64,000 nucleotides of DNA from Clostridia bacterium (lineage in GTDB: Bacteria; Bacillota; Clostridia; Oscillospirales; CAG-272). Below the pieces are notes generated by a model. The model ran no database searches and had not been told where the DNA came from. It saw only the letters and a list, made by a program, of their open reading frames with translations. Position numbers and translations under genes: made by a program. The first letter of the stretch is position 1. Each line of letters starts with the position of its first letter. Shown here piece after piece: positions 1 to 64,000 of this stretch. Location: positions 1,388-65,387 of the forward strand of contig JAFVQL010000078.1 in assembly GCA_017504785.1 (NCBI GenBank). Reading direction: 5' to 3'.

Positions 1-169
1 AATGACCTGTAATACTTGCTACATCAGCGACATCCCTTCGGGGGTAGGGGGATCAAAATCTCTACGACTTTCGCTTGTGAGACGGGCGAGGAGTCACACG
101 CGAAAAATCGGGAAATCAAGAGGGGGTATACCCCCACATTCAAGTTTTCAAGATATGAAAGGAGTTTTT

Positions 170-373
170 ATGACTATACACAGAATGCGCACCATCAACG
201 AATCGGTCGCGATTATTAAGGAAATGGACGAACAGTCCGCCATCACCGCAAACTGCATCCGTACTCTCTGCAAGGAAGGCAAGGTACACTGCGTTTTCAC
301 CGGCAAAAAGATCCTTGTGGATCTCGATGCACTAATTGCATTTTTATCAGGAAATTATCAAAAAACAGCTTGA
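170..373 (+). CDS. Excisionase-family (Xis-like) small HTH DNA-binding protein
   Basis: An in-frame ATG at 170 is preceded by AAAGGAG. The 67-aa product (MTIHRMRTINESVAIIKEMDEQSAITANCIRTLCKEGKVHCVFTGKKILVDLDALIAFL...) has the short excisionase-type HTH layout and sits directly upstream of the integrase. Codons 2-169 of the tracked ORF look non-coding. Confidence 0.55.
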   Translation: MTIHRMRTINESVAIIKEMDEQSAITANCIRTLCKEGKVHCVFTGKKILVDLDALIAFLSGNYQKTA

Positions 374-448
374 CTTTTGCAAACCTTTGTGGCTTCCTTT
401 GTTGTTGCCAAGGGCTTGCTATAACGACGACGAAACGGAGGATTTGAT

Positions 449-1843
449 ATGGCAACGATAACGAAACGAATGACGAAATCCGGTCCCACCTACCGCATAC
501 AGGTGAAACTCAAGGACAAAGGCAGCGGAAAGATGAATGTCTATTCCACCACATGGAAGCCGCAAATGGGAATGACGCCGAAGCAGATGGAGCGTGAGGT
601 GATCGTGTACGCGGATCAGTACGAAAACAATCTGCGCATGTCCCTCACGGCTGCAGGCGGCGATGGTGTATCACCGGACACCACGCTTGCCGATTATATG
701 AAATGGTGGCTGGAGCGCCGCAAAGAAGAATTGTCGGTCAGCTACTATGTCAACTGCCAATCCGCAATCACAGAAATAGCCGCCAGCATTGGCGGCTACA
801 AGCTGCGCGAGCTCAACCCGACGATCATACAGCGATTCTACGATGATCTCGACAGGCGCGAAAGAATTATCATTACGGTATGCGCCAAGCCGGAATTCCA
901 AGAAGCAGTTGACGCAGCGAGACGCGGAGAGCGCAAACTGAAACAGAAGTTGGATTATGACAGCGGGCCTCTGCTGGCAGCTCTGCGTGGCGATAACATC
1001 CGACTCGAACAGGCGGAAAAGATCGCAGAAAACTTCGGCTGCCGCACCACAGCACTGTTCAATGTGAAAAAGAAAAAGCAGCCATACGCCTACGAGACCA
1101 TGCACAAAATCAAGCGCACGTTGCGCGCGATTCTCTCGCATGCAAAGAAGCAGCGCCTCATCGTCGACAACTACGCTACCGCAGATTACATCGACTTCCC
1201 GAAGCGGCCGTCGAAGGAAATCGACTATATGAACGACGAAGACGCCAAGCTCTTCTACGCGACAGCGTTGGCGTATCCGGATGTGCGATGCAAAACGGCG
1301 GCGCTCATACTCCTGCTCACAGGCATCCGCCGCGGTGAGCTCTGCGGGCTGGAATGGTCGAATGTTGACCTCGATGAAGGAACGATCACCATAGAACGAT
1401 CAGTCACAACGGTAAAAGGCGTCGGCCTCGTGGAAAAGGATCCCAAGACCGAGAGCAGCAAGCGCGCCATCAGTATATCGGATAAGCTGGTGGCAATACT
1501 CATGGAGTACAAGGAATGGTACGATCAGTACAAATACGACGTCGGTGACCGATGGCACGAGACGAACAGGCTATTTATCTCGGAGGACGGAAAGGTCATG
1601 TATCCCGGCACGATATCATACTGGGTGCATAAGATCTGCGATCAAGCGGGGCTACCGCACAGAACAGTGCACTCGCTACGCCACACCAATATCACGATGC
1701 AGATCGCAGCAGGCGTCCCGCTGGTGACAGTCGCAGGCCGAGCAGGCCACGCGCGCACCAGCACCACAACCGACATATACAGCCACTTCTTAAAGAGCTC
1801 GGACAGAACGGCAGCAGAAAAGATCGAAGAACTGTTCGATTAA
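449..1843 (+). CDS. int: Tyrosine-type site-specific recombinase / phage-ICE integrase
   Basis: 464-aa ORF with a GGAG RBS. It has a basic N-terminal arm-binding-like domain. The C-terminal catalytic signature is present: ...GIRRGELCGLEW... and HSLRHTNITMQIAAGVPLVTVAGRAGHARTSTTTDIYSH (R, HxxR, Y arrangement). Confidence 0.9.
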   Translation: MATITKRMTKSGPTYRIQVKLKDKGSGKMNVYSTTWKPQMGMTPKQMEREVIVYADQYENNLRMSLTAAGGDGVSPDTTLADYMKWWLERRKEELSVSYYVNCQSAITEIAASIGGYKLRELNPTIIQRFYDDLDRRERIIITVCAKPEFQEAVDAARRGERKLKQKLDYDSGPLLAALRGDNIRLEQAEKIAENFGCRTTALFNVKKKKQPYAYETMHKIKRTLRAILSHAKKQRLIVDNYATADYIDFPKRPSKEIDYMNDEDAKLFYATALAYPDVRCKTAALILLLTGIRRGELCGLEWSNVDLDEGTITIERSVTTVKGVGLVEKDPKTESSKRAISISDKLVAILMEYKEWYDQYKYDVGDRWHETNRLFISEDGKVMYPGTISYWVHKICDQAGLPHRTVHSLRHTNITMQIAAGVPLVTVAGRAGHARTSTTTDIYSHFLKSSDRTAAEKIEELFD

Positions 1844-1853
1844 CATACAAAAA

Positions 1854-1882
1854 CGGGCGAGGATCATTGCGATCTTCGCCCG
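1854..1882 (+). terminator. Weak hairpin downstream of int
   Basis: GGGCGAGGATC-ATTGC-GATCTTCGCCC, an 11-bp stem with one mismatch. There is no clear T-run, so terminator function is uncertain. Confidence 0.3.
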
Positions 1883-1921
1883 TTAAACTTTAGCATTTTG
1901 TTATTCATTTGTCGGATTGTG

Positions 1922-1950
1922 TTGAAAAAGTCATAAATTTATTGTATAAT
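1922..1950 (+). promoter_or_regulatory. Sigma-A-type promoter for the orphan 461-aa gene
   Basis: TTGAAA (1922-1927), a 17-nt spacer, then TATAAT (1945-1950), about 30 nt upstream of the ATG at 1982. Confidence 0.5.
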
Positions 1951-1981
1951 ATTATAAAGAACAGCGCGAGGAGAATTTGGT

Positions 1982-3367
1982 ATGACGCTTGAAGAAAAAA
2001 TACTTAAAATAAATGTGCCCTCTGTTTCAGAGTTACCTAATGTTGGATCGCTTCCTGCAGGGACTGCCGCTACTATTGAGGATTTCTTTGAAACGTTTGT
2101 TAGAGATAGATTGCCGGAACGTGATGTGATTAAGCACTGGCATAAACTTTTGATGGACTATACGAGTGATCTAACAAAATTGAGTTGTTGCGTCAGATTC
2201 GGAAACAATGGTACCGATAAAGCATCGAGCAGCGGCGAAAAAGGTTATTATAAGCTGAGGAGAGGCTGGTTAACCCAAAATGACCGTGATGACTTCGAAT
2301 ACTTTTTTGCCGACAACTTCTTTTCCTCGTTCATTTATAAGTTGGCTTTAGATGGGGTAAAACCATCAGTTGCAGAGGTGGGCAGTCTTTTTAGGCAGCA
2401 CAAATTTCCGTACGGTTTTGGCTTTTTGATAGACAAAAAAGTTAATGAGTACAAAGGCGTAGTTGTTGCCGTTGCCAAGGAGCCCGGCTTTCTTGGAAAT
2501 TATAAATTGTCCCATGTATTTGACTCTGGCGAATTTTTTGACATTGGCGGTAGAATGTACGGTGACGCCAGCTTAACAGAAAAACATTTTCCGATCGGTC
2601 ACAGCAATGATTTTTTGAAAAACAGTGACCGTATACGTAGAATGCATATTTCGGATGAATCAAAAGCAGTTATTGTCGCTAAATTTTTAAGATTTGCACA
2701 TCCGTTTAATTATTTTTTAACACCGGCTAAAACAAGGCATGTTTGCGGTCAGCCAGTTTATAAAAAAGATATTGGCGAAGATCCCCGTATGATTAGCTAC
2801 GTAAGGCAATATTTAGAGAAAGAATACCCGGACGAGTATAGTGAATTCGTGAGCAAAATAATGTGGTATGAAGATCCACACGCTGTCGCAGCAACTGGAA
2901 AAGAGCGCATAGATATTACATACGGTATGGATGCCGCTAAGACATCTTCCGTTACGCCTGCACCGGCAGCTAAAAAAACTGTGACGGTTGCTCCCAAGAC
3001 CAGTACCACTACATTACCCAAAGTGCCAATTGACCTAACAAAACTTACGAGAGCTTATTTAGAAACATTTAAGGTCGGAGAAATTGCCAATCAAGTTTTA
3101 CGAGCTATATTAGCGAGTGGAAAAGTACCCAAAAACACGGTGGATGCTTGGAAAACGGTGAGTGGAAGCAAAGCAACGTTTGGATTAAGTGATCCAATTT
3201 TAGGTTATTCCAGAAAAGACTCAAAAGGCTATAACAGATACTATGACAACACGCTCAATTTGTACGGTGAAGATTTGTATCTTTGCAGCCAATGGAAGAT
3301 CAATCACAAAGCGCGCCTAATTACATGGATCCTCAATTGGATCGCTGCCAACGGCGGTAAAATTTAA
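1982..3367 (+). CDS. Hypothetical two-domain protein (island cargo, no family recognised)
   Basis: 461-aa ORF with AT-rich codon usage unlike its neighbours and its own promoter and terminator. It has an N-terminal domain of about 300 aa, an Ala/Pro/Thr-rich linker (about aa 315-345) and a C-terminal domain of about 115 aa ending ...NRYYDNTLNLYGEDLYLCSQWKINHKARLITWILNW. No signal peptide or TM segment is visible. Confidence 0.8.
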   Translation: MTLEEKILKINVPSVSELPNVGSLPAGTAATIEDFFETFVRDRLPERDVIKHWHKLLMDYTSDLTKLSCCVRFGNNGTDKASSSGEKGYYKLRRGWLTQNDRDDFEYFFADNFFSSFIYKLALDGVKPSVAEVGSLFRQHKFPYGFGFLIDKKVNEYKGVVVAVAKEPGFLGNYKLSHVFDSGEFFDIGGRMYGDASLTEKHFPIGHSNDFLKNSDRIRRMHISDESKAVIVAKFLRFAHPFNYFLTPAKTRHVCGQPVYKKDIGEDPRMISYVRQYLEKEYPDEYSEFVSKIMWYEDPHAVAATGKERIDITYGMDAAKTSSVTPAPAAKKTVTVAPKTSTTTLPKVPIDLTKLTRAYLETFKVGEIANQVLRAILASGKVPKNTVDAWKTVSGSKATFGLSDPILGYSRKDSKGYNRYYDNTLNLYGEDLYLCSQWKINHKARLITWILNWIAANGGKI

Positions 3368-3380
3368 TTACACGTAAAAA

Positions 3381-3407
3381 GCCGGCAGCGTGTGCTGTCG
3401 GCTTTTT
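3381..3407. terminator. Bidirectional intrinsic terminator between the cargo gene and tRNA-Arg
   Basis: GCCGGCAGC-GTGT-GCTGTCGGC has a 9-bp stem with one mismatch. It is flanked by AAAAA (5') and TTTTT (3'), so it can terminate both the + strand gene and the - strand tRNA transcript. Confidence 0.7.
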
Positions 3408-3481
3408 GGCACCCCCGGCGGGAATCGAACCCACGACTAATCCTTAGGAGGGACTTGTAATATCCACTTTACTACGGAGGC
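3407..3481 (-). tRNA. tRNA-Arg (anticodon CCT)
   Basis: The reverse complement reads GCCTCCG TA GTAA AGTGGATA TTAC A AGTCC CTCCTAA GGATT AGTC GTGGG TTCGATT CCCGC CGGGGGT G CCA. It has a 7-bp acceptor stem (two G-U pairs), a 4-bp D stem with GG in the loop, a 5-bp anticodon stem, anticodon CCT, a canonical T-loop and an encoded CCA. Confidence 0.85.
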
Positions 3482-3660
3482 AAATTATGAAATTTATAGA
3501 AGATGCTTGAAGCACGCCTATCCCTTAAAAATCACCAAAAAGGTGCCGCAGGGCACCAAATAGGGTGCCAAATTTCCTGTGGTGTCAAGGCAAGGTCGCG
3601 TTTTCGCCGTTTTCCTCGCTTTTTCTCGCGTTTGCTCGGTTGATATGAGGCGAGAGCTAA

Positions 3661-4215
3661 CCCTTAGGAGGGGTTTATTATATTCCGCAACCGTCGCATA
3701 TTCGTTGATTGTCGGGCTAAAGCCCTTCGCCAACTCATTGCTTTGGGTTGTCTCGCGTTGCGAAAACAACACTTAGTTGTTTTCACTTGCTCGCATTTAA
3801 TATGCAGGCAAGTATTCAATTAAAAAGTTAGTTCCCTTAGGAGGGGTTTATTATATTCCGCAACCGTCGCATATTCGTTGATTGTCGGGCTAAAGCCCTT
3901 CGCCAACTCATTGCTTGGGGTTGTCTCGCGTTGCGAAAACAACACTCAGTTGTTTTCACTTGCTCGCATTTAATATGCAGGCAAGTATTCAATTAAAAAG
4001 TTAGTTCCCTTAGGAGGGGTTTATTATATTCCGCAACCGTCGCATATTCGTTGATTGTCGGGCTAAAGCCCTTCGCCAACGCATTGCTTGGGGTTGTCTC
4101 GCGTTGCGAAAACAACACTCAGTTGTTTTCGCTTGCTCGCATTTAATATGCAGGCAAATATGAAATTATAAAAACAACACGCAGTTGTTTTCGCTTATTC
4201 GCATTTAACAATTTA
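3661..4215. repeat. 173-bp tandem repeat, about 3.2 copies, non-coding
   Basis: The units are 3661-3833, 3834-4006 (only 2 mismatches between these two) and 4007 to about 4165 (a few substitutions, with a diverging tail). A partial extra copy of the hairpin segment lies at about 4171-4215. Each unit carries a hairpin GCGAAAACAAC-ACTCA-GTTGTTTTC(A/G)C and a small GGGC-TAAA-GCCC hairpin. All frames are closed and there are no unique spacers. Confidence 0.9.
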
Positions 4216-4347
4216 ACTTCGCAGGGATCTCGCGTGTAGTTTTAAAAAAAGCGCATACAATAAAATTACCAAACAATATTTTATCACAAAAAAAGCAAAA
4301 AGTCAATCGGAATATAGAGAAAAAGAAAAACTGCATGCAGATTTTTC

Positions 4348-4376
4348 TTGACGGTGTGCGCGGGTTGTGGTAGAAT
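4348..4376 (+). promoter_or_regulatory. Sigma-A-type promoter (extended -10) for the pfkB-family gene
   Basis: TTGACG (4348-4353), a 17-nt spacer ending in TGG, then TAGAAT (4371-4376). Confidence 0.5.
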
Positions 4377-4412
4377 AAAGAAAAAAGCGTATCAGGAGAA
4401 GGAAAACCGCCA

Positions 4413-5339
4413 ATGAACGTTATAACGCTGACCTTGAATCCCGCATTTGATCTGCATTGCTATGCGGATGCCTTCGTGCCGTACCACGAGAACGTTTTTG
4501 ATATCACCGCCAAGGATGCGGGCGGCAAGGGGATCAACGTGTCGCGTGCGCTTGCGAAAAACGGCGTGAAAAATCTCGCGGTTTGCGTGCTTGGGCGCGA
4601 AAACGGCGGAGAATTTCTTAAAAGCCTTGAAAGCGAGGGGCTTGCGGTCAATGCGGTATACACCGAGGGGCGCATTCGCGAAAATATCACCCTGCATGAA
4701 AAAGAAAGGGCAGAAACGCGCATCAGCTTCAAGGGCTTTTCTATGTGCGAGAGCGCGCTTGCTAAGGTGCGTGAGGCGATGGGAACGAATCTTTCGGGAA
4801 GCGCCGTCGTGTTTGCGGGAAGTGCGCCCGCGGGCGTTTCGGAGAGTGCCTTGGTTGCCTTTCTTCAGGACTTAAAAAACGCGGGTGCTTCGCTCGTGAT
4901 CGATTCGCGCTCGCTTTCCATCGCGGCGATCGCGGCGCTTCGCCCGATGCTGATCAAGCCGAACAAGCACGAGGCGGAAGGTGCGCTCGGTATAAAGATC
5001 GTAAATATAGAGGACGGTGCGCGCGCGGCGAAGGCACTGCGCGAAAAGGGGATCGAAAACGTGCTTTTGAGCCTCGGCGCAGAGGGCGCGATCCTTTCTT
5101 GCCCATCGGGCACGTATTACGCATCCGCACCCGAAATAGAAGTGCTTTCCACGGTCGGTGCAGGGGATAGCACCCTCGCGGGCTTCCTTTTTGCAAAGGC
5201 CGCCGGCTGTAAGGACGAAGAGATCCTTGCCCGTGCCGTGGCGTTCGGAAGTGCCGCTTGTATGCTTGCGGGCACAGCCGCGCCGCTAACCGAGGATATA
5301 GAAAAGCTCCGAAAGAAAATTTCGGTGAAAACGGTATGA
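4413..5339 (+). CDS. PfkB-family hexose-phosphate kinase (1-phosphofructokinase / tagatose-6-phosphate kinase-like)
   Basis: 308 aa. The N-terminus MNVITLTLNPAFDLH is typical of the FruK/LacC group. It also has GGKGINVSRAL and the C-terminal GAGDSTLAGFL ATP-binding motif. The RBS is AGGAGAAGGA. Confidence 0.85.
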   Translation: MNVITLTLNPAFDLHCYADAFVPYHENVFDITAKDAGGKGINVSRALAKNGVKNLAVCVLGRENGGEFLKSLESEGLAVNAVYTEGRIRENITLHEKERAETRISFKGFSMCESALAKVREAMGTNLSGSAVVFAGSAPAGVSESALVAFLQDLKNAGASLVIDSRSLSIAAIAALRPMLIKPNKHEAEGALGIKIVNIEDGARAAKALREKGIENVLLSLGAEGAILSCPSGTYYASAPEIEVLSTVGAGDSTLAGFLFAKAAGCKDEEILARAVAFGSAACMLAGTAAPLTEDIEKLRKKISVKTV

Positions 5340-5516
5340 TCTCGGAAAAATATCCAAGAAAATGTCGGGAAAAATATGAAAGTATTTGTTTTATACCATA
5401 ACGGAACGAATTTTTAGCCATCTCCTTTGCCCGTTTTTCTCCGTGCTTGTAAAAAATGCTGCTGCTTTTTCCTTTTTGCAAGCGCGTGAAAAATAATCCA
5501 AGGGAGAGCGCCACGC

Positions 5517-5579
5517 GGCGTCGGCTACCTCGCGGATCGGCATATTGCCGAACGGCAAGAGGTCGCCGACGTCTTTTTT
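5517..5579 (+). terminator. Putative intrinsic terminator downstream of the pfkB-family gene
   Basis: GGCGTCGGC (5517-5525) pairs with GCCGACGTC (5565-5573) around a structured loop and is followed by TTTTTT. Confidence 0.5.
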
Positions 5580-5612
5580 ATAAATAAAAATATAAAAAAT
5601 TGAAAATTCCTA

Positions 5613-5641
5613 TTGACTTTTGCGCTTTAGCGTGATAAACT
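5613..5641 (+). promoter_or_regulatory. Sigma-A-type promoter of the yerC-his operon
   Basis: TTGACT (5613-5618), a 17-nt spacer, then TAAACT (5636-5641), about 28 nt upstream of the yerC-like ATG. Confidence 0.45.
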
Positions 5642-5669
5642 ATTAAAGAACAAAAGCGAGGAGGTCATC

Positions 5670-5963
5670 ATGAAGGAGTTTTATTTGGAAAAATATGATG
5701 GATTTTTCGAGGCAATCTGCAAGCTTACAAGCCTGGAGGATTGCCGTAAATTCTTTGAGGACGTTTGCACCATCAAGGAAATAGAGGATATGAGCGGCCG
5801 CTTGGACGTTGCCCGTCTTCTCTGCGAGGGGAAGAGCTATCAGGAGGTTTCGAGGCTGACGGGGGCAAGCACCGCAACCATCAGCCGTGTCAATAAATGC
5901 CTGAACTACGGCGCGGGCGGCTATGCGCTCGTGCTGGATACGGAGGAGAAGGCGAATGGATAA
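5670..5963 (+). CDS. yerC: TrpR-related YerC/YecD-family DNA-binding protein (probable histidine-operon regulator)
   Basis: 97 aa. The sequence ...CKLTSLEDCRKFFEDVCTIKEIEDMSGRLDVARLLCEGKSYQEVSRLTGASTATISRVNKCLNYG matches the YerC/TrpR-like fold signature. The stop overlaps the hisZ start. Confidence 0.8.
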   Translation: MKEFYLEKYDGFFEAICKLTSLEDCRKFFEDVCTIKEIEDMSGRLDVARLLCEGKSYQEVSRLTGASTATISRVNKCLNYGAGGYALVLDTEEKANG

Positions 5964-6900
5964 TATTTTGTCGATCATGTCCTCCGAGGAGCGCGCGGCG
6001 TTTTCGCTTTGCGCGCTGTACGAGAGCGCGGGCTATCAAAAATACCGTATGAGCAAGTTTGAGGAATACGCGCTCTACGTGCAAAACAAGGATTTCCTCG
6101 TTTCGGAAAACGTCATCACCTTCACGGATACGGACGGAAAGCTCCTTGCCCTGAAGCCGGACGTAACGCTTTCCATCATTAAAAATACCCGCACGCAAAG
6201 CGGCGTGATGAAGGTATATTATAAGGAAAACATTTACCGCGTTTCCGGTAGCACAAAGAGCTTTAAGGAACTGATGCAGGCAGGCCTTGAATGTCTTGGC
6301 GAGGTAACGACCGAGACCGTGATCGAGGTGCTCTCGCTTGCGAAAAAGAGCCTTGACTATATCTCTTCCGAGAACGTGCTGGAGATCTCGCATTTGGATA
6401 TCGTTTCGGGCGTGCTTTCCGCTTGCTCTGTCAGCGAGCAGGGGCGCAGAGAGATCCTCATGTATCTCGGAGAAAAGAATGAGAGCGGTATGCGCGCGGT
6501 GGCTTTGCGCGAGGGCCTTTCGGCGGAAGCGGCGGCATGGATCTGCCGTTTGGTAACGCTGTACGACGCACCCGAGAAGGTTCTTCCCGCACTGGATGCG
6601 CTTGCCCTCACCCCCGCGCTTCGCGCCGCGATCGAGGAGCTTCGCGCCATCGTTGCAGGCCTTCGGGCACTCGGCATTTCGGATAAGCTCATCATCGACT
6701 TCTCGGTGGTGAACGATATGAATTATTATAACGGCATTGCGTTCAAGGGCTTTGTCAACGGCGTTCCCGCGGGCGTGCTCTCGGGCGGCGAATACGATAG
6801 CCTCTTGAAGAAAATGAAGAAGAACGAGAAGGGCATTGGCTTTGCCGTGTATATGGATGAGCTTTCGAGGCTTGCGGATGCGAAAGGAGCAGGAAAGTGA
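5956..6900 (+). CDS. hisZ: ATP phosphoribosyltransferase regulatory subunit HisZ
   Basis: The ATG at 5956 overlaps the yerC stop. It is a HisRS-like paralog (MDNILSIMSSEERAAFSLCALYESAGYQKYRMSKFEEY...) directly followed by a short-form hisG. Its stop overlaps the hisG GTG (GTGA). Confidence 0.85.
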   Translation: MDNILSIMSSEERAAFSLCALYESAGYQKYRMSKFEEYALYVQNKDFLVSENVITFTDTDGKLLALKPDVTLSIIKNTRTQSGVMKVYYKENIYRVSGSTKSFKELMQAGLECLGEVTTETVIEVLSLAKKSLDYISSENVLEISHLDIVSGVLSACSVSEQGRREILMYLGEKNESGMRAVALREGLSAEAAAWICRLVTLYDAPEKVLPALDALALTPALRAAIEELRAIVAGLRALGISDKLIIDFSVVNDMNYYNGIAFKGFVNGVPAGVLSGGEYDSLLKKMKKNEKGIGFAVYMDELSRLADAKGAGK

Positions 6901-7532
6901 AACCGATTTTGAATATTGCTCTGCCGAAGGGCAGACTCGGCGAAAAGGTATACGCCATGTTTGAAAAGGCGGGCTTTGGCTGCCCCTCGATCCTTGAGGA
7001 GAGCCGCAAGCTGATTTTTGAAAACGAAGAGGCGGGCGTCCGCTATTTCTGGGTGAAGCCCTCGGACGTTGCGATCTACGTAGAGCGCGGCGCGGCGGAT
7101 ATAGGCGTTGCGGGCAAGGATATTCTTCTCGAATATGCGCCCGACGTGTATGAGCTTTTGGATCTGAAGCTCGGAAAATGCAGTATGTGTGTCGCGGCGA
7201 AAAAGGGCTTTGCGGATGACCGCAATCGCCCCCTGACCGTTGCCACCAAATTTACGAATATTGCCAAGACGCATTATGCCGCCGAGGGCAGAGATATTGA
7301 TATCATCCACCTGAACGGCTCGATCGAGATCGCGCCGATCCTCGGACTTTCGGACGTGATCGTGGATATCGTGGAGACCGGAACCACCCTGAAGGAAAAC
7401 GATCTTGAGGTCGTGGAGCGCTTCGTGCCGATCAGCGCGCGTCTGATCGCCAATAAATCCGGCTTTAAATTTAAAACAGAGAGAATCGAGCAGCTTCGCG
7501 AGAGCCTTGCGAAGCTTGTGGAGGAAATATGA
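6897..7532 (+). CDS. hisG: ATP phosphoribosyltransferase, short form
   Basis: 211 aa, MKPILNIALPKGRLGEKV... The short HisG type requires HisZ. The gene starts at a GTG and is translationally coupled on both sides. Confidence 0.9.
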   Translation: MKPILNIALPKGRLGEKVYAMFEKAGFGCPSILEESRKLIFENEEAGVRYFWVKPSDVAIYVERGAADIGVAGKDILLEYAPDVYELLDLKLGKCSMCVAAKKGFADDRNRPLTVATKFTNIAKTHYAAEGRDIDIIHLNGSIEIAPILGLSDVIVDIVETGTTLKENDLEVVERFVPISARLIANKSGFKFKTERIEQLRESLAKLVEEI

Positions 7533-8806
7533 TCAGGATCATTAAGGACAGTCTCAGCAAAAGAGAAGAGATCTTCGGCGCGAAGGAAGAAAGAGTGGAC
7601 GTCAGCGCCACGGTTTCCGAGATCATTGCCAAGGTAAGAGCCGAGGGCGATGCGGCGCTTCGTTACTATACGGAAAAATTCGATAAGGCGAAGCTCACCT
7701 CTCTGCGCGTCAGCGAGGAGGAGATCGAGGAGGCGATGGCGGCGATCGAGCCGGAGTTTATCCGCATTCTTGAAAGCGCGGCAGAGAATATTCGTATTTT
7801 CCACGCCCGCCAGAAGCGCGAGGGCTTTGAGCTGAAGCGCGAAAACGGTGTCATCGTCGGCCAGAGAGTCACCCCCGTGGAGGTCGCGGGCATCTACGTG
7901 CCGGGCGGCACGGCGGCGTACCCCTCCACCGTTCTGATGGATTCCATTCCCGCCGTGGTTGCGGGATGCCCCCGCGTCGTGATGGTGACGCCCCCCTCGA
8001 AGGACGGTAAGGTAAACCCCGCCATTTTGGCGGCGGCGAAGGTTGCAGGCGTGAAGGAGATCTACAAAGTCGGCGGCGCGCAGGCGGTTGCCGCTCTTGC
8101 ATACGGAACCGAGACCGTACCCAAGACCGATAAGATCGTCGGTCCCGGAAATGCCTTCGTGGCAGAAGCGAAAAGGCAGGTGTTCGGTGCCGTATCGATC
8201 GATATGATCGCAGGCCCGAGCGAGATCCTCGTAGTGGCAGACGGTAAGAATGTACCGAAGGATATTGCGGCGGATCTTCTTTCCCAGGCAGAGCACGATA
8301 AAATGGCAAGCGCGGTTTTGGTGACCGATGACGAAGCGTTTGCCGAGGCCGTTTCGGCAGAGCTGGAAAGGCAGATCCCGCTTCTCGAAAGAGCCGAGAT
8401 CGCCCGCGCATCGATCGATTCTAACGGGAAGATCATCATCACGGCGGATATCGATGCCGCCATCGAGATCGCAAACGGCATTGCCCCAGAGCATCTGGAG
8501 CTTTGTCTTGACGAGCCGTTCCGGTATCTTGCAAAGGTGAAGCACGCAGGCTCCGTTTTCCTCGGCAGAAACTGCCCCGAGGCGATCGGCGATTATTTTG
8601 CCGGCACGAACCACACTTTACCGACGAGCGGTACGGCAAGATTTTCCTCGCCCCTCTCGGTGGAGGATTTTATAAAAACGACGCAGTACATTTATTACGA
8701 TAAGGACGCACTCGGCAAGGTCGCCGAGGACGTGGCCTATTTTGCAAAGAAGGAAGGGCTCACGGCGCATGCAAAAAGTGCCGTTTGCCGTTTTGAAGAA
8801 AAATGA
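7529..8806 (+). CDS. hisD: Histidinol dehydrogenase
   Basis: 425 aa with ...GIYVPGGTAAYPSTVLM..., ...SQAEHD... and ...GDYFAGTNHTLPT... motifs. It has 4-nt overlaps with hisG and hisC. Confidence 0.92.
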   Translation: MIRIIKDSLSKREEIFGAKEERVDVSATVSEIIAKVRAEGDAALRYYTEKFDKAKLTSLRVSEEEIEEAMAAIEPEFIRILESAAENIRIFHARQKREGFELKRENGVIVGQRVTPVEVAGIYVPGGTAAYPSTVLMDSIPAVVAGCPRVVMVTPPSKDGKVNPAILAAAKVAGVKEIYKVGGAQAVAALAYGTETVPKTDKIVGPGNAFVAEAKRQVFGAVSIDMIAGPSEILVVADGKNVPKDIAADLLSQAEHDKMASAVLVTDDEAFAEAVSAELERQIPLLERAEIARASIDSNGKIIITADIDAAIEIANGIAPEHLELCLDEPFRYLAKVKHAGSVFLGRNCPEAIGDYFAGTNHTLPTSGTARFSSPLSVEDFIKTTQYIYYDKDALGKVAEDVAYFAKKEGLTAHAKSAVCRFEEK

Positions 8807-9867
8807 GTAAGTTTCTTGTAAATAAATATCAATCGCTTGAGCCGTACACCCCCGGAGAGCAGCCGAGAGAGCGCAAGTATTTGAAGCTCAATACCAACGA
8901 ATCTCCCTTTCCTCCGTCCGAAAAAGCGATCGCGCTTGCCGCCAAGGAAGCCGAGCGGCTTATGCTGTATTCCGACCCGGAATGTAAAGAATTGTCTGCA
9001 AAAATGGCGGAAACGCTGGGTGTATCCGCGGAAAACGTCATCATGACCAATGGCTCGGATGAGGTGCTGAACTTCGCCTTTATGGCGTACTGTGATGAAA
9101 GCACCCCCGCGATCTTTCCCGACATTACCTACGGCTTTTATAAGGTTTTCGCAGCGCTGAACGCCGTGCCTTATAAGGAAATACCGCTCCTTGCGGATTT
9201 CTCCATGCCGCTGGCCGACCTGCTTTCTGCACGGGGAACGCTCTTTATTGCCAACCCCAACGCGCCGAGCGGCATCCTTCTTCCACTTTCCGAGATCGAA
9301 AAAATCGTTGCCGCCGATCCCGCCCGCATCGTCGTGGTGGACGAGGCGTATATCGACTTTGGCGGCGAAAGTGCCGTTTCGCTGATCGCGGAATACGATA
9401 ACCTTTTGGTGACGGGCACCTTCTCGAAATCCCGTTCCATGGCGGGCGCAAGACTCGGCTTCGGCGTGGCATCCGCCGCTCTGATCGCAGACCTGCACCG
9501 CATTCGTTATTCCACAAACCCCTATAACGTCAACCGCATGACGGCGGCGGCGGGCATCGGCGCACTTTCCGATAAGGAATATTTTGAAGAAAACTGCAAG
9601 AAGATCATCGAGGCGCGCGCCTATCTTGCAAGAGAGCTTTCCGCTCTCGGCTTTTCGATGACCGATTCTAAAGCAAACTTCCTTTTTGTGCGTCACGAGC
9701 GGATGAGCGGAGAGGCCGTTTACGGTGCGCTTCGCGAAAGGGGCGTGCTCGTGCGCCATTTCGGTGCGCCGCGCATCAAGGATTATAACCGCATCACGGT
9801 CGGCTCGATGGCAGAAATGGAGCAGCTCGTAGAGGTGATGAAAGAAATATTGGAGGAAACAAAATGA
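8803..9867 (+). CDS. hisC: Histidinol-phosphate aminotransferase
   Basis: 354-aa class-II aminotransferase with a PLP-lysine region ...[15 protein letters not shown]..., in operon context. Confidence 0.9.
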
Positions 9868-10454
9868 GAACTTCCGTGATTGAAAGAAAAACCAAGGAAA
9901 CCGACATTGCACTTTCTCTGTCTCTCGACGGCAGCGGTGCATCCGAAATTCACAGCGGCTGCGGCTTTCTTGACCATATGCTGACGCTTTTTGCAAAGCA
10001 CGGCGGCTTTGATCTGACGCTGACCTGCAAGGGGGATACCGAGGTAGATTATCATCACACCGTAGAGGATATCGGCATCTCGCTCGGCAAGGCGCTTGCA
10101 AAGGCGCTCGGTGATAAGAGAGGCATCTGCCGCTACGGCAGTATGATGTTGCCGATGGATGAAACGCTCATTCTTTCCGCCGTGGATATCAGCGGCCGCG
10201 CCTTCTATGCAAGCGAGCTTTCCATGCGCGCAAAGAAGGTCGGCGATTTTGACGTGGAGCTTGTGGACGAGTTTTTCATCGCCCTTGCACAGAATGCGGG
10301 CATCACCCTGCACGTGCGTCAGCTTGCGGGCAGAAACACGCATCATATCATTGAGGGCGTATTTAAATCCGTAGCAAGAAGCCTGCGTGCCGCCGTTTCG
10401 ATCGATGCGCGCTTTGCCGATGCCGTTCCTTCCACGAAAGGGGTCCTCGGATGA
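9864..10454 (+). CDS. hisB: Imidazoleglycerol-phosphate dehydratase
   Basis: 196 aa, monofunctional IGPD with His-rich metal motifs (...[11 protein letters not shown]..., ...[11 protein letters not shown]...). Confidence 0.92.
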
Positions 10455-11074
10455 TTGCTATCGTTGATTACGGCGTGGGAAATCTCTTTTCCTTAAGCTC
10501 GTCGTTTCGCGCGATCGGCTTTGAGGCCGTGATAAGCTCCGATCCTGCCGTTATCTCGGCGGCAGATAAGATCATTCTCCCCGGTGTCGGCGCATTCGAG
10601 GATGCCGCCAAAAAGCTTTTCGATTCGGGACTTTTTGATCTTGTGATCCGCGAAGCGGAGAAGGGAAAGCCCATTCTCGGCATTTGCCTCGGTATGCAGC
10701 TGCTCTTTGAGCGTAGCTTTGAGTACGGTGAGCATAAAGGCCTCGGCCTTATTAAGGGCGATATCCGCCCGATCTCGGACGTGATCCCCGCGGATCTGAA
10801 GATCCCGCACATCGGCTGGAACGCCTTGCATTTCACCGAGCCGCGCGCCGAAATATTCAAGTATTTAAAGGAAGGAGATCACGTGTATTTCGTGCATTCC
10901 TTCTATGCCGCAAATTGCGAGGAAAGCGTGATCGCCACCGCGGAGTACGGCGCACCCTTGACTGCCGCCGTTGCGAAGGGCAACGTGTTCGGATGCCAGT
11001 TCCATCCCGAAAAGAGCGGCGCGGTCGGTCTTTCGATCCTGCGCGCCTTTTGCGAAAGTGAGGGAGCGAAATGA
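10451..11074 (+). CDS. hisH: Imidazole glycerol phosphate synthase, glutamine amidotransferase subunit
   Basis: 207 aa with the GICLGMQ nucleophile motif and ...[11 protein letters not shown]... triad region. Confidence 0.92.
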
Positions 11075-11784
11075 AGATTTTTCCCGCCATTGATTTATAT
11101 GAAGGAAAAGCGGTGCGCCTCTATAAAGGCGATTACGCCGCGATGACGGTATACAGCGAAAACCCCGTCGAGATCGCCTTGGATTTCAAGGCGCAGGGCG
11201 CGGAGTGGATCCACCTCGTCGATCTTGAGGGCGCAAGAGACGGAGATACCCCAAATCTTGAAACCATCCGCCGCATCGTGCAGGAAAGCGGACTCCGCGC
11301 CGAGGTCGGCGGCGGTATCCGCAGTATTGAGGTGATCGAAAAATACCTCGCAGCCGGCGTGAGCCGCGTGATCTTGGGCACGGCCGCCGTCACCGATCCC
11401 GCGTTTTTATCCGAGGCGGTTGCCCGCTTTGGCGAGCATATTGCCGTTGGCGTGGATATCAAGGACGGATGCGTTGCCATCAAGGGCTGGCGCGAGACCT
11501 CGGCACTTGAAGCCTTTGATTTCTGCCGCAAGCTCGAATCGCTCGGCGTTAAGACCGTGATCTGCACGGATATCTCCAAGGACGGCGCGATGCAGGGCAC
11601 GAATCACGCGCTCTACGATGCGATGCGTAAGGAGCTTGGTATGCAGATCATTGCATCCGGCGGTGTCACGGATATCACGGATATCAAGCGGCTCGCCGCT
11701 ATGAATCTGTACGGTGCGATCATCGGAAAAGCGTACTACACGAAAGCGATCTCCATAAAGGAAGCGATTGAGGTGGCAAAATGA
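11071..11784 (+). CDS. hisA: 1-(5-phosphoribosyl)-5-[(5-phosphoribosylamino)methylideneamino]imidazole-4-carboxamide isomerase
   Basis: 237 aa. The N-terminus [17 protein letters not shown] is typical of HisA. The position between hisH and hisF agrees. Confidence 0.9.
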   Translation: MKIFPAIDLYEGKAVRLYKGDYAAMTVYSENPVEIALDFKAQGAEWIHLVDLEGARDGDTPNLETIRRIVQESGLRAEVGGGIRSIEVIEKYLAAGVSRVILGTAAVTDPAFLSEAVARFGEHIAVGVDIKDGCVAIKGWRETSALEAFDFCRKLESLGVKTVICTDISKDGAMQGTNHALYDAMRKELGMQIIASGGVTDITDIKRLAAMNLYGAIIGKAYYTKAISIKEAIEVAK

Positions 11785-12539
11785 TAACGAAGAGAATTAT
11801 ACCCTGCCTTGACGTGAAAAACGGTCGCGTCGTTAAGGGCGTCAATTTTGAAGGGCTCTCGGACGTCAACAGTCCCGTGGCGCTCGGTCGGTATTATAGC
11901 GACTGCGGCGCGGATGAGCTTGTCTTTTACGATATCACTGCATCGGCGGAGGGAAGATCTCTCTTCACGGATATTTTGCGTGAGGTGGCGAGCACGATCT
12001 TCATTCCTCTCACGGTGGGCGGAGGCATCAATACCGTTGCGGACTTTGACCGCGTTTTGAAATGCGGTGCGGATAAGGTCAGCGTCAATTCGGGCGCGAT
12101 CCGCAATCCGAATCTGATCTACGAGGCCGCCAAGCTCTACGGCGATCAATGCGTGGTGCTTTCCGTGGATGCCAAGCGCGTGGACGGCGTGTACCGCGTG
12201 TACGCCAAGGGTGGCAGAGAAAACACGGGCATGGATGCCCTCGAATGGATCAAGCGCGGCATCTCTCTCGGTGCGGGCGAGATCGTTCTCAATTCCATCG
12301 ATACGGACGGTGTGAAGCGCGGCTTCGACCTTGAAATGCTTGCCGCCGTTTCCGAGTTTGCCACCGTTCCCGTGATCGCCTCGGGCGGCGCGGGATGCAT
12401 CGAGGATTTCATCACCCTCTTTAAAACGCTTCCGAACGTGGATGCGGGACTTGCCGCATCGATCTTCCATTTTGGTGAGGTGCAGATCCCCGATTTGAAG
12501 GCGCGCCTCAAGGCCGAAGGAATTTCTATCCGACTGTAA
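11781..12539 (+). CDS. hisF: Imidazole glycerol phosphate synthase, cyclase subunit
   Basis: 252 aa, KRIIPCLDVKNGRVVKGVNF... and ...ASGGAG..., canonical HisF. Confidence 0.92.
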   Translation: MITKRIIPCLDVKNGRVVKGVNFEGLSDVNSPVALGRYYSDCGADELVFYDITASAEGRSLFTDILREVASTIFIPLTVGGGINTVADFDRVLKCGADKVSVNSGAIRNPNLIYEAAKLYGDQCVVLSVDAKRVDGVYRVYAKGGRENTGMDALEWIKRGISLGAGEIVLNSIDTDGVKRGFDLEMLAAVSEFATVPVIASGGAGCIEDFITLFKTLPNVDAGLAASIFHFGEVQIPDLKARLKAEGISIRL

Positions 12540-12548
12540 AAAGCGAAA

Positions 12549-13217
12549 ATGCAAAGAAAGGTTATCAAAATGCTGAATATTGAAGAACTTAAATTCGATG
12601 AAAAGGGCTTGATCCCCGCCATCGTTGTGGATGCCGTAACGAAAAAGGTATTAACGCTTTCTTATATGAACCGCGAAAGCCTGAAGATCACGATGGAGAA
12701 AAATCTCACCTGCTTTTACAGCCGCTCGAGAAATGAGCTTTGGCTGAAGGGAGAGACCAGCGGCAATTATCAGCACGTGGTTTCCATCACGGCGGATTGC
12801 GATAAGGATGCCCTCGTCGTAATGGTAGAGAAGGACGGCCCCGCCTGCCACACGGGCGCAGAGACCTGCTTTAACGATACCGTCTATGAAAACGAAGCCC
12901 TGCACGAGTTTTCTCTTCAAGGCCTCGTGAAGCTGATTGAGGGCAGAAAGATCGAGAAGACCGAAGGGTCGTACACCACCTATCTTTTTGAGAAGGGAAT
13001 CGATAAGATCCTAAAAAAGGTCGGCGAGGAATGCACCGAGGTGATCATCGCCGCCAAGGCAGACGATAAAAAGGAAACGGTCTACGAGATCGCAGACCTT
13101 GCCTACCACACCCTCGTTCTCATGATCCAAATGGGCATCTCCCTCGAGGATATTCACAAAGAACTTGCTTCCCGTCACGTAATAGATAAAAAGGTGAAGC
13201 AAGAAAAAATGACCTAA
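12549..13217 (+). CDS. hisIE: Bifunctional phosphoribosyl-AMP cyclohydrolase / phosphoribosyl-ATP diphosphatase
   Basis: 222 aa with an N-terminal HisI part (...SRSRNELWLKGETSGNYQ..., Cys-containing Zn site) fused to a HisE part (...YTTYLFEKGIDKILKKVGEE...). The true start may be the ATG at 12570. Confidence 0.88.
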   Translation: MQRKVIKMLNIEELKFDEKGLIPAIVVDAVTKKVLTLSYMNRESLKITMEKNLTCFYSRSRNELWLKGETSGNYQHVVSITADCDKDALVVMVEKDGPACHTGAETCFNDTVYENEALHEFSLQGLVKLIEGRKIEKTEGSYTTYLFEKGIDKILKKVGEECTEVIIAAKADDKKETVYEIADLAYHTLVLMIQMGISLEDIHKELASRHVIDKKVKQEKMT

Positions 13218-13494
13218 ACGTTCAAGACGAGCGTATTTTGGCATAAATTTGCGCTCTCACAGCTTGCCGTACTCCATGCTCGCGCACCGCGGTTGCGGTG
13301 GCACTTCGTGCTTTGCTTCGCTGTTGCGAAGCGCTCGCGGAGCAATCTGCGCTCGCATTCCTGCAAGCATGCTTGCAGATATGCTTCGCTTGATTATAGG
13401 TGCTCGCTATGAGAATCACAAATTTCTATAAAAGCTTGGTTTTTTCTTGTTTTTTAAATTACCCTGCTTCCTTTATTAAAAATCGCAAAACATC

Positions 13495-13523
13495 TTGATT
13501 TTCCGTTGGATTTGTGGTATACT
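13495..13523 (+). promoter_or_regulatory. Strong sigma-A-type promoter with extended -10
   Basis: TTGATT (13495-13500), a 17-nt spacer ending TGG, then TATACT (13518-13523). Confidence 0.55.
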
Positions 13524-13529
13524 GAAATT

Positions 13530-13724
13530 GCTAAACCAACCGAATATTGAAAGGCACCATCATTACAAAAGGGGGGAGTCTACCCTTTTTGCCCTTTTAC
13601 ATACAGAATTTGATAAAAATGCAAATTCCGCTTGTAGAAGGCAAGGTGTCCTTGTTGTATTCAAGTTGGTTTAGCGACTTGGAGTTTGCGTTTTTTGGTG
13701 CGTGACTTCGGTCACGCACTTTTT
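13530..13724 (+). promoter_or_regulatory. Structured 5' leader (riboswitch- or attenuator-like, or a small RNA) ending in an intrinsic terminator
   Basis: An exact 11-bp long-range helix joins GCTAAACCAAC (13530-13540) and GTTGGTTTAGC (13665-13675). It encloses about 125 nt with at least three internal hairpins. A terminator follows, GTGCGTGAC-TTCG-GTCACGCAC-TTTTT (13698-13724), 28 nt before the downstream GTG start. I recognised no known riboswitch class. Confidence 0.45.
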
Positions 13725-13752
13725 GATTTTTTAGGGAAAGGAGATCCGCTCC

Positions 13753-14235
13753 GTGAAGCTTCTTTTTAGACAACGGTTTTTCTCGTGGCTTGACAGCTAC
13801 GATATATATGACGAAGCGGGGAACACCGTGTTCACCGTCAGAGGTGCGCTTTCCTGGGGGCATCTGCTTCGCATTTACGACGGATGCGGCAGAGAGATCG
13901 GCTGCTTGAAGGAAAAGATCTTCACCTTCCTTCCGAGATTTGAAATGTACGCCCACGGCAGCTACATAGGCTCGATTCGCAAGGAATTGTCCTTCTTCCG
14001 TCCGAAATTCAATATTGACTGTAACGGCTGGCGCGTGGACGGCAATTGGTTTGAATGGGACTATGCCGTGATCAACGCGCTTGGCATGCAGATCGCCGCC
14101 GTCTCTAAAGCGATCTGGAATTTTACGGATACCTACGTGATCGACGTTTGCGATCCCGCAGATGCGCTTGCGATTTTGATGCTCGTGCTTGCGATCGATG
14201 CGGAAAAATGCTCGCGAAACGCCCATCACACCTAA
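13753..14235 (+). CDS. LURP-one-related / YxjI (tubby C-terminal-like) family protein
   Basis: 160 aa with a GTG start after GGAAAGGAG. The sequence FFSWLDSYDIYDEAGNTVFTVRG...LRIYDGCGREIGCLKEKIFTFLPRFEMY...FNIDCNGWRVDGNWFEWDY is characteristic of this family. Confidence 0.7.
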   Translation: MKLLFRQRFFSWLDSYDIYDEAGNTVFTVRGALSWGHLLRIYDGCGREIGCLKEKIFTFLPRFEMYAHGSYIGSIRKELSFFRPKFNIDCNGWRVDGNWFEWDYAVINALGMQIAAVSKAIWNFTDTYVIDVCDPADALAILMLVLAIDAEKCSRNAHHT

Positions 14236-14255
14236 AGCGTATAGAGGAATAAAAA

Positions 14256-15413
14256 ATGAAAACAAGAAAGAAAAAGAAAAAAATCGTCTGGCAGCAATGC
14301 GTGGGCTTTGCTTTCCTTCTGCTGGTGGGTGCGGCCTGCGGCCTTTCGATGGTTCTGTATCTCGAGCAACCGAGCGCCGAGAAGCCTCTGCATGAAGAGA
14401 TCCTCACGACGGTATCGCTCTTTCTCGGAATGTACGTTGCGTTTTTGTTCCATCTGACCGTTCACGAGGCGGGACACCTGCTCTTCGGGCTGATGACGGG
14501 GTATAGGTTTTGCTCCTTCCGCATCGGCTCCTTTATGTGGATCAAGGAAGACGGAAAGCTGAAATTAAAACGCCTCACCATCGCGGGCACGGGCGGGCAA
14601 TGCCTGATGGCGCCCCCGGATCTGAAGGACGGAAAAATGCCACTCGTTTTGTATAACCTCGGCGGCTCGATCATCAACCTCATTCTATGCGCTTTGTTTT
14701 TTGCCGCATATCTTCTGACCCCCGAGATCTTGATTCTTTCTCCGATCCTTTTCATATTCGCGATCATGGGATTTATGACCGCCTTGATGAACGGCATCCC
14801 GATGCGTATGGGAACGGTGGATAACGACGGCTATAACGCCTTCGCTCTGTCGAAAAATAAAGAAGCGGTAGAGGCCTTCTGGGTACAGCTGAAAACCGTG
14901 GAGCAGAGCGCAAAGGGCATCCGCCTCAAGGATATGCCCGACGAATGGTTTGCATTCCCTTCGGATGCGGCGATGAAGAACAGTATGGTTGCCACGCGCG
15001 GCGTTTTTGCCTGCAACCGATTGATGGATGCGGGAAAATATACCGAGGCCGATGCTATGATGGCGCACTTGCTTTCGATCGAAAGCGGCATGGTCGGACT
15101 GCACCGCAGTCTTTTGATCTGCGACCGTATGTTTATCGAGCTGATTGGCGAGGATCGAAGTGACGTGATAGAAAAAATGCTCACGAAGGAGCAAAAGCGG
15201 TTTATGAAGGCAATGAAGCGTTTTCCCTCCGTGCTTCGCACCGAGTATGCGCTCGCTTTGCTTTTTGAAAAGGATACCGTAAAAGCGGAAAAGGTCAAGG
15301 CCGAATTTGAGAAGGTGGCAAGATCTTATCCCTACGTGCACGATTTAGATGCCGAATGGGAGCTTTTGCACCTTGCGGAAAACAAAGCGGCGGAAGCCGT
15401 GAAGTCTTTATAA
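14256..15413 (+). CDS. Membrane zinc metalloprotease-like protein (HExxH within a TM helix, site-2-protease/M50-like) with a soluble C-terminal helical domain
   Basis: 385 aa with several predicted TM segments, the motif FHLTVHEAGHLLFG embedded in a hydrophobic stretch, and an alpha-helical C-terminal half. Confidence 0.55.
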   Translation: MKTRKKKKKIVWQQCVGFAFLLLVGAACGLSMVLYLEQPSAEKPLHEEILTTVSLFLGMYVAFLFHLTVHEAGHLLFGLMTGYRFCSFRIGSFMWIKEDGKLKLKRLTIAGTGGQCLMAPPDLKDGKMPLVLYNLGGSIINLILCALFFAAYLLTPEILILSPILFIFAIMGFMTALMNGIPMRMGTVDNDGYNAFALSKNKEAVEAFWVQLKTVEQSAKGIRLKDMPDEWFAFPSDAAMKNSMVATRGVFACNRLMDAGKYTEADAMMAHLLSIESGMVGLHRSLLICDRMFIELIGEDRSDVIEKMLTKEQKRFMKAMKRFPSVLRTEYALALLFEKDTVKAEKVKAEFEKVARSYPYVHDLDAEWELLHLAENKAAEAVKSL

Positions 15414-15496
15414 ACGGGTAGCCAAAAAAAACTAAACAAAAGCTCGATTTTGGCTCGTATCGGCTGCTGACCGAAAGAAAATGGGGAGGTGTTAGA

Positions 15497-15841
15497 TTGA
15501 ATCCGGGAATGTACATACCCATCATTGTTATGTGGATCGTCATATTTTGGATGATCTATACGCAAAGACAGTCGCTTATCGTAAAGAAACTCATCGAAAA
15601 AAGAAAAAGGGAAGGAAATAAAGAAATGAAAGAGCTTGCAATGAAGTTTTTGGAAAAGGACTGCGTGATCTATTCGTTCAACAATCAGCAGTTTCAGGGC
15701 GTGATCAAAGAGGTGACCGATGGCGCCATCCTCATCGAAAAGGATGAAAAGCTTGAGGCGATCAACCTTGACTTTGTTGTCCGCATCCGTGAATATCCGA
15801 AAAATAAAAAGGGGAAGAAGGTCTCCGTCGTTTGGGATTAA
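15497..15841 (+). CDS. Hypothetical small membrane protein
   Basis: 114 aa. A TTG start lies 7 nt after GGAGGTG (alternative ATG at 15509). It has one N-terminal TM helix (YIPIIVMWIVIFWMIY) and a charged C-terminal domain. Confidence 0.5.
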   Translation: MNPGMYIPIIVMWIVIFWMIYTQRQSLIVKKLIEKRKREGNKEMKELAMKFLEKDCVIYSFNNQQFQGVIKEVTDGAILIEKDEKLEAINLDFVVRIREYPKNKKGKKVSVVWD

Positions 15842-15871
15842 GCAAAGCGCGAAAAAAGGGGCTGCACGCAA

Positions 15872-16489
15872 ATGAAAAAGGTTGTTTTGTTGCTTTTATC
15901 TGCCGCACTCCTCGTTTGCCTTGTCGGTTGCGGCGGCGAAAAATATAATTTTGAGAGCTTTACCGGTGTCGTAACCGAATCCGAGGATCTCGGTCGGCTC
16001 GTTTTGTATATCCCAGCGTACGGCGAGGTGGAAATCCCCGAAAGCGAAAATTGCCGCTCCTATTTTGGCGGAGAACCGGCGGAAGAATATCAATTAAAGC
16101 AAGGCGATCTTGTCACGGTATGCTTCCGATACGAAAAAAGCTGGGATGAAAACAGCGTTAAGATCATGGAAAGCCACCCCGCAAAATTCGATCGGAAGGC
16201 GTATTCGATCGAAGCAAACCGAGAAGGTCTTGCCTTTTATAAGGACGGTACGGGATACGTATTTTCTTTTCCTGCCACCGAGGAAACGGAAGGCGCCGCT
16301 CTCGGCGATACGCTGTATTTCGTTCTGCACGGCGGTGAAAACGGACGCGCATACCAAAAGCTTTATGCGGAGGGAGAGATCACCGCAAGGATAGAAGGAA
16401 GCATCCGCGTTTCGCTTCGTATGCACGGAGAGGAAAGCGAGTTCCTTTCAAATTACACGTCCATGACCGTGGGGCGCTCGTGGGAATAA
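15872..16489 (+). CDS. Hypothetical lipoprotein
   Basis: 205 aa with the lipobox signal peptide MKKVVLLLLSAALLVCLVGC-GG. Confidence 0.65.
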   Translation: MKKVVLLLLSAALLVCLVGCGGEKYNFESFTGVVTESEDLGRLVLYIPAYGEVEIPESENCRSYFGGEPAEEYQLKQGDLVTVCFRYEKSWDENSVKIMESHPAKFDRKAYSIEANREGLAFYKDGTGYVFSFPATEETEGAALGDTLYFVLHGGENGRAYQKLYAEGEITARIEGSIRVSLRMHGEESEFLSNYTSMTVGRSWE

Positions 16490-16528
16490 GCGCGCGAAAG
16501 CTTCTTCAATAGTGAAAAGAGGTACAAA

Positions 16529-17308
16529 ATGAAAAAATGGATCGCGATATTTTTATCTGCATTATTGCTTTTTTGCCTTGTTGGTTGTAATGGGGCAGGG
16601 GATCTCGTATTGGATGAGGTAAAGACTTATGAGATCACAGAGGAGATCCAAGCCCTGGATATTCGCATCGACGGCGCCGATGTGAATATTTTGCAAGGCG
16701 AAAAATTTTGTGTCGAAAGCAACCTCAAAAAGCTTGAGGTGAGCGAGAGAGACGGATGCCTTTCAGTAAAGGATCTGTCAAGAAGAAACGGTTTCGGTTT
16801 TGGAGATCATTCCCTTAAAGACGCCGTTTTGACAATTATTCTTCCCAAAAACGCATCTTTTGAAAGAATTTATTTTTTTGCAGGCGCAGGTAAGCTTGCG
16901 ATAGATGCTCTGTCTGCCGAAACGGTAGATCTTGAGCTTGGCGCAGGCAACGTTACGATCGGGGCACTGACCGTGACGAGGGAAATCGATATCGAAGGCG
17001 GCGCGGGCCGCATCGAGATTTTGGACGGCGCACTCCACGATCTTGACCTTGAAATGGGCGTTGGAGAGCTGAAGCTCGCTGCCGCTCTTTTGGGAGATTG
17101 CGATCTGGAGCTTGGCGTCGGATCGTCGGAGATCACCTTGATCGGAAGCATGGCGGACTATACCTTGGATATCGAAAAGGGGCTCGGCGCGATCACGGTG
17201 GACGGTAAGACCGTCACCGATTTCGGCAGCAGCGGCAGCGGTGCTTCGCACGTTGAGATCAGCGGCGGTGTCGGCGCGATCTGCGTGAATTTCAAGGAGG
17301 TGGAATAA
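16529..17308 (+). CDS. Lipoprotein with repeated beta-strand motifs (DUF4097/LiaG-like putative adhesin fold)
   Basis: 259 aa with lipobox LLLFCLVGC-NG and repeated units LELGAGNVTI / IEGGAGRIEI / LEMGVGELKL / LELGVGSSEITL. Confidence 0.6.
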   Translation: MKKWIAIFLSALLLFCLVGCNGAGDLVLDEVKTYEITEEIQALDIRIDGADVNILQGEKFCVESNLKKLEVSERDGCLSVKDLSRRNGFGFGDHSLKDAVLTIILPKNASFERIYFFAGAGKLAIDALSAETVDLELGAGNVTIGALTVTREIDIEGGAGRIEILDGALHDLDLEMGVGELKLAAALLGDCDLELGVGSSEITLIGSMADYTLDIEKGLGAITVDGKTVTDFGSSGSGASHVEISGGVGAICVNFKEVE

Positions 17309-17559
17309 TGCATTGTCCCTATTGCGAAGGTGAAATGGAGAAGGGCTTGATTCAAAGCCCGCATGAGATCAGCTGGATAAAGGGCGAAAAGCGCAAGATG
17401 CTCGGCAGAGCCCGCTTTCATAAGGATTGTGTCGTGCTTTCGGAGCTTTCGTTTATGAAAGGCTCTGCTTGTGTTGCCTATCATTGCCCAACTTGTCAAA
17501 AGATCGTCATCGATTATATAGATGGTAAAAACGATTTGAACGCAAAAAATGCCGATTGA
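17308..17559 (+). CDS. Small zinc-ribbon protein
   Basis: 83 aa with two CxxC pairs (CPYC at the N-terminus, CPTC near the C-terminus). The start overlaps the upstream stop (TAATG). Confidence 0.55.
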   Translation: MHCPYCEGEMEKGLIQSPHEISWIKGEKRKMLGRARFHKDCVVLSELSFMKGSACVAYHCPTCQKIVIDYIDGKNDLNAKNAD

Positions 17560-17598
17560 GGCGGCGAGCGGTCGATCGAAAGAAAAGAGTAAGAAAAA

Positions 17599-17955
17599 TT
17601 GAAACGTCGCTTAAAGAAAATACTTGCCTTTTTCGCCAATCCCCGACTGCTTCTGTGCTTAGGATTGGCTTGGATCATCACGAACGGTTGGTCCTATATC
17701 CTGCTCGGCCTTGGCGTGCTTTTGGACGTTGCTTGGATGAGGGCTGTCGCGAGCGCGTATCTTGCGTTTTTGTGGATCCCCCTAACGCCCGAGAAGATAC
17801 TTACCGTTATGATAGCGATCTTTCTTCTGCGGTGCTTTTTCCCAAAGGACGAAAAAACGCTCGGGATCTTAAGAGATATGTTCGGCAAGATAAAAGCCAA
17901 GGCGAAGAAAACAAAAAAAGAAACAGAACAAAAACAAAACGATAAAACGGAGTAA
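17599..17955 (+). CDS. Hypothetical membrane protein with a Lys-rich tail
   Basis: 118 aa with a TTG start and 2-3 TM helices (LLLCLGLAWIITNGWSYILLGLGVLL..., AYLAFLWIPL...). I chose it over the Arg-rich overlapping frame 17556-17945. Confidence 0.5.
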   Translation: MKRRLKKILAFFANPRLLLCLGLAWIITNGWSYILLGLGVLLDVAWMRAVASAYLAFLWIPLTPEKILTVMIAIFLLRCFFPKDEKTLGILRDMFGKIKAKAKKTKKETEQKQNDKTE

Positions 17956-17959
17956 AAAA

Positions 17960-18859
17960 ATGGTACTGGAGCTAAAAAACATTGAAAAGTCCTTCGGTGA
18001 AAAGCGCGTCCTGACGGGCGTTAGCTTCAAGGCCGAGGGCGGCAAGGCGTTCGGTCTGCTCGGCAGAAACGGCGCGGGAAAAACCACGTCCATTCGCATT
18101 CTTATGAATGTGTTTGGTGCGGATGCGGGCGAGGTATTGCTTGACGGAAAGCCCATCGACTATGAAAAGGTCGGCTTCGGCTATCTGCCCGAGGAACGCG
18201 GACTCTATCCGAAAAAGCGCGTGATCGATCAGCTTGTGTATTTTGCCGAGCTGAAGGGAATGGAGCATAAGGCGGCGATCGAGGCCGTGGATTATTGGCT
18301 CGCAAGACTCGGCATGAGCGAATACCGTAACAAGAAGCTTGATACGCTTTCCAAGGGCAATCAGCAGAAGATCCAGCTCGTGACCGCACTTTCGCACGAT
18401 CCCGAGATCGTGATCCTTGACGAGCCGTTTTCGGGGCTCGACCCCGTGAACGCGATGCTTCTCAAGGACGTCGTGCGCGAGGAAATCGGAAAGGGAAAGA
18501 TCGTTCTTTTCTCCAGCCATCAGATGAGCTATATTGAGGAATTTTGCGACAGCATCGCGATCATACATAAAGGAGAGGTCGTTTTGCACGGCGATCTGAA
18601 GGACATAAAGTACAGCTATTCGCGCGATAAGCTCGTGATCGCAAGCCCCGAGGCAGACCGCATCCGTGCGGATTTCGGCGCGGCGGCAACTAAGACACAG
18701 GACGGAGCGGTGCTTTTGCGCCTTTCGGATCCTGCCGAGAAGCAGTCGGTGATGCGCCGTCTTGCGGAAAATTATGAGATCGACGGCATGAAGGTCTTTG
18801 AGCCGTCCTTAAATGATATTTTTGTGGAATATGCAAGTGAGGAGGGAGCAGAGAAATGA
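17960..18859 (+). CDS. ABC transporter ATP-binding protein (ABC-2/NatA-like)
   Basis: 299 aa with Walker A GRNGAGKTT, signature LSKGNQQK and Walker B VILDEPFSGLD. Confidence 0.9.
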   Translation: MVLELKNIEKSFGEKRVLTGVSFKAEGGKAFGLLGRNGAGKTTSIRILMNVFGADAGEVLLDGKPIDYEKVGFGYLPEERGLYPKKRVIDQLVYFAELKGMEHKAAIEAVDYWLARLGMSEYRNKKLDTLSKGNQQKIQLVTALSHDPEIVILDEPFSGLDPVNAMLLKDVVREEIGKGKIVLFSSHQMSYIEEFCDSIAIIHKGEVVLHGDLKDIKYSYSRDKLVIASPEADRIRADFGAAATKTQDGAVLLRLSDPAEKQSVMRRLAENYEIDGMKVFEPSLNDIFVEYASEEGAEK

Positions 18860-20109
18860 AGCAGTTCGGAAAAATCTTTAAATTTGAATTTCTCGGTTAT
18901 CTTCGTAACAAGATCTTCGTGGGTATCACGGTGTTTTTCGTCATTGCCATCGCGGTCGGTATGTTCATCCCCAACATGATCGCGGCGTTTTCCTCGGATG
19001 CGCCCGATGTGGGAGGAGAGGGCGAGCCGCTACCGATGATGCTGATCGCTTCGGAGCAGGATGGACTTGCCGAGGGGATCGCTGCGTATTTTGCCGCCGC
19101 CTTTACCGATTATGAGGTGAAGGCCACGGGCGAGGCCGCCGATGCGGTCAAGGATAAGGTTGAGAGCGGAGAGGCTGCGTGTGCCTTCGTTTTTGACTCG
19201 CTTTCCTCTTTTACGTATTATGTGGAAAACCTCTCTATGTACGATATGAATACCGAGATCGCGGCGGCAACGCTGAAAACGGCATTGCAGATCGATATGC
19301 TTGGAAAACTCGGCCTTTCGCCCGAGCAGGCGTCCGCCGTGCTTTCCGCCGCCGTGGAGAGCCGTACGGAGGCACTTGGCAAAAATCAGATGGATAATTT
19401 CTTCTACACCTACATTATGATCTTTGCGCTTTATATGGTGATCCTGCTGTATGGACAGATGGTCGCCACCAACGTGGCAAACGAGAAGAGCTCCCGTGCC
19501 ATGGAGGTGCTCGTTACGAGCGCAAAGCCCACGGCGATGATGTTCGGAAAGGTGCTTGCCTCCTGCTTTGCGGGCTTTGCACAGCTGGTTTTGATCTTCG
19601 GCTCTGCCATCGTTTTTTATAACCTCAATCGCGAGAATCTCGACAACCCGATCATATCCTCCATCTTCGATATTCCGATCGGTCTGTTTGCCTATATGAT
19701 TGCATTCTTCATCCTCGGATTTTTGATCTACGCCTTCCTCTTTGGCGCGATCGGCTCCACGGCATCGAAGCTGGAGGATATCAATACCTCGGTCATGCCG
19801 ATCACCTTCCTTTTCGTCATTGGCTTCATGGTGGTTATGTTCTCCATGGCAGGCGGCTCGGTCGATAATGCGGCCATGAAGATCTGCTCCTTCGTGCCGT
19901 TCACCTCGCCGATGGCAATGTTCACGCGCATTGCCATGAGCACCGTGCCTTGGTACGAGATCGCGATCTCGATCGGGCTTCTTGCGGGCTCAGTGATCGG
20001 TATCGGCGTGCTCTCCGCGCGCATCTACCGCGTCGGCGTGCTTCTTTACGGCACCCCCCCGAAGCTGACGAAGATCCTCGCGACCGTTTTCGCGAAGCAG
20101 AAAAAATAA
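18856..20109 (+). CDS. ABC-2 family permease (NatB-like)
   Basis: 417 aa. It has an N-terminal TM helix, a large extracytoplasmic loop and then about 5 TM helices. It has a 4-nt overlap with the ATPase gene. Confidence 0.8.
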   Translation: MKQFGKIFKFEFLGYLRNKIFVGITVFFVIAIAVGMFIPNMIAAFSSDAPDVGGEGEPLPMMLIASEQDGLAEGIAAYFAAAFTDYEVKATGEAADAVKDKVESGEAACAFVFDSLSSFTYYVENLSMYDMNTEIAAATLKTALQIDMLGKLGLSPEQASAVLSAAVESRTEALGKNQMDNFFYTYIMIFALYMVILLYGQMVATNVANEKSSRAMEVLVTSAKPTAMMFGKVLASCFAGFAQLVLIFGSAIVFYNLNRENLDNPIISSIFDIPIGLFAYMIAFFILGFLIYAFLFGAIGSTASKLEDINTSVMPITFLFVIGFMVVMFSMAGGSVDNAAMKICSFVPFTSPMAMFTRIAMSTVPWYEIAISIGLLAGSVIGIGVLSARIYRVGVLLYGTPPKLTKILATVFAKQKK

Positions 20110-20130
20110 ATCCTTGGCAAAAAGCAAGGT

Positions 20131-20166
20131 GGCGGCACGGAAAAAGTGCCGCTGCCTTTTTTCTTT
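20131..20166 (+). terminator. Intrinsic terminator after the ABC-2 permease
   Basis: GGCGGCAC-GGAAAAA-GTGCCGC(T)GCC followed by TTTTTTCTTTT. Confidence 0.75.
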
Positions 20167-20211
20167 TCCCGCAATAAAAATATTCCCGCCTGCCTTTTTC
20201 CCCTTTATCTC

Positions 20212-20240
20212 TTGACTTTTATTTCTACTTAATTTATAAT
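20212..20240 (+). promoter_or_regulatory. Consensus sigma-A promoter of aspS
   Basis: TTGACT (20212-20217), exactly 17 nt, then TATAAT (20235-20240). The ATG lies 41 nt downstream. Confidence 0.65.
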
Positions 20241-20280
20241 AGTAAAAGATAAGCATGTTTTCAAAAGAAAGGACGAAACA

Positions 20281-21567
20281 ATGGAAAGAACCTATATCAA
20301 GGACGTTGCCCCCGGCGTGTGCCGTGTCAGCGGCTTCGTTGAAAATTTCCGCAATAAGAAAACGATGGCGTTCATCGTTGTCAAGGATATTACAGGAAAG
20401 CTGCAGGTAACGGTGGAGAAGGAAAAGCACCCCGAGATGATCGATATGCTCGATAAGCTCACCCCCCAGTCGGTCGTTACCTTCGAGGGCGAGGTGGTTC
20501 TCAGCGAGTACGTAAAGATGGGCGGCAAGGAGATGTATCCTTCCGTGATGAAGATCGAGTCGCTGGCAGAGGCCATTCCGATCAAGGATGATTCCGAGAT
20601 CGACGTAAAGATGGACTATCGCTGGATCGACCTTCGCCGTGACGTCAATCACCTGATGCTGAAGCTGCAGACGACATTGACTGCCGCAATGCGCGAATTT
20701 TTGGTCGAGCGCAACTTCATCGAGATCCATACCCCCAAGCTCATCGGTGCGGCAAGTGAGTCCGGCTCCGACGTTTTTGAGGTAAAGTATTTTGATACCA
20801 AGGCGTACCTTGCACAGTCGCCCCAGTTCTATAAGCAGATGGCAATGGCGGCAGGCGTGGAGCGCATCTTTGAGACCGGTCCCGTATTCCGCGCAGAGAA
20901 GTCTTACACCAATAAGCATGCCACCGAGTTCACCGGCTTCGATCTTGAGTTCTCCTATATCGATAGCTTTGAGGACGTTATGAAGATGGAGGAGGAGCTT
21001 CTTGCCTATGCGCTTGCAAAGGTCAAGGAGGCGCACGGAGAGGAGATCGAGGCGACGTTCGGTACGCCCGTTGTCGTTCCCTCGCTTCCGTTCCCCAGAA
21101 TGAAGCTTTGCGACGTTTATAAGGAGCTTGAGCAGCGTTACGGATACACGGTCCCCGACGAGCTGAAGGGTGACCTGACCACCGATGCCGAGCGTCTGAC
21201 GAAGAAGCTCTGCGAGGAGAAGTACGGTCACGAGTTCCTTTTCATCACCGATTACGATGCAAAGGAAAGAGCCTTCTATCACATGAGAGACGAGAATGGC
21301 GTTCCCCAGGGATACGACCTGATCTGGCGTGGCGTGGAGATCACCACGGGCGCGCAGAGAGAGCATCGCCATGACGTGCTTTTGAAGCAGGCAGAGGAGA
21401 AGGGCCTTGCGAAGGACGTAGAGTTCTATCTTCGGTTCTTCAAGTACGGATGCCCGCCGCACGGTGGCTTCGGTATCGGTATTGACAGACTGACCATGCT
21501 CTTCCTCGGCCTTTCCATCAAGGAGGTTCAGTTCCTCTTCCGCGGACCGAACCGTTTGACTCCGTAA
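20281..21567 (+). CDS. aspS: Aspartate--tRNA ligase, archaeal/eukaryotic type (class IIb, short form)
   Basis: 428 aa. Motifs ...FIEIHTPKLIGAASESG..., ...YLAQSPQFYKQ..., FRAEKSYTNKHATEF, ...GAQREHRHDVLLKQAEEKGL...FYLRFFKYGCPPHGGFGIGIDRL...FLFRGPNRLTP align closely with archaeal-type AspRS. Confidence 0.88.
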   Translation: MERTYIKDVAPGVCRVSGFVENFRNKKTMAFIVVKDITGKLQVTVEKEKHPEMIDMLDKLTPQSVVTFEGEVVLSEYVKMGGKEMYPSVMKIESLAEAIPIKDDSEIDVKMDYRWIDLRRDVNHLMLKLQTTLTAAMREFLVERNFIEIHTPKLIGAASESGSDVFEVKYFDTKAYLAQSPQFYKQMAMAAGVERIFETGPVFRAEKSYTNKHATEFTGFDLEFSYIDSFEDVMKMEEELLAYALAKVKEAHGEEIEATFGTPVVVPSLPFPRMKLCDVYKELEQRYGYTVPDELKGDLTTDAERLTKKLCEEKYGHEFLFITDYDAKERAFYHMRDENGVPQGYDLIWRGVEITTGAQREHRHDVLLKQAEEKGLAKDVEFYLRFFKYGCPPHGGFGIGIDRLTMLFLGLSIKEVQFLFRGPNRLTP

Positions 21568-21609
21568 TTTTAAAAAATTAAAAATAAAACCCGAAAGGAA
21601 ATAAAAAAA

Positions 21610-22248
21610 ATGAAAATTGCTTTGATCAATGAAAACAGCCAGGCGGCGAAAAACGCCCTGATCTGTGACACTCTTAAAAAGGTAGTCGAGCCCCTTGGTC
21701 ACGAGGTGTTCAACTACGGTATGTATTCCGCAGAGGATAAGGAGCAGCTGACCTATGTGCAGATCGGCATTCTCTCCGCCGTTCTTCTGAACTCCGGCGC
21801 ATGTGACCTCGTTATCACGGGTTGCGGCACGGGTGAGGGCGCAATGCTCGCCTGCAACTCCTTCCCCGGCGTTCTTTGCGGCCACGTTGTAGATCCCACC
21901 GATGCATATCAGTTTACCCAGGTAAACAACGGTAACGCGATCGCAATGCCCTTTGCAAAGGGCTGGGGCTGGGGCTGCGAGCTGAACCTTCAGTACGTAT
22001 TCGAGAAGCTCTTCGTTTCCGAGTGGGGCCTTGGCTATCCCAGAGAAAGAGCCGTTCCCGAGCAGAGAAATAAGAAGATCCTCGACGAGGTGAAGAAGGT
22101 AACGCACACCGATATCTGCTACATTCTTGAGAATCTTGACCGCGAGCTCGTTCTCGGCGCGCTTGGCACCAAGAACTTCAAGGAGCTGTTCTTTGCGAAC
22201 TGCAAGTGCGAAAGAATCGCAGAGTGCGTAAAGAAGATCCTCGCATAA
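21610..22248 (+). CDS. RpiB/LacA/LacB-family sugar-phosphate isomerase-like protein with C-terminal extension
   Basis: 212 aa. The motif ...DLVITGCGTGEGAMLACNSFPGV... resembles the RpiB active-site loop. It is about 60 aa longer than canonical RpiB. Confidence 0.6.
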   Translation: MKIALINENSQAAKNALICDTLKKVVEPLGHEVFNYGMYSAEDKEQLTYVQIGILSAVLLNSGACDLVITGCGTGEGAMLACNSFPGVLCGHVVDPTDAYQFTQVNNGNAIAMPFAKGWGWGCELNLQYVFEKLFVSEWGLGYPRERAVPEQRNKKILDEVKKVTHTDICYILENLDRELVLGALGTKNFKELFFANCKCERIAECVKKILA

Positions 22249-22254
22249 AAACGA

Positions 22255-22292
22255 TTGCCGAGCTGAAGCGCTTTTGTTTTGGCTCGGCATTT
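22255..22292 (+). terminator. Putative intrinsic terminator
   Basis: TGCCGAGC ... GCTCGGCA has an 8-bp stem and an 18-nt loop, followed by TTTT. Confidence 0.5.
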
Positions 22293-22369
22293 TAAAACCT
22301 GTTTTTGTCAATAATTGTTGTCAAAAGTGAACTGTTTTATTAAAAAAACAAGAAAGTGAGAGATCAGAA

Positions 22370-23332
22370 ATGAATTTTTTGCGTTTTCTTGAATCGATCA
22401 GAACGCCGTTTCTCGATTGGTTCTTTTCCTTGATCACCGAGATCGGCGGCGAGACGGTGCTCTTGGTTCTTGGCTTTGCCTTCTTTTGGTGCATCGATAA
22501 AAAGCAAGGGTATTTCACGCTCCTTTGCGGCCTTTTCGGCACGGTGGTGAACCAAGGACTGAAGCTTATGTGTAAGGTGCCGCGCCCATGGGTGCTCGAT
22601 GAGAATTTCACGATCGTGGAAAGTGCGCGCGAGGCGGCGACGGGGTATTCCTTTCCCTCGGGACATACGCAGAACGTCGCAGGCACCTTCGGCAGCCTTG
22701 CCGTCGGTCAGCGCAAGCATAAATGGGTGGTGATCGCCTCAGCCGCGATCATCGTGTTGGTTGCATTCTCCCGTATGTACCTCGGCGTGCATACGCCGGC
22801 GGACGTGCTGACGTCTCTTGCTCTGGCACTCGGATTGATCCTTCTTCTGCGCCCCGTATTCGCGTCGGATGAGAATTTTCGCCGCTATATGCCCTACGTC
22901 GTGGTGGTCGGATGCGCTTTGACGGTGGCGCTCCTTCTTTACGTGTTCCTTCTGCCTGCCGAGGGAGTGGATGCCTTAAACCTTTCCAGCGCGAAAAAGA
23001 ATGCTTGCACTCTCTTCGGCGCTGTGCTCGGTCTTGTTGCCGTATTCTTCCTTGAAAAGCTTCTCGGAGATTTCGATACCCGTGCCGTTTGGTACGTGCA
23101 GGTGATCAAGCTGGTCGGCGGCTTTGCCGTCGTGCTTCTTATCAAGGAGCTGCTTCGCGCACCGCTCAATTTCATCTGCTTCGGTAACGAATACGTCGGC
23201 CGTTCGCTCCGATATTTTCTGATGGTGGTTTTCGCGGGCGGCGTCTGGCCCATGACCTTTAAGCACCTCTCAAAGATCCGCATTGCCGCTTTGGACCGTA
23301 TCGGCAAGCGTGCAGACGGTGGCGAAAAATAA
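22370..23332 (+). CDS. PAP2-superfamily membrane phosphatase
   Basis: 320 aa and multi-TM, with the tripartite acid-phosphatase motif KVPRPW ... PSGHT ... SRMYLGVHTPADV. Confidence 0.85.
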   Translation: MNFLRFLESIRTPFLDWFFSLITEIGGETVLLVLGFAFFWCIDKKQGYFTLLCGLFGTVVNQGLKLMCKVPRPWVLDENFTIVESAREAATGYSFPSGHTQNVAGTFGSLAVGQRKHKWVVIASAAIIVLVAFSRMYLGVHTPADVLTSLALALGLILLLRPVFASDENFRRYMPYVVVVGCALTVALLLYVFLLPAEGVDALNLSSAKKNACTLFGAVLGLVAVFFLEKLLGDFDTRAVWYVQVIKLVGGFAVVLLIKELLRAPLNFICFGNEYVGRSLRYFLMVVFAGGVWPMTFKHLSKIRIAALDRIGKRADGGEK

Positions 23333-23353
23333 GTCTTTTTCCGAAAAATATTT

Positions 23354-23395
23354 GGCGAAGATATCCGAAAGGGCGGGTATCTTCGCCCTTTTTTT
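23354..23395 (+). terminator. Intrinsic terminator after the PAP2 gene
   Basis: A perfect 10-bp stem GGCGAAGATA / TATCTTCGCC followed by CTTTTTTT. Confidence 0.75.
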
Positions 23396-23425
23396 ATGTA
23401 GTTTATAAAAATATTTTCAAAAGTC

Positions 23426-23454
23426 TTTACTTTTATATTTTTTTGTGATAAAAT
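23426..23454 (+). promoter_or_regulatory. Putative promoter (extended -10) of the nrdR block
   Basis: TTTACT, a 17-nt spacer ending TGA, then TAAAAT (23449-23454). Confidence 0.4.
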
Positions 23455-23506
23455 ATATACACTCCATAATAGGGGAATTTTTGGGTTCTACCGAGGAAAT
23501 AAGACT

Positions 23507-23965
23507 ATGAAATGTCCGGCGTGTGGTCAGCGAGAATCGCGTGTATTGGATTCGCGTCCCGTGGAAGAGGATTCCAGCATCAAGCGCAGAAGAGAATGCG
23601 CCGCTTGCGGAAGAAGATTTACTACCTACGAAGTGGTGGACACTGTGCCGATCGCGGTTGTCAAGCGAAGCGGCGTCCATGAATTTTTTGATAAGCACAA
23701 GTTGAAGCTCGGTATCGAGCGGGCATGCCAGAAGCGCCCCGTGGATGCAGACGAGATCGCAAATGAGATCGAGGCAGATCTGCAGAATGCTATCGTGACG
23801 GAGATATCCTCGAAAGATATCGGCGAGATGGTGCTCACAAGGCTTAGGGAACGTGACATCGTATCCTATATTCGCTTTGCCTCGGTGTATCGCGAATTCA
23901 GGGATATTGATTCCTTCATGGAAGAGATTCGCCGTCTGAATAAAAAGAGCAAAAAAGAGAAGTGA
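23507..23965 (+). CDS. nrdR: Transcriptional repressor NrdR
   Basis: 152 aa, MKCPACGQRESRVLDSRPVEEDSSIKRRRECAACGRRFTTYE (zinc ribbon) followed by an ATP-cone. Confidence 0.95.
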   Translation: MKCPACGQRESRVLDSRPVEEDSSIKRRRECAACGRRFTTYEVVDTVPIAVVKRSGVHEFFDKHKLKLGIERACQKRPVDADEIANEIEADLQNAIVTEISSKDIGEMVLTRLRERDIVSYIRFASVYREFRDIDSFMEEIRRLNKKSKKEK

Positions 23966-23975
23966 GACAAGGGCT

Positions 23976-24863
23976 ATGATGAAGAGCATGACCGCCTTTG
24001 GCCGCGCCGTGGCCGAGGGGGAAGAAAGAAACGTGACCGTGGAGCTGAAGAGCGTGAATTCGCGCTTCTTCGATGCGAGCGTCAAGCTCCCCCGTGCGTA
24101 CCTCTTCCTTGAGGAAAAGATCAAGGGGCACGTGCAGAAAAACGGTGTTCTCCGCGGTAAAGTGGATATCTTTATCAGCGTCGAGGAAAAGCGCAGGGAA
24201 GAGGGGGCCGCCGTTTTGGACGAGGCGTTTTTGTCCTCGTACCTTGCCTGTCTTTACCGATTGAGAGACGAATATAAGCTGCGTGACGATATCACGGTGA
24301 TGAGCGTTGCAAGGCAGTCGGATATCTTCCGCCGCGAGCGCGGCGCAGAGGATCTCGAGAAGGCGTGGGAGTGGCTTTGCCCCATTCTGGACGAGGCACT
24401 TGTCGGATTCGTGGAAATGCGTAGCCGCGAGGGCGAACGCATTGCGAAGGATATCCTCTCCAAGCTCGAGGGCGTGAGAGCGATCGTTTCCGAGATCGAA
24501 GAAATCTCCAAAAGCGATACCGTCGGCTACCGTGATAAGCTGGAAAGCCGCATCCGCCAGATCCTCACAGAGGCAGAGGTCGCGGTGGATGAAAACCGCC
24601 TTCTCACGGAGTGTGCCATCTGGGCGGATAAGATCGCGATCGACGAGGAGCTGGTTCGCCTGCGCTCGCACTTTGATGCGTTCGTGCAGATCGTGAATGC
24701 GCCCGAACCGTCGGGCAGAAAGCTCGATTTCCTTATGCAGGAAATGAACCGAGAGACCAATACCATCGGCTCAAAGGCGAATAACGCGCAGATTGCCCGT
24801 CTGGTCGTAAGCATCAAGGGCGAGCTTGAAAAAATGCGCGAGCAGATTCAGAACATCGAATAA
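23976..24863 (+). CDS. yicC: YicC-family stress-induced protein
   Basis: 295 aa with N-terminus [11 protein letters not shown]... and C-terminus ...[17 protein letters not shown]... typical of YicC/YloC. Confidence 0.88.
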
Positions 24864-24873
24864 CGGAGGGCGT

Positions 24874-25137
24874 ATGAAATTTATCAACGTAGGCTTTGGA
24901 AACATGGTGTCCGCCGCGCGCATCGTTGCGATCGCAAGCCCGGACAGTGCGCCGATCAAGCGCCTGATCTCGGATGCCAAGGACGATAACCGTATCATTG
25001 ACGTATCCTGCGGACGCCGCACCCGCGCGATCATCATCACGGATTCCGAGCACGTGATCCTCTCTGCAATTGCGGCAGAAACGATAACCAACCGACTTTC
25101 GATCGACGATACGGAAGCGGATCCCGAAGAAGAATAA
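24874..25137 (+). CDS. remA: RemA/DUF370-family regulatory protein
   Basis: ATG at 24874 after GGAGGG. The sequence is [66 protein letters not shown]. Confidence 0.88.
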
Positions 25138-25159
25138 AACGAAACGGAGATATAGAATT

Positions 25160-25423
25160 ATGATGTACCCCACGATTGATGAACTTACCAAGGGCAAGTT
25201 CAACCGCTACGAGCTTGTAGTCGGCGTTGCCAAGTGTGCCCGCATCGTTACGGATGAATACGTAGAGATGCGTAACAAGGCGCAGAAGAGAATCGACAAC
25301 AGGGAGACCGATAAGTCGCTCTTCTCTCAGATCGATCCCGAATACAGAGATCAGAAGGCCGTTCGCATTGCGATCAGCAAGATGGTCGAGGGACGCTTTG
25401 AGATGGCGCGCGAGGAGGAATAA
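25160..25423 (+). CDS. rpoZ: DNA-directed RNA polymerase subunit omega
   Basis: 87 aa with MMYPTIDELTKGKFNRYELVVGVAKCARIV. The conserved position after remA and before priA agrees. Confidence 0.8.
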   Translation: MMYPTIDELTKGKFNRYELVVGVAKCARIVTDEYVEMRNKAQKRIDNRETDKSLFSQIDPEYRDQKAVRIAISKMVEGRFEMAREEE

Positions 25424-25449
25424 AAAATTTTGAAGGGGGAGAGATCGCG

Positions 25450-27693
25450 ATGTTTGCAAGGGTATATATCCTGGATGCGCCGTACGCTATCGATCGCCCC
25501 TTTGATTATTTGATCCCCGAAGCGCTTTCGGGCAGAGTGCACCGCGGCTCGCTTGTCACCGTGCCGTTCGGCGCGCAGAACAAGCTGCGTCGCGCCGCCT
25601 GCTCCGAGCTTCTTTGCGAAAGTAAAAATATCAAGGTAAAGCCCGTGCATGCGGTTTTGGACGACCGCTTTTCTCTCTCGGAGGAAATGCTCGGGCTATG
25701 CCTGTTTTTGAAGGAATATACGCTTTGTACCTTCGGTGAGGCCGTTCGTACCGTCTTGCCGCCCGGCGCGCTCTCCGAGGTGCCGAACATCCGCGTGCGA
25801 AGGCTTTACCGTCTTGCAAAAACGAGAGAAGAGATCCTCGCGCTCCTTTCGGGCAAGGGGCTTCGCTCCGAGGGGCAGAAAACGGTGCTTCGCTATCTTC
25901 TCGATATCGAGGAGGCCGACAGCAATCTTTTGAGAGAGCAGCCGGGTGTCACGGCGGCGCAGATCGCGGCGCTCGTGGAGAAGGGCTTGATCGTGTACGC
26001 AGAGGAGGAGGACTACCGCAATCCTTACGCGCGCTTCGGTGAGGCGGGTGCGCGCACGCCGATTCACTTAAGTGAGGCACAAGGCCGCGCCTATGATACG
26101 ATCGAAGCGCTTCTTCTAAAGGACGAAGCCAAGGCGGCGTTGCTTTACGGTATTACGGGAAGCGGAAAAACGCAGGTGATCATGAAAGCCATCGATCGCA
26201 CGATGGAAGAGGGAAAGGGTGTCATCATGCTCGTTCCCGAGATCGCCCTGACCCCGCAGACCGTGCATATCTTCTGCACGCGCTACGGCGGTCGCGTTGC
26301 GGTGATCCATTCCTCGCTCTCGCAGGGAGAGCGTTTGGATGCCTTCCATCGCATCCGTGACGGAAAGGTGGATCTCGTGATCGGCACGCGCTCCGCGATC
26401 TTCGCGCCGCTGAAAAATCTCGGCATGATCGTCATTGACGAGGAGCACGAGCATACCTATAAATCCGAAAGCGATCCCAAATACCATGCAAGGGACGTTG
26501 CGGCGTACCGTTGCGGCCAAAGCCGCGCCCTGATGCTTTTGGCATCCGCCACGCCCTCGCTCGAAAGCTTTTATAAAGCCAAAAACGGAAAATATACCCT
26601 CGTTCCTCTGCGAGAGCGCTTTGGCGGCGCCAAGCTGCCGACGGCGGTGATCGTGGATATGCGCGAGGAATTAAGACTCGGAAACACCTCGCCGATCAGC
26701 GACCGACTTTTGACAGCATTAAAAACGGTATACGACAGAGAGCAGCAGGCGATCCTCTTTTTGAACCGCCGCGGCTATCACAGTCAGATCAGCTGTAAAA
26801 AATGCGGTGACGTGATCTCTTGCCCGCGCTGCTCCGTATCGCTGACGCATCATGCGGGGCGCGGCGCAAATAAGCTTTTATGCCACCTTTGCGGGCACAC
26901 CGAGCCGCCACCTAAAGTCTGTCCGTCCTGCGGGAGCGAGGAGCTTTCCTTTCTCGGGTACGGAACACAGCGCGTAGAGGGCGATCTTTCCAAATTTTTG
27001 CCCGATATGCCGCTCATGCGTATGGATGCGGACACGACGGGGCAAAAGCTTGCCTACGACCGTATGTTAGAGGATTTCCGCGCAGGAAAGGCGGATATTC
27101 TTCTTGGCACGCAAATGGTAACCAAGGGACATGATTTTCCGCGCGTCACGCTCGTGGGCGTGGTGCTGGCGGATACCTCGCTCTACGTCAGCGACTTCCG
27201 CGCTTCGGAGCGGACCTTTTCGCTTCTCACGCAGGTGATCGGCCGCGCGGGTCGCGCAGGCGAGGAGGGGATCGCCGTGATACAGACCTTCAGTCCGTCG
27301 CATGAAATTATCCGCTTGGCTTGCCGCCAGGATTACGATCGATTCTACGAGGGCGAGATCGCGATTAGAAAAGAGCTTTCCTATCCGCCCTTCTGCGATA
27401 TGGTGCAGCTCACGCTGATGGGAGAGGACGAGCCCGCGCTTTTGCGCTCGGCGGCAGAGCTGACCGACAGCATCGGCAAAAAGCTCGGCGGCGCGTATTC
27501 CGACCTGCCGATGACGGTGTTCGGGCCGTTTGAAGCGCAGGTGTATAAGGTGAACGAGCGGTATAGACTCCGTATGGTCGTCAAATGCCGCTTGAACGTC
27601 CGTACCCGCAATTTTTTCAGAGATCTTCTCGCAGAGTATTCGCAGAAGCGAGAGGCTGCGCTTTCGATCGATTTGAACCCGTTGAGCATATAA
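25450..27693 (+). CDS. priA: Primosomal protein N' (replication restart helicase PriA)
   Basis: 747 aa with Walker A GITGSGKT, DEEH, Cys-rich zinc-binding insert (CKKCGDVISCPRCSVSL...CHLCGH...CPSCGS). Confidence 0.95.
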   Translation: MFARVYILDAPYAIDRPFDYLIPEALSGRVHRGSLVTVPFGAQNKLRRAACSELLCESKNIKVKPVHAVLDDRFSLSEEMLGLCLFLKEYTLCTFGEAVRTVLPPGALSEVPNIRVRRLYRLAKTREEILALLSGKGLRSEGQKTVLRYLLDIEEADSNLLREQPGVTAAQIAALVEKGLIVYAEEEDYRNPYARFGEAGARTPIHLSEAQGRAYDTIEALLLKDEAKAALLYGITGSGKTQVIMKAIDRTMEEGKGVIMLVPEIALTPQTVHIFCTRYGGRVAVIHSSLSQGERLDAFHRIRDGKVDLVIGTRSAIFAPLKNLGMIVIDEEHEHTYKSESDPKYHARDVAAYRCGQSRALMLLASATPSLESFYKAKNGKYTLVPLRERFGGAKLPTAVIVDMREELRLGNTSPISDRLLTALKTVYDREQQAILFLNRRGYHSQISCKKCGDVISCPRCSVSLTHHAGRGANKLLCHLCGHTEPPPKVCPSCGSEELSFLGYGTQRVEGDLSKFLPDMPLMRMDADTTGQKLAYDRMLEDFRAGKADILLGTQMVTKGHDFPRVTLVGVVLADTSLYVSDFRASERTFSLLTQVIGRAGRAGEEGIAVIQTFSPSHEIIRLACRQDYDRFYEGEIAIRKELSYPPFCDMVQLTLMGEDEPALLRSAAELTDSIGKKLGGAYSDLPMTVFGPFEAQVYKVNERYRLRMVVKCRLNVRTRNFFRDLLAEYSQKREAALSIDLNPLSI

Positions 27694-27734
27694 AACCAAA
27701 TTTGTAAATAATTGTTTTCATATAGGAGAAAAAC

Positions 27735-28196
27735 ATGGCAGTATTGAAAATTGTTGAGGTCGGCGATCCGCTTCTTCGCAAGGTCAGCCGCCCCGTAGAA
27801 GAGATCACGCCGCGCGTGCTTACCCTGCTTGACGATATGGTGGAAACCATGCACAAGCATGACGGTTGCGGTCTTGCGGCCGTGCAGGTCGGCGTGCTTC
27901 GCCGCATCGTCGTGATCGAAACCGTCCCCGGAGAGATCCACGAGCTGATCAATCCGCGGATCGTTGCGTACGCGGGCCATCAGGAGGAGGCAGAGGGCTG
28001 CCTCTCCATTCCCGGAAAGGCAGGCATCACGAGCCGTCCTGCCGCCGTTACCGTCCGTGCGCTGAACCGCAAGGGCGAGGAGGTAGAGCTGACGGGCACG
28101 GAGCTTTTGGCAAGAGCCATCTGCCATGAGTGCGACCATCTCGACGGTAAGCTCTTCACCGACGTGCAGATCCGTTCCTTGGACGAAGAGGACTAA
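27735..28196 (+). CDS. def: Peptide deformylase
   Basis: 153 aa with motifs GCGLAAVQVG, EGCLS and HECDHL. Confidence 0.95.
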   Translation: MAVLKIVEVGDPLLRKVSRPVEEITPRVLTLLDDMVETMHKHDGCGLAAVQVGVLRRIVVIETVPGEIHELINPRIVAYAGHQEEAEGCLSIPGKAGITSRPAAVTVRALNRKGEEVELTGTELLARAICHECDHLDGKLFTDVQIRSLDEED

Positions 28197-28198
28197 AA

Positions 28199-29131
28199 AT
28201 GAGAATTGTTTTTATGGGTACGCCCGAGATCGCGGCGACCTGTCTTAACGCATTGGTCGAGGGCGGGCACGAGATCGCCGCCGTCGTCACGGGCGAGGAT
28301 AAGCCGCGCGGCCGAAAAATGGTGATGACGCCCACGGCGGTGAAGGCGTACGCCTTGGAGCGCGGCATTCCCGCCTATACGCCCAAGACTTTGAGAGACG
28401 AAGCCTTCGCTGCGCTTCTTGCTTCGCTTGCGCCCGAGGTGATCGTCGTCGTTGCCTACGGAAAGATCTTGCCCGAGGCGGTGCTTCGCTTCCCGAAATA
28501 CGGCTGTATCAACGTGCACGTATCTCTGCTTCCCAAATATCGCGGTGCCGCCCCGATGCAGCGCGCGGTTATGGGGGGAGAGCGGGAAACGGGTGTCACC
28601 CTGATGCAGATGGACGTGGGGCTTGATACGGGCGATATTCTGATGCAGACTGCCTTTCCCATCGGAGAGGAGGATACCTTTGAGACCGTGCACGATACCT
28701 CGGCACGGCTCGGCGGAGAAATGCTCTGCGCCCTTCTTCCAAAGCTAGAGCGCGGCGAGATCACCCCCGTAAAGCAGGACGATGCGCTTGCCACCTACGC
28801 CGCAAAAATTGAAAAATCCGACTGTCATATAGACTTCCAAAAGACCGCCGCGGAGTTAAATCATATGATCCGCGGTGTCAACCCCATTCCCATGGCCTTT
28901 TGCTTGCAGGGAGAAAGAATGCTGAAGATCGTTCGCGCCGTACCCGTAGAGGGGAAGGGCAATGCGGGCGAGGTGATCGCGCTTTCCGAAGCGGGAGACG
29001 GAAGCATCACGGTCGCCTGCGGCACGGGTGCGCTCGCGATCACGCACCTGATCCCCGAGGGAAAAGGAAGAATGACGGCGGCGGACTATATCCGCGGTCG
29101 TAAAATCCAAAAAGGAGATCTCCTTTCTTAA
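28199..29131 (+). CDS. fmt: Methionyl-tRNA formyltransferase
   Basis: 310 aa with MRIVFMGTPEIA... and ...NVHVSLLPKYRGAAPMQRAV... Confidence 0.95.
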   Translation: MRIVFMGTPEIAATCLNALVEGGHEIAAVVTGEDKPRGRKMVMTPTAVKAYALERGIPAYTPKTLRDEAFAALLASLAPEVIVVVAYGKILPEAVLRFPKYGCINVHVSLLPKYRGAAPMQRAVMGGERETGVTLMQMDVGLDTGDILMQTAFPIGEEDTFETVHDTSARLGGEMLCALLPKLERGEITPVKQDDALATYAAKIEKSDCHIDFQKTAAELNHMIRGVNPIPMAFCLQGERMLKIVRAVPVEGKGNAGEVIALSEAGDGSITVACGTGALAITHLIPEGKGRMTAADYIRGRKIQKGDLLS

Positions 29132-30463
29132 ATGGCGGAGGATCTTTTTATGAACACAAGAGAAATCGCAGTCAAGCTTCTTCGTTCCTACGAGAAAAAC
29201 GACTCTTATGTAAACCTTTCTTTGAATAATCCGCTCGTTTCTTCGCTTTCCGATGAAGATCGCGCGTTCGTAACGGCGCTTCTTTGCACCACAGTGGAAA
29301 GAAGGATCACCTTGGATTATTATATCTCTGCGCTTGCAAAGCGCCCCGTAACGGAGATGTCTCCCAAGGCGCTTGCGCTTTTGCGCGTGGGGCTTTGCCA
29401 GCTCCTTTATATGGAAATTCCCGCCTATGCCGCGATCAGCGAAACGGTCGCCTTGGCAAAGGGCGCGGGGGAGCGCGGCTTCGTCAACGGTATTCTGCGT
29501 GCGGCAGAAAGGCAGAGGGCTTCGCTTCCTTTGCCGCCGCGCGAAAAGAACCTCGCAAGATTTTTCTCGGTGGCATACAGCGTGCCACTCCCACTTGCAA
29601 AATACGTGCTTTCGCTTCTCGGAGAAGATGGGGCAGAGGCGCTTCTTCGTGCCTTTCTTTCGCATCCGCCCCTGACGCTCGCGGTCAACACCCTTCGCAT
29701 CACGCGAGAGGATTACTTAAAGCTTCTCGAAAAGCAGAATATTGCCGCCGAGAAGACCGTATATTCGCCCTATGGCGTTCGTGTTTTGTCATCCGTTCCC
29801 GTAACGAAGCTTCCGGGTTTTTCGGAGGGCTTGTTTTTCGTGCAGGACGAGGCCAGCCAGCTTTCCTCGCTTGCCCTTGCCCCGAAAGAGGGCGCGCGCG
29901 TCATCGACGTATGTGCCGCCCCCGGCGGCAAAAGCATGCTTGCGGGCGTGCAGATGCAAAACGAGGGCGAGATCCTTTCCCTCGATCTTCACGCATCGAA
30001 GCTCCCCTTGATCCGCGAGAGTGCCGCGCGCCTCGGGCTTTCGCTATTGCGCGCGGATATGCAGGATGCCACAGCGGCAAGGGCAGAATATGCGGGGGCC
30101 TTCACCCACGTGATGTGCGACGTGCCCTGCTCGGGCCTCGGCGTGCTCTGGAAGAAGCCGGACCTTCGCTACCGTGCGTTGGAGGGCAGAGATGCGCTCC
30201 CCGCCCTGCAAGCGAAAATTTTGAGCGAGAGCGCGCGTTATCTTGCGCCGGGCGGAACCCTCATCTACTCCACCTGCACGCTCCGCACGGAGGAAAATAC
30301 CGCCGTCGTGCGTGATTTTTTAAGCACCCATCCCGATTTTTCTTTGGTTCCCTTTGCCTTCGGCGATCTTCGCGCCGATGAGGGAATGCTGACCACATAT
30401 CCGCACCTGCACGGCATGGACGGCTTCTTTATAGCGAAGCTTTGCCGCCGTGCGGAGAAGTAA
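29132..30463 (+). CDS. rsmB: 16S rRNA (cytosine967-C5)-methyltransferase RsmB
   Basis: 443 aa with an NusB-like N-terminal domain, DVCAAPGGKS, CDVPCSGLGV and YSTCT motifs. The start may be the ATG at 29150. Confidence 0.9.
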   Translation: MAEDLFMNTREIAVKLLRSYEKNDSYVNLSLNNPLVSSLSDEDRAFVTALLCTTVERRITLDYYISALAKRPVTEMSPKALALLRVGLCQLLYMEIPAYAAISETVALAKGAGERGFVNGILRAAERQRASLPLPPREKNLARFFSVAYSVPLPLAKYVLSLLGEDGAEALLRAFLSHPPLTLAVNTLRITREDYLKLLEKQNIAAEKTVYSPYGVRVLSSVPVTKLPGFSEGLFFVQDEASQLSSLALAPKEGARVIDVCAAPGGKSMLAGVQMQNEGEILSLDLHASKLPLIRESAARLGLSLLRADMQDATAARAEYAGAFTHVMCDVPCSGLGVLWKKPDLRYRALEGRDALPALQAKILSESARYLAPGGTLIYSTCTLRTEENTAVVRDFLSTHPDFSLVPFAFGDLRADEGMLTTYPHLHGMDGFFIAKLCRRAEK

Positions 30464-30474
30464 AGGACGGTTTT

Positions 30475-31527
30475 ATGATCGATTTGTATTCTATGACCGA
30501 GGAGGAGCTTGTCAAATTGATGGACGAGCTCGGAGAGCCGCGCTTTCGCGCAAAGCAGGTGTTTTCCTGGCTTTCGAGCGGAACGCCGATCGGGGAAATG
30601 ACCAATCTTTCCAAGGCTCTTAGGCAAAAGCTATCCGAGCTTTCCGTGGATACGCTTCCCAAGGTTGAAAAAAAGCTCGTGTCGAAGATCGACGGCACGG
30701 TCAAGTATCTTTTTGCGCTCCATGACGGAGAGTGCGTAGAGAGCGTTCTGATGCGCTATAAGCATGGCAATACGCTTTGCATCTCCAGTCAGGTCGGCTG
30801 TCGCATGGGCTGCCGCTTTTGCGCGTCTACGATCGGCGGGCGCGTGCGCGACCTTTTTCCCTCGGAGCTTTTGGGGCAGGTGATCGCCGCCGAAAAGGAT
30901 AGCGGCGAGCGCATATCCAATATCGTCATGATGGGCATCGGAGAGCCGCTTGATAACTACGATAACGTCATTCGTTTTCTCCGCCTCGTCAACGATAAGG
31001 AAGGCCTCAATATCGGATACCGCCATATATCGCTTTCCACCTGCGGTGTCGTTCCGGGCATTCTCCGCCTCGCAGAGGAGGCCTTGCCCATCACGCTTTC
31101 GATCTCGCTTCATGCATCGGACGATGAAACGAGAAGCGCGCTTATGCCTGTGAACAATAAATGGAAGATCGCAGAGCTTCTTTCCGCGTGCGTGGATTAT
31201 TACAAGAAAACGCGCCGCCGCATCTCGTTTGAATACACCCTGATCGCAGGGAAGAACGATACCGAGGAGGGCGCAAGAGCGCTTGCCACTCTGCTGAAAA
31301 ATGCCTTTCGCGGCACGGATGCACCCCTGCACGTCAACCTCATTCGCGTCAATGCCGTGGAGGAAACGGGAATGCGCCAGGGAAGCATAGAGGGAGCAAA
31401 CCGCTTTGCCGAGATCCTCAATTCGCTCGGCGTGGTGGCAACGGTGCGCCGCCGCCTCGGCAGTGACGTAAACGCTGCCTGCGGCCAGCTGCGCCGCGCC
31501 TCGGGAGGAAATAAAAATGAGAATTGA
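30475..31527 (+). CDS. rlmN: 23S rRNA/tRNA (adenine-C2)-methyltransferase RlmN (radical SAM)
   Basis: The internal ATG at 30475 (MIDLYSMTEEEL...) is the likely start. It has the radical-SAM CRMGCRFCAS motif and ...NLIRVNAVEE... C-terminal region. Confidence 0.9.
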   Translation: MIDLYSMTEEELVKLMDELGEPRFRAKQVFSWLSSGTPIGEMTNLSKALRQKLSELSVDTLPKVEKKLVSKIDGTVKYLFALHDGECVESVLMRYKHGNTLCISSQVGCRMGCRFCASTIGGRVRDLFPSELLGQVIAAEKDSGERISNIVMMGIGEPLDNYDNVIRFLRLVNDKEGLNIGYRHISLSTCGVVPGILRLAEEALPITLSISLHASDDETRSALMPVNNKWKIAELLSACVDYYKKTRRRISFEYTLIAGKNDTEEGARALATLLKNAFRGTDAPLHVNLIRVNAVEETGMRQGSIEGANRFAEILNSLGVVATVRRRLGSDVNAACGQLRRASGGNKNEN

Positions 31528-32458
31528 AAAGCAGGGCAAGGTCGTAAAGGGGCTTGGCGGCCTCTTTGAGACCCGCGTGATCGAAGCGAGCGGCGAGGTG
31601 CGCCGCTACGCCTGCCGCGCCAAGGGCTCGCTGCACCGCGGCGATGCCAAGGTGCTCGTCGGGGATAACGCGGTTCTCTCGATCGATGAATCAATGCCGG
31701 ACGATATCGTTCTCTCGGGGATCGCGGAGCGCAAAAACGCGCTGATCCGCCCGCCGATGGCAAACCTCGATATTCTTTGCATGGTGGTTGCCTCGGCGAA
31801 GCCTGCGCCCGTCCTTGAAACCGTGGATAAGCTTCTTTCGATCGCGGAGCATCACAGGATCGAGCCGGTTCTTATTTTCACGAAAACCGATATTGATAAG
31901 GAAAATGCCGAAAGGCTCTCGGCGCTCTATAAGGGGGCGGGCTTTACCGTGTTTGCGGTGTCCTCGCATCTTGGCGAGGGCGTGGACGAGGTGAGAGAAT
32001 ATCTCATATCCAATTTGAAAAACGGAAAGACCGCCGCGTTTGCGGGAGCATCCGGCGTGGGAAAATCCACGCTTGTGAACCGCATTTTCCCATCTCTTCA
32101 GCTGGCAACGGCGGAAATATCCGAGAAGATCGAGCGCGGAAGGCACACTACGCGCCACGTGGAGCTTTTCGAGATCGGAGAGGGAGAGAGCGCGGGCTTT
32201 CTTGCCGATACGCCGGGCTTTTCGCTTCTCGATTTCGAGCGATTTGATTTCTTCGGCCTTTCGGATCTTTTGTCCACCTTTCGTGATTTTGTGCCCCACC
32301 TCGGCGCTTGCCGCTATTCGGACTGCGCGCATATCGGGGAAGGCCCTGCCGAATGTGCGATCGCCCGCGCCGCCGAGGAAGGAAAGCTTGCGCCCTCGCG
32401 CCTCGCATCCTATCGCTCTATCTACCGCGTTTTAAAAAGCAAAAACGAATATAAATAA
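31517..32458 (+). CDS. rsgA: Ribosome small-subunit-dependent GTPase A
   Basis: 313 aa with circularly permuted GTPase motifs (FTKTD..., GASGVGKSTLVN) and C-terminal zinc finger CRYSDCAHIGEGPAEC. Confidence 0.92.
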   Translation: MRIEKQGKVVKGLGGLFETRVIEASGEVRRYACRAKGSLHRGDAKVLVGDNAVLSIDESMPDDIVLSGIAERKNALIRPPMANLDILCMVVASAKPAPVLETVDKLLSIAEHHRIEPVLIFTKTDIDKENAERLSALYKGAGFTVFAVSSHLGEGVDEVREYLISNLKNGKTAAFAGASGVGKSTLVNRIFPSLQLATAEISEKIERGRHTTRHVELFEIGEGESAGFLADTPGFSLLDFERFDFFGLSDLLSTFRDFVPHLGACRYSDCAHIGEGPAECAIARAAEEGKLAPSRLASYRSIYRVLKSKNEYK

Positions 32459-32483
32459 AATATAAATAAAAGGAGAAAACGAA

Positions 32484-32903
32484 ATGAAAAAGATCATTGC
32501 ATTGATTCTCGCCCTTGCGCTCACCTGCGGCTGTATGCTCGCCCTCGCCTCTTGCGGTGGCGATACGCTGGAGGGCACGTATAGCGGCGGCTTCATCCCC
32601 GCCTTTGAAGAGGATACCCTGACGGTAAAGATCAACAAGGATAAGACCGTGGAATACACCTTGGTGCTCGCAGACGGAAGCGAAACCAAGACCGCCACGG
32701 GCGCGTATACCTTGGAGATGGAAGAGGACCACGGACACGAGCTCATTAAGTTTACGGTTGCGGAGAATTCCGATCCCCTGCTTTTGGTCTTAAATAATGC
32801 AGAGTACACCTATTCTCTCACGAAGGTAGACGGAAAGAAAACGCTCACCCTTCAAGGCCATGGCAACGCTTCTCTCAACCTCTCGCTTACCGCAGTAAAA
32901 TAA
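32484..32903 (+). CDS. Hypothetical lipoprotein
   Basis: 139 aa with lipobox MKKIIALILALALTCGCMLALASC-GG. Confidence 0.65.
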   Translation: MKKIIALILALALTCGCMLALASCGGDTLEGTYSGGFIPAFEEDTLTVKINKDKTVEYTLVLADGSETKTATGAYTLEMEEDHGHELIKFTVAENSDPLLLVLNNAEYTYSLTKVDGKKTLTLQGHGNASLNLSLTAVK

Positions 32904-33119
32904 ATCTCCCGTTCTCTGCACAGTGAGCCTTTCGCGCGGCATTCCAATCGGTATGCCGCGTTAAATTCGCTTTTAAAATTTTAGACTCAAACTAAAGTTT
33001 TCAGTTTGTTCATAAATTTCTTATGCATTGTTCCCAAACAGGTATTGACATTTTTTTTGCTTTTTGGCATAATGTATATAGAGTAAAAACTCAAAAAACA
33101 TTTTAAGGAGATCAGAAAA

Positions 33120-33488
33120 ATGAAAAAGTTTTTAAGTCTCGCGCTCGCACTTGTGCTTCTTTGCGGTTGCATGTTCACGCTTGCATCCTGCGGCGGCGGT
33201 CTTTCCGGTAAGTACACCGATAAGTTGACCGGCCTTACCTCTTATGAGTTCAAGGGAAATAAATTCACTTGCACCGTAGGCGCAGGTAACTTTACCTACA
33301 CCGCATCCGGCACCTACGAGATCACCGAGGACGGCGATCAGTCTTTCATCACCTTCACCTATACCGACGGTGACGAGGATGCCAAGAAAGAGGGCGGCGT
33401 GAAGCTCGCACTTTCCAAGGGTACCGTGGATGGCAAGGATTATATCGAGTTTGGTAAGGTTTTGCCCGTTAAGTATATAAAGCAGTAA
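33120..33488 (+). CDS. Hypothetical lipoprotein (paralog of 32484-32903)
   Basis: 122 aa with lipobox MKKFLSLALALVLLCGCMFTLASC-GG. It shares the G(T/K)Y...GTYEITEDG... style body with the neighbouring gene. Confidence 0.65.
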   Translation: MKKFLSLALALVLLCGCMFTLASCGGGLSGKYTDKLTGLTSYEFKGNKFTCTVGAGNFTYTASGTYEITEDGDQSFITFTYTDGDEDAKKEGGVKLALSKGTVDGKDYIEFGKVLPVKYIKQ

Positions 33489-33504
33489 TCGTTTATAATT
33501 AAAA

Positions 33505-33539
33505 AGCCCGACGAGTCGAGAGGCTCGTCGGGCTTTTTC
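33505..33539 (+). terminator. Intrinsic terminator
   Basis: AGCCCGACGAG-loop-CTCGTCGGGCT followed by TTTTT, with an A-run upstream. Confidence 0.85.
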
Positions 33540-33785
33540 TGCGCGCCCCGTTAAGGCTTCAGCGTCGGGGAATGACGCTGTTCCTCGTTCGAGATCTTTT
33601 CGCAGGCGGTCCGAAGCATTTTTTCGTATCTGCCGTTCAAGTATCGAAGAAATAACAGTATAACCATATCAGACAATATAAAGCACACAAGAATTGCGGC
33701 CGAAAAATGCAATCGGACACAATCCTTGTGCGCTTATATTTTCACCCAAGCCCCGAAGGACTTGGGTGGACTTTAAAACAGAAAT

Positions 33786-35924
33786 TTAGTCAACGTTCTT
33801 TACGAAATCCTCTGCACCGTTAAGGGTGTAAGATCCGGTAGGAAGAACGGGCTGTGCGGAATCATTGTCCCAATCGCTGCCAGAAACAACGACCTCATAA
33901 CCGAAGGCATTGGTGGCGCCCAAGGCGTTCTCACCTTCGAAGGTTGCGATGTAACCGGTGGCGGTCATATTACGGATGAGAACGGGAACAAATGCCTCAA
34001 CCGTGCAATTTTTAACAGAAAGCGAGTAGTTGTTTACCTCACCCTGATGTCTTATACCGTAGCCACCGTTAGCAACGGATTCAATTTCGGTATTGGTGAT
34101 AATAGCGTTGAAGGTGTTGTTGAAGGAAACACCGTTCTTGCCGTTTACAACCCGGCATCCGTCAACGGTAATAGCAACGGAGTCGACGCCGCAAGAGTTT
34201 GCCTGCATAAGGGTGTGCATGTTGGTAGCAACGCAGTTGATTACAGAAATATTGTAAGCCTGCTGAACCTTAACACCAACGTATGCGTGCTCTGCCTCCG
34301 AGCCTGCAACGGCGGTAAACGTGCAGTTCTCGACTCTTACGTTGTGCGCGTATCTGATGAACGAACCGTTGGTACTATCATTGGACCAAACGAAAGCATC
34401 GTGTCCGCTTGCGGATTTTTTGTTGCTTGTCACAAAATTAACGTTTTTGATAACAAGGCTGTCATCTTCCGCACCGTCAAAGTCGGAGTTGCCGTGAACC
34501 TGGATCGTTCCGTCAAACTTGTAGCCGCAACCGTTGATTACAACGTCAACGTCAGAAGCGCCGGGCTGTGTTGCGGTAACGCAGCCGGTGATATCGTTTG
34601 CAAAGTTGATAAAGTTGGTTTGGCCTGCAACGGCGCTGTCAAGTGCTGCCTGAAGCTCATCCGCATTGTGAACGACCTTAATGTTAGAGGTGCTCTCATT
34701 CTTTACGGGGAAGGTGTACTTGAAGGAGCCAACGGTGATGTATTCGCCGGTCTCTTCATTTGCCGAACCGCTCTCTGCGTCCCAAGGACGAGTGGTCTCA
34801 TACAAACGAAGCTCAACGGTAAGCGTAGTGCCTGCGTTTGCGCCGGTCAGGTCGATCGCGCCGCACTGGAAGCCCTTGCCGTCGTTACCGTAATTACAGA
34901 TCTCTTCCCAGTTTACGCTGATAGAGCCACCGCCCATAGACTCAACAAGACGAATTTCTGTATTTGCAGCAATATCAACATCGGCAGTCAGAGCGATCCA
35001 ATTACCGTTAGCAATTGGCAATTCGCACCACGCAGCATAGTAGCCTGCAAGTGCCATGGAGTTTGCGGGAACGCTGCTGTCAGCGCTAACAACGAAATCC
35101 GCATGCCAGTATCTGTACAAGGAATTTTGTGCATCCTGATAGGATACGGTGGGTTCAAACTTATAACCGGTATCAAGGGCTGCGTCCACCGATTCACCGC
35201 CAAAGTTAAGCAAATAGGAAATATTGAGATCATCAAGCTCTCTTACAAGAGCGGAGGGAACTGCCTCATTAGGAATATTTGTAGGAGCGTTGAAGTCCCC
35301 CTCGCCGGATGCCTGCATTGCAAGGAGCTGAAGAGAGAAGGTGCAGCCAAGATCCATGCCCTCGTACTCGTTATCTGCGTTCTCTTTCATCTTCATAACG
35401 AGAGTATAGAGATCCGCCGCTTCGCCTGCCTTGATAGTTCCATTGATCTCCTTGGCAAGATTTTTTTGGGTTCCGAGAACCTCGGTCAGCGTGCCGATGG
35501 GATCCATCGTGGCAAAATCTGCATGGGTGAGAGCCTTCACCTCGTTGCCGGAAAGCACGTAAACGTCGATCTGGTCAGCCAGCTTTGAAACAACCCCGTC
35601 GGTCACGATACGCATCTGGTAGTTGAGATCCAGCGTGCCGTCGTTGCTGATCTTGAGGTGCTTTGCTACTGCGTAGCCGGGCCTCCAATTCTCGTAATCG
35701 AAGAGAGCGCCCTCGACGTTTGTCCAGCTTGCGGCGGAAGGATCTTGGGTACCGTCTGCCCACTGGAAGCCTACTGTAAGCTTACCGCTCTTGATAACGT
35801 TTCCTTCGCTGGAAACGGAATCGGTAAACCACGCGAAGGTTGTTCCGAGCAACATGGTAAAGCAGAGAAGCATCGCCATGATGCTGGTGAAAAGTGCGCG
35901 CTTTGTGGATTGGGTGTTAGTCAT
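33786..35924 (-). CDS. Large secreted protein: SipW-dependent (TasA/camelysin-type) signal peptide and N-domain fused to a parallel beta-helix region
   Basis: 712 aa. The N-terminus ...AMLLCFTMLLGTTFAWFTDSVSSEGNVIKSGKLTV is the TasA-family signal/cleavage context. The C-terminal third has repetitive N/G/V-rich turns (...VINCVATNMHTLMQANSCGVDSVAITVDGCRVVNGKNGVSFNNTFNAIITNTEIE...) typical of right-handed beta-helices. Confidence 0.7.
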   Translation of the reverse strand: MTNTQSTKRALFTSIMAMLLCFTMLLGTTFAWFTDSVSSEGNVIKSGKLTVGFQWADGTQDPSAASWTNVEGALFDYENWRPGYAVAKHLKISNDGTLDLNYQMRIVTDGVVSKLADQIDVYVLSGNEVKALTHADFATMDPIGTLTEVLGTQKNLAKEINGTIKAGEAADLYTLVMKMKENADNEYEGMDLGCTFSLQLLAMQASGEGDFNAPTNIPNEAVPSALVRELDDLNISYLLNFGGESVDAALDTGYKFEPTVSYQDAQNSLYRYWHADFVVSADSSVPANSMALAGYYAAWCELPIANGNWIALTADVDIAANTEIRLVESMGGGSISVNWEEICNYGNDGKGFQCGAIDLTGANAGTTLTVELRLYETTRPWDAESGSANEETGEYITVGSFKYTFPVKNESTSNIKVVHNADELQAALDSAVAGQTNFINFANDITGCVTATQPGASDVDVVINGCGYKFDGTIQVHGNSDFDGAEDDSLVIKNVNFVTSNKKSASGHDAFVWSNDSTNGSFIRYAHNVRVENCTFTAVAGSEAEHAYVGVKVQQAYNISVINCVATNMHTLMQANSCGVDSVAITVDGCRVVNGKNGVSFNNTFNAIITNTEIESVANGGYGIRHQGEVNNYSLSVKNCTVEAFVPVLIRNMTATGYIATFEGENALGATNAFGYEVVVSGSDWDNDSAQPVLPTGSYTLNGAEDFVKNVD

Positions 35925-36175
35925 TTTTTTACCTCCTGAATAAAAATTAATAGACTTTAGACTAACTGCGAATACACAACTGTGGATAAAAAATAAAATT
36001 ATACCCCGAGTGTACCTGCATTATAACAAATTTAAAGAAAATTGTCAACTGTTAAATTTACTAAAAAAAGGAGAAACACGCGCTTTTCATAATTTGCTTA
36101 AAAATATTATATAAAATTATATAAATTATTTTTAAAAATAATGCATAAGGATTTGTGCAATATTTTATAAAAAAT

Positions 36176-36204
36176 GGGGAAGGGAGATTTTTTCTCCCTT
36201 CCCC
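36176..36204. terminator. Bidirectional intrinsic terminator
   Basis: GGGGAAGGGAGA-TTTTT-TCTCCCTTCCCC. On the - strand it is followed by ATTTTTTAT, so it terminates the 36224-36883 gene. Confidence 0.8.
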
Positions 36205-36223
36205 TTGGCTTTTGCCGCGTGGA

Positions 36224-36883
36224 TTACGTTTTGTCCTCAAATTCAATATCCGTCAGCATCTCTTCCTTCTTTTCCTTGCGGAAAAAGCCCGAGATCTTTT
36301 CCTTGATTCCAAGGGCGGCGTCCGCCGCGCGCGTGGGGATCGCGCCGATTTTTTCCTTTGCCTCCTTGAATGCCTCCGCGCCGCTTTGCACCTTGGCGAT
36401 CGTAGCGCGCAGAAATTCGCTTTCCTCCACGGCCGCATCCAAAAGGGTCTCAAGGTAGCATCTTGCGAGAAAGGCAACAAGCTCGCCGAGGGCTTGAATG
36501 ATAAGCGCCAACACCGCGAAGATCAAAAGGATAAGGGAGAGCACAGGGATTTCTGCCGGCTCTGTGATGTAGAGAGAGTAGAGCACAAGAGAAATTGAAA
36601 CGATATGTACACAATACTTTGCATATCTAACAAACAATCGCACGAAACGGTGCACCTTCACACTTCTGAAATTCTTTGGCGTTTCCGTGAAAAGAAAGAA
36701 AATCAGGGCCGCTGCGGTGAGTGCGAGCAGAGTGGCGTAAACGCCCGCATAGCCAAAGGAAAGCGCGAGAGCGCAGACGTAGTAAAGCACGAAAAAGCAC
36801 TGCGTGAAAAGTGTTGCAAAGTAGCCGAATGCCTTGGCGTCCGAAATAAGCTTTTTCGCTTCTTCGATCGTTTTTGTAAACAT
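36224..36883 (-). CDS. Hypothetical membrane protein
   Basis: 219 aa with 4 hydrophobic helices in the N-terminal two thirds and an amphipathic charged C-terminus. I chose it over the antisense ORF 36155-36598. Confidence 0.6.
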   Translation of the reverse strand: MFTKTIEEAKKLISDAKAFGYFATLFTQCFFVLYYVCALALSFGYAGVYATLLALTAAALIFFLFTETPKNFRSVKVHRFVRLFVRYAKYCVHIVSISLVLYSLYITEPAEIPVLSLILLIFAVLALIIQALGELVAFLARCYLETLLDAAVEESEFLRATIAKVQSGAEAFKEAKEKIGAIPTRAADAALGIKEKISGFFRKEKKEEMLTDIEFEDKT

Positions 36884-37243
36884 AGTGATCCTCCTTCAGA
36901 GTCAAAAAACTCGTTTTCATCTTGCGTTTTATGGGCGAAAGGCAAGGAAGCCGTTTCTCTGCCTCTCGAAATAAAAACGCAAGGGTATTATATCACGCCG
37001 AGGGGAAAAAATCAAGTGCCTCGGGGGGCATCTCTCGCTTTTCATGCTCCCGCGTTTTTTGCTTTTTCTCCGACCCGAAAAGCATCGCGCGCCGTAATGG
37101 GCGAAAAATGCATTGTCAAAACCAACAAAAAGCATTGATATATATGACGAAAACGCCATTTTTCTATTTACAAAGGAAGCGAGTTGTGGTATAGTATTCA
37201 AGTAATATTTTAAATGTTCTTTCTGAAGAACGAGGAGGAAAAT

Positions 37244-39172
37244 ATGGAGCAAATGAACGAAAGAATGGGTGCGCGCATTTTAAAGGATGTCAGCGCTCGC
37301 TTTAAAAAAGGGGAGCATCCCCGTCTGATCCTCACCGCCGCCGATTTTGAGCGGCTTAAGAAAAACCGCGAGGTTGGGGATTATAAGATCATGCTCGATA
37401 ACGTGATGGCGAATGCGGATGTATTTTTGACTCTGCCGCTTCCCGAGTACTCGATCCCGGACGGCATTCGCCTGCTCGGCACGTCGCACCGCGTTGAAGA
37501 CCGCTTGAAGCATCTTGCGATGGCATACCGCTTGACGGGCGAGAAGAAGTACGCAGACCGTGCCGCAGAGATCGTGGGTGCCGTGAGTGCCTTTCCCGAT
37601 TTCAACCCCTCGCACTTTCTCGACTGTGCGATCATCTGCAACGGCCTTGCCTTTGCGTACGACTGGCTGTATGATGCGTTGGATGAAAGCACCAAGACGC
37701 TGTTGCGCCACACCCTCTTTGAGAAGGGCTTTAAGCGCGTGATGGAGGAATATACCAATGCACCCGAGCATAAGGATTGCATCAAGCCGAATCGCGGCTA
37801 CCGCTGGTATCAGGATAAGCCGGGCGATAACTGGAAGTTACTTTGCAACGGCTCCTTCACGCTTGCCGTTCTCGCAGTCTTTGATGACGAGGCGTGCGAT
37901 ATGTACGAGCCGATCCTCTCCTGTGCCTTTGAGGATTCCTTCACTGCCGTCAGAGCCTTCTATCATCCCGTGGACGGCTCGTATTCCGAGGGCCCTCGCT
38001 ATTGGTCCTACGCTACGGAATATCTTTCCCAGCAGATCAGCGCATATCTTTCTGCCGCAGGCACGGAGTACGGCATGACCGACTGGATCGGTCTGAAAAA
38101 ATCGCCTTATGCCGCCCTCGCGCTTTCCTCGCCCGATCTCACGGGATTCAACTTCGGCGATGCGCCTGCCGCGAAGATCAATACGGTGCTTCTCCCTTGG
38201 TATCAGAAGATGTTTGGCGATAAGGGACTTGCCGAGGTGCGTAATAAGGAGATCCGCTTTGACGGCGGTAGGACCTATGACGTTTGGTGGGAAACGCCCA
38301 ATATCGCTCCGAGACTCGTCAGCCTGACCGACGTTATGTGGTATGAGGAGAGGGAGGAGCAGGCTCTTGATAAACTGCCGCTTTCCTTCGGCGGTGTCGG
38401 CTGTGATAACGCCTCCTTCCGTACCGATGCTTCGGAAAACGCCTTCTATGCCGCCGTGCATTTTGCGAAGAATAACGTTTACCACGGCCATAACGATATG
38501 GGTACCTTCGTGATGAATATTGGCAAAAAGCGCTTTTTCTTGGATCTCGGCGCGGATAACTATAACCTTAAACCCTACCGTGACGCCTACCGCTTCCGCG
38601 CGGAGGGACACAATACGCTCGTTTTCAATCCCGAAACGGGCAAGGATAACGAAATGATGGCCGCCTGCACCACGGCGCGCTTTGCCGACGGGGAAGAGAG
38701 CAGTTATGCGATCGCGGATATGTCCGAGGCATTCCCCGAAAAGCACGTAAACCGCGGCATGAAGATGCTCCGCAAAAGCGGCAGCGTGATCTTGCAGGAT
38801 GAGATCGAATGCGTAGCGGAGGATACGGTGCGCTGGTCGGCGCACACGCCCGCGGCGATCCGCCTTTACGAGAGCGGTAAGGCCGCCGTCTTGGATATTG
38901 ACGGCGTGAAGATGTACGTCGCGCTTTTGACGGACGGATGCTTCACCGTGCGTGCCGCCGTACCCGATGTGTATTCTCCGATCCCTGCACCCGCGCTCGG
39001 ATCGTCCAACGGTGAACCGAAGCCGCAGGCAGAGAATTCCGGCGTGCAGAAGCTCGAGATCCATCTTTCGGGCAAGGATGCACATCGCATTGCCGTTTGG
39101 TTCTATCCGTTGACGGATGGCCGCGCGATTCCCGCCGAAAAGCCCGAGGTCAAGCCTCTTTGCGACTGGTAA
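37244..39172 (+). CDS. Heparinase II/III-family protein (polysaccharide lyase-like), apparently cytoplasmic
   Basis: ATG at 37244 after AGGAGG. The sequence ...YHGHNDMGTFVMNIGKKRFFLDLGADNY...FRAEGHNTLVF... matches the heparinase II/III C-terminal signature. The N-terminal alpha/alpha-toroid-like region has no signal peptide. Confidence 0.7.
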   Translation: MEQMNERMGARILKDVSARFKKGEHPRLILTAADFERLKKNREVGDYKIMLDNVMANADVFLTLPLPEYSIPDGIRLLGTSHRVEDRLKHLAMAYRLTGEKKYADRAAEIVGAVSAFPDFNPSHFLDCAIICNGLAFAYDWLYDALDESTKTLLRHTLFEKGFKRVMEEYTNAPEHKDCIKPNRGYRWYQDKPGDNWKLLCNGSFTLAVLAVFDDEACDMYEPILSCAFEDSFTAVRAFYHPVDGSYSEGPRYWSYATEYLSQQISAYLSAAGTEYGMTDWIGLKKSPYAALALSSPDLTGFNFGDAPAAKINTVLLPWYQKMFGDKGLAEVRNKEIRFDGGRTYDVWWETPNIAPRLVSLTDVMWYEEREEQALDKLPLSFGGVGCDNASFRTDASENAFYAAVHFAKNNVYHGHNDMGTFVMNIGKKRFFLDLGADNYNLKPYRDAYRFRAEGHNTLVFNPETGKDNEMMAACTTARFADGEESSYAIADMSEAFPEKHVNRGMKMLRKSGSVILQDEIECVAEDTVRWSAHTPAAIRLYESGKAAVLDIDGVKMYVALLTDGCFTVRAAVPDVYSPIPAPALGSSNGEPKPQAENSGVQKLEIHLSGKDAHRIAVWFYPLTDGRAIPAEKPEVKPLCDW

Positions 39173-39265
39173 GGCTTTTGTGCCATAACGATATTATAAT
39201 GTTATAACGATTTGGGAATTGCAGATATCACCCGAGGGGATATCGAAGGAAAAGGAGTGTCTAAA

Positions 39266-40717
39266 ATGAATGGCGAATTAAGCTGGAATTTTTCACTGGC
39301 AAATTACGGGCCGGTCTGGTCGTTTATGGTTCAGCTCGGGCTTCTGCTTTTGTTTTTGCTTGTCGGTAATATTTTGAGAAGAAAGATCGCGATCTTTCGC
39401 AAGGGCCTCGTGCCCTCTGCCTTGCTCGGCGGAACGGTTCTGCTTTTGCTGAATATCATCATGAAAAATGCGTTCGGCGCCCCCATAGTGGATAAGCAGC
39501 TGATGCAGGTGATCACCTATCACTGCCTCGCGATCGGCTTTGCGGCAATGACCTTAAAGACCGAGCGCTGCACGCATAAAACACAGCGCGTGCAGGTGGT
39601 TGAATTCGGTGCTCTGCAGGGCGGTACGTATATGCTTCAGGCCTTCGTCGGCCTCGGTATCACGCTTTTGATGTTCTTTTTCACCACGGGCTCGGGTGGC
39701 AAGGTGATCTCCTATATCTGCGGTCTGATCCTTCCTCTCGCGTTTGGACAGGGCCCCGGCAATGCCTTGAGCTGGGATATCAACTTCACGAATACGCCTG
39801 CGGCGCAGTTTGCGGGTCATGGCAGCTTCGGCCTTTCGCTTGCCTCGATCGGCTTCGTGGTTGCATCCGTGTTCGGCGTGCTGTATATTAATATCCAGAA
39901 GAGAACGGGCGGTCTCAAGATCCGTAGCGGCAGACCCGCGGATGCGCTGGAGGCGCAGTGTGAGCAGGACGAGATCCCCGACAATGAATCCGTCGATAAG
40001 TTCACTTTGCAGCTCGGCTTCGTCGCACTTGCCTATGCGCTTTCCTTCGGCTTTATGTGCCTTCTCGCTGTCATCTCGGATTTCACGAACAGCATCGCAT
40101 GGGGCTTTAACTTCCTCTGGGCATCGCTTGCCGCCATGCTGATCAAGGTGGTCGTGAAAAGACTTCGCAAGCATAAGCTCATGCACCGCGGCTATATCAA
40201 TAACTATCAGATGGACCGCATCTCGGGCTTTGCCTTTGACCTTATGATCGTTGCGGGTGTTGCCGCGATCGAGATCAACGATATCCGCGACTATATCCTT
40301 CCCATCGTCATTCTCGGCGCGGTGGGCGCATTGATCACCTATGTTTATATTCGCTTGGTCGCAAAGGAGTGCTTCAAGGGCTTTGAGCACGAGTTCTTCC
40401 TGATGAGCTACGGAACGCTGACGGGAACGGCCTCGAACGGTATGATCCTCATCAAGGAGATCGACCCCGCGCTTCGCACCCCGACCTCCAGCCTCTACAT
40501 TCTCTCCAATTTTCCTGCCATGGTCATGATCGCGCCGCTGCTTCTGCTTCTTGGCTTTGCGGGGAAATCGCTGACGAATGCGATCATCGCCTGTGCGATC
40601 TTCTTCTTCCTTTGGCTCGTTTATACCTTATTCCTCTTCCGCAGAAGGATCTTTAAGAAGCATTATAAGGATAAGAGTGTTCCCATATGGAAGGACGAGG
40701 CGGAAAGCGAAGAATAA
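39266..40717 (+). CDS. Sodium/glutamate symporter (GltS/ESS family)-like transporter
   Basis: ATG at 39266 after AAAGGAG. It has about 10-12 TM helices. The N-terminus ...LLLFLLVGNILRRKIAIFRKGLVPSALLGG... and the late ...SYGTLTGTASNGMILIKEIDP... resemble GltS. It is longer than canonical GltS. Confidence 0.55.
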   Translation: MNGELSWNFSLANYGPVWSFMVQLGLLLLFLLVGNILRRKIAIFRKGLVPSALLGGTVLLLLNIIMKNAFGAPIVDKQLMQVITYHCLAIGFAAMTLKTERCTHKTQRVQVVEFGALQGGTYMLQAFVGLGITLLMFFFTTGSGGKVISYICGLILPLAFGQGPGNALSWDINFTNTPAAQFAGHGSFGLSLASIGFVVASVFGVLYINIQKRTGGLKIRSGRPADALEAQCEQDEIPDNESVDKFTLQLGFVALAYALSFGFMCLLAVISDFTNSIAWGFNFLWASLAAMLIKVVVKRLRKHKLMHRGYINNYQMDRISGFAFDLMIVAGVAAIEINDIRDYILPIVILGAVGALITYVYIRLVAKECFKGFEHEFFLMSYGTLTGTASNGMILIKEIDPALRTPTSSLYILSNFPAMVMIAPLLLLLGFAGKSLTNAIIACAIFFFLWLVYTLFLFRRRIFKKHYKDKSVPIWKDEAESEE

Positions 40718-40734
40718 TGAAACGCATTAAAAAA

Positions 40735-40772
40735 GAACAGAAAACGCTTCCGTTTTCTGTTCTTCTTTTTTT
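40735..40772. terminator. Bidirectional intrinsic terminator between convergent genes
   Basis: GAACAGAAAACG-CTTC-CGTTTTCTGTTC is flanked by an A-run and TTCTTTTTTT. Confidence 0.85.
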
Positions 40773-40796
40773 GTATTTTGTGTTTCGGCTCTTTTT

Positions 40797-42167
40797 TTAA
40801 ATATCCTCTGCGAGCGTTCGCCGCTTCTCCCATTTTCCGCTGATAAAGTAGAGAAGGGAGGGAATGGCGTAGCCATAGGGCGCAAGGCCGTAGCCAAGCA
40901 CGAAGCCAAAGAATCCAAGGTCAAGAAAAATTCCGAAAAGCCACGAAAGCCCGATGCGGAGCACGACACCGTCGAGGATCGCAAGCACCATGCCGAGCTT
41001 TGCGTTGCCGATGCCCTGAATGAAAGCACCGCTGCCGCGCATGAGCGCAAAGGCGGGGAACATCCAGAGGATCGCGCGGATAAATTCGCCGGACATACCG
41101 TGCACCAGCGGGTCGTCTGAGAAGACCATGAAGAGCCTTGTGCCGACCGTCAGATACAGCGTCATGAAGAAGATCGTGAGGGCCACGGAGTAGATGGTGG
41201 CAAAAAGAACCACCTTTTTTGCTCTCCCGTTTTTGCCTGCGCCGATGTTCTGGCTGATCATCGGAACGGCAGCATACTGTATTCCTTGTGAAATTTTGTT
41301 TACAATATCGTCGATTCTGACGCCGACGCCGAAGGTCGCGGAGGCAACAACGCCAACGTCGTTGATCAAGGCATTGACCACGAGCATCGAAAGATTAATG
41401 CAGCCGGATTGAATGGCCATCGGCGTTCCGATCGCGGCGATCATGCGCGTGTATCTGCGCTTTGGAATGAAGCTGTCCTTATCGAATTCGAAGCCGAACT
41501 CTGCGCGCTTGCGGTAAAGATAATAGAGAGAAAAGAGAAAGGAAACGGCTTGGCCGATGATCGTCGCCCATGCCGCGCCCGCAACGCCCCAGCCGAAAAT
41601 GCCGGTGAAAAGAATATCCAAAACGAGGTTAACGGCGGAAGCAATTCCGATAAAGAGGAAGGGGCGCTTCGCATCTCCCATGCCGCGAAGCACGGCGGAA
41701 ACGAGGTTGTAGCCCGCGGTAAAGATCAGTCCCGCCCCGCAGATCACAAGATACTGTCTTGCCATCTCGAAGGATTCCATAGGCACCTTGATGAGGCGCA
41801 AAATGAGATTTTGCCCGCCGAGGATCGCCGCTGAAAGCGCGAGCGAGAGAAGGGAAACAAAGGTGAAGAGCGTGCCGATTATATCCGTCATTTCCCGCTT
41901 TTTCCCTGCGCCGAGCGCCTGTGCCAAAAGCACCTGTCCCGCGTTGGAAAATCCAAGGCACACCATGGATGCGAAGTTGATGATCTGGCTGGATAGAGAA
42001 ACGGCGGAAAGTCCGGGCGTGCCGACGCATTTGCCGACGATGATCATGTCGATCGTGCTGTAAAATACGAGCAATGCGTTGGATGCCATGAATGGCAGCG
42101 CGAAAAGGAGCATTTGTCTTGCTATGCTGCCTTCCGTGAAGCTTTTTTGTAATTCTTTCGTTCTCAT
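40797..42167 (-). CDS. MATE-family efflux transporter
   Basis: 456 aa with 12 TM helices. The N-terminus ...SIARQMLLFALPFMASNALLVFYSTIDMIIVGK... is typical of MATE/NorM-like proteins. Confidence 0.88.
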   Translation of the reverse strand: MRTKELQKSFTEGSIARQMLLFALPFMASNALLVFYSTIDMIIVGKCVGTPGLSAVSLSSQIINFASMVCLGFSNAGQVLLAQALGAGKKREMTDIIGTLFTFVSLLSLALSAAILGGQNLILRLIKVPMESFEMARQYLVICGAGLIFTAGYNLVSAVLRGMGDAKRPFLFIGIASAVNLVLDILFTGIFGWGVAGAAWATIIGQAVSFLFSLYYLYRKRAEFGFEFDKDSFIPKRRYTRMIAAIGTPMAIQSGCINLSMLVVNALINDVGVVASATFGVGVRIDDIVNKISQGIQYAAVPMISQNIGAGKNGRAKKVVLFATIYSVALTIFFMTLYLTVGTRLFMVFSDDPLVHGMSGEFIRAILWMFPAFALMRGSGAFIQGIGNAKLGMVLAILDGVVLRIGLSWLFGIFLDLGFFGFVLGYGLAPYGYAIPSLLYFISGKWEKRRTLAEDI

Positions 42168-42292
42168 TTTTTAATTAAAGCCTTGACATGTCTTTGCGGC
42201 ATCTCGGAGAGGTTGCCCGCTTGGGTTTCAATAAAAACTGTGCGCTGTTTTGCAAACATGCTTTGTTTCTCCTTGCAAATCTGTTTTTGCTT

Positions 42293-42868
42293 TTACTTGC
42301 CTGCCAGCGCATAGCCGCGAAGGAAAGCCTCGCGGTTGATCGCCACGGTCTTTTGCGGCACGGTGGATTCCACGGTTTCGAGCCAAAGTGCCTCATCAAA
42401 GCCGATAAATCTTGCGGCAAAGCCGAGCACCGCGGAGTTGAGCACCTTCGCGTTTTTCAGCTCAAGCGCGATTCCACGGCCGTCCAGGGTATAAACCGCG
42501 TGCTCTTTTTTGAGGCATTCGATAATATTTTCGGGATACGCCTTCGCGCCGATCACCACGGTCATGGGATCGATGCGGCAGTCGTTGACGATGAGAACGC
42601 CGTCCTTTTTGAGGAAATGCGCGTAGCGCTGTGCCTCGAGTCTTTCAAACGCGATCACAACGTCGGCCTGGCCTTCTTCCACGACCGGCTCGTAAACGCT
42701 TTCGCCAAAGCGAACGAAGGTAACCACGCTGCCGCCGCGCTGTGCCATACCGTGCACCTCGGAGATCTTCACGTCAAGGCCTGCGGCGAGCGCGGCGCGG
42801 CCGATAATTCTGCTTGTGAGCAGCGTGCCCTGTCCGCCAACGCCCACGATCATAATATTCTTTGTCAT
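42293..42868 (-). CDS. iorB: Indolepyruvate:ferredoxin oxidoreductase subunit beta
   Basis: 191 aa, NIMIVGVGGQGTLLTSRIIG..., with a 4-nt overlap with iorA. Confidence 0.85.
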   Translation of the reverse strand: MTKNIMIVGVGGQGTLLTSRIIGRAALAAGLDVKISEVHGMAQRGGSVVTFVRFGESVYEPVVEEGQADVVIAFERLEAQRYAHFLKKDGVLIVNDCRIDPMTVVIGAKAYPENIIECLKKEHAVYTLDGRGIALELKNAKVLNSAVLGFAARFIGFDEALWLETVESTVPQKTVAINREAFLRGYALAGK

Positions 42869-44622
42869 GCTTCCTTCACCACCGTTTCAATTGCGTTAAA
42901 TTTGCAGTAATTCGTGCAAAGACCACAGCCGTTGCACATGGTCGAATCGATCTGCATTTTTCCGTCAGCACCCTTGGTGATAGCGGGGCATCCGATCTTG
43001 AGGCAGGCACCGCAAGCCTTGCATGCATCGGCGTTCACCTCACAGCTACTAGGGAATTTCTGTCCCTTTAAAAGCACGCAGGGGGCTTTCGCGATGATCA
43101 CGGTCAGCACGTCACCCGCAACGCTTTCCTTCACGGCCTTTTCGAGCGTCTGCACGTCAAAGGCATTCACCTCGATCACGCGCGGTACGCCAATGGCGCG
43201 GCAAAGTGCGGCAAGATCGATCGCATAGGTGTCCTCGCCCTTGAGCGTCTTGCCGGTTGCGGCATGCTCCTGATGCCCCGTCATACCGGTGGTGCGGTTG
43301 TCGAGGATCATCACGGTGGCGGTGGACTTGTTATAAACCATATTGATAAGAGAGTTAACGCCGGTATGTAAGAAGGTGGAGTCACCGATCACGGCAACCC
43401 AGTTCTTGATAAATTCCTTGCCCTTGCCCTTTTCCATGCCGTGCAGGCCGGAAATGGAAGCACCCATGCAGATCGTCGTATCGATGACGCTGAGGGGCGC
43501 AACCGCACCGAGCGTGTAGCAACCGATATCACCGGATGCGTGGATCTTCAGCTTCTTCAGCACGGAGAAAACGCTTCTGTGCGGGCAGCCGGGGCAGAGG
43601 ATGGGCGGGCGCGCGGGAGAATCTGCTTTTTCGAATACGGATTCGTCCTTTCCGTAAAGCACGCGGCGCAAGAGATTTGCACTGTATTCGCCTTGTTTTG
43701 TAAACAATTCTTTTCCTTTTACGTCAAATCCCCATGCACGGATCTGTTCTTCCAGCACAGGCTCAAGCTCTTCAAAGACGTAAACTGTCTCCACTTTTTC
43801 GCAAAAGCTTGTGACAAGCTCCTTGGAAATGGGGTTCACGAGGCCGAACTTCAAAACGCTCGCCTCGGGGCAGACCTCCTTCACGTATTGGTATGCAATG
43901 CCACAGGTGATGAAGCCGATCTTTTTGTCCTTGATCTCCATTTTGTTCACGGGAAGCGTGGCGGCATCCGCGGCAAGGCGGATCTCTCTTGCCTCCACGG
44001 CCTTATGTCTGCCAATGGCGGAGGCAGGCATCATTACGTACTTTGAAGCGTCTCTTTCGTACGCCTTGTCGGCGACCTCTTTGCGCTCGCAAAGCTCTAC
44101 GGCACTCTGGGAGTGTGCAAGCTTCGTGGTGGTACGAAGGATGACGGGGGTGTCGTATTTTTCGCTGATCTCGTAGCCGAGCTTCACAAGCTCCTTTGCC
44201 TCGGCGGAGTCGGATGGCTCAAGCACGGGCACGTGCGCGGAGCGGGCGATCATGCGGGTATCCTGCTCGTTTTGGGAGCTGGCAAGACCGGGATCGTCTG
44301 CCACGACGATGACGGAACCGCCGCCAACGCCCGTGTAAGAGAAGGTATAGAGCGGGTCGCTCGCCACGTTCAGACCGACGTGCTTCATGCAGGCAAGCGA
44401 GCGCACGCCCGAAATAGAAGCGCCGATGGCAACCTCGCAGGCAACCTTTTCGTTGGGCGCCCACTCGGTGTAGACCTCGTCATATTTGGAAAGATATTCG
44501 CTAATCTCGGTGCTGGGGGTGCCCGGGTACGCGCTGGAAAGCTTTACGCCTGCCTCGTATGCGCCTCTGGCAATGGCCTCGTTGCCGAGCATGATCTGTT
44601 GGTTTTTCATTTTTATCTCCAT
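42865..44622 (-). CDS. iorA: Indolepyruvate:ferredoxin oxidoreductase subunit alpha
   Basis: 585 aa with a TPP-binding region (...GDSTFLHTG...) and two C-terminal 4Fe-4S motifs (CKACGACLKIGCP, CNGCGLCTNYC). Confidence 0.88.
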   Translation of the reverse strand: MEIKMKNQQIMLGNEAIARGAYEAGVKLSSAYPGTPSTEISEYLSKYDEVYTEWAPNEKVACEVAIGASISGVRSLACMKHVGLNVASDPLYTFSYTGVGGGSVIVVADDPGLASSQNEQDTRMIARSAHVPVLEPSDSAEAKELVKLGYEISEKYDTPVILRTTTKLAHSQSAVELCERKEVADKAYERDASKYVMMPASAIGRHKAVEAREIRLAADAATLPVNKMEIKDKKIGFITCGIAYQYVKEVCPEASVLKFGLVNPISKELVTSFCEKVETVYVFEELEPVLEEQIRAWGFDVKGKELFTKQGEYSANLLRRVLYGKDESVFEKADSPARPPILCPGCPHRSVFSVLKKLKIHASGDIGCYTLGAVAPLSVIDTTICMGASISGLHGMEKGKGKEFIKNWVAVIGDSTFLHTGVNSLINMVYNKSTATVMILDNRTTGMTGHQEHAATGKTLKGEDTYAIDLAALCRAIGVPRVIEVNAFDVQTLEKAVKESVAGDVLTVIIAKAPCVLLKGQKFPSSCEVNADACKACGACLKIGCPAITKGADGKMQIDSTMCNGCGLCTNYCKFNAIETVVKEA

Positions 44623-45401
44623 TCTGTCGCTCTTTGCGACCTAAAAGCTTATCGGTTTTTATTTGGCAACGGTGTTTCTTAAATCCTTCACGCGCTTTGC
44701 CTTACCCTCGAATCTTGCAGAGCGTTGGGCGAAACGAGCTGTGCCTTGGCATCAAGACCGAGAATGAGAAGATCCTTGCCTCGGTATCTGTGCATCTGCT
44801 CGCGCGGCAGCGTTTCCTCTTTAGACAGAGGTATTTTCTTGTCCTATTTTAAATAAGAGAGAACAGAAGCATTGTACCACAGTTCGTGCCGAATATCAAT
44901 TGTTTTTTTTCTGTTTTTTCTTTTTTTCGTCAAAATGCCGTGCGAAAAAACCGATTTTACATTTTGTCAATAATCAATTAATAAAAAATATTTATTTTAA
45001 GAAGAGGAAAAAGGTATGCTCTCGCACCTTTGCTCCGTGGATGCAGGCGCAGGTCTTGCTCTGTTTTTTCTAAAGCATCGTGCGAGAAAAAAACGGTTTC
45101 GCTTATACGTTTGCCTCAAAAAAACGGCAGTATTCTTTGAAAAGTACCATAAAGGAACAAAAAATGCCGTTTTATGGCGCGTGCTGCTTGGAATAAAAAC
45201 GCGCACAGAGATCCGCGCATCTCTGCATAAAACGCCAGCTTCACCGTGTGTTTTCCCCAAACGGCGGTGCTGCGTTTCCCCTCGCCTCGCTTGGAAGAGG
45301 GAAAAGAGCGGCTCTGTCGCTTTTGTGCGATTTGTCGGAAAACGGCGGCATTTTCTCCAAAATATTTATCGTGCTTTTTTTATTATTTTTGACGGTTCCT
45401 A

Positions 45402-45430
45402 TTGAATTTTTGGGGTGGTTGTGCTATAAT
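45402..45430 (+). promoter_or_regulatory. Sigma-A promoter (extended -10) upstream of rex
   Basis: TTGAAT (45402-45407), a 17-nt spacer ending TGC, then TATAAT (45425-45430). It gives a leader of about 185 nt. Confidence 0.55.
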
Positions 45431-45622
45431 ATCATAGGTTAAATATTTATCAATCTTTTGTGCGCGCTGATCCGCGCCACCTCGAATGGCGTTTGCACAA
45501 GCGTTTTTAATCGATTATCGATATATCGATATATTGTGTATCGATTGTTGCACTTATAAAATTAATGTAGAAAAAGCTCGAAAAACGAAAACGGAGAATT
45601 TTACGAAAGGACGAGGTAGCAA

Positions 45623-46240
45623 ATGGCGGCTCACTCTATACCCAAAGCAACGCTCGGGCGCATCCCCCTATACTTGCAGTATCTCAGGGAACTGTCCGAT
45701 GACGGTACGATCGTGGTATCCGCGCCGAAGATCGCGCGGGGGCTGTCGCTCGGTGAGGTTCAGGTCCGCAAGGATCTCGCCTTGATCAGCGGCCGCGGAA
45801 AACCGAGGATCGGATATGAGCGTGCCTCGCTGCTGCAGGATCTTGAAAGGCATCTCGGCTGTGAAAGCTTTACGGGCGCGGTGCTCGTCGGCGCGGGAAA
45901 GCTCGGCAGAGCACTTCTGGATTACGACGGCTTTGAGGAGTTCGGCATAAAGATCCTCGCAGGCTTTGACTGTAATGAGATCGCGTTTCCCATCGGCAAA
46001 AACAAAACCGTTATGCCGATCAAGGATATTTCCGAATATTGCATCGAGAATAACGTGAAGATCGGTATTATCACGGTCGGGCAGGGCTCGGCACAAACCG
46101 TGTGTGATACGCTGGTCGCGTGCGGCATCAAGGCGATATGGAACTTTGCTCCGTGCGCGCTCTCGGTGCCCGCAGGCGTTGTTTTAAAGCAAGAAAATCT
46201 GGCTCTTTCGCTTGCACATCTGATAGCACAAACAAAATAA
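45623..46240 (+). CDS. rex: Redox-sensing transcriptional repressor Rex
   Basis: 205 aa, ...IPKATLGRIPLYLQYLRELSDDG...VSAPKIARGLSLGEVQVRKDL... (winged helix) plus Rossmann fold VLVGAGKLGRAL. Confidence 0.92.
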   Translation: MAAHSIPKATLGRIPLYLQYLRELSDDGTIVVSAPKIARGLSLGEVQVRKDLALISGRGKPRIGYERASLLQDLERHLGCESFTGAVLVGAGKLGRALLDYDGFEEFGIKILAGFDCNEIAFPIGKNKTVMPIKDISEYCIENNVKIGIITVGQGSAQTVCDTLVACGIKAIWNFAPCALSVPAGVVLKQENLALSLAHLIAQTK

Positions 46241-46267
46241 CGAAAAATATACGTGAGGAATGATTTT

Positions 46268-46507
46268 ATGAAGGTTACTGTATGTATTGGAAGCTCCTGC
46301 CATATCAAAGGCTCCCGTCAGGTAGTAGAGCAGCTTCAAAAGCTGGTAGCAGAGCATAATATCGAGGATAAGGTGGAGCTTGGCGGCACGTTCTGTCTCG
46401 GCAATTGTCAGCGGGGCGTATGCGTTATGGTTGACGATGCCTTTCATTCGGTTTCCCCCGAAAGTGTCGGCGCGTTTTTTGAAACCGAGATTTTGGCAAA
46501 GGTGTGA
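46268..46507 (+). CDS. Thioredoxin-like [2Fe-2S] ferredoxin (NuoE/HndA-like)
   Basis: 79 aa with Cys pattern CIGSSC ... CLGNC (Cx4C...Cx3C). Confidence 0.75.
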   Translation: MKVTVCIGSSCHIKGSRQVVEQLQKLVAEHNIEDKVELGGTFCLGNCQRGVCVMVDDAFHSVSPESVGAFFETEILAKV

Positions 46508-46512
46508 AGGAT

Positions 46513-46776
46513 ATGCTGATCGTTCAGGTTTGCGTCGGTTCCGCCTGCCATTTGAAAGGCTCTGCGGAGATCGTTTCGCTTTTGGAGAGCGCCATTGCCG
46601 AGCATCATCTTGAGGATGAAGTGGTGCTCACAGGCAGCTTCTGCATTGGTAAATGCAACCGCACGGGCGTGACCGTTCAGGTAAATGACGAGGTCCATAT
46701 CGGCGTCACGACGGAGAATTTCAGAGAGTTTTTCAAGAAGAACGTGCTTGACGCGGTTGAAGGCGAAAGGAAGTAA
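46513..46776 (+). CDS. Thioredoxin-like [2Fe-2S] ferredoxin (NuoE/HndA-like), tandem paralog
   Basis: 87 aa with Cys pattern CVGSAC ... CIGKC. Confidence 0.75.
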   Translation: MLIVQVCVGSACHLKGSAEIVSLLESAIAEHHLEDEVVLTGSFCIGKCNRTGVTVQVNDEVHIGVTTENFREFFKKNVLDAVEGERK

Positions 46777-46781
46777 GCGTA

Positions 46782-48458
46782 ATGGCAAATTGCTTAACTT
46801 TGAAAAAATCAAACTGCAAGTCCTGCTTCCGTTGCGTGAGAAAGTGCCCGGTCAAGGCGATCCGCTTTTCGGGCAATCAGGCGCATATTATCGGTAACGA
46901 ATGCATTCTCTGCGGCAACTGCGTGGTGCAATGCCCGCAGAACGCAAAGGAGATCGCGGACGGCATCGAGAAGGTAAGAGTTCTGCTTCAGTCGGGGGAT
47001 CCCGTGGTCGTCAGTCTCGCGCCCTCGTTCGTTGCCAATTACGGCGGCATCGGCATAGAGTCCATGCGCCGCGCGATCAAGAAGCTCGGCTTTTATGACG
47101 TGGAAGAGACCGCGATCGGTGCAACGATCGTGAAAAGAGAATACGAGCGCCTCATTAAAGAGGAGGAAAGAGATATCATCATCACCTCCTGCTGTCATTC
47201 CGTTAACCTTTTGATACAGAAGCGCTTTCCCGAGTGCCTGGAATATCTGGCAGACGTAATGTCGCCCATGCAGGCGCACTGCAGCAATATCAAGAAACGT
47301 ATTCCGAACGTCAAGACCGTGTTTATCGGTCCCTGCGTTGCAAAGAAGGATGAGGCGGAATATTATGAGGGAATCGTGGATGCGGTGCTGACCTTCGAGG
47401 AGCTCGATAAGATGCTCGGCGAGGCTTATATCACCCTTGAGCAGGAGAGCGATTCCAGTGAAGACAGCCGCGCGCGCTTTTTCCCGACCACGGGCGGCGT
47501 GCTGAAGACCATGGCGCAGGACGCCCCGGGATATACTTACCTCGCGGTGGACGGTGTTGAAAACTGCATGACCGCGCTGAAGGATATCGCAAGCGGTAAG
47601 ATCCATAAATGCTTCATCGAAATGTCGGCGTGCATCGGCAGCTGTATCGGCGGTCCCGTGATGAACCGTTCGGGCAAGCCGCTCGTCAGCGATTACATGA
47701 AGATCGCAAGTTACGCGGGCGCGCGCGACTTTGATGTGGCGCAGCCGGATGCGGCGGAGCTGAAAAAGAACTTTTCCGCCATCGAGCATAAGCTTCCCAT
47801 GCCGAGCGAGAGCGAGATCATGTCGGTCCTTCGTCAGATGGGCAAATTCAAGCCCGAGGACGAGCTGAACTGCGGTACCTGCGGATACAATTCCTGCCGC
47901 GATAAGGCGATCGCCATCATTCAGGGTAAGGCGGAGATCTCCATGTGCCTTCCTTTCCTCAAGGATAAGGCGGAGAGCTTCTCGGATACCATCGTTAAGA
48001 ATACGCCCAACGCCCTGATCGTGCTGAACGAGAATCTCGAGGTGCAGCAGATCAACAATGCGGCACGCAAGATCATGAACATCCGCGCGGCGTCCGACGT
48101 GCTCGGAGAGCCCGTCGTTCGCATTCTCGACCCCACGCTGTTCGCGCAGGTCAAGATGAGCGGAAGAAATATAAGAAACAGACGCACATACCTTGCCGAA
48201 TACCAGAAATACGTAGAGCAAACGGTGGTTTACGATGCCGATTCCCGCATGCTCATCGGTATCATGCGTGACATTACCGATGAGGTTGAGGCACAGGAAA
48301 AGAAGGAAAGCATCAGCCGCCAGACGGTCGAGGTTGCGGATAAGGTCGTTGAAAAGCAGATGAGGATCGTTCAGGAGATCGCATCGCTTCTCGGCGAGAC
48401 CGCCGCGGAAACCAAGATCGCTCTAACGAAGCTGAAGGAGTCGATCGGCGATGAATGA
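46782..48458 (+). CDS. hydS: Sensory-type [FeFe]-hydrogenase-like protein with C-terminal PAS domain (HydS/HfsB-like)
   Basis: 558 aa. It has N-terminal 4Fe-4S motifs (CKSCFRCVRKCP, CILCGNCVVQCP). The H-cluster-type motifs are TSCCHS, FIGPCVAKKDE and EMSACIGSCIGGP. An additional Cx2Cx4C follows, then a PAS-like C-terminal region. Confidence 0.8.
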   Translation: MANCLTLKKSNCKSCFRCVRKCPVKAIRFSGNQAHIIGNECILCGNCVVQCPQNAKEIADGIEKVRVLLQSGDPVVVSLAPSFVANYGGIGIESMRRAIKKLGFYDVEETAIGATIVKREYERLIKEEERDIIITSCCHSVNLLIQKRFPECLEYLADVMSPMQAHCSNIKKRIPNVKTVFIGPCVAKKDEAEYYEGIVDAVLTFEELDKMLGEAYITLEQESDSSEDSRARFFPTTGGVLKTMAQDAPGYTYLAVDGVENCMTALKDIASGKIHKCFIEMSACIGSCIGGPVMNRSGKPLVSDYMKIASYAGARDFDVAQPDAAELKKNFSAIEHKLPMPSESEIMSVLRQMGKFKPEDELNCGTCGYNSCRDKAIAIIQGKAEISMCLPFLKDKAESFSDTIVKNTPNALIVLNENLEVQQINNAARKIMNIRAASDVLGEPVVRILDPTLFAQVKMSGRNIRNRRTYLAEYQKYVEQTVVYDADSRMLIGIMRDITDEVEAQEKKESISRQTVEVADKVVEKQMRIVQEIASLLGETAAETKIALTKLKESIGDE

Positions 48459-49623
48459 TTTATGTGCAGATATCGGATATAAAAGCATCAATCACGACGG
48501 CGAGGAGCTTTGCGGTGACCACGTGGACGTGGTCGAGGAGGGCGAAAATTCCACGGTGATCGTGTTGGCGGACGGACTTGGCTCCGGCGTAAAGGCGAGC
48601 ATCCTTTCCACGCTAACGTCCAAGATCATCTCCACGATGATGGCCGCGGGGCTTCCCATCGAGGAATGCGTGGCGACCATCGCCGCAACGCTTCCCGTAT
48701 GCTCCCTGCGCGGCGTGGCGTATTCCACCTTTACGATCGTTCATCTTTTAAATAACGAGATAGCCGAGATCATTCAGTACGATAATCCGCACGTGATACT
48801 GATCCGTGACTACGAGCAGTACGATTATCCGAAAACCGAAATGAATATCGACGGCAAGAAGATCTATAAATCCACCATCAAGCTCAAGGAGGATGACGTA
48901 TTCATTCTCATGAGTGACGGATGTCCTCACGCGGGTCTTGGCGGAAGATACAACTTCGGATGGAAGCGAGAGGAGATCGCCGCCTATATGCAAGCGCTCG
49001 TTGCGGGCGGATATACGGCGAAAAATCTTTCCACGATGCTCGTTGACGAATGCGATAAGCTTTACGGGCATAAGCCGGGAGACGATACCACCGCCTGCGT
49101 GATCAAGATCCGAAAGAGAGAGCCGATGAATATTCTTTTCGGCCCGCCCTCGAACCGAGACGATGCAAACCGCATGATGTCGCTCTTTTTCTCCAAGCAG
49201 GGAAAGCACATCGTTTGCGGCGGCACGACCTCTTCGATCGCCTCGAAATTTCTCGGCAAGCCCTTGGTCGCGAGTATAAAATTCGAGCGCAGTGACGTTC
49301 CGCCCATCGCGTACATCGAGGGCGTGGATCTGGTGACGGAGGGTGTCATCACGATGAATAAGGTCATTCAGTACGCCAAGGATTATCTCGGAGAGAACGA
49401 GCTTTACGAGGATTGGAATTTCAAAAAGGACGGCGCATCCTTGATCAGCCGCCTTCTTTTCGAGGAAGCAACGGATATCAATTTTTACGTAGGCCGTGCG
49501 ATCAACCCCGCGCACCAGAATCCGGACCTTCCTATCAACTTTAGTATTAAAATGAATCTTGTAGAAGAGCTGTCCGCGTGCCTAAAGCGAATGGGCAAGC
49601 GCATTAAGGTCAGTTATTTCTAA
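48451..49623 (+). CDS. PP2C/SpoIIE-family serine phosphatase with an extra C-terminal domain
   Basis: 390 aa, ...CGDHVDVVEEGENSTVIVLADGLGSGVKASILS... and ...DDTTACVIKI.... It has an 8-nt overlap with hydS. Confidence 0.8.
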   Translation: MNDLCADIGYKSINHDGEELCGDHVDVVEEGENSTVIVLADGLGSGVKASILSTLTSKIISTMMAAGLPIEECVATIAATLPVCSLRGVAYSTFTIVHLLNNEIAEIIQYDNPHVILIRDYEQYDYPKTEMNIDGKKIYKSTIKLKEDDVFILMSDGCPHAGLGGRYNFGWKREEIAAYMQALVAGGYTAKNLSTMLVDECDKLYGHKPGDDTTACVIKIRKREPMNILFGPPSNRDDANRMMSLFFSKQGKHIVCGGTTSSIASKFLGKPLVASIKFERSDVPPIAYIEGVDLVTEGVITMNKVIQYAKDYLGENELYEDWNFKKDGASLISRLLFEEATDINFYVGRAINPAHQNPDLPINFSIKMNLVEELSACLKRMGKRIKVSYF

Positions 49624-49639
49624 TATTTTGAGGAAAATT

Positions 49640-50590
49640 ATGATGCAGAAGAAAGTTACAATTATTGGCGCAGGTGCCGTCGGTGCCACCACCGCGTTCG
49701 CACTTTTGACCAGAGGCGCGGCCTCCGAGGTCGTCCTGATCGACGTGAATACCGAGAAGGCACTCGGCGAAGCGCTTGATATAAAGCAGGCAACCCCTTT
49801 TATTGACAATTGCGATATCTATGCCGGCTCGTATGCCGATGCGGTAGGCTCGGACGTTGTCGTTATCACCTCGGGTGTCGGAAGGAAGCCCGGCCAGTCA
49901 AGACTTGAGCTCGTGCAAACGAACGTGGGTATCATCAAGCAGATATCCCAAGAGATCGTAAAGGCGGCGCCGAACGCGATCTATATTCTCGTTGCCAACC
50001 CCGTGGATATTCTGACCTATGCCTTCCTCAAGTACACCGGGCTTCCCAAGAGTCAGGTGTTCGGAACGGGAACGGTGCTGGATACCATCCGCCTTCGCAC
50101 CCGTCTGGCGGAGATCTATAACGTAAATAAACAGCAGGTGCATGCGAACGTGCTCGGCGAGCACGGAGATACCTCCTTCGTCGCATGGTCCACCGCAACG
50201 ATCGCGGGCGTTCCGCTCTGCGAATTTGACAGCTCGATCGCATCCGCATACCGCCTTCCCAACGAGTATACGAGAGAGGACGTTGAGACCTACGTGAGAA
50301 AGTCCGGTGGAAAGATCATTGCACGCAAGGGCTGTACCGTGTACGGCATCGGCATGACCACGACGCATATCGTAAAATCCTTGGGCGGCAGCGCGGAGAC
50401 GGCGATGACGGTTTCTTCGCTTCACGAAGGGGAATACGGCATCAAGGACGTTTGCCTCAGCTCGCTTTCGTTGGTCGATCGCACCGGTGTGCGCTCGATT
50501 TTAACGCAAAAGCTTTCCGATGAGGAGCTGAAGAAGCTGCATGCATCCGCAGAGGCTCTTAAGGCCGTGATCAAAAACGTAACCTTTTAA
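49640..50590 (+). CDS. L-lactate/malate dehydrogenase-family enzyme (LDH-clade backbone, Arg at the substrate-discriminating position: possibly malate dehydrogenase)
   Basis: The ATG at 49640 follows GAGGA. It has VTIIGAGAVGATTAF (Rossmann fold) and the loop SGVGRKPGQSRLELV, with R where LDHs have Q102. It also has VLGEHGDTSF and GTGTVLDTIRLR. Confidence 0.75.
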   Translation: MMQKKVTIIGAGAVGATTAFALLTRGAASEVVLIDVNTEKALGEALDIKQATPFIDNCDIYAGSYADAVGSDVVVITSGVGRKPGQSRLELVQTNVGIIKQISQEIVKAAPNAIYILVANPVDILTYAFLKYTGLPKSQVFGTGTVLDTIRLRTRLAEIYNVNKQQVHANVLGEHGDTSFVAWSTATIAGVPLCEFDSSIASAYRLPNEYTREDVETYVRKSGGKIIARKGCTVYGIGMTTTHIVKSLGGSAETAMTVSSLHEGEYGIKDVCLSSLSLVDRTGVRSILTQKLSDEELKKLHASAEALKAVIKNVTF

Positions 50591-50600
50591 GGGGTAAAGC

Positions 50601-52031
50601 ATGAGAAAATTTGATACGAAAATACAACATTTGAAATATAAGGTGCTGCGTGAGGTCGCAAGACTTGCGTGGGAGGATAAGCTTCTTGAGAACCTGATGG
50701 ATATTCCCGGAAAGCTCGTTCCCGGCAAGGAAGCCACCATGCGCTGTTGCGTGTACAAGGAGAGGGCGATCCTCGGTGAGCGCGTAAAGATCGCGATGGG
50801 CGGCGATAAAGAAAACCCCAACGTGATCGAGGTGATCGAGATCGCTTGCGACGAATGTCCCGTCGGGGGCTTCGAGGTCACCAATGCGTGCCGCGGCTGT
50901 CTTGCCCACCGCTGTGAGGACGTTTGCAGATTCGGTGCCCTTTCCTTTGACGATAACCACGTGGCACATATCGATAAAACCAAGTGCAAGGAATGCGGCG
51001 CGTGTGCAAAGGTCTGCCCCTACACCGCGATCGTAAGCCGCAAGCGTCCCTGTCAGAATGCCTGCAAGGTCAAGGCGATCACGATGAACGAAGAGAAGTC
51101 GGCGAAGATCGATAACAGCAAGTGCATTCAGTGCGGCGCGTGCGTATATCAGTGTCCGTTCGGCGCGATCCAGGATAAGTCTTATATTCTGGATGCGATC
51201 GATATTCTTAAGAAGAGCAAGGCGTATACGGCGGAGAGCGATTATCACGCTTACGCCATCGTCGCTCCGTCCATCTCGAGCCAGTTCTCCTATGCGAAGC
51301 TCGGTCAGGTGGTTACGGGACTGAAAAAACTCGGCTTCCGCGATATCATCGAGGCGGCACTCGGCGCGGATATGGTCGCCATGTCCGAGGCGAAGGAGCT
51401 TTCCGAGAAGGGACTTCTCACAAGCTCGTGCTGTCCCGCCTTCGTGCAGTATATCAAATCCGCCTTCCCACATCTTGTGGAGCATATCTCGCATAATCTG
51501 TCGCCCATGGCGGTGCTTGCGAAGTACATAAAGGAAACGACGCCCGGAGCCAAGGTCGTCTTTATTGGTCCGTGCACCGCGAAAAAGGCAGAGGCGCAGC
51601 TTGCGTCCGTCAAGCCCTACGTGGATGCCGTGTTGACCTTCGAGGAGCTGCAAGCTCTCTTTGACAGCCGTGACTTCGATCTTTCCACCTTTGAGGAGGG
51701 CGTGCTGGATAACGCATCCTATTTCGGCCGTATCTTCGCAAGAAGCGGCGGACTCACCGATGCGGCCGTGCAGGCAATGAAGGAGCAGAATATCGATTTC
51801 GAGATCAAGCCCGTGGTTTGTGACGGGATCGAGGCGTGCCGTATGGCGCTTCTCAAGCTCGGCAAGGGTGTCCTTGATGGCAATTTCATCGAGGGTATGG
51901 CTTGTGTCGGCGGCTGTATCAACGGTGCGGGATGCTTGACGCACGGTGAAAAGAACAAGACCGAGGTGGATAAGTACGGCCGCGAGGCGCTGGAAAAAAC
52001 CATCTCCGATGCAATCTCGATCCTAAAATAA
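50601..52031 (+). CDS. hydA: [FeFe] hydrogenase, monomeric ferredoxin-dependent type
   Basis: 476 aa. It has several 4Fe-4S motifs (CKECGACAKVCP, CIQCGACVYQCP). The H-cluster motifs are TSSCCPAF, FIGPCTAKKAE and EGMACVGGCINGAG. Confidence 0.85.
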   Translation: MRKFDTKIQHLKYKVLREVARLAWEDKLLENLMDIPGKLVPGKEATMRCCVYKERAILGERVKIAMGGDKENPNVIEVIEIACDECPVGGFEVTNACRGCLAHRCEDVCRFGALSFDDNHVAHIDKTKCKECGACAKVCPYTAIVSRKRPCQNACKVKAITMNEEKSAKIDNSKCIQCGACVYQCPFGAIQDKSYILDAIDILKKSKAYTAESDYHAYAIVAPSISSQFSYAKLGQVVTGLKKLGFRDIIEAALGADMVAMSEAKELSEKGLLTSSCCPAFVQYIKSAFPHLVEHISHNLSPMAVLAKYIKETTPGAKVVFIGPCTAKKAEAQLASVKPYVDAVLTFEELQALFDSRDFDLSTFEEGVLDNASYFGRIFARSGGLTDAAVQAMKEQNIDFEIKPVVCDGIEACRMALLKLGKGVLDGNFIEGMACVGGCINGAGCLTHGEKNKTEVDKYGREALEKTISDAISILK

Positions 52032-52071
52032 TTTTGAAAAAACTTGTCTCTATTCAAGAAAGGATATAAAA

Positions 52072-53448
52072 ATGGAATATCGTATTGAACACGATTCTAT
52101 GGGTGAGATGAAGGTTCCTGCCGACCGTCTTTGGGCGGCGCAGACGCAGAGAAGTCATGAGAACTTCGAGATCGGCGTCGGGATCGAAACCATGCCCGCA
52201 GAGATCATTCACGCCTTTGGCTTCCTGAAAAAGGCGGCGGCGATCACGAACAATAAGCTTCGCCCCGAAAAGATGACGGAGGAAAAGCTCGGCGCGATCA
52301 AGGCGGCGTGCGACGAGGTGATGGCAGGGAAGCTGAACGGCCATTTTCCTCTCGTCGTATGGCAGACCGGATCGGGAACGCAGTCGAACATGAACTCCAA
52401 CGAGGTCATTGCCAACCGCGGAAACCAGATCCTCGGAAAGAAGCTTCTGCATCCCAACGACGATTCGAATATGAGCCAGTCCTCCAACGATACGTTCCCC
52501 ACGGCAATGCACATCGCGGCGGTTCTCGCGCTTGAGGATAAGCTCGTTCCCGCAGTGAAGGAGCTGATCGCTACCTTCGTAAGACTCGAAAAGGAAAACG
52601 AGGGCATCGTAAAGAGCGGCAGAACGCATCTGCAGGATGCAACTCCGATCAAGTTCAGCCAGGAGATCAGCGGCTGGAGATCCAGCCTTGAAAAGGACGT
52701 GGAGCTGATCGAGCGATCCATCGAGCCTCTTCGCGAGCTTGCTCTCGGCGGCACGGCGGTCGGCACGGGTCTGAATGCGCCCAAGGGCTTTGATACCGGC
52801 GTGGCGGAGGAGGTCTCGAAGATCACCGGAAAGAAATTCGTGACCGCATCCAATAAGTTCCATGCGCTCACCTCGAAGGATGAGCTCGTATTTGCACACG
52901 GCGCGATCAAGGCGCTGGCTTGTGACATGATGAAGATCGCAAACGATATTCGTTGGCTTGCATCCGGACCGAGAGACGGACTTGGCGAGATCTTCATTCC
53001 CGAGAATGAGCCCGGCTCCTCTATCATGCCCGGCAAGGTGAACCCCACGCAGTGCGAGGCGGTCACCATGGTAGCCGTTCAGGTTATTGGAAACGACGTT
53101 GCGGTCAGCATGGCGGCATCGCAGGGCAATTTCGAGCTGAACGTGTTTATGCCCGTTTGCATCTACAACTTCCTTCAGTCCGCAAGACTTCTTGCGGAGG
53201 CGATCGTTTCCTTTAATAAGAACTGTGCCGTAGGCATCAAGGCAAACAAGGAAAAGATGCACCACAATCTTCACAATTCTCTTATGCTCGTCACCGCCCT
53301 TAACCCCTATATCGGTTATGAAAATGCGGCAAAGACGGCAAAAAAGGCGTTTAAGGATAATATTTCTCTAAAGGAGGCCTGCGTTGCGCTCGGCTTCCTG
53401 ACGGAAGAAAAATTTGACGAGGTCTTCCACCCCGAACAGATGGTATAA
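52072..53448 (+). CDS. fumC: Class II fumarate hydratase
   Basis: 458 aa with the GSSIMPGKVNPTQCE signature. The N-terminus MEYRIEHDSMGEMKVPADRLWAAQTQRS is also typical. Confidence 0.95.
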   Translation: MEYRIEHDSMGEMKVPADRLWAAQTQRSHENFEIGVGIETMPAEIIHAFGFLKKAAAITNNKLRPEKMTEEKLGAIKAACDEVMAGKLNGHFPLVVWQTGSGTQSNMNSNEVIANRGNQILGKKLLHPNDDSNMSQSSNDTFPTAMHIAAVLALEDKLVPAVKELIATFVRLEKENEGIVKSGRTHLQDATPIKFSQEISGWRSSLEKDVELIERSIEPLRELALGGTAVGTGLNAPKGFDTGVAEEVSKITGKKFVTASNKFHALTSKDELVFAHGAIKALACDMMKIANDIRWLASGPRDGLGEIFIPENEPGSSIMPGKVNPTQCEAVTMVAVQVIGNDVAVSMAASQGNFELNVFMPVCIYNFLQSARLLAEAIVSFNKNCAVGIKANKEKMHHNLHNSLMLVTALNPYIGYENAAKTAKKAFKDNISLKEACVALGFLTEEKFDEVFHPEQMV

Positions 53449-53463
53449 AACGGAGGTAATTCA

Positions 53464-54258
53464 ATGAAAGTCAGTTATTTCCCCGGGTGCACCCTGAAGA
53501 ATAAGGCAAAGGATCTGGATGCATATGCGTACAGATCGGCCGAGGCTCTGGGCGTTACCTTGGAAGAAATTGAAAATTGGCAGTGCTGCGGCGGCGTATT
53601 CACTACGTCGCAGGATGAGGTTGCCACAAAGCTTTCGTCGGTGCGCGCGCTGAAGTATGCGGCCGACCGCGAGCAGCCTCTCGTAACGGTTTGCTCCGCC
53701 TGCCATAACGTGATCAAGCAAACCAATCACGCGATGCAGACCAATAAGGAGTTTTCTGCAAAGGTGAACCGCTACATGGCAAACGACGGCGGATACAACG
53801 GAGAAGCAGAGGTATATCACTATCTCGAAATGCTCCGCGATCTCGTCGGCTTTGACAAGGTGAAGGAAGCGGTGAAAAACACCCTGAAGGGCAAAAAGAT
53901 CGCCGCGTATTACGGTTGTCTGCTTTTGAGGCCAAGCAAGGTCATGGGCATGGACGATCCCGAGAATCCCGTGATCATGGAGGATCTCATCCGTGCGCTC
54001 GGCGCGGAGGCGGTCATTTTCGCGAGAAGAAACGAGTGCTGCGGCGCATATACGTCTGTTGAAAGCCCCGAAACCGCAAAGAGAAATGCGAGCGCGATCG
54101 TAGAGAACGCAAAGGCGGCGGGTGCGGAAATGATCATCACGGCTTGCCCGCTTTGCAAGTATAACCTTGTAAAGAACGGTGCGGATATTCCTGTTGTTTA
54201 TTTCACCGAGATCCTCGCAGAGGCACTCGGCGTAAAGGAGGATACAGATGGAAAATAA
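53464..54258 (+). CDS. hdrB: Heterodisulfide reductase subunit B-like protein (two CCG domains)
   Basis: 264 aa with two CCG motifs: FPGC...WQCCGG...CSAC and YYGC...ECCGA...CPLC. Confidence 0.85.
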   Translation: MKVSYFPGCTLKNKAKDLDAYAYRSAEALGVTLEEIENWQCCGGVFTTSQDEVATKLSSVRALKYAADREQPLVTVCSACHNVIKQTNHAMQTNKEFSAKVNRYMANDGGYNGEAEVYHYLEMLRDLVGFDKVKEAVKNTLKGKKIAAYYGCLLLRPSKVMGMDDPENPVIMEDLIRALGAEAVIFARRNECCGAYTSVESPETAKRNASAIVENAKAAGAEMIITACPLCKYNLVKNGADIPVVYFTEILAEALGVKEDTDGK

Positions 54259-54637
54259 TAAGTATCTTCGCGAAGAGATCTTGAGAATGAGCGGTGTCAA
54301 TACGAGCAAGTGCATGAAATGCGGTAAATGCTCTGCGACCTGCCCCGCATACGACGAGATGGAGTATCATCCCCATCAGTTCGTCGGCATGGTGGAAATG
54401 GGAGATATCGAGCCCCTTCTCAAATCCGAGTCGCTCTATAAATGCTTATCCTGCTTCGCTTGCGTGGAGAGATGCCCGAGAGGCGTCGAGCCTGCAAAGG
54501 TCGTAGAGGCGGTGCGCCTCGTTGCGGTAAGACGTCAGGGCGCCAACCGTATGACGGCAAACGACGTTCCCGAAACGATCGAAGAGGATACGCCTCAGCA
54601 GCTTCTTGTAAGCGCATTCAGAAAATATACGAAGTAA
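54248..54637 (+). CDS. hdrC: Heterodisulfide reductase subunit C-like 4Fe-4S protein
   Basis: 129 aa with CMKCGKCSATCP and CLSCFACVERCP. It overlaps hdrB by 11 nt. Confidence 0.8.
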   Translation: MENNKYLREEILRMSGVNTSKCMKCGKCSATCPAYDEMEYHPHQFVGMVEMGDIEPLLKSESLYKCLSCFACVERCPRGVEPAKVVEAVRLVAVRRQGANRMTANDVPETIEEDTPQQLLVSAFRKYTK

Positions 54638-54652
54638 GGAGGAAAACACGGA

Positions 54653-56647
54653 ATGCAAAGAGTTGGTGTTTTTGTATGCTGGTGTGGAAGCAACATTGCA
54701 GGCACGGTAGACGTGCAGGCTGTATCCGAGGCGCTGAAAAACGAGCCCGGTGTAGTTTATTCCGCCAATTATCAGTACATGTGCTCTCAGGCCGGCCAGG
54801 AAATGATCAAGGCCGCCGTGAAGGAGCATCGTCTCACGGGAATCGTGGTTTGCTCCTGCTCTCCGAGAATGCACGAGGCAACCTTCCGTAAGACCGCGGC
54901 GGCGGCAGGGCTGAACCCCTATATGGTAGAGATCGCCAATATCCGCGAGCAGTGCTCTTGGGTACATAAGGATATGATGACGGGTACGGAAAAGGCGATC
55001 ATCCTCGGTAAGGCGGCGATCGCAAAGGTGAACCTTAACGCGCCCCTGACCCCCGGAGAATCTCCCGTAACCAAGCGTGCCCTCGTCATCGGCGGCGGTA
55101 TCGCAGGTATTCAGACGGCGCTGGACATTGCCGATGCGGGCTTCCCCGTAGACATCGTGGAGAAGCAGCCCACGATCGGCGGTAAGATGGCGCAGCTGGA
55201 TAAGACCTTCCCGACCTTGGACTGCGCGGCTTGTATCCTCACCCCCAAAATGGTGGACGTAGCGCAGAACGAGAAAATTCGTATCTTCTCTTACAGTGAG
55301 GTGACTGACGTGCATGGCTTCGTCGGTAACTTCGACGTAAAGATCAAGAAAAAGGCAAGATACGTAAAAGAGGATATTTGTACCGGTTGCGGTGCGTGCG
55401 TTGAAAAGTGCCCGATGAAGAAGGTGCCCAATGAGTTCAACCTCGGCATGGACAACCGTCACGCGATCTACATTCCCTTCGCGCAGGCAGTGCCGAAGGT
55501 TGCCACGATCGATCCGAACGCTTGCAATATGCTGAAGAACGGCAAGTGCGGCGTTTGCGCCAAGGTTTGTGCCGCGGGCGCGATCGATTATAAGCAGAAG
55601 GATGAGATCATTGAAGAAAAATACGGTGCGATCGTGGTTGCGACCGGCTTCAACCCCATCAGCATGGATAAGTTTGATGAGTTTGCGTATAGCCAGTCCA
55701 AGGACGTGATCACCTCGCTTGAATTCGAGCGTCTGACCAACGCGGCAGGCCCCTCCGCAGGTAAGCTTCTTCGCCCCTCGGACGGCAAGCATCCGCACAC
55801 GATCGTGTTCGTTCAGTGCGTAGGCTCGCGCTGTGCGGCCTGTGCCGAAAAGGGTAAGGAATACTGCTCGAAGATCTGCTGTATGTACACGGCAAAGCAC
55901 GCAATGCTCACCCGTGATAAGTATCCGGATACCGAGGTTTACGTATTCTATATCGATGCAAGAACCCCCGGTAAAAACTTTGATGAGTTCTACCGCCGCG
56001 CGGTAGAGGAATACGGCGTGAAGTATATTAAGGGTATGGTCGGTAAGGTCGTCCCCGAGGGCGATAAGCTCAAGGTGCAAGCGTCCGATCTGATCGCGAA
56101 TAAGCAGCTTCACATCGATGCCGATCTCGTGGTGCTGGCAGCGGCGATCGAGCCGGATAAGTCCGCGCGTCCTCTTGCGACGATGCTGACCGCGAGCATG
56201 GATACCAACGATTTCTTCACCGAGGCGCATCCCAAGCTTCGTCCCGTAGAGAGCCCCACGGCGGGCGTGTTCCTCTCGGGCGCGTGCCAGGGTCCCAAGG
56301 ATATTCCCGAAACCGTATCGCAGGCAGGTGCGGCGGCCTCCAAGGTCATCGGCCTTCTTGCCAAGGATAAGCTCACGGGCAACCCCTGCGTTGCAAGCTC
56401 GAACGAGCTGATGTGTAACGGATGCTCTACCTGTGAAAGAGTATGTCCCTACGGAGCGATCACGTATATCGATAAGGAATTCCGTATGCCCGACAGAACC
56501 ACGAAGATACGTCGCGTAGCCGTTGTCAATCCCGCGGTTTGCCAGGGATGCGGCGCTTGTACCGTAGCTTGCCCCTCGGGTGCTATGGACCTGAACGGAT
56601 TTAAGAACAGTCAGATTATGGCGGAGGTTGATGCAATATGCAAGTAA
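54653..56647 (+). CDS. hdrA: Heterodisulfide reductase subunit A-like FAD/FeS protein
   Basis: 664 aa with N-terminal Cys motifs (VCWCGSNI, CSCSPRMH), the FAD fold VIGGGIAGIQTALDIADAG, inserted ferredoxin motifs (CTGCGACVEKCP, CGVCAKVCA) and C-terminal CNGCSTCERVCP / CQGCGACTVACP. Confidence 0.88.
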   Translation: MQRVGVFVCWCGSNIAGTVDVQAVSEALKNEPGVVYSANYQYMCSQAGQEMIKAAVKEHRLTGIVVCSCSPRMHEATFRKTAAAAGLNPYMVEIANIREQCSWVHKDMMTGTEKAIILGKAAIAKVNLNAPLTPGESPVTKRALVIGGGIAGIQTALDIADAGFPVDIVEKQPTIGGKMAQLDKTFPTLDCAACILTPKMVDVAQNEKIRIFSYSEVTDVHGFVGNFDVKIKKKARYVKEDICTGCGACVEKCPMKKVPNEFNLGMDNRHAIYIPFAQAVPKVATIDPNACNMLKNGKCGVCAKVCAAGAIDYKQKDEIIEEKYGAIVVATGFNPISMDKFDEFAYSQSKDVITSLEFERLTNAAGPSAGKLLRPSDGKHPHTIVFVQCVGSRCAACAEKGKEYCSKICCMYTAKHAMLTRDKYPDTEVYVFYIDARTPGKNFDEFYRRAVEEYGVKYIKGMVGKVVPEGDKLKVQASDLIANKQLHIDADLVVLAAAIEPDKSARPLATMLTASMDTNDFFTEAHPKLRPVESPTAGVFLSGACQGPKDIPETVSQAGAAASKVIGLLAKDKLTGNPCVASSNELMCNGCSTCERVCPYGAITYIDKEFRMPDRTTKIRRVAVVNPAVCQGCGACTVACPSGAMDLNGFKNSQIMAEVDAICK

Positions 56648-57072
56648 ATGAATATAAGCCCTTAATCGTTGCGTTTTGTTGCAACTGGTGCTCTTATGCA
56701 GGCGCAGACCTTGCGGGAAACAACCGTCTTGCCTATCCCGCTGACGTAAAGATCATCCGCGTTCCTTGCTCCTGCAGAGTCAATCCCATGTTCATTCTCC
56801 GCGCCTTCCAAAGAGGAGCGGACGGTGTGATCATCTGCGGTTGCCATCCCGGCGACTGCCATTATACCTCGGGCAACTATTACACGCGCCGCCGTATGGC
56901 AGCCCTCTTCTCCATGCTGGATTTCCTCGGTATCGAGAGAGCGCGTACCCGCGTGGAATGGGTTTCTGCCGCAGAGGGTGCAAAGTTCGCCGCAACGATG
57001 AACGATTTTGCTGAAAAGGTTGCGGCCCTTGGAGAAAATAAGAGATTGGAGGATCTGAGATGCAAAAAATAA
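56638..57072 (+). CDS. mvhD: MvhD/FlxD-like [2Fe-2S] protein (methyl-viologen-reducing hydrogenase delta subunit family)
   Basis: 144 aa with FCCNWCSYAGADLAG...VPCSCRVNP...IICGCHPGDCHY. It overlaps hdrA by 10 nt. Confidence 0.88.
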   Translation: MQVNEYKPLIVAFCCNWCSYAGADLAGNNRLAYPADVKIIRVPCSCRVNPMFILRAFQRGADGVIICGCHPGDCHYTSGNYYTRRRMAALFSMLDFLGIERARTRVEWVSAAEGAKFAATMNDFAEKVAALGENKRLEDLRCKK

Positions 57073-58058
57073 CCCGTGAACAGCTGCTCGAAAAGGCCTG
57101 TGCGCTTCTTGCAAGCGGTGAAGTCAGCTGTGTGCTTGGCTGGGGCGCGGGCGAGTTTGGCTACGACGTGACTCCGACCGTTTTCAAAACCGCCGAGGAG
57201 TTGAAGGAAGGCTTCGTCTTCGGAGATTTCTGCGGTGTGAATTTCTCGAAATATCTCGTTTCCAAAACGCAGAAGCTTGAGGGAAAGATCCTCGTCTTCC
57301 TGAAGCCCTGTGATACGTATAGCTTCAATCAGCTCCTCACCGAGCACCGCTTTGACCGCGAAAAGGTATACGCCGTCGGCATCCCCTGCGAAGGTATGGC
57401 CGATATCGCGAAGGTCAAGGCGATCGCAGGCGAGGGAATCGTCTCGATCGAAGCCAAGGGCGAAAAGCTCCTCGTTACAACGCTTTATGAGGATGCGCCC
57501 GTAGAGATCGATGCAAAGGACGTGCTTGCCGAGCGCTGCGTCAACTGCAAGAGCAAAAAGCACGTGGCGTACGACGAGCTTCTCGGCGAGGAGGGCGACG
57601 TTTTGGACAGCGCCCGCTTCGATGAGGTCGCGCGCCTCGAGGCGATGACGCCGGATGAGAGATTTGCCTTCTGGCAAAACGAGCTTTCGAAATGCATCCG
57701 TTGCAACGCTTGCCGCGATGCCTGCCCCGCATGCACCTGCGAGAAGTGCGTTTTCGATAACCCGAATTCGGGCGTGGAAAATAAATCTCCCGCCAATAGC
57801 TTTGAAGAAAAAATGTTCCATATCATTCGCGCATTCCATGTGGCCGGTCGTTGCACCGACTGCGGTGAGTGCTCGAGAGTCTGCCCGCAGAACATTCCTC
57901 TCCACCTTCTGAACCGCAAGTTCATCAAGGATATCAACGAGTTCTACGGTGAGTATCAGGCAGGTGCCGAGGTCGGTGCGAGAGCACCCCTTGTGAACTA
58001 TACCACCGAGGATCTTGAGCCCGGAGAGGTCTTTGATAGGAGGGGTGAAAATGCTTAA
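57060..58058 (+). CDS. AsrA/HydB-like iron-sulfur protein (FlxC-like position)
   Basis: 332 aa with CIRCNACRDACPACTCEKC and RCTDCGECSRVCP. It overlaps mvhD by 13 nt. Confidence 0.65.
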   Translation: MQKITREQLLEKACALLASGEVSCVLGWGAGEFGYDVTPTVFKTAEELKEGFVFGDFCGVNFSKYLVSKTQKLEGKILVFLKPCDTYSFNQLLTEHRFDREKVYAVGIPCEGMADIAKVKAIAGEGIVSIEAKGEKLLVTTLYEDAPVEIDAKDVLAERCVNCKSKKHVAYDELLGEEGDVLDSARFDEVARLEAMTPDERFAFWQNELSKCIRCNACRDACPACTCEKCVFDNPNSGVENKSPANSFEEKMFHIIRAFHVAGRCTDCGECSRVCPQNIPLHLLNRKFIKDINEFYGEYQAGAEVGARAPLVNYTTEDLEPGEVFDRRGENA

Positions 58059-59079
58059 ATGTTCTTTGGATAAGCTACAAGCGCTTTTTGCGAAAATTGC
58101 AGAAAATGCAAAGCTTTATTTACCTATTGATAATTCCGACGGTACGGCTTCCTACGGGGAGTGGAGCGAGGGCACCGCGTGGTCGAATGCCTTGAACACC
58201 ACGAAAAGCCCCAAGGACTTCTTCTTTCCTCAAACCGAGGACCTGATGAAGTTCAAGACCGAAGGGAAAAATATCGAGGTGATCGACGTGCGCCGCGAGT
58301 GCGAGGATTTCGTTATCTTCGGTGTGCGCGCGTGTGACGTAAAGAGCTTCGATATCCTTGACAGAGTGTTTTTGACCGAGCCGCGCGACAGCTACTACGC
58401 CATGAAGCGCGCGCACGGCATCATCGTTTCCGTTGCTTGCCAAAAGCCTGCCGAGACCTGCTTCTGCGGCACGTTCGGCATCGATGCGACCGAGCCGGCA
58501 GGTGACGTGACCGCTTGGAAGAGCGAGGATGCGCTCTACCTGCGCGCCAATACCGAGAAGGGAAGTGCTCTGCTTGATAAGCTCGCCGATCTTCTCGAGG
58601 AGGGCTCCGACGAGGCGGTAACCGCCCAGAAGGAAAAGACCAAGAAGATCCTCGATAAGCTTCCTTTGAAGGAGCTGACCACCGATGCCTTCGGCGGCGG
58701 AAAAACCAAGGAGCTCTTTGACGATCCCGCATGGGACGCGCTTTCCGCGACCTGCCTCGGCTGCGGAACCTGCACCTTCGTTTGCCCCACCTGCCAGTGC
58801 TACGATATCAAGGATTTCAATACCGGTAACGGCGTTGTCCGTTACAGATGCTGGGATTCCTGCATGTATTCCGAATTCACCCGAATGGCACACGGTAATA
58901 ACCGACTGACGCAGAAGGAGCGCTTCCGTCAGAGATTCATGCATAAGCTCGTGTATTTCCCCGAAAACAACGACGGTATGTTCAGCTGCGTTGGTTGCGG
59001 CCGATGCCTTGCAAAGTGCCCGATCTCGATGAACATCGTGAAGGTCATGAAGAAGATTGGAGGAAATAAAGGTGAATAA
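58051..59079 (+). CDS. AsrA/HydB-like iron-sulfur protein, tandem paralog (FlxB-like position)
   Basis: ATG at 58051 after GGAGGGG, 342 aa, with CLGCGTCTFVCPTCQCYD and CVGCGRCLAKCP. It overlaps the upstream gene by 8 nt. Confidence 0.7.
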   Translation: MLKCSLDKLQALFAKIAENAKLYLPIDNSDGTASYGEWSEGTAWSNALNTTKSPKDFFFPQTEDLMKFKTEGKNIEVIDVRRECEDFVIFGVRACDVKSFDILDRVFLTEPRDSYYAMKRAHGIIVSVACQKPAETCFCGTFGIDATEPAGDVTAWKSEDALYLRANTEKGSALLDKLADLLEEGSDEAVTAQKEKTKKILDKLPLKELTTDAFGGGKTKELFDDPAWDALSATCLGCGTCTFVCPTCQCYDIKDFNTGNGVVRYRCWDSCMYSEFTRMAHGNNRLTQKERFRQRFMHKLVYFPENNDGMFSCVGCGRCLAKCPISMNIVKVMKKIGGNKGE

Positions 59080-59905
59080 TGTAAATGATACTTTGATTCC
59101 GACCGTCGGCGTCATTACCGATGTTCGCATTGACACGCCGGATATCAAAACCTTCCGCGTGGTAACCACCGACGGAAAGAAGGCGTTTGATCACCGTCCC
59201 GGTCAGTGTGCAATGCTCTCTATCCCGGGTGTTGGCGAGGCGATGTTCTCTATCACCTCTTCGCCCACGAACACCGAATATATGGAGTTTTCCATTAAGA
59301 AGTGCGGCTGTGTGACCGAATGGCTGCATCAGGCAGAGGTAGGCCAGCAGATCACGATCCGTGGGCCTTACGGCAAGCCTTTCCCCGTGGACGACGTGTT
59401 CGCAGGAAAGAACCTTCTCTTTATCGCGGGCGGTGTAGGACTTGCGCCCCTGCGCTCGGTCATCAACTACTGCCGTCACTACCGCGACCGCTACGGCGAT
59501 ATCGATATCGTATACGGCTCGCGCAGTAAGGCAGATCTTCTGGACTATCAGGAGATCATCGATGAGTGGTCGAACGATGCGGGCGTCAGAGTGCATCTGA
59601 CGATCGATAACGCACAGCCTGATTGGGACGGTCACGTAGGCTTCGTTCCGAACTACGTAAAGGAGCTTGGCTTTGACACCAATAAGACCGCCGTGCTTTG
59701 CGGACCGCCCATTATGATCAAGTTTACCCTGGAAGGCCTCGTTGCTCTCGGCTTTGACAAGACGCAGGTATACACCACGCTGGAGCTTCGCATGAAGTGC
59801 GGTGTCGGCAAGTGCGGAAGATGCAACGTGGGCGCAAAGTACGTCTGCAAGGATGGCCCCGTATTCAGATGCGACGAGCTTGAAGAGCTTCCGAGCGAAT
59901 ATTAA
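59072..59905 (+). CDS. AsrB/HydG/FlxA-like FAD- and NAD(P)H-binding oxidoreductase with C-terminal [2Fe-2S] site
   Basis: The likely GTG start at 59072 follows GGAGGA (the tracked ORF starts at 59057). It has ...RPGQCAMLSIPGVGEAMFSITSSP... (FAD), LLFIAGGVGLAPLRS (NAD(P)H) and CGVGKCGRCNVG. Confidence 0.75.
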   Translation: MNNVNDTLIPTVGVITDVRIDTPDIKTFRVVTTDGKKAFDHRPGQCAMLSIPGVGEAMFSITSSPTNTEYMEFSIKKCGCVTEWLHQAEVGQQITIRGPYGKPFPVDDVFAGKNLLFIAGGVGLAPLRSVINYCRHYRDRYGDIDIVYGSRSKADLLDYQEIIDEWSNDAGVRVHLTIDNAQPDWDGHVGFVPNYVKELGFDTNKTAVLCGPPIMIKFTLEGLVALGFDKTQVYTTLELRMKCGVGKCGRCNVGAKYVCKDGPVFRCDELEELPSEY

Positions 59906-59918
59906 AGGAGAAAAAAGA

Positions 59919-60593
59919 ATGGAAAAGACAGTCAATATATTTCTTTTCGGTAAAAAATACGAAGTACCGGAAAATCTGACCATTATGACCGCAATGGAAT
60001 ATGCAGGCTACCAGCTCGTTCGCGGATGCGGATGCAGAAACGGCTTCTGCGGTGCCTGTGCAACCATTTACCGTATCAAGGGAGATAAGGAGCTGCATGC
60101 GTGCCTCGCATGCCAGACCAAGGTTGAGGATAATATGTATATCGCGACCCTGCCTTTCTTCCCCCTTGTAAAAGAGGTTTACGACATTGAGAAGATCCCC
60201 GTGAACGAAACCGTGATGATGCAGCTCTATCCCGAGATCTACGCTTGCATCGGATGCAACGCCTGCACCAAGGCTTGCACGCAGGGACTGAACGTTATGC
60301 AGTACATCGCTTATGCACAGCGCGGCGATTTCGAGAAGTGTGCAGAGGAGTCCTTTGACTGCGTAATGTGCGGCGTTTGCTCGTCCAGATGCCCCGCAGG
60401 CATCTCGCATCCGCAGGTTGCTATGCTTGCAAGAAGAATCAACGGTAAGTACCTTGCGCCCGGATGCGGCCACCTTGAGGATCGCGTGAAGGAGATCAAG
60501 GACGGCACGTTTAACGATCTGATCGAGGCTCTCATGCAGAAGCCCATCGAGGAGCTGAAAGAGCTCTACAACACCCGCGAGATCGAAAAGTAA
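59919..60593 (+). CDS. Succinate dehydrogenase/fumarate reductase iron-sulfur subunit-like protein
   Basis: ATG at 59919 after AAAGGAG, 224 aa. It has a [2Fe-2S] motif CRNGFCGACATIYRIKGDKELHACLAC and cluster motifs CIGCNACTKAC and CVMCGVCSSRCP. Confidence 0.75.
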   Translation: MEKTVNIFLFGKKYEVPENLTIMTAMEYAGYQLVRGCGCRNGFCGACATIYRIKGDKELHACLACQTKVEDNMYIATLPFFPLVKEVYDIEKIPVNETVMMQLYPEIYACIGCNACTKACTQGLNVMQYIAYAQRGDFEKCAEESFDCVMCGVCSSRCPAGISHPQVAMLARRINGKYLAPGCGHLEDRVKEIKDGTFNDLIEALMQKPIEELKELYNTREIEK

Positions 60594-60605
60594 GGAGGAA
60601 GCAAG

Positions 60606-62210
60606 ATGTATTCTGAACAGTTTAAAGACTCTCTTTCGCTCGTAGAAGCGGCCAGAGAGAAAAACATTGCAAATGAGCCCGTCCGTATGACGGCAGAGCA
60701 GAAGGAAAAAGTGCTTGCATCCTTCCACCCCGATTATAAGATGGATGAGTTCTCGGTTCTCGCGATCGGCCCCAACAAGGGCGATAGGGTTCCGAAGGAG
60801 CTTGCCGAGATCCTGCAGGCGCACAGCCGTATTACGGCGGATAGCGTATGCCTTGAAAAACCCGACTACGAGGCGGACGTTCTCGTTATCGGCGGCGGCG
60901 GTGCGGGTGCATCCGCAGCCATCGAGGCACATGAGGCAGGCGCAAAGGTTATGGTCGTAACCAAGCTTCGTATGGGCGATGCCAATACGATGATGGCAGA
61001 GGGCGGTATTCAGGCGGCTGATAAGCCCAACGATTCTCCCGCTATCCACTTCGTGGATGCCTTCGGCGGCGGGCACTTCGCGGCAAAGAGAGAGCTTCTC
61101 AAGAAGCTCGTTTGCGATGCCCCCGAGGCGATCGCATGGCTCTCTTCTCTCGGCGTTGAGTTCGATAAGGAAGAGGACGGAACGATGGTAACCACGCACG
61201 GCGGCGGTACCTCTCGCAAGCGTATGCACGCGGCGAAGGACTATTCGGGCGCGGAGATCATGAGAACCCTGCGTGACGAGGTTCTCAACCGCAAGATCCC
61301 CGTGATCGATTTCACCGCGGCGATCGAGCTGATCCTCGATGAAAACGGCAATGCCGCAGGTGCGGTCCTTATGAATATGGAAACCAAGGAGCTTCTCGTT
61401 GCCAAAGCAAAGACCGTTATCATCGCAACGGGCGGTGCGGGAAGAATGCACTATCAGGGCTTCCCGACCTCTAACCACTACGGCGCAACGGCAGACGGTC
61501 TGGTTCTCGGCTACCGCGCGGGCGCAAAGCTTCTTTACGCAGAGACGCTGCAGTATCACCCCACGGGCGTTGCATTCCCAGAGCAGATCTTCGGTGCGCT
61601 CGTAACCGAGAAGGTTCGCTCTCTCGGCGCAAAGCTCGTAAATAAGAACGGTGAAGTATTTATGCATCCCTTGGAGACCCGTGACGTAACGGCGGCTTCG
61701 ATCATCCGCGAGTGCTTCGAGCGCGATAACGGTATCGACTGCGGTAACGGCAAGGGCGTTTGGCTCGATACTCCCATGATCGAAAAGATCGGCGGAGAGG
61801 GAACGATCATGAAGAGGATCCCCGCCATGTGGAGAATGTTTGAAAAGTACGGCATTGATATCCGTTATGAGCCCATTCTCGTATATCCCACCTTGCACTA
61901 TCAGAACGGCGGTCTGGACATTACGGACGACTGTATGACAACAAATATTAACAATTTGTTCGTTGCAGGTGAGGCTGTCGGCGGTATTCACGGCAAGAAC
62001 CGACTGATGGGCAACTCGCTTCTCGATATCATCGTATTCGGTAGAAGCGCAGGTAAAAACGCTGCTGCAAAGGCAAAGGGCGTTACGCTTGGTAAGCTCT
62101 CGCTCGATCACGTAGCGAAGTTTGAAGCCGAGATCAAAAAGGCCGGCATCGAAACCGAAACCGTTTCCCCTAAGCTTCTTCCTAACTACACGAATCAGAA
62201 AAGCATTTAA
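60606..62210 (+). CDS. Soluble fumarate reductase/succinate dehydrogenase flavoprotein-like subunit (non-covalent FAD type)
   Basis: 534 aa with VLVIGGGGAGASAAIEA, LQYHPTG and GKNRLMGNSLLDIIVFGR. The position of the covalent-FAD His (SHT in SdhA/FrdA) reads ANT. The N-terminal extension of about 90 aa is unusual. Confidence 0.75.
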   Translation: MYSEQFKDSLSLVEAAREKNIANEPVRMTAEQKEKVLASFHPDYKMDEFSVLAIGPNKGDRVPKELAEILQAHSRITADSVCLEKPDYEADVLVIGGGGAGASAAIEAHEAGAKVMVVTKLRMGDANTMMAEGGIQAADKPNDSPAIHFVDAFGGGHFAAKRELLKKLVCDAPEAIAWLSSLGVEFDKEEDGTMVTTHGGGTSRKRMHAAKDYSGAEIMRTLRDEVLNRKIPVIDFTAAIELILDENGNAAGAVLMNMETKELLVAKAKTVIIATGGAGRMHYQGFPTSNHYGATADGLVLGYRAGAKLLYAETLQYHPTGVAFPEQIFGALVTEKVRSLGAKLVNKNGEVFMHPLETRDVTAASIIRECFERDNGIDCGNGKGVWLDTPMIEKIGGEGTIMKRIPAMWRMFEKYGIDIRYEPILVYPTLHYQNGGLDITDDCMTTNINNLFVAGEAVGGIHGKNRLMGNSLLDIIVFGRSAGKNAAAKAKGVTLGKLSLDHVAKFEAEIKKAGIETETVSPKLLPNYTNQKSI

Positions 62211-62225
62211 GGAGGCTTGGGAGCA

Positions 62226-63494
62226 ATGAAACTTTTCGGCGGTGTGATTCCGATCACCGGTATCACCTTTCTTATGTTCTCGATCTTTGCGATCATCGCC
62301 GTTGGCTATGCGCTCGGACGCATCACGGTGAAGGGCGTATCCCTCGGAGATGCGGGCGTGTTCATCGTGGCGCTTGTCTTCGGTTGCCTCTTTTTCAATC
62401 AGCTCGAGTCCGAACTTGTCATTAAGATCGCGGGCGGCATTGAGGTCGGCTTTGCGGATAAGGCGCTCAAGATCGTAGAAAATCTCGGTCTGATTCTGTT
62501 CGTAACCTCGGTCGGCTTTATTGCAGGTCCGAAATTCTTTGGTAACTTCAAGAAAAACTTTAAGTCCTATGTTGTGCTCGCGCTCGTCGTTATCCTTGCC
62601 GGCGGTCTTGCGGCGGTTGGCTGCATCTACTTCGGCAGAGGCATTATGGGCGAGGCCAACCATGAGGAGTTCACGGCAATGATCGTCGGACTTCTCTCCG
62701 GATCGCTCACCTCCACGCCCGCGTTCTCCGCGGCGAAGGCAACGGTTGATGCCGCTTACGAGGGTGCCGTTTCCGTAGGTCACGGTATTGCTTACATCTT
62801 CGGCGTTATCGGCGTCGTTTTGTTCGTTCAGCTGATTCCCAAGCTCACGCGCGCGGATATGGACGCTGAGCGCGCGAAGCTCGCAGAGTTCTCCGCTTCC
62901 GCAGAAACCGCCGCAAAGCCCGAAAAGAAGCGCAAGCTTCTCGAGCTTGATGGGCACGGATTCGCGGCGTTTGCGCTTGCGGCGATCGTTGGTACTTTCG
63001 TCGGTATGATCAAGATCCCGCTCTCCGCGAAGGGACTTGCGGGAACCTGCTTCTCGCTGACGACGACCGGCGGCTGCCTTCTCACCTCTCTCGTTTTCGG
63101 CCACTTTGCTCACGTTGGCCCTGTAAACGTAACGCCCAAGGATTCCACCCTTAAGATCTTTAAGGAGCTTGGCCTTATCCTCTTCCTTGTAGGCGCGGGC
63201 GTTGCGGGCGGAGCAGAGTTCGTAGAGCTCTTTAAGTTCAGCTACTTCATCTACGGTATAGTAATGACCCTCATTCCCATGATCGTAGGCTACTTCTTCG
63301 CGAAGTACGTGCTGAAGCTCAACCTTCTGAACAACCTCGGTTCTCTTACCGGCGCTATGACGAGCACTCCGGCGCTCGGAACGCTGACAGGGGTTGCCAA
63401 GACGGATGACGTTGCTGCGGCTTACGCGGCAACCTACCCGATCGCGCTGATCGCGGTCGTTCTCGTCTCGCAGTTCCTCGTTATCTTGTTTTAA
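62226..63494 (+). CDS. AAE (aspartate:alanine exchanger / YidE-YbjL-SucE) family transporter, short form
   Basis: ATG at 62226 after AGGAGG. Two homologous 5-6-TM halves are joined by a charged linker of about 40 aa (...ADMDAERAKLAEFSASAETAAKPEKKRKLL...). No TrkA-C-like central domains are visible. Confidence 0.6.
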   Translation: MKLFGGVIPITGITFLMFSIFAIIAVGYALGRITVKGVSLGDAGVFIVALVFGCLFFNQLESELVIKIAGGIEVGFADKALKIVENLGLILFVTSVGFIAGPKFFGNFKKNFKSYVVLALVVILAGGLAAVGCIYFGRGIMGEANHEEFTAMIVGLLSGSLTSTPAFSAAKATVDAAYEGAVSVGHGIAYIFGVIGVVLFVQLIPKLTRADMDAERAKLAEFSASAETAAKPEKKRKLLELDGHGFAAFALAAIVGTFVGMIKIPLSAKGLAGTCFSLTTTGGCLLTSLVFGHFAHVGPVNVTPKDSTLKIFKELGLILFLVGAGVAGGAEFVELFKFSYFIYGIVMTLIPMIVGYFFAKYVLKLNLLNNLGSLTGAMTSTPALGTLTGVAKTDDVAAAYAATYPIALIAVVLVSQFLVILF

Positions 63495-63532
63495 TTAAAA
63501 ATTAATATATATTTGAAAGGAAAAAAACAACA

Positions 63533-64000
63533 ATGGCAAAGCTTGATTTAACCAAGTATGGCATCCTCGGCACGACCGAGGTTGTGCACAACCCCTCCTA
63601 TGAGGAGCTCTTCGCGGCAGAGACCGATCCCACCCTTGAGGGCTTTGAGAAGGGTCAGCTCACCGAGCTTGGCGCAGTAAACGTTATGACCGGTATCTAC
63701 ACCGGCCGTTCCCCCAAGGATAAGTTCATCGTTATGGACGATACCTCCAAGGACACCGTTTGGTGGACCTCCGATGAGTTCAAGAACGACAATAAGCCCG
63801 CTTCGATCGAGGCATGGAACGCTTGCAAGAAGCTGGCTATGGATCAGCTCTCCGGCAAGAAGCTTTACGTTATGGACCTGTTCTGCGGCACCAACAAGGA
63901 TTCCCGCATGGCGATCCGTTTCGTAATGGAGGTTGCTTGGCAGGCACACTTCGTTAAGAACATGTTCATCACGCCCTCTGCAGAGGAGCTTGCAAACTTC
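63533..64000 (+). CDS. pckA: Phosphoenolpyruvate carboxykinase (ATP), 5' partial
   Basis: The frame is open from ATG 63533 to the window end (156 codons), so it is absent from the ORF track. The sequence is [67 protein letters not shown]...[18 protein letters not shown]. This is the typical ATP-PEPCK N-terminus, close to those of succinate-producing anaerobes. Confidence 0.92.

Follow-up and report, generated by a model that had tools for sequence, protein, structure and literature searches.

Tandem copies of a truncated tRNA-Arg(CCU) gene, each split by a structured insert, in a gut Clostridia genome: probably a transcribed non-coding RNA of mobile-element origin

Background

Several genetic arrangements that have been described in bacteria resemble, in one respect or another, the locus that is the subject of the current report. 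Partial tRNA genes that lie beside an intact tRNA gene, as repeated pieces left by mobile islands, are known as att duplicates and can accumulate through serial integrations, as for example in the tycheposon islands (10.1101/2020.12.28.424599), and islands that carry an oriT alone have been described as well (10.64898/2026.01.13.699239). The REP/REPIN sequences and the PATEs of the IS200/IS605 type are small, non-coding, strand-specific and dispersed elements that are built on hairpins and have no terminal inverted repeats. The PATEs and the omega/reRNA systems are associated with a fixed target of 4-5 nt and with TnpA, TnpB or IscB, and MITEs are recognized by their terminal inverted repeats and target duplications of 2-10 bp. 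Structured non-coding RNA motifs of the Rfam type, such as ROOL, GOLLD and raiA, have covarying folds with invariant junction nucleotides, occur in gut and rumen Firmicutes and are often found near tRNA genes. Finally, tandem non-coding repeats that give rise to multi-unit transcripts are exemplified by the ToxI RNAs of type III toxin-antitoxin (TA) systems, in which repeats of 34-45 nt lie upstream of a toxin gene of the ToxN/AbiQ type on the same strand, and by CRISPR arrays, in which repeats of 21-48 nt alternate with unique spacers of similar length in the vicinity of cas genes.

Properties of the att duplicates, the REP- and PATE-like elements, the Rfam-type motifs and the multi-unit repeats come together in a tandem array that we describe here from a Clostridia bacterium; the whole stretch of DNA analysed, 64,000 nucleotides long, is referred to below as the window. 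The units of the array combine pieces of a tRNA gene with a 108-nt insert, I. Our main reading, to which we assign a probability of about one half, is that the repeat is a transcribed, selected and structured non-coding RNA module of mobile origin; the family to which I belongs is probably one of transcribed non-coding RNAs that derive from a mobile element. Other readings are weighed below where the evidence that bears on them is presented.

Organization of the tandem array

The window contains a single tandem array (Tandem Repeats Finder: 3661-4173, period 173, 3.0 copies, 97% matches, 0 indels), which sits between pfkB and a tRNA-Arg(CCT) gene, written tRNA-Arg(CCU) hereafter (Table 1). The initial annotation of this DNA had described a near-identical tandem repeat with a fourth, partial copy, in which the first two units differ at two positions and every unit contains a hairpin of 9-11 bp and a GGGC/GCCC mini-hairpin, and our comparison of the units agrees with it on each point. 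Units 1 and 2 differ at positions 84 and 114, and over the first 151 nt of unit 3 all but 3 positions agree with unit 2 (148 kept), after which the unit diverges over its last ~22 nt. The main hairpin is found in all of the units, with a stem of 9 bp (GAAAACAAC/GTTGTTTTC) in units 1 and 2 and of 11 bp (GCGAAAACAAC/GTTGTTTTCGC) in unit 3; the mini-hairpin reads GGGC-TAAA-GCCC, and the hairpin part of the unit recurs once more as a 38-nt partial copy within the truncated fourth unit. A chance origin of these similarities is excluded, because BLAST comparisons of unit to unit give E-values of 1e-79 to 1e-97. The same annotation had stated that no reading frame stays open and that the array is not a CRISPR, and both statements stand. 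The longest ORF in the array has 84 aa, and none spans more than one unit. A protein-coding repeat was discarded on the grounds that the period of 173 is not a multiple of 3 and that no ORF crosses a unit boundary. The 173-nt units follow each other head to tail without unique spacers, and no cas gene is present among the genes annotated between positions 2 and 9867, which comprise a 123-aa ORF without a family, the integrase, ORF461, pfkB and genes of the his operon.

Table 1. Features of the array and its surroundings in the window
Feature	Position	Strand	Details
Island by the 3' end of the tRNA	449..3367	+	tyrosine integrase 449-1843 (phage-type, phrog_1); 461-aa ORF (ORF461) 1982-3367
tRNA-Arg(CCU), divergent allele	3407..3481	-	61-63/75 identical to the tRNA of relatives
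Foreign segment X_w	3482..3656	-	between array and tRNA; bears the proximal promoter region of the tRNA
Terminator-like hairpin	3542..3557	-	GGTGCCCTGCGGCACC then TTTTTGGTGA; downstream of array
Unit 1	3661..3833	-	b 3661-3685, running on as TTAG (3657-3660) as in native tRNA; I 3686-3793; a 3794-3809; spacer s 3810-3833; mini-hairpin 3714-3725; model R1 3679-3797, 121.9 bits
Unit 2	3834..4006	-	b 3834-3858; I 3859-3966; a 3967-3982; spacer s 3983-4006; mini-hairpin 3887-3898; model R1 3852-3970, 119.9 bits
Unit 3	4007..4172	-	b 4007-4031; I 4032-4139; a 4140-4155; tRNA-promoter-like spacer 4156-4172 (TATAAT-TTCATATTT); mini-hairpin 4060-4071; model R1 4025-4143, 119.2 bits
Truncated fourth unit	4171..4217	-	3' part of a (GTTAAATTGTTAAATGCG) and 5' part of I through hairpin P1; 38-nt partial copy 4171-4208
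Sigma-70-type promoter	4278..4306	-	TTGACT-17-TAAAAT (with TG); faces array
pfkB	4413..5339	+	

The initial annotation had raised the possibility of an assembly artefact. The unit itself is not one, because the array recurs in metagenome assemblies made independently from this species (two units in the locus designated L001, and at least two in L002, which begins inside it), while the exact copy number of three comes from one assembly. That the three copies are a mis-assembled locus of one or two copies is, in our judgement, very improbable. Several short-read contigs do end within the array, and L001, with flanks ~99.8% identical to those of the window, has two units; but the units differ from each other at fixed positions (two sites between units 1 and 2), unit 3 has an end of its own, L002 independently gives the junction of units 2 and 3 at 100% identity, and 2-unit arrays with diverged copies occur in L021 and L083. 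Such an error would, moreover, alter the copy number alone and not the nature of the unit.

Close relatives differ in the number of their units, which is one in L078, two in L001 and three in the window, the units being 98-100% identical. The single unit of L078, the closest relative (PfkB 91%), is 100% identical to unit 3 of the window and has the same truncated fourth unit upstream of it; L001 has one unit like unit 1 and one like unit 3, and its count of two may itself reflect a collapse in assembly. The very recent amplification that had been suggested from the near-identity of the units is borne out by this variation, which points to recent unequal crossing-over between the 173-bp repeats, since such a process accounts for arrays of one, two and three units.

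The repeat unit as a split copy of a tRNA gene

The informative strand of the array is the minus strand, which is that of the neighbouring tRNA-Arg(CCU). Read in this direction, a unit consists of a 24-nt upstream spacer (s), tRNA nucleotides 1-16 (a), the 108-nt insert I and tRNA nucleotides 18-41 (b), with I interrupting the D-loop of the tRNA copy and b including the CCU anticodon arm. The counterparts of these pieces can be read in L021, a related metagenome-assembled genome (MAG) with the same synteny of pfkB and tRNA-Arg, in which the intact tRNA has the composition a|b|c (a, GCCTGCATAGTTAAATG; b, GATATAATAAACCCCTCCTAAGGG; c, the remainder of the tRNA) and is preceded by the spacer s (AACTAACTTTTTAATTGAATACTT). 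The spacer of the units is identical over its 24 nt to the sequence directly upstream of the L021 tRNA-Arg, and a plus b match nucleotides 1-41 of the tRNA-Arg(CCU) of relatives at 40 of 42 positions. The unit is a partial copy of a tRNA-Arg(CCU) gene and its upstream flank, split in the D-loop by I. Derivation from the window's own tRNA-Arg, which matches a plus b at only 32 of the 42 positions, was rejected. ARAGORN and the Rfam tRNA model call only the gene at 3407-3481 as a tRNA; the units, which have neither a T arm nor a 3' acceptor strand, escape them for that reason. The initial annotation saw neither the truncated tRNA-Arg(CCU) copy nor the significance of the minus strand, and it did not see the dispersed, tRNA-associated family of the insert.

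The intact tRNA-Arg(CCU) gene that adjoins the array is a divergent allele which probably arrived with the island at its 3' end. The integrase of this island lies 1.5 kb away, on the other side of the tRNA. ORF461 and its neighbours were assigned to no family in Pfam, PHROGs or PADLOC, and no DNA homologue of the island was found in L021, L052 or L067. The foreign segment X_w contains short repeats of its own (GCGAnAAAA four times, and TTGGCACCC/TTGGTGCCC).

Fold and covariation of the insert

The insert folds into a hairpin of 9-12 bp, P1, and a long composite hairpin, P2-P2a-P3-P3a, whose internal loops are invariant (AAAGCAAG...GAG / GAC...UAUGCGAC). The consensus of 24 aligned copies runs from G(U/G)AGCAAG through the P1 hairpin, CGCAGCGAAAC, P2, AAAGCAAG-GAG, P3/P3a and GAC-UAUGCGAC to P2'. 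A covariance model, R1, that was built from this 24-copy alignment finds 33 full-length copies in the fetched loci and, over the 64-kb window, the three units only. In the 33-copy alignment, which is fitted to the model, standard pairs occupy 93.7% of the cells, as compared with 38-48% when the partners are slid by 1-3 columns; double changes affect 20 of the 26 pairs and amount to 159 cells, as compared with 15-36 after sliding, and in 500 shuffles the observed values were never attained. An alignment produced with MAFFT only yields the same helices, with 14 of the 26 pairs compensated. P1 covaries too, through compensatory changes in the distant members of the family, and it is unlikely to be an operator of the 434 type (ACAA-N7-TTGT) because these members compensate in both arms. 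Two further ideas were dropped, namely that the 5' GCAAG pairs with a CUUGC of the P3 loop, a pairing that is not conserved, and a CsrA-type sponge, the GGA motifs of which are absent from the window's copies.

Among the paired cells on the tRNA-sense strand there are 23 G.U and 13 A.C combinations, a mild hint that this is the strand that folds; because the excess is weak, the structure might also be that of a folded single-stranded DNA.

Conservation of the module at the tRNA-Arg locus

Orthologous contexts were collected through PfkB homologues and, together with L021, L052 and L067, amount to nine related loci that extend down to ~66% PfkB identity. Upstream of tRNA-Arg(CCU), all nine have a module composed of the promoter, a, I and b, the insert in L080/L081 being a variant of I without P1, and no empty site was encountered among these nine pfkB-homologue contexts. 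Conservation in relatives, to which the initial annotation had looked for corroboration, extends to every related locus of the set. In all six loci compared, the module is more conserved than the adjacent pfkB: identity to the window over a+I+b is 100% in L078 (92% for pfkB DNA), 96% in L021 (82%), 95% in L052 (72%), 91% in L079 (75%) and 85% in both L082 and L083 (71% in each). Where the orthologues differ, they do so by compensatory changes in P2, P3 and P1, as for example CAACC/GGTTG in place of CGCCC/GGGTG. Such a pattern is that of a structured RNA gene under selection and not that of a decaying scar.

Three candidates had been put forward in the initial annotation for the nature of the repeat, and they fare differently in the light of these comparisons. 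A tandemly amplified small RNA gene is the best fit, by its covarying structure, its promoter and terminator motifs and its conservation in excess of that of pfkB, with the correction that the unit is a split tRNA copy. A satellite-like expansion linked to the island is unsupported, because eight other related loci have the module without the integrase island. That the repeat is mainly an array of recombinase-binding sites is unsupported too, since stems that covary are a different thing from protein motifs; yet the copy of the anticodon arm with which a unit ends is the point of insertion of foreign DNA in five of the nine related loci (window/L001, L078, L079, L052 and L080/L081), and relatives bear different inserts at the junction between the array and the tRNA.

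Dispersal of the insert among tRNA genes

A scan of 596 Gb of species-representative genomes for the exact 23-nt pattern of the hairpin located it at 53 loci, against a chance expectation of ~0.3. The carriers are almost all Eubacteriales/Clostridia MAGs from ruminant guts, often with several hairpin-bearing contigs per MAG (at most 3), and a gapped pattern of the hairpin plus TATGCGAC was found at 16 metagenome loci. Clostridia MAGs of ruminant guts and metagenomes yielded the 33 full copies of I. In most cases the insert is lodged in a truncated or degenerate version of a tRNA gene whose intact form lies alongside. Those in the D-loop are in the sense orientation, upstream of tRNA-Arg(CCU) and tRNA-Pro(CGG); those in the variable loop occupy a degenerate tRNA-Met copy downstream of tRNA-Met; and those in the T stem or acceptor are antisense and lie downstream of tRNA-Lys and others. 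A few copies are situated between ORFs or just within the start of an ORF. About 5 of 35 copies are antisense to the adjacent tRNA, some of them without a visible promoter.

The Infernal/Rfam scan for a known RNA that the initial annotation had envisaged identified no family for I among 4227 models, whether in the window (E<=10), in 14 loci with diverse copies (E<=1) or in 18 loci at the gathering threshold, and we found no description of such an element in the literature. The insert is a member of an uncatalogued family that resides, in uncultured gut Clostridia, within the loops of truncated or degenerate tRNA copies. The subfamilies of I are not specific to loci, in that the copy of L067 (Arg locus) is like those of the Met and Pro loci and the copy of L074 (Met locus) is like those of the Arg locus. 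Copies therefore move or convert between loci, and the mixture points to inter-locus exchange, through continuing mobility or gene conversion, and not to purely vertical descent.

The host sequence directly 5' of I often recurs 30-190 nt after I, forming direct repeats of 17-66 nt. The flanking of many copies by such repeats of the target is a signature at the level of DNA and, like the antisense copies and the exchange between loci, counts against our main reading. Tandem arrays exist at seven loci, five of them with I (window, L021, L083, L011 and L030) and two with related classes (L010 and L044).

Repeats of this kind might be explained if I were the terminal part of small elements, miniature integrative elements or att-site scars, that the tyrosine integrases of neighbouring islands insert into tRNA genes. 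The tRNA pieces would then be attL/attR duplicates, the array would result from serial integrations, and any structure would act in DNA, for example as an oriT, as a single-strand origin or as an att site folded from single-stranded DNA. We consider this explanation possible, if on the whole doubtful. Direct repeats of tRNA or target ends (17-66 nt) flank I and a short tail in at least 12 loci, copies are found at tRNA integration hot spots next to islands (with the integrase in the window, and with HTH_3/HTH_26, Fic and methylase genes), L052 has a classical 44-nt copy of the tRNA 3' half, and insertion at a with duplication regenerates the target, which would explain the arrays at the seven loci. 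The "elements" that would have been inserted are, however, 85-300 bp in size, which is too small for double-stranded circles, and no integrase or other protein is recurrent within 2.5 kb of the copies. The 5' end of I and the matching side of the tRNA are dissimilar, whereas core sites need similarity. A BLAST search of phage and plasmid collections with a typical copy matched none, and scans of viral contigs with the hairpin and with the 3'-domain pattern gave 0 hits each. At the Arg locus, furthermore, it is the 5' half that is duplicated, without an element body in nine genomes, and I is under purifying selection that keeps its structure.

A different mode of DNA mobility would have I moved as single-stranded DNA by an HUH (Y1) transposase of the IS200/IS605 or RAYT type, with P1 and P2-P3 as the recognized hairpins and with survival only of insertions into spare tRNA copies. 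Many members of the family do start with GTAG followed by a hairpin (GTAGCAAG-P1 in class 1, GTAGCGAAG and a long hairpin in class 2), as does the foreign insert X, and alignment of the two ends of I revealed no terminal inverted repeats. The 23-nt P1 is common to three otherwise different classes of elements, since it occurs also in two related classes, one being a 77-nt long hairpin and the third residing in non-Clostridia MAGs. In L016 the 77-nt class-2 element is a clean insertion, as comparison with its empty paralogue shows, and no short duplication of the target accompanies it. The structure is specific to one strand, and its hairpins covary as they would for structure-specific recognition. 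We nonetheless regard this mechanism as unlikely. No Y1 transposase, TnpB or RAYT was found within 2.5 kb of any copy, and a search for a partner protein by clustering of the ORFs up to 2.5 kb from 77 hairpin hits brought out as recurrent only spurious repeat-spanning ORFs and HTH genes of the Cro/CI type, which are typical of islands. There is no conserved target of 4-5 nt before I, the left flanks of which end variously (AAATG, GTTGG, TCGGG, TTACG and others); the window's copies read GCGAG and not GTAG; long direct repeats are unexpected for this mechanism; and the number of copies per genome seems low, with <=3 contigs per MAG.

A more speculative and distinctly unlikely reading is that I forms the core, as RNA or as folded single-stranded DNA, of a bacterial mobile element of a new kind, with tRNA genes as its homing targets. 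Such an element would insert in tRNA loops, duplicate 17-66 nt of its target (and in so doing regenerate the target and build arrays), exploit the strong tRNA promoter to express itself, and be guided by the adjoining tRNA fragment or propagated, as a SINE is, by way of an RNA intermediate.

Transcription signals and a proposed origin

The promoter that faces the array in the window has counterparts (TTGAC[T/A]-17-TA[A/G/C]AAT) upstream of the first unit in L021, L052, L067, L078, L079, L080, L082 and L083. In a survey of 31 loci for promoters with at least 10 of 12 consensus positions and no more than 200 nt upstream, 11 loci had one in the sense direction and none in the antisense direction; the 11 include all eight of the Arg-locus copies scanned and three of the six copies upstream of tRNA-Pro.

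Strong promoters just upstream of the copies would also suit a guide-RNA-like module, in which 14-25 nt of tRNA sequence 5' of I serve as a guide on the RNA scaffold I and a protein is sent to tRNA genes for RNA-guided insertion or regulation. The layout, in which a variable 5' segment that is identical or antisense to the end of a tRNA gene precedes a conserved scaffold, is of the appropriate kind, and the start of the scaffold, GUAGCAAGUUAAAA, bears what we take to be a resemblance to the tracrRNA anti-repeat of SpCas9. Very little credence can be given to this idea, however, considering that no effector gene lies nearby (2.5 kb), that HEARO and the other omega-RNA models of Rfam are unmatched, and that the antisense copies are without promoters. 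The duplicated segment, moreover, often includes the promoter and spacer and therefore looks like the copied start of a gene and not like an acquired guide.

Returning to the reading of the repeat as a selected RNA module, we infer that the array is transcribed from the minus strand and that I acts as RNA. In the sequence of events that we envisage, I would long ago have inserted, as a small non-autonomous element, into an extra copy of the tRNA 5' region and would thus have come under the control of the tRNA promoter, and the promoter-a-I-b module would since have been kept at the Arg locus by selection. The product of the TTGACT-17-TAAAAT promoter might be a stable structured non-coding RNA, as a leader or an sRNA of the tRNA-Arg locus. 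Because a terminator-like hairpin follows the array, the array could be a transcription unit of its own; the predicted transcript of the window, ~730 nt long, would contain three full units and the truncated fourth copy and end at the hairpin at 3557-3542. The three near-identical copies would have arisen through recent unequal homologous crossing-over between units.

If this reading is correct, uncultured gut Clostridia carry an undescribed family of structured RNAs or elements that is fused to fragments of tRNA genes and driven by tRNA promoters, and the clear covariation and invariant junction nucleotides of the family make it suited to tests for ribozyme, riboswitch and protein-binding functions. 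Small non-autonomous elements may colonize tRNA genes in this way, and tRNA loci may come to gather decoy copies. Foreign DNA appears to use the anticodon-arm copies as landing sites, and the array may therefore shield the functional tRNA from integration as a decoy attachment site. There is also a caution here for annotators of genomes, in that tandem repeats by tRNA genes can be tRNA fragments in disguise.

Comparison with known systems

In the literature that we found, the combination of a covarying multi-helix element within tRNA 5' halves, promoters of the tRNA type, orthologous conservation and tandem arrays is not described, and each of the known systems departs from it in several respects. 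ToxI-like repeats differ from the present array, which has a period of 173 and is followed by a tRNA on the minus strand, with pfkB on the plus strand and no toxin gene, and CRISPR arrays differ from it in that its 173-nt units have neither spacers nor cas genes. Unlike MITEs, I has no inverted repeats and is flanked by repeats of 17-66 nt; unlike the IS200/IS605 PATEs and the omega/reRNA systems, it has varied flanks and no partner within 2.5 kb. Integron attC sites have the boxes R''(RYYYAAC)...R'(GTTRRRY) at the base of an imperfect hairpin, the centre of which is variable, and lie near IntI, whereas in P1 it is the apex and not the base that is conserved, the boxes are off consensus and the integrase of the window is phage-type. 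The group I intron of tRNA-Arg(CCU) has at least ~200 nt and interrupts the anticodon loop of a complete tRNA, whereas I is a 108-nt insert in the D-loop of a host that lacks the 3' half, and no Rfam intron model hits it.

The REP/REPIN elements that depend on a RAYT number tens to hundreds per genome and flank the RAYT gene. The REP/REPIN and PATE elements are found at the 3' ends of genes, whereas the present family is associated with tRNA loops, and I has in addition a second, 75-nt multi-helix domain with invariant internal loops; a RAYT or TnpA partner was not found for it, its apparent copy number is low and long target duplications are common. The ROOL, GOLLD and raiA motifs are much larger than I (108-125 nt), which is embedded in tRNA gene fragments, forms tandem arrays and has no match in Rfam. 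With regard to the attL/attR sites of integrases the picture is mixed, in that direct repeats do occur at many loci, but the integrase of the window is 1.5 kb off, beyond the tRNA, and eight other loci are without that island. The duplicates of the tycheposon type, lastly, are copies of the tRNA 3' half, whereas at the locus described here it is the 5', promoter-proximal half that is repeated; a conserved structured insert interrupts every one of the pieces, the repeats enclose no element body, and the module is kept across species under selection that preserves its structure.

Insertions at the tRNA-Arg(CCU) locus

In the array, each unit is a truncated copy of tRNA-Arg(CCU) split by the insert I, and the anticodon-arm copy of one unit ends at a junction, CCTAAGG(G)|, that is directly followed by foreign DNA, the identity of which differs between the window and the related tRNA-Arg loci L078, L079, L052 and L080/L081 (see table). 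The segments inserted after the anticodon-arm copy look like remnants of integrase arm sites, and the tRNA-fragment copy may therefore act as a decoy attachment site.

An island with a tyrosine integrase gene adjoins the tRNA at window positions 1-3367 and is absent from relatives; it is continued by positions 1-1380 of the fetched locus L001, and its far end falls beyond the window. The product of its 461-aa ORF matched nothing in Pfam, PHROGs or PADLOC, and the island ORFs upstream could not be assigned to a family either. The tRNA-Arg(CCU) of the window is a divergent allele, identical to the tRNA of relatives at 61-63 of 75 positions, with 5' and 3' acceptor strands that are co-adapted to each other. 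In L078, the closest relative without the island, the tRNA starts with GCCTGC, the form found in the units and in the tRNA of the related locus L021, and the contig stops there. The window allele probably came in with the adjoining island.

Features of the array region and of related loci
Feature	Location	Strand	Description
Tyrosine integrase	window 449-1843		island gene; phrog_1
461-aa ORF	window 1982-3367		island gene
tRNA-Arg(CCU)	window 3407-3481	minus	divergent allele
Segment X_w	window 3482-3660		GCGAnAAAA x4; TTGGCACCC/TTGGTGCCC
Segment X, ~190 nt	L078, L079, L052		same junction as X_w; 5' start GTAG + hairpin; GATAGAC x3, TTGTACACCC x2
Third insert	L080/L081		distinct from X_w and X
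Promoter TTGACT-17-TAAAAT	within window 4278-4376	minus	faces array
Promoter TTGACG-17-TAGAAT	within window 4278-4376	plus	faces pfkB
77-nt element	L016 1986-2053; also L009, L012, L013 and ~35 further loci		long hairpin
Third hairpin class	L044 288-441		tandem units upstream of tRNA-Leu(CAG)
Third hairpin class	L049 2820-2842		85-nt insert between 29-nt direct repeats of tRNA-Phe 3' end

Promoters and related hairpin elements

The two promoters between the array and pfkB are divergent and lie back-to-back, separated by a palindrome, AAAAACTGCATGCAGATTTT (4326-4345), that may be an operator common to both.

A 77-nt element forms one long hairpin, GTAGCGAAG...CGCAGCGAGA, around the same 23-nt apex as in P1 (a hairpin of I), and the 5' third of I appears to be its homologue. 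The MAGs in which its copies are scattered are those that carry the 23-nt hairpin family, and in L016 it is a clean insertion flanked by a copy of the tRNA-Thr 3' end on one side and its terminator on the other. P1 is also borne by a third class, CTCTGCCGnAG-P1-CGAGAGG, hosted by MAGs without a Clostridia label. Separately, two matches to Gut-1 RNA (RF01706), scoring barely at the gathering threshold, were found at L011 294-364 and 1313-1390, in a MAG that also holds copies of I.

Duplication of the tRNA 3' half

In L052, the intact tRNA-Arg is followed, 1.46 kb downstream, by a 44-nt copy of its own 3' half (4767-4810), a classical att duplicate left by a small or decayed integrated element.

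Follow-up and report, generated by a model that had tools for sequence, protein, structure and literature searches.

A conserved hdr-flx-frdBA operon in a Clostridia bacterium, a candidate ferredoxin-coupled NADH:fumarate reductase

Results and Discussion

Organization of the operon

The locus analysed here, from a gut Clostridia bacterium, raises the question of whether Hdr- and Flx-type genes that share an operon with a FrdBA-like pair encode an enzyme coupling the reduction of fumarate by NADH to that of ferredoxin, as the preliminary description of this DNA had proposed. The operon lies on the + strand at positions 53464-62210 of the window (the whole 64,000-nt stretch of DNA that was analysed) and reads hdrB-hdrC-hdrA-mvhD/flxD-flxC-flxB-flxA-frdB-like-frdA-like. 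All nine open reading frames were present where the description had placed them, and every cysteine motif that it quoted was found in the translations. The genes overlap by 11 nt (hdrB/hdrC), 10 nt (hdrA/mvhD), 13 nt (mvhD/flxC), 8 nt (flxC/flxB) and 8 nt (flxB/flxA), or are separated by 15 nt (hdrC/hdrA), 13 nt (flxA/frdB) and 12 nt (frdB/frdA), and they are translationally coupled; flxB and frdB start with ATG. The flxA start used here (59072, 277 aa) agrees with the gene calls on identical public contigs, and an alternative TTG start exists at 59057. The operon belongs to a wider succinate-pathway array, in which genes for an LDH-like, probable malate dehydrogenase (MDH), an [FeFe] hydrogenase and FumC precede it and those for an AAEx transporter and PEP carboxykinase (PEPCK) follow it (Table 1). 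fumC ends 15 nt before hdrB, and the transporter gene starts 6-15 nt after the end of frdA.

Table 1. Coordinates of the operon and its flanking genes in the window
Feature	Position	Strand	Basis
LDH-family dehydrogenase	49628..50590	+	NCBIfam L-LDH 347.5 bits, above cut-off
Monomeric group-B [FeFe] hydrogenase	50601..52031	+	TIGR04105 570.7 bits, above cut-off 450
Class II fumarate hydratase FumC	52072..53448	+	TIGR00979 714.5 bits, above cut-off
HdrB-like subunit, 264 aa	53464..54258	+	two CCG domains
HdrC-like subunit, 129 aa, 2x[4Fe-4S]	54248..54637	+	Fer4_8/Fer4_17
HdrA-like flavo-iron-sulfur subunit, 664 aa	54653..56647	+	PDB 5odc_A match
MvhD/FlxD-like [2Fe-2S] adaptor, 144 aa	56638..57072	+	Pfam FlpD 184 bits
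FlxC-like Fe-S protein, 332 aa	57060..58058	+	generic Fer4 families only, plus weak FrhB_FdhB_C
FlxB-like Fe-S protein, 342 aa, sulfhydrogenase beta / AsrA-like	58051..59079	+	Pfam Fer4_22 104 bits
FlxA-like NAD(P)H-binding FAD / [2Fe-2S] protein, 277 aa	59072..59905	+	FAD_binding_6 + NAD_binding_1 + DHODB_Fe-S_bind
FrdB/TfrB-N-like Fe-S subunit, 224 aa	59919..60593	+	Fer2_4/Fer2 + Fer4_9/Fer4_7
FrdA-like soluble flavoprotein, 534 aa	60606..62210	+	FAD_binding_2 239 bits
AAEx (AspT/YidE/YbjL/SucE-type) transporter	62226..63494	+	Pfam Asp-Al_Ex 186 bits, 2 stretches
ATP-dependent PEP carboxykinase, 5' part	63533..64000	+	NCBIfam PEPCK 228 bits, first 155 aa

Cofactor sites of the Hdr-like and Flx-like subunits

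None of the nine operon proteins reached an NCBIfam equivalog cut-off, which counts against the reading favoured below. The HdrB-like protein matched Pfam CCG in two stretches (85.6 bits), PDB HdrB 8rvv_B (E 4e-38) and, under both cut-offs, NCBIfam HdrB (157.4 bits) and the SdhE-type MFR anchor (157.1 bits). Its ten cysteines (C9, 41, 42, 77, 80, 152, 192, 193, 228 and 231) were kept in 62/62 sequences, and two non-cubane [4Fe-4S] clusters are predicted for it. The HdrC-like subunit (65.6 bits with NCBIfam HdrC, under cut-off) carries two CX2CX2CX3CP motifs, whose eight cysteines were kept in 63/63 sequences. The HdrA-like protein aligned over its full length with PDB 5odc_A HdrA (residues 3-661; 694 bits, E 1.5e-207) and covered positions 1-641 of the NCBIfam HdrA2 model at 777 bits, missing the cut-off of 1100; the MvhD/FlxD-like adaptor corresponds to the C-terminal part of the same model (positions 643-774, 177 bits). 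The cluster cysteines of HdrA were kept in 59-61 of 61 orthologues, and its FAD is a candidate bifurcating site.

The two tandem Fe-S proteins that follow had both been described as AsrA-like. This applies to the second, FlxB, which matched HydB (192.5 bits) and AsrA (144.9 bits), both under cut-offs; the first, FlxC, resembles it weakly (E 9e-4), in the C-terminal CX2CX2CX3CPXCXC region alone. The FrhB_FdhB_C match of FlxC was weak (E 0.009), a PF04432 match is on record for its Pyramidobacter orthologue, and 13 of its cysteines were invariant (67/67). FlxA is HydG/AsrB-like (190-224 bits, NCBIfam).

The FrdBA-like pair

The eighth protein carries a plant-type [2Fe-2S] motif and two complete four-cysteine [4Fe-4S] motifs, with all 12 ligand cysteines kept in 84/84 sequences. 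It had been described as SdhB/FrdB-like, but its resemblance to SdhB/FrdB is weak: NCBIfam gave matches to the TfrB N-terminal region (E 6e-10) and dhsB (30.8 bits), and in the PDB it weakly matched FrdB/SdhB, RnfC and HdrC. A domain search found no CCG domain in it. Its gene always lies directly upstream of frdA, distant lineages included.

The ninth protein, previously called SdhA/FrdA-like, is not a canonical SdhA/FrdA. Its AF2 model (pLDDT 89.5) gave E. coli FrdA 1kf6_A as top Foldseek match (E 5e-34, TM 0.70). All dicarboxylate-site residues are retained: the invariant H318, E335, R338, R359, H431 and R466 correspond to E. coli FrdA H232, E245, R248, R287, H355 and R390. Unlike complex II, the protein has an invariant Asn127 at the position of the covalent-FAD His; a Pfam search found no PF02910 (complex II C-terminal domain), and the protein carries a conserved 88-residue extension at its N terminus. 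A fumarate-reducing site with non-covalent FAD is predicted. In FrdA H44 mutants, loss of the flavinylated His favours fumarate reduction over succinate oxidation; the same preference would be expected here because Asn127 replaces that residue.

Could the flavoprotein nonetheless be an L-aspartate oxidase-like enzyme, or a reductase of another unsaturated acid, or could the complex work in reverse as a succinate-oxidising, confurcating dehydrogenase? NCBIfam scores for nadB and sdhA/frdA are close (275.8 vs 281.8 bits), some relatives are publicly annotated as L-aspartate oxidase, and the complex II C-terminal domain is missing. Against this, a dedicated Fe-S partner, which NadB does not have, is adjacent at all 84 loci, and the pair recurs either with fumC, MDH and PEPCK or with ATP-citrate lyase, aconitase and IDH. 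The catalytic set for fumarate/succinate is kept and the Fe-S partner is conserved; therefore the protein is not a stand-alone L-aspartate oxidase, the identity that the preliminary description had itself raised as an objection. Non-covalent FAD speaks against succinate oxidation. Fumarate reduction also fits the exporter-type transporter, and it fits Pseudoclostridium thermosuccinogenes, which produces succinate (PMC7282089). Ruminococcus flavefaciens, one of the species with related loci, is a succinate producer as well, which agrees with this function. We regard a function other than fumarate reduction as very improbable.

Conservation of the gene order

The preliminary description had made its reading depend on co-occurrence of the frd-like and hdr/flx-like genes beyond this genome. 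Of 57 species-level genomes whose locus extends 7.3 kb or more upstream of frdA, 56 keep the nine genes colinear, an arrangement that is not due to chance. The identical order occurs across phyla, in a Pyramidobacter MAG (Synergistota), and at locus L095, with GTP-PEPCK and Rex alongside. fumC is directly upstream of hdrB at 52/55 loci, and the AAEx transporter directly downstream of frdA at 48/70. In a closely related Congzhengia sp. with an 82% identical FrdA, frdBA follows a CitMHS transporter gene, and hdr/flx genes are absent within 10 kb; FrdBA is therefore not obligatorily tied to Hdr-Flx.

In other lineages the FrdBA-like pair directly follows HdrC-HdrB: with HdrA-MvhD in Bathyarchaeota, with HdrA-MvhDGA in Asgard and Thermoplasmata, with HdrA plus Flx genes upstream at locus L092, and with HdrCB alone in Desulfovirgula. 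Further neighbours are a NuoF-like protein (Gammaproteobacteria), ETF and an NrfH-like cytochrome. These contexts suggest that FrdBA is a pluggable soluble fumarate reductase for varied electron-input modules. Fumarate as its substrate is supported by its occurrence in rTCA clusters, beside ATP-citrate lyase, aconitase and IDH.

Flanking genes and the succinate branch

The flanks complete a branch from PEP to succinate: PEPCK, the MDH-type dehydrogenase, fumC and the exporter-type transporter. The specificity loop of the LDH-family protein (GVGRKPGQSR) has Arg where LDHs have Gln, which we take to mark malate specificity (the Q102R rule), and the protein is probably a malate dehydrogenase. PEPCK, whose complete gene is present on an identical contig, would by context be the CO2-fixing entry to the branch and FumC the fumarate supply; the transporter is a candidate succinate exporter. 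The hydrogenase shows the H-cluster motifs TSCCP, GPCxxKxxE and MACxGGCxxG and is a possible outlet for reduced ferredoxin.

A proposed bifurcating NADH:fumarate reductase and its alternatives

Each check put forward in the preliminary description that could be run in silico favoured its reading. Co-occurrence, catalytic residues and the PEP-to-succinate flanks give good in silico support to a ferredoxin-coupled NADH:fumarate reductase, and we consider it reasonably probable that the products of the nine genes form a single soluble NADH:fumarate oxidoreductase of several subunits, with energy conserved via flavin-based electron bifurcation. FlxA (FAD, [2Fe-2S]) would oxidise NADH, and electrons would pass through the Fe-S clusters of FlxB, FlxC and FlxD/MvhD to the HdrA FAD, where the pair would be split. 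The low-potential electron would reach ferredoxin through the ferredoxin-like domains of HdrA; the high-potential electron would travel via HdrC (2x[4Fe-4S]), then both non-cubane clusters of HdrB, to FrdB ([2Fe-2S] + 2x[4Fe-4S]) and on to the non-covalent FAD of FrdA, where fumarate would be reduced to succinate. The net reaction would be 2 NADH + fumarate + Fd(ox) -> 2 NAD+ + succinate + Fd(red, 2 e-). With potentials of -320 mV for NADH, about +30 mV for fumarate/succinate and about -400 to -500 mV for ferredoxin, this coupled reaction is exergonic. Fumarate would be made next door by PEPCK, the MDH-type dehydrogenase and FumC, succinate would leave through the AAEx transporter, and reduced ferredoxin would pass its electrons to the co-encoded group-B hydrogenase or to Rnf/Ech, whose genes would lie elsewhere. 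We infer that the proteins assemble into one complex, that NADH is the donor and ferredoxin the second acceptor, that bifurcation takes place, and that electrons pass from HdrB/C to FrdB with no free thiol in between; the fully conserved disulfide-site cysteines of HdrB are equally compatible with retained thiol/disulfide chemistry.

Those cysteines bring in a thiol-linked pair of enzymes, modelled on the methanogen thiol:fumarate reductase, in which Flx-HdrABC would bifurcate NADH electrons to ferredoxin and a disulfide at HdrB, and re-oxidation of the resulting diffusible or protein-bound thiol would then reduce fumarate. The disulfide-reducing site retains its ten CCG cysteines in full, and the top NCBIfam match of the flavoprotein is TfrA (346.6 bits; cut-off 718). 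Such a link has been stated in print ('ferredoxin (and thiols)', PMC7282089; PMC6315080 Text S1 Note 3), and in P. thermosuccinogenes an 83-aa ORF immediately behind frdA, expressed at a very high level, is a possible carrier (PMC7282089). Yet the FrdB-like protein, being devoid of a CCG domain, leaves FrdBA alone with no known thiol-oxidising site, each cluster has one HdrB only, and no DsrC-like gene or small conserved ORF is present in the cluster here, the transporter following frdA closely. Moreover, FrdBA elsewhere takes its electrons from protein Fe-S, flavin or haem modules rather than from thiols, and Clostridia are not, to our knowledge, makers of CoM or CoB. We hold a thiol link to be fairly unlikely.

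A non-bifurcating oxidoreductase appears fairly unlikely. Here NADH, or NADH plus reduced ferredoxin, would reduce fumarate with HdrA as a wire or confurcating entry, so that ferredoxin would not be reduced and no extra energy conserved. Flx-Hdr bifurcation is 'proposed' only, never demonstrated for any Flx-Hdr (PMC10084766); FrdBA elsewhere has plainly non-bifurcating partners, such as the NuoF-like protein and the NrfH-like cytochrome, and HdrA homologues without bifurcation are known, such as sHdr (PDB 6tjr, among the HdrA matches). HdrA here, however, is a full-length relative of the proven bifurcating HdrA with its ferredoxin-like domains and Cys ligands all present, and a seven-subunit module would be extravagant where a single NuoF-like partner appears enough in Gammaproteobacteria. 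A ferredoxin-type hydrogenase is co-encoded, and P. thermosuccinogenes no longer forms succinate when H2 is supplied (PMC7282089).

Comparison with known systems

The literature searched contained no biochemical characterisation of an Flx-Hdr-FrdBA-type complex, so that the statement that none of this composition is known appears correct. The novelty implied by the preliminary description does not hold, since the idea of a ferredoxin-coupled NADH:fumarate reductase is already published for other bacteria. A 2024 paper lists the in vivo function of Flx-Hdr as unknown and calls the coupling a theoretical model; in Endoriftia, tfrAB was not expressed in step with the Hdr-Flx genes, which weighs against a bifurcating fumarate reductase (PMC11636981). 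For Flx-Hdr/TfrAB clusters of tubeworm symbionts (Gammaproteobacteria), a bifurcation that delivers electrons to fumarate reductase has been proposed (PMC6315080). P. thermosuccinogenes has an identical 'succinate operon', for which the same hypothesis was put forward in 2019-2020 (Koendjbiharie & van Kranenburg 2019; PMC7282089 and its reference 15); it matches the present operon in gene order and gene sizes (its FrdA gene is 1603 bp, ~534 aa), and its genes are all strongly expressed and respond to CO2 together, about 4-fold (PMC7282089). HdrCB plus FrdBA is a split form of the methanogen TfrAB, in which the CCG clusters feed the FrdB-like domain.

Parts and coding of the nine-gene cluster

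The nine genes that the preliminary description had reported as tightly joined are nine ORFs of one strand; by their coordinates, neighbours either overlap by 8-13 nt or are 12-15 nt apart, and gene calls from identical public contigs gave the same nine-gene set. In a scan of the 45-64 kb region, -35/-10 promoters and terminators were no more numerous than in shuffled sequence, and none of the internal terminator candidates was convincing. The products show the motif pattern of HdrABC, that is, a full-length HdrA, an HdrB with two CX31-40CCX33-35CX2C motifs and an HdrC with two 4-Cys motifs, with scores below the NCBIfam equivalog cut-offs (157.4 bits against 345 for HdrB, 65.6 against 160 for HdrC and 777 against 1100 for HdrA). 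The features of a Desulfovibrio-type Flx module are also present: an FlxA with FAD/NAD(P)H and [2Fe-2S] domains, sulfhydrogenase-related FlxB and FlxC, an FlxD corresponding to MvhD, and a location beside hdrABC. FlxC is the weaker evidence for Flx membership because it matches generic Fe-S families only. The earlier pairing of FlxC and FlxB as two AsrA-like proteins did not hold, since their mutual likeness is confined to a short C-terminal Cys-rich stretch (E 9e-4). As had been noted, the cluster encodes no membrane anchor, the sole membrane protein being the adjacent AAEx transporter.

Features of the window and gene arrays of related loci (window positions, unless a locus on a public contig, L028 to L094, is named)
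Feature	Location	Details
Phage-type integrase gene	449-1843	followed by a 461-aa ORF without Pfam match (region 449-4000)
Sigma-70-like promoter before rex	45402-45430	good -35/-10 match
Rex redox-sensing repressor	45623-46240	heads the region
HydS-type putative sensory [FeFe] hydrogenase	46782-48458	558 aa; Fe_hyd_lg_C, PF04060 FeS and PAS domains
PP2C/SpoIIE-type phosphatase	48451-49623	8-nt overlap with the HydS-type gene
LDH-family dehydrogenase	49628-50590	NCBIfam L-lactate dehydrogenase, 347.5 bits, above cut-off
Monomeric group-B [FeFe] hydrogenase	50601-52031	TIGR04105, 570.7 bits, above cut-off
Class II fumarase	52072-53448	
Nine-gene cluster	53464-62210 (+)	the nine genes from HdrB-like to FrdA-like
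HdrB-like		two CCG domains (domain search)
HdrC-like		two CX2CX2CX3CP motifs
HdrA		full length; 694 bits vs PDB 5ODC_A, residues 3-661
MvhD/FlxD		FlpD, 184 bits
FlxC-like		Fe-S protein; generic Fer4 families only
FlxB-like		sulfhydrogenase-beta/AsrA-like Fe-S protein; Fer4_22
FlxA-like		HydG/AsrB-like; FAD, NAD(P)H and [2Fe-2S] domains
FrdB-like		224 aa; plant-type [2Fe-2S] motif and two complete 4-Cys motifs
FrdA-like		534 aa; FAD_binding_2 flavoprotein
N-terminal extension of FrdA-like protein	60606-60870	residues 1-88
AAEx (AspT/YidE/SucE-type) transporter	62226-63494	422 aa
ATP-dependent PEP carboxykinase, start	63533 to window end	full gene on contig L001
Congzhengia sp. MAG (JAZPYM010000111)	L028, 9247-11605	frdB-frdA behind a CitMHS-family transporter; 87% and 82% identical to the window proteins
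Desulfovirgula		HdrC-HdrB-FrdB-FrdA
Bathyarchaeota		POR ... HdrA-MvhD-HdrC-HdrB-FrdB-FrdA, without hydrogenase genes
Asgard MAG	L089, 617-9656	HdrA-MvhD-MvhG-MvhA-(HycI)-HdrC-HdrB-FrdB-FrdA; HdrA confirmed by tblastn
Thermoplasmata	L093, 1957-10653	POR-HdrA-MvhD-MvhG-MvhA-HdrC-HdrB-FrdB-FrdA
Tubeworm-symbiont type of cluster	L092	HdrA-FlxDC-FlxB-FlxA-POR subunits-HdrC-HdrB-x-FrdB-FrdA
Marine Gammaproteobacteria	L088, 9366-12891	FrdB-FrdA-NuoF-like NADH-binding subunit
WOR-3	L091, 5892-10724	ETF-alpha-Fer4-FrdB-FrdA; acyl-CoA dehydrogenase also joined
Selenihalanaerobacter	L085, 8793-11617	NrfH/NapC-type cytochrome-FrdB-FrdA
rTCA cluster	L094, 2783-12883	AclBA-aconitase-FrdB-FrdA-IDH

The FrdA-like flavoprotein and its FrdB-like partner

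The flavoprotein had been described as SdhA/FrdA-like, which stands for its fold and catalytic residues, whereas several defining features of the canonical enzyme differ. It has the FAD_binding_2 fold with a capping domain and the dicarboxylate His/Arg set, and its AF2 model (pLDDT 89.5, pTM 0.90) found its best structural match in FrdA of the E. coli quinol:fumarate reductase (E 5e-34, TM 0.70). Alignment to E. coli FrdA and within the family revealed invariant H318, E335, R338, R359-D360, H431 and R466, where H318, E335, R338, R359, H431 and R466 correspond to E. coli H232, E245, R248, R287, H355 and R390; the R359-R287 equivalence is based on the common RD motif because HMMER misaligned the loop at that point. 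The protein departs from complex II flavoproteins in lacking the covalent 8-alpha-N3-histidyl FAD, the PF02910 C-terminal helical domain and neighbouring FrdCD/SdhCD anchor genes, and in scoring below the family cut-offs. His44, which carries the covalent FAD in E. coli FrdA, aligns with Asn127, invariant in 50 family members, and the FAD is therefore predicted to be non-covalent. Mutants of FrdA H44 have shown that enzymes with non-covalent FAD still reduce fumarate but are poor at oxidising succinate. A Pfam search of the protein gave no match to PF02910, and the family models aligned over their first ~390-430 positions only, with scores far under the cut-offs: 346.6 bits against 718 for TfrA (positions 6-426 of 546), 281.8 against 567.3 for sdhA_frdA (positions 1-416 of 568) and 275.8 against 452.75 for nadB. 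L-aspartate oxidase (NadB) was rejected as the identity of the protein, given the sub-cut-off nadB score and an FrdB-like partner adjoining frdA in 84/84 loci.

In this family, an 88-residue N-terminal extension stands in place of the missing C-terminal domain. It is conserved (FHPDY...GxNxG), with H41-P42-D43 and G55 invariant and N57 and G59 nearly so, and is confidently folded in the AF2 model; its candidate roles are a docking surface, a substitute for the C-terminal domain or a lid over the active site. That the FrdA-like protein acts on a different substrate, or in the reverse direction, is very improbable in our estimation, as the dedicated Fe-S partner, the gene context and the non-covalent FAD all weaken this explanation.

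The FrdB-like subunit had likewise been described as SdhB/FrdB-like, and here a resemblance exists but is weak in both family and PDB searches. The dhsB model gave 30.8 bits against a cut-off of 88, short of membership in complex II SdhB/FrdB, and TfrB 38 bits against 385, while a profile search against PDB sequences returned weak, generic dicluster matches only, which cannot prove membership. Both C-terminal motifs have four Cys, and the protein therefore lacks a [3Fe-4S] pattern. Its AF2 model, built on a shallow alignment of 82-94% identical sequences, was unusable (pLDDT 59.5). A domain search found no CCG domain in this subunit; the CCG domains of the cluster belong to hdrB, a separate gene lying six genes upstream. 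One family protein of 727 aa on a single NCBI contig, P0122, reads as a natural FrdB-FrdA fusion, which if real would support a physical association of the two subunits; it could be a frameshift or an assembly artefact, and being a single sequence on one contig it is given little weight. A second fusion candidate, P0292 (689 aa), was rejected as an internal duplication, probably an assembly artefact.

Conservation of gene order

We examined the gene order in a scan with one genome per GTDB species, from which the 80 closest loci, with FrdA-like proteins 73-90% identical, were listed. The closest genomes among the matches listed were uncultured gut and rumen Oscillospiraceae/Congzhengia-like MAGs, and species-level genomes that carry the cluster number at least 56, among them a MAG of Ruminococcus flavefaciens and an isolate, Yeguia hominis NSJ-40. 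Co-occurrence of the frdAB-like pair with the hdr/flx genes, proposed earlier as a check, was found by tblastn with the window proteins as a complete, colinear nine-gene set in 56/57 listed loci, the denominator being the listed loci with at least 7.3 kb upstream. The sole exception is the Congzhengia sp. MAG, where no hdr/flx genes lie within 10 kb on either side of frdBA. Also, fumC was directly upstream of hdrB in 52/55 and the transporter directly downstream of frdA in 48/70 listed loci. The ligand cysteines were all conserved, namely the 10 Cys of HdrB (62/62), the 8 Cys of HdrC (63/63) and the 12 Cys of FrdB (84/84). Outside these genomes, a Pyramidobacter (Synergistota) MAG has the identical nine-gene order, and so has locus L095, where mdh and fumC precede the nine genes and GTP-PEPCK and Rex follow them.

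Genes surrounding the cluster

The cluster sits within a long co-directional array that begins with rex. No match to the Rex operator TTGTKAAN4TTMACAA, allowing up to 2 mismatches, was present anywhere in the window. The HydS-type hydrogenase and phosphatase genes lie directly upstream of the mdh-hydA-fumC-hdr-flx-frd array, and the arrangement suggests that the succinate branch may be under H2-responsive control; we take the pair to resemble the HydS-phosphatase-HydA2 unit of Ruminococcus albus. The specificity loop of the LDH-family dehydrogenase reads GVGRKPGQSR, with an Arg that we take to be the MDH-type residue, LDHs presumably having Gln there. Together with the closeness of the gene to fumC, this Arg makes the product more likely an LDH-like malate dehydrogenase, which automatic annotation would probably give the wrong name, and owing to the Arg a lactate dehydrogenase of a separate pathway was rejected. 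A group-B hydrogenase homologue was found 1-7 kb downstream of frdA in seven other loci (L034, L039, L049, L056, L057, L060 and L081); since its position varies between loci, the link of the cluster to a ferredoxin-type hydrogenase is recurrent but positionally loose. Taken together, the genes of the array would make a complete branch leading from PEP through oxaloacetate, malate and fumarate to succinate and its export.

The remaining window is ordinary housekeeping DNA. Near the phage-type integrase gene the GC content dips locally to 0.42, against ~0.53; a mobile element may have its border in this region, which is unrelated to the cluster.

The wider FrdBA family and its alternative donors

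An exhaustive representative search showed that the N-terminal extension is shared by only ~10 full-length clusters at 50% identity, below which scores fall to generic TfrA/NadB/SdhA relatives. A profile search found members of 530-552 aa in Bathyarchaeota, Asgard archaea, Thermoplasmata, Chloroflexia and WOR-3, and also in Desulfovirgula, Selenihalanaerobacter, Pyramidobacter and Gammaproteobacteria; a cluster look-up adds one Prochlorococcus strain to the flavoprotein family. The partners of FrdBA in these genomes are varied (Table), which points to soluble fumarate reductases that form a family not recognised so far and can exchange their donors. Judging from these arrays, the FrdBA pair would be a self-contained soluble reductase fed by protein partners, and fumarate is supported as its substrate by the TCA-cycle genes that repeatedly surround it. 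The core that recurs is HdrC-HdrB placed immediately before FrdB-FrdA, and by analogy HdrCB plus FrdBA would represent a split form of methanogen TfrAB, whose fused CCG clusters feed the FrdB-like domain. The Asgard and Thermoplasmata arrays, which have 2-oxoacid:ferredoxin oxidoreductase genes ahead of them, are candidate H2-dependent bifurcating fumarate reductases of non-methanogenic archaea.

A model for electron flow

The preliminary description had interpreted the cluster as a ferredoxin-coupled NADH:fumarate reductase, and the observed parts, motifs, synteny and context make this interpretation sound; from them we infer complex formation, the electron donor, the coupling to ferredoxin and a thiol-free relay. 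A single Flx-Hdr-Frd complex is the best-supported arrangement. In such a complex, FlxA would oxidise NADH, and FlxB, FlxC and FlxD would pass the electrons on to the FAD of HdrA, from which one electron would go to ferredoxin and the other, through HdrC, HdrB and FrdB, to the FAD of FrdA and to fumarate. The net reaction would be 2 NADH + fumarate + Fd(ox) -> 2 NAD+ + succinate + Fd(red), which is exergonic on the potentials of NADH (-320 mV), fumarate (~+30 mV) and ferredoxin (~-450 mV). The co-encoded ferredoxin-type hydrogenase and the HydS/PP2C sensor fit an outlet for reduced ferredoxin. A non-bifurcating wire, in which these same proteins would conduct electrons undivided, we hold to be rather improbable. 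A thiol shuttle linking Hdr to Frd is also unlikely, being weakened by an FrdB-like protein that has no CCG domain and by a cluster that encodes no carrier.

Beyond the single complex, we tentatively put forward a more far-reaching possibility, for which the chances are somewhat less than even, namely that HdrB is a relay within a thiol-independent megacomplex of nine proteins and that FrdBA is an ancient, pluggable soluble fumarate reductase. HdrB would have lost its disulfide-reductase role, its non-cubane clusters purely relaying electrons into FrdB, so that NADH electrons would be bifurcated directly onto fumarate and ferredoxin. The pluggable pair would consist of a 530-550-aa FrdA-like and a 225-aa FrdB-like protein, docking to Flx-Hdr in Bacillota, Synergistota and Gammaproteobacteria, to Mvh-Hdr in Asgard archaea, Bathyarchaeota and Thermoplasmata, and elsewhere to NuoF-like, ETF or NrfH-like partners. 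If true, non-methanogenic archaea would have H2-driven bifurcating fumarate reductases, and energy conservation would be explained in succinate-forming gut and rumen Clostridia without a known quinone-linked fumarate reductase.

Previous proposals and significance

The hypothesis of a bifurcating fumarate reductase has been in print for at least seven years and the idea is not new. It was formulated for an operon of Pseudoclostridium thermosuccinogenes in a 2019 preprint by Koendjbiharie and van Kranenburg (10.20944/preprints201912.0288.v1), as relayed in PMC7282089. This 'succinate operon' has a fumarate hydratase gene, seven genes for Flx-Hdr, two for fumarate reductase and one small ORF (PMC7282089, 2020), is highly expressed and is co-regulated by CO2; according to the authors, added H2 abolishes succinate formation, as expected of a ferredoxin-reducing fumarate reductase (PMC7282089). 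In tubeworm symbionts and Thioflavicoccus, flxABCD-hdrABC is interspersed with korABCD and tfrAB, and two routes have been proposed, one thiol-mediated and the other by direct bifurcation to fumarate reductase (PMC6315080, 2019). Co-expression data were added later, in which tfrAB expression did not track the other cluster genes; the scheme was still termed a 'theoretical model' and the in vivo function of Hdr-Flx unknown (PMC11636981, 2024). In Ruminococcus champanellensis, STRING links HdrA to succinate dehydrogenase/fumarate reductase (2024 preprint). The preliminary description knew of no biochemically characterised complex of this composition and, in agreement, a full-text literature search found no biochemical characterisation of an Flx-Hdr-linked fumarate reductase. 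The window is thus a gut-Clostridia member of a published, biochemically uncharacterised kind, and the hypothesis a rediscovery. New here is, first, how strict and broad the synteny is (56/57 listed species and two further phyla). A signature of the flavoprotein family is added, which has Asn at the position of the flavinylated His, has lost the C-terminal domain and conserves an N-terminal extension, and so is a catalogue of the donor modules that FrdBA has in other lineages, the Asgard and Thermoplasmata Mvh-Hdr-FrdBA clusters among them.

If the hypothesis is true, fumarate joins crotonyl-CoA, heterodisulfide and a few others as high-potential acceptors driving ferredoxin reduction, and succinate-producing gut and rumen Clostridia conserve energy without a fumarate respiratory chain. 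This would affect how gut and rumen ecosystems are modelled in their fluxes of H2, succinate and propionate, and bear on the engineering of P. thermosuccinogenes for succinate.

Comparison with known systems

The P. thermosuccinogenes operon (CDQ83_RS03365-RS03315) has the same order of fumC, seven Flx-Hdr genes and two fumarate-reductase genes, and has been given the same hypothesis, in which fumarate reduction is tied to ferredoxin reduction through Flx-Hdr. The likeness, taken over the CDQ83_RS03320-60 proteins, is one of gene order and gene lengths, the latter being 784, 325, 5348 (five genes), 676 (frdB) and 1603 bp (frdA) by the coordinates in the PMC7282089 supplement, against 795, 390, 5277 (five genes, ~5.28 kb summed), 675 and 1605 bp in the window. 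Locus L095 (GTP-PEPCK; FrdA 77% identical) is likely a close proxy for that operon. The hosts differ, one being a thermophilic Acetivibrio-group Clostridium and the other an uncultured gut Oscillospiraceae-like bacterium. Also, frdA is followed by an 83-aa ORF in P. thermosuccinogenes and by the 422-aa AAEx transporter and ATP-PEPCK in the window, where mdh and fumC are separated by the gene of the group-B [FeFe] hydrogenase.

The flxABCD-hdrABC/korABCD/tfrAB rTCA clusters of tubeworm symbionts and Thioflavicoccus mobilis, to whose type locus L092 belongs, likewise combine Flx-Hdr with a soluble FrdBA/TfrAB-like pair (PMC6315080; PMC11636981). Their order differs from that of the window, with frdBA beside hdrCB and kor genes between hdrA and hdrBC, and they serve autotrophic CO2 fixation, including a 2-oxoglutarate:ferredoxin oxidoreductase, whereas the window's setting is fermentation. 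FlxABCD-HdrABC of Desulfovibrio vulgaris (Ramos et al. 2015) has the same seven subunit types in reversed gene order, the mirror image recognised earlier, and is proposed to bifurcate NADH electrons between ferredoxin and an acceptor of high potential, as we propose here. In D. vulgaris the DsrC disulfide serves as that acceptor, and an alcohol dehydrogenase gene is associated with the operon; in the window FrdBA is attached instead, and neither adh nor, as already described, a DsrC-like gene occurs among the genes of 45.6-64 kb.

E. coli FrdABCD (PDB 1KF6) matches the window flavoprotein in the FAD/capping-domain fold (TM 0.70) and in the catalytic residues, whereas the window system has no membrane anchors, covalent FAD, C-terminal domain or [3Fe-4S] motif, and its donor would not be quinol. 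TfrAB of Methanothermobacter is a soluble fumarate reductase, and TfrA is the best-scoring family for the window flavoprotein. The window proteins fall outside the TfrAB family itself, as the TfrA score is below the cut-off and there is no FrdB-HdrB fusion: TfrB joins an FrdB-like domain to HdrB-like CCG domains, while FrdB, HdrC and HdrB are separate here. Functionally, the arrangement may be a split analogue of TfrAB. To our knowledge, the CoM-SH/CoB-SH donors are absent in Clostridia.

Methanogen MvhADG-HdrABC (PDB 5ODC, 8RVU/8RVV) contains clear homologues of the window's HdrA, HdrB, HdrC and MvhD (E 1.5e-207 for HdrA and 4e-38 for HdrB against the methanogen structures). Methanogen Mvh-Hdr is a structurally proven bifurcating core. 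It takes electrons from H2 via a [NiFe] hydrogenase and passes them to CoM-S-S-CoB; in the window, Flx (NADH) would be the donor module, and the predicted, likely acceptor is fumarate through FrdBA. The archaeal Mvh-Hdr-FrdBA clusters bridge these two systems.
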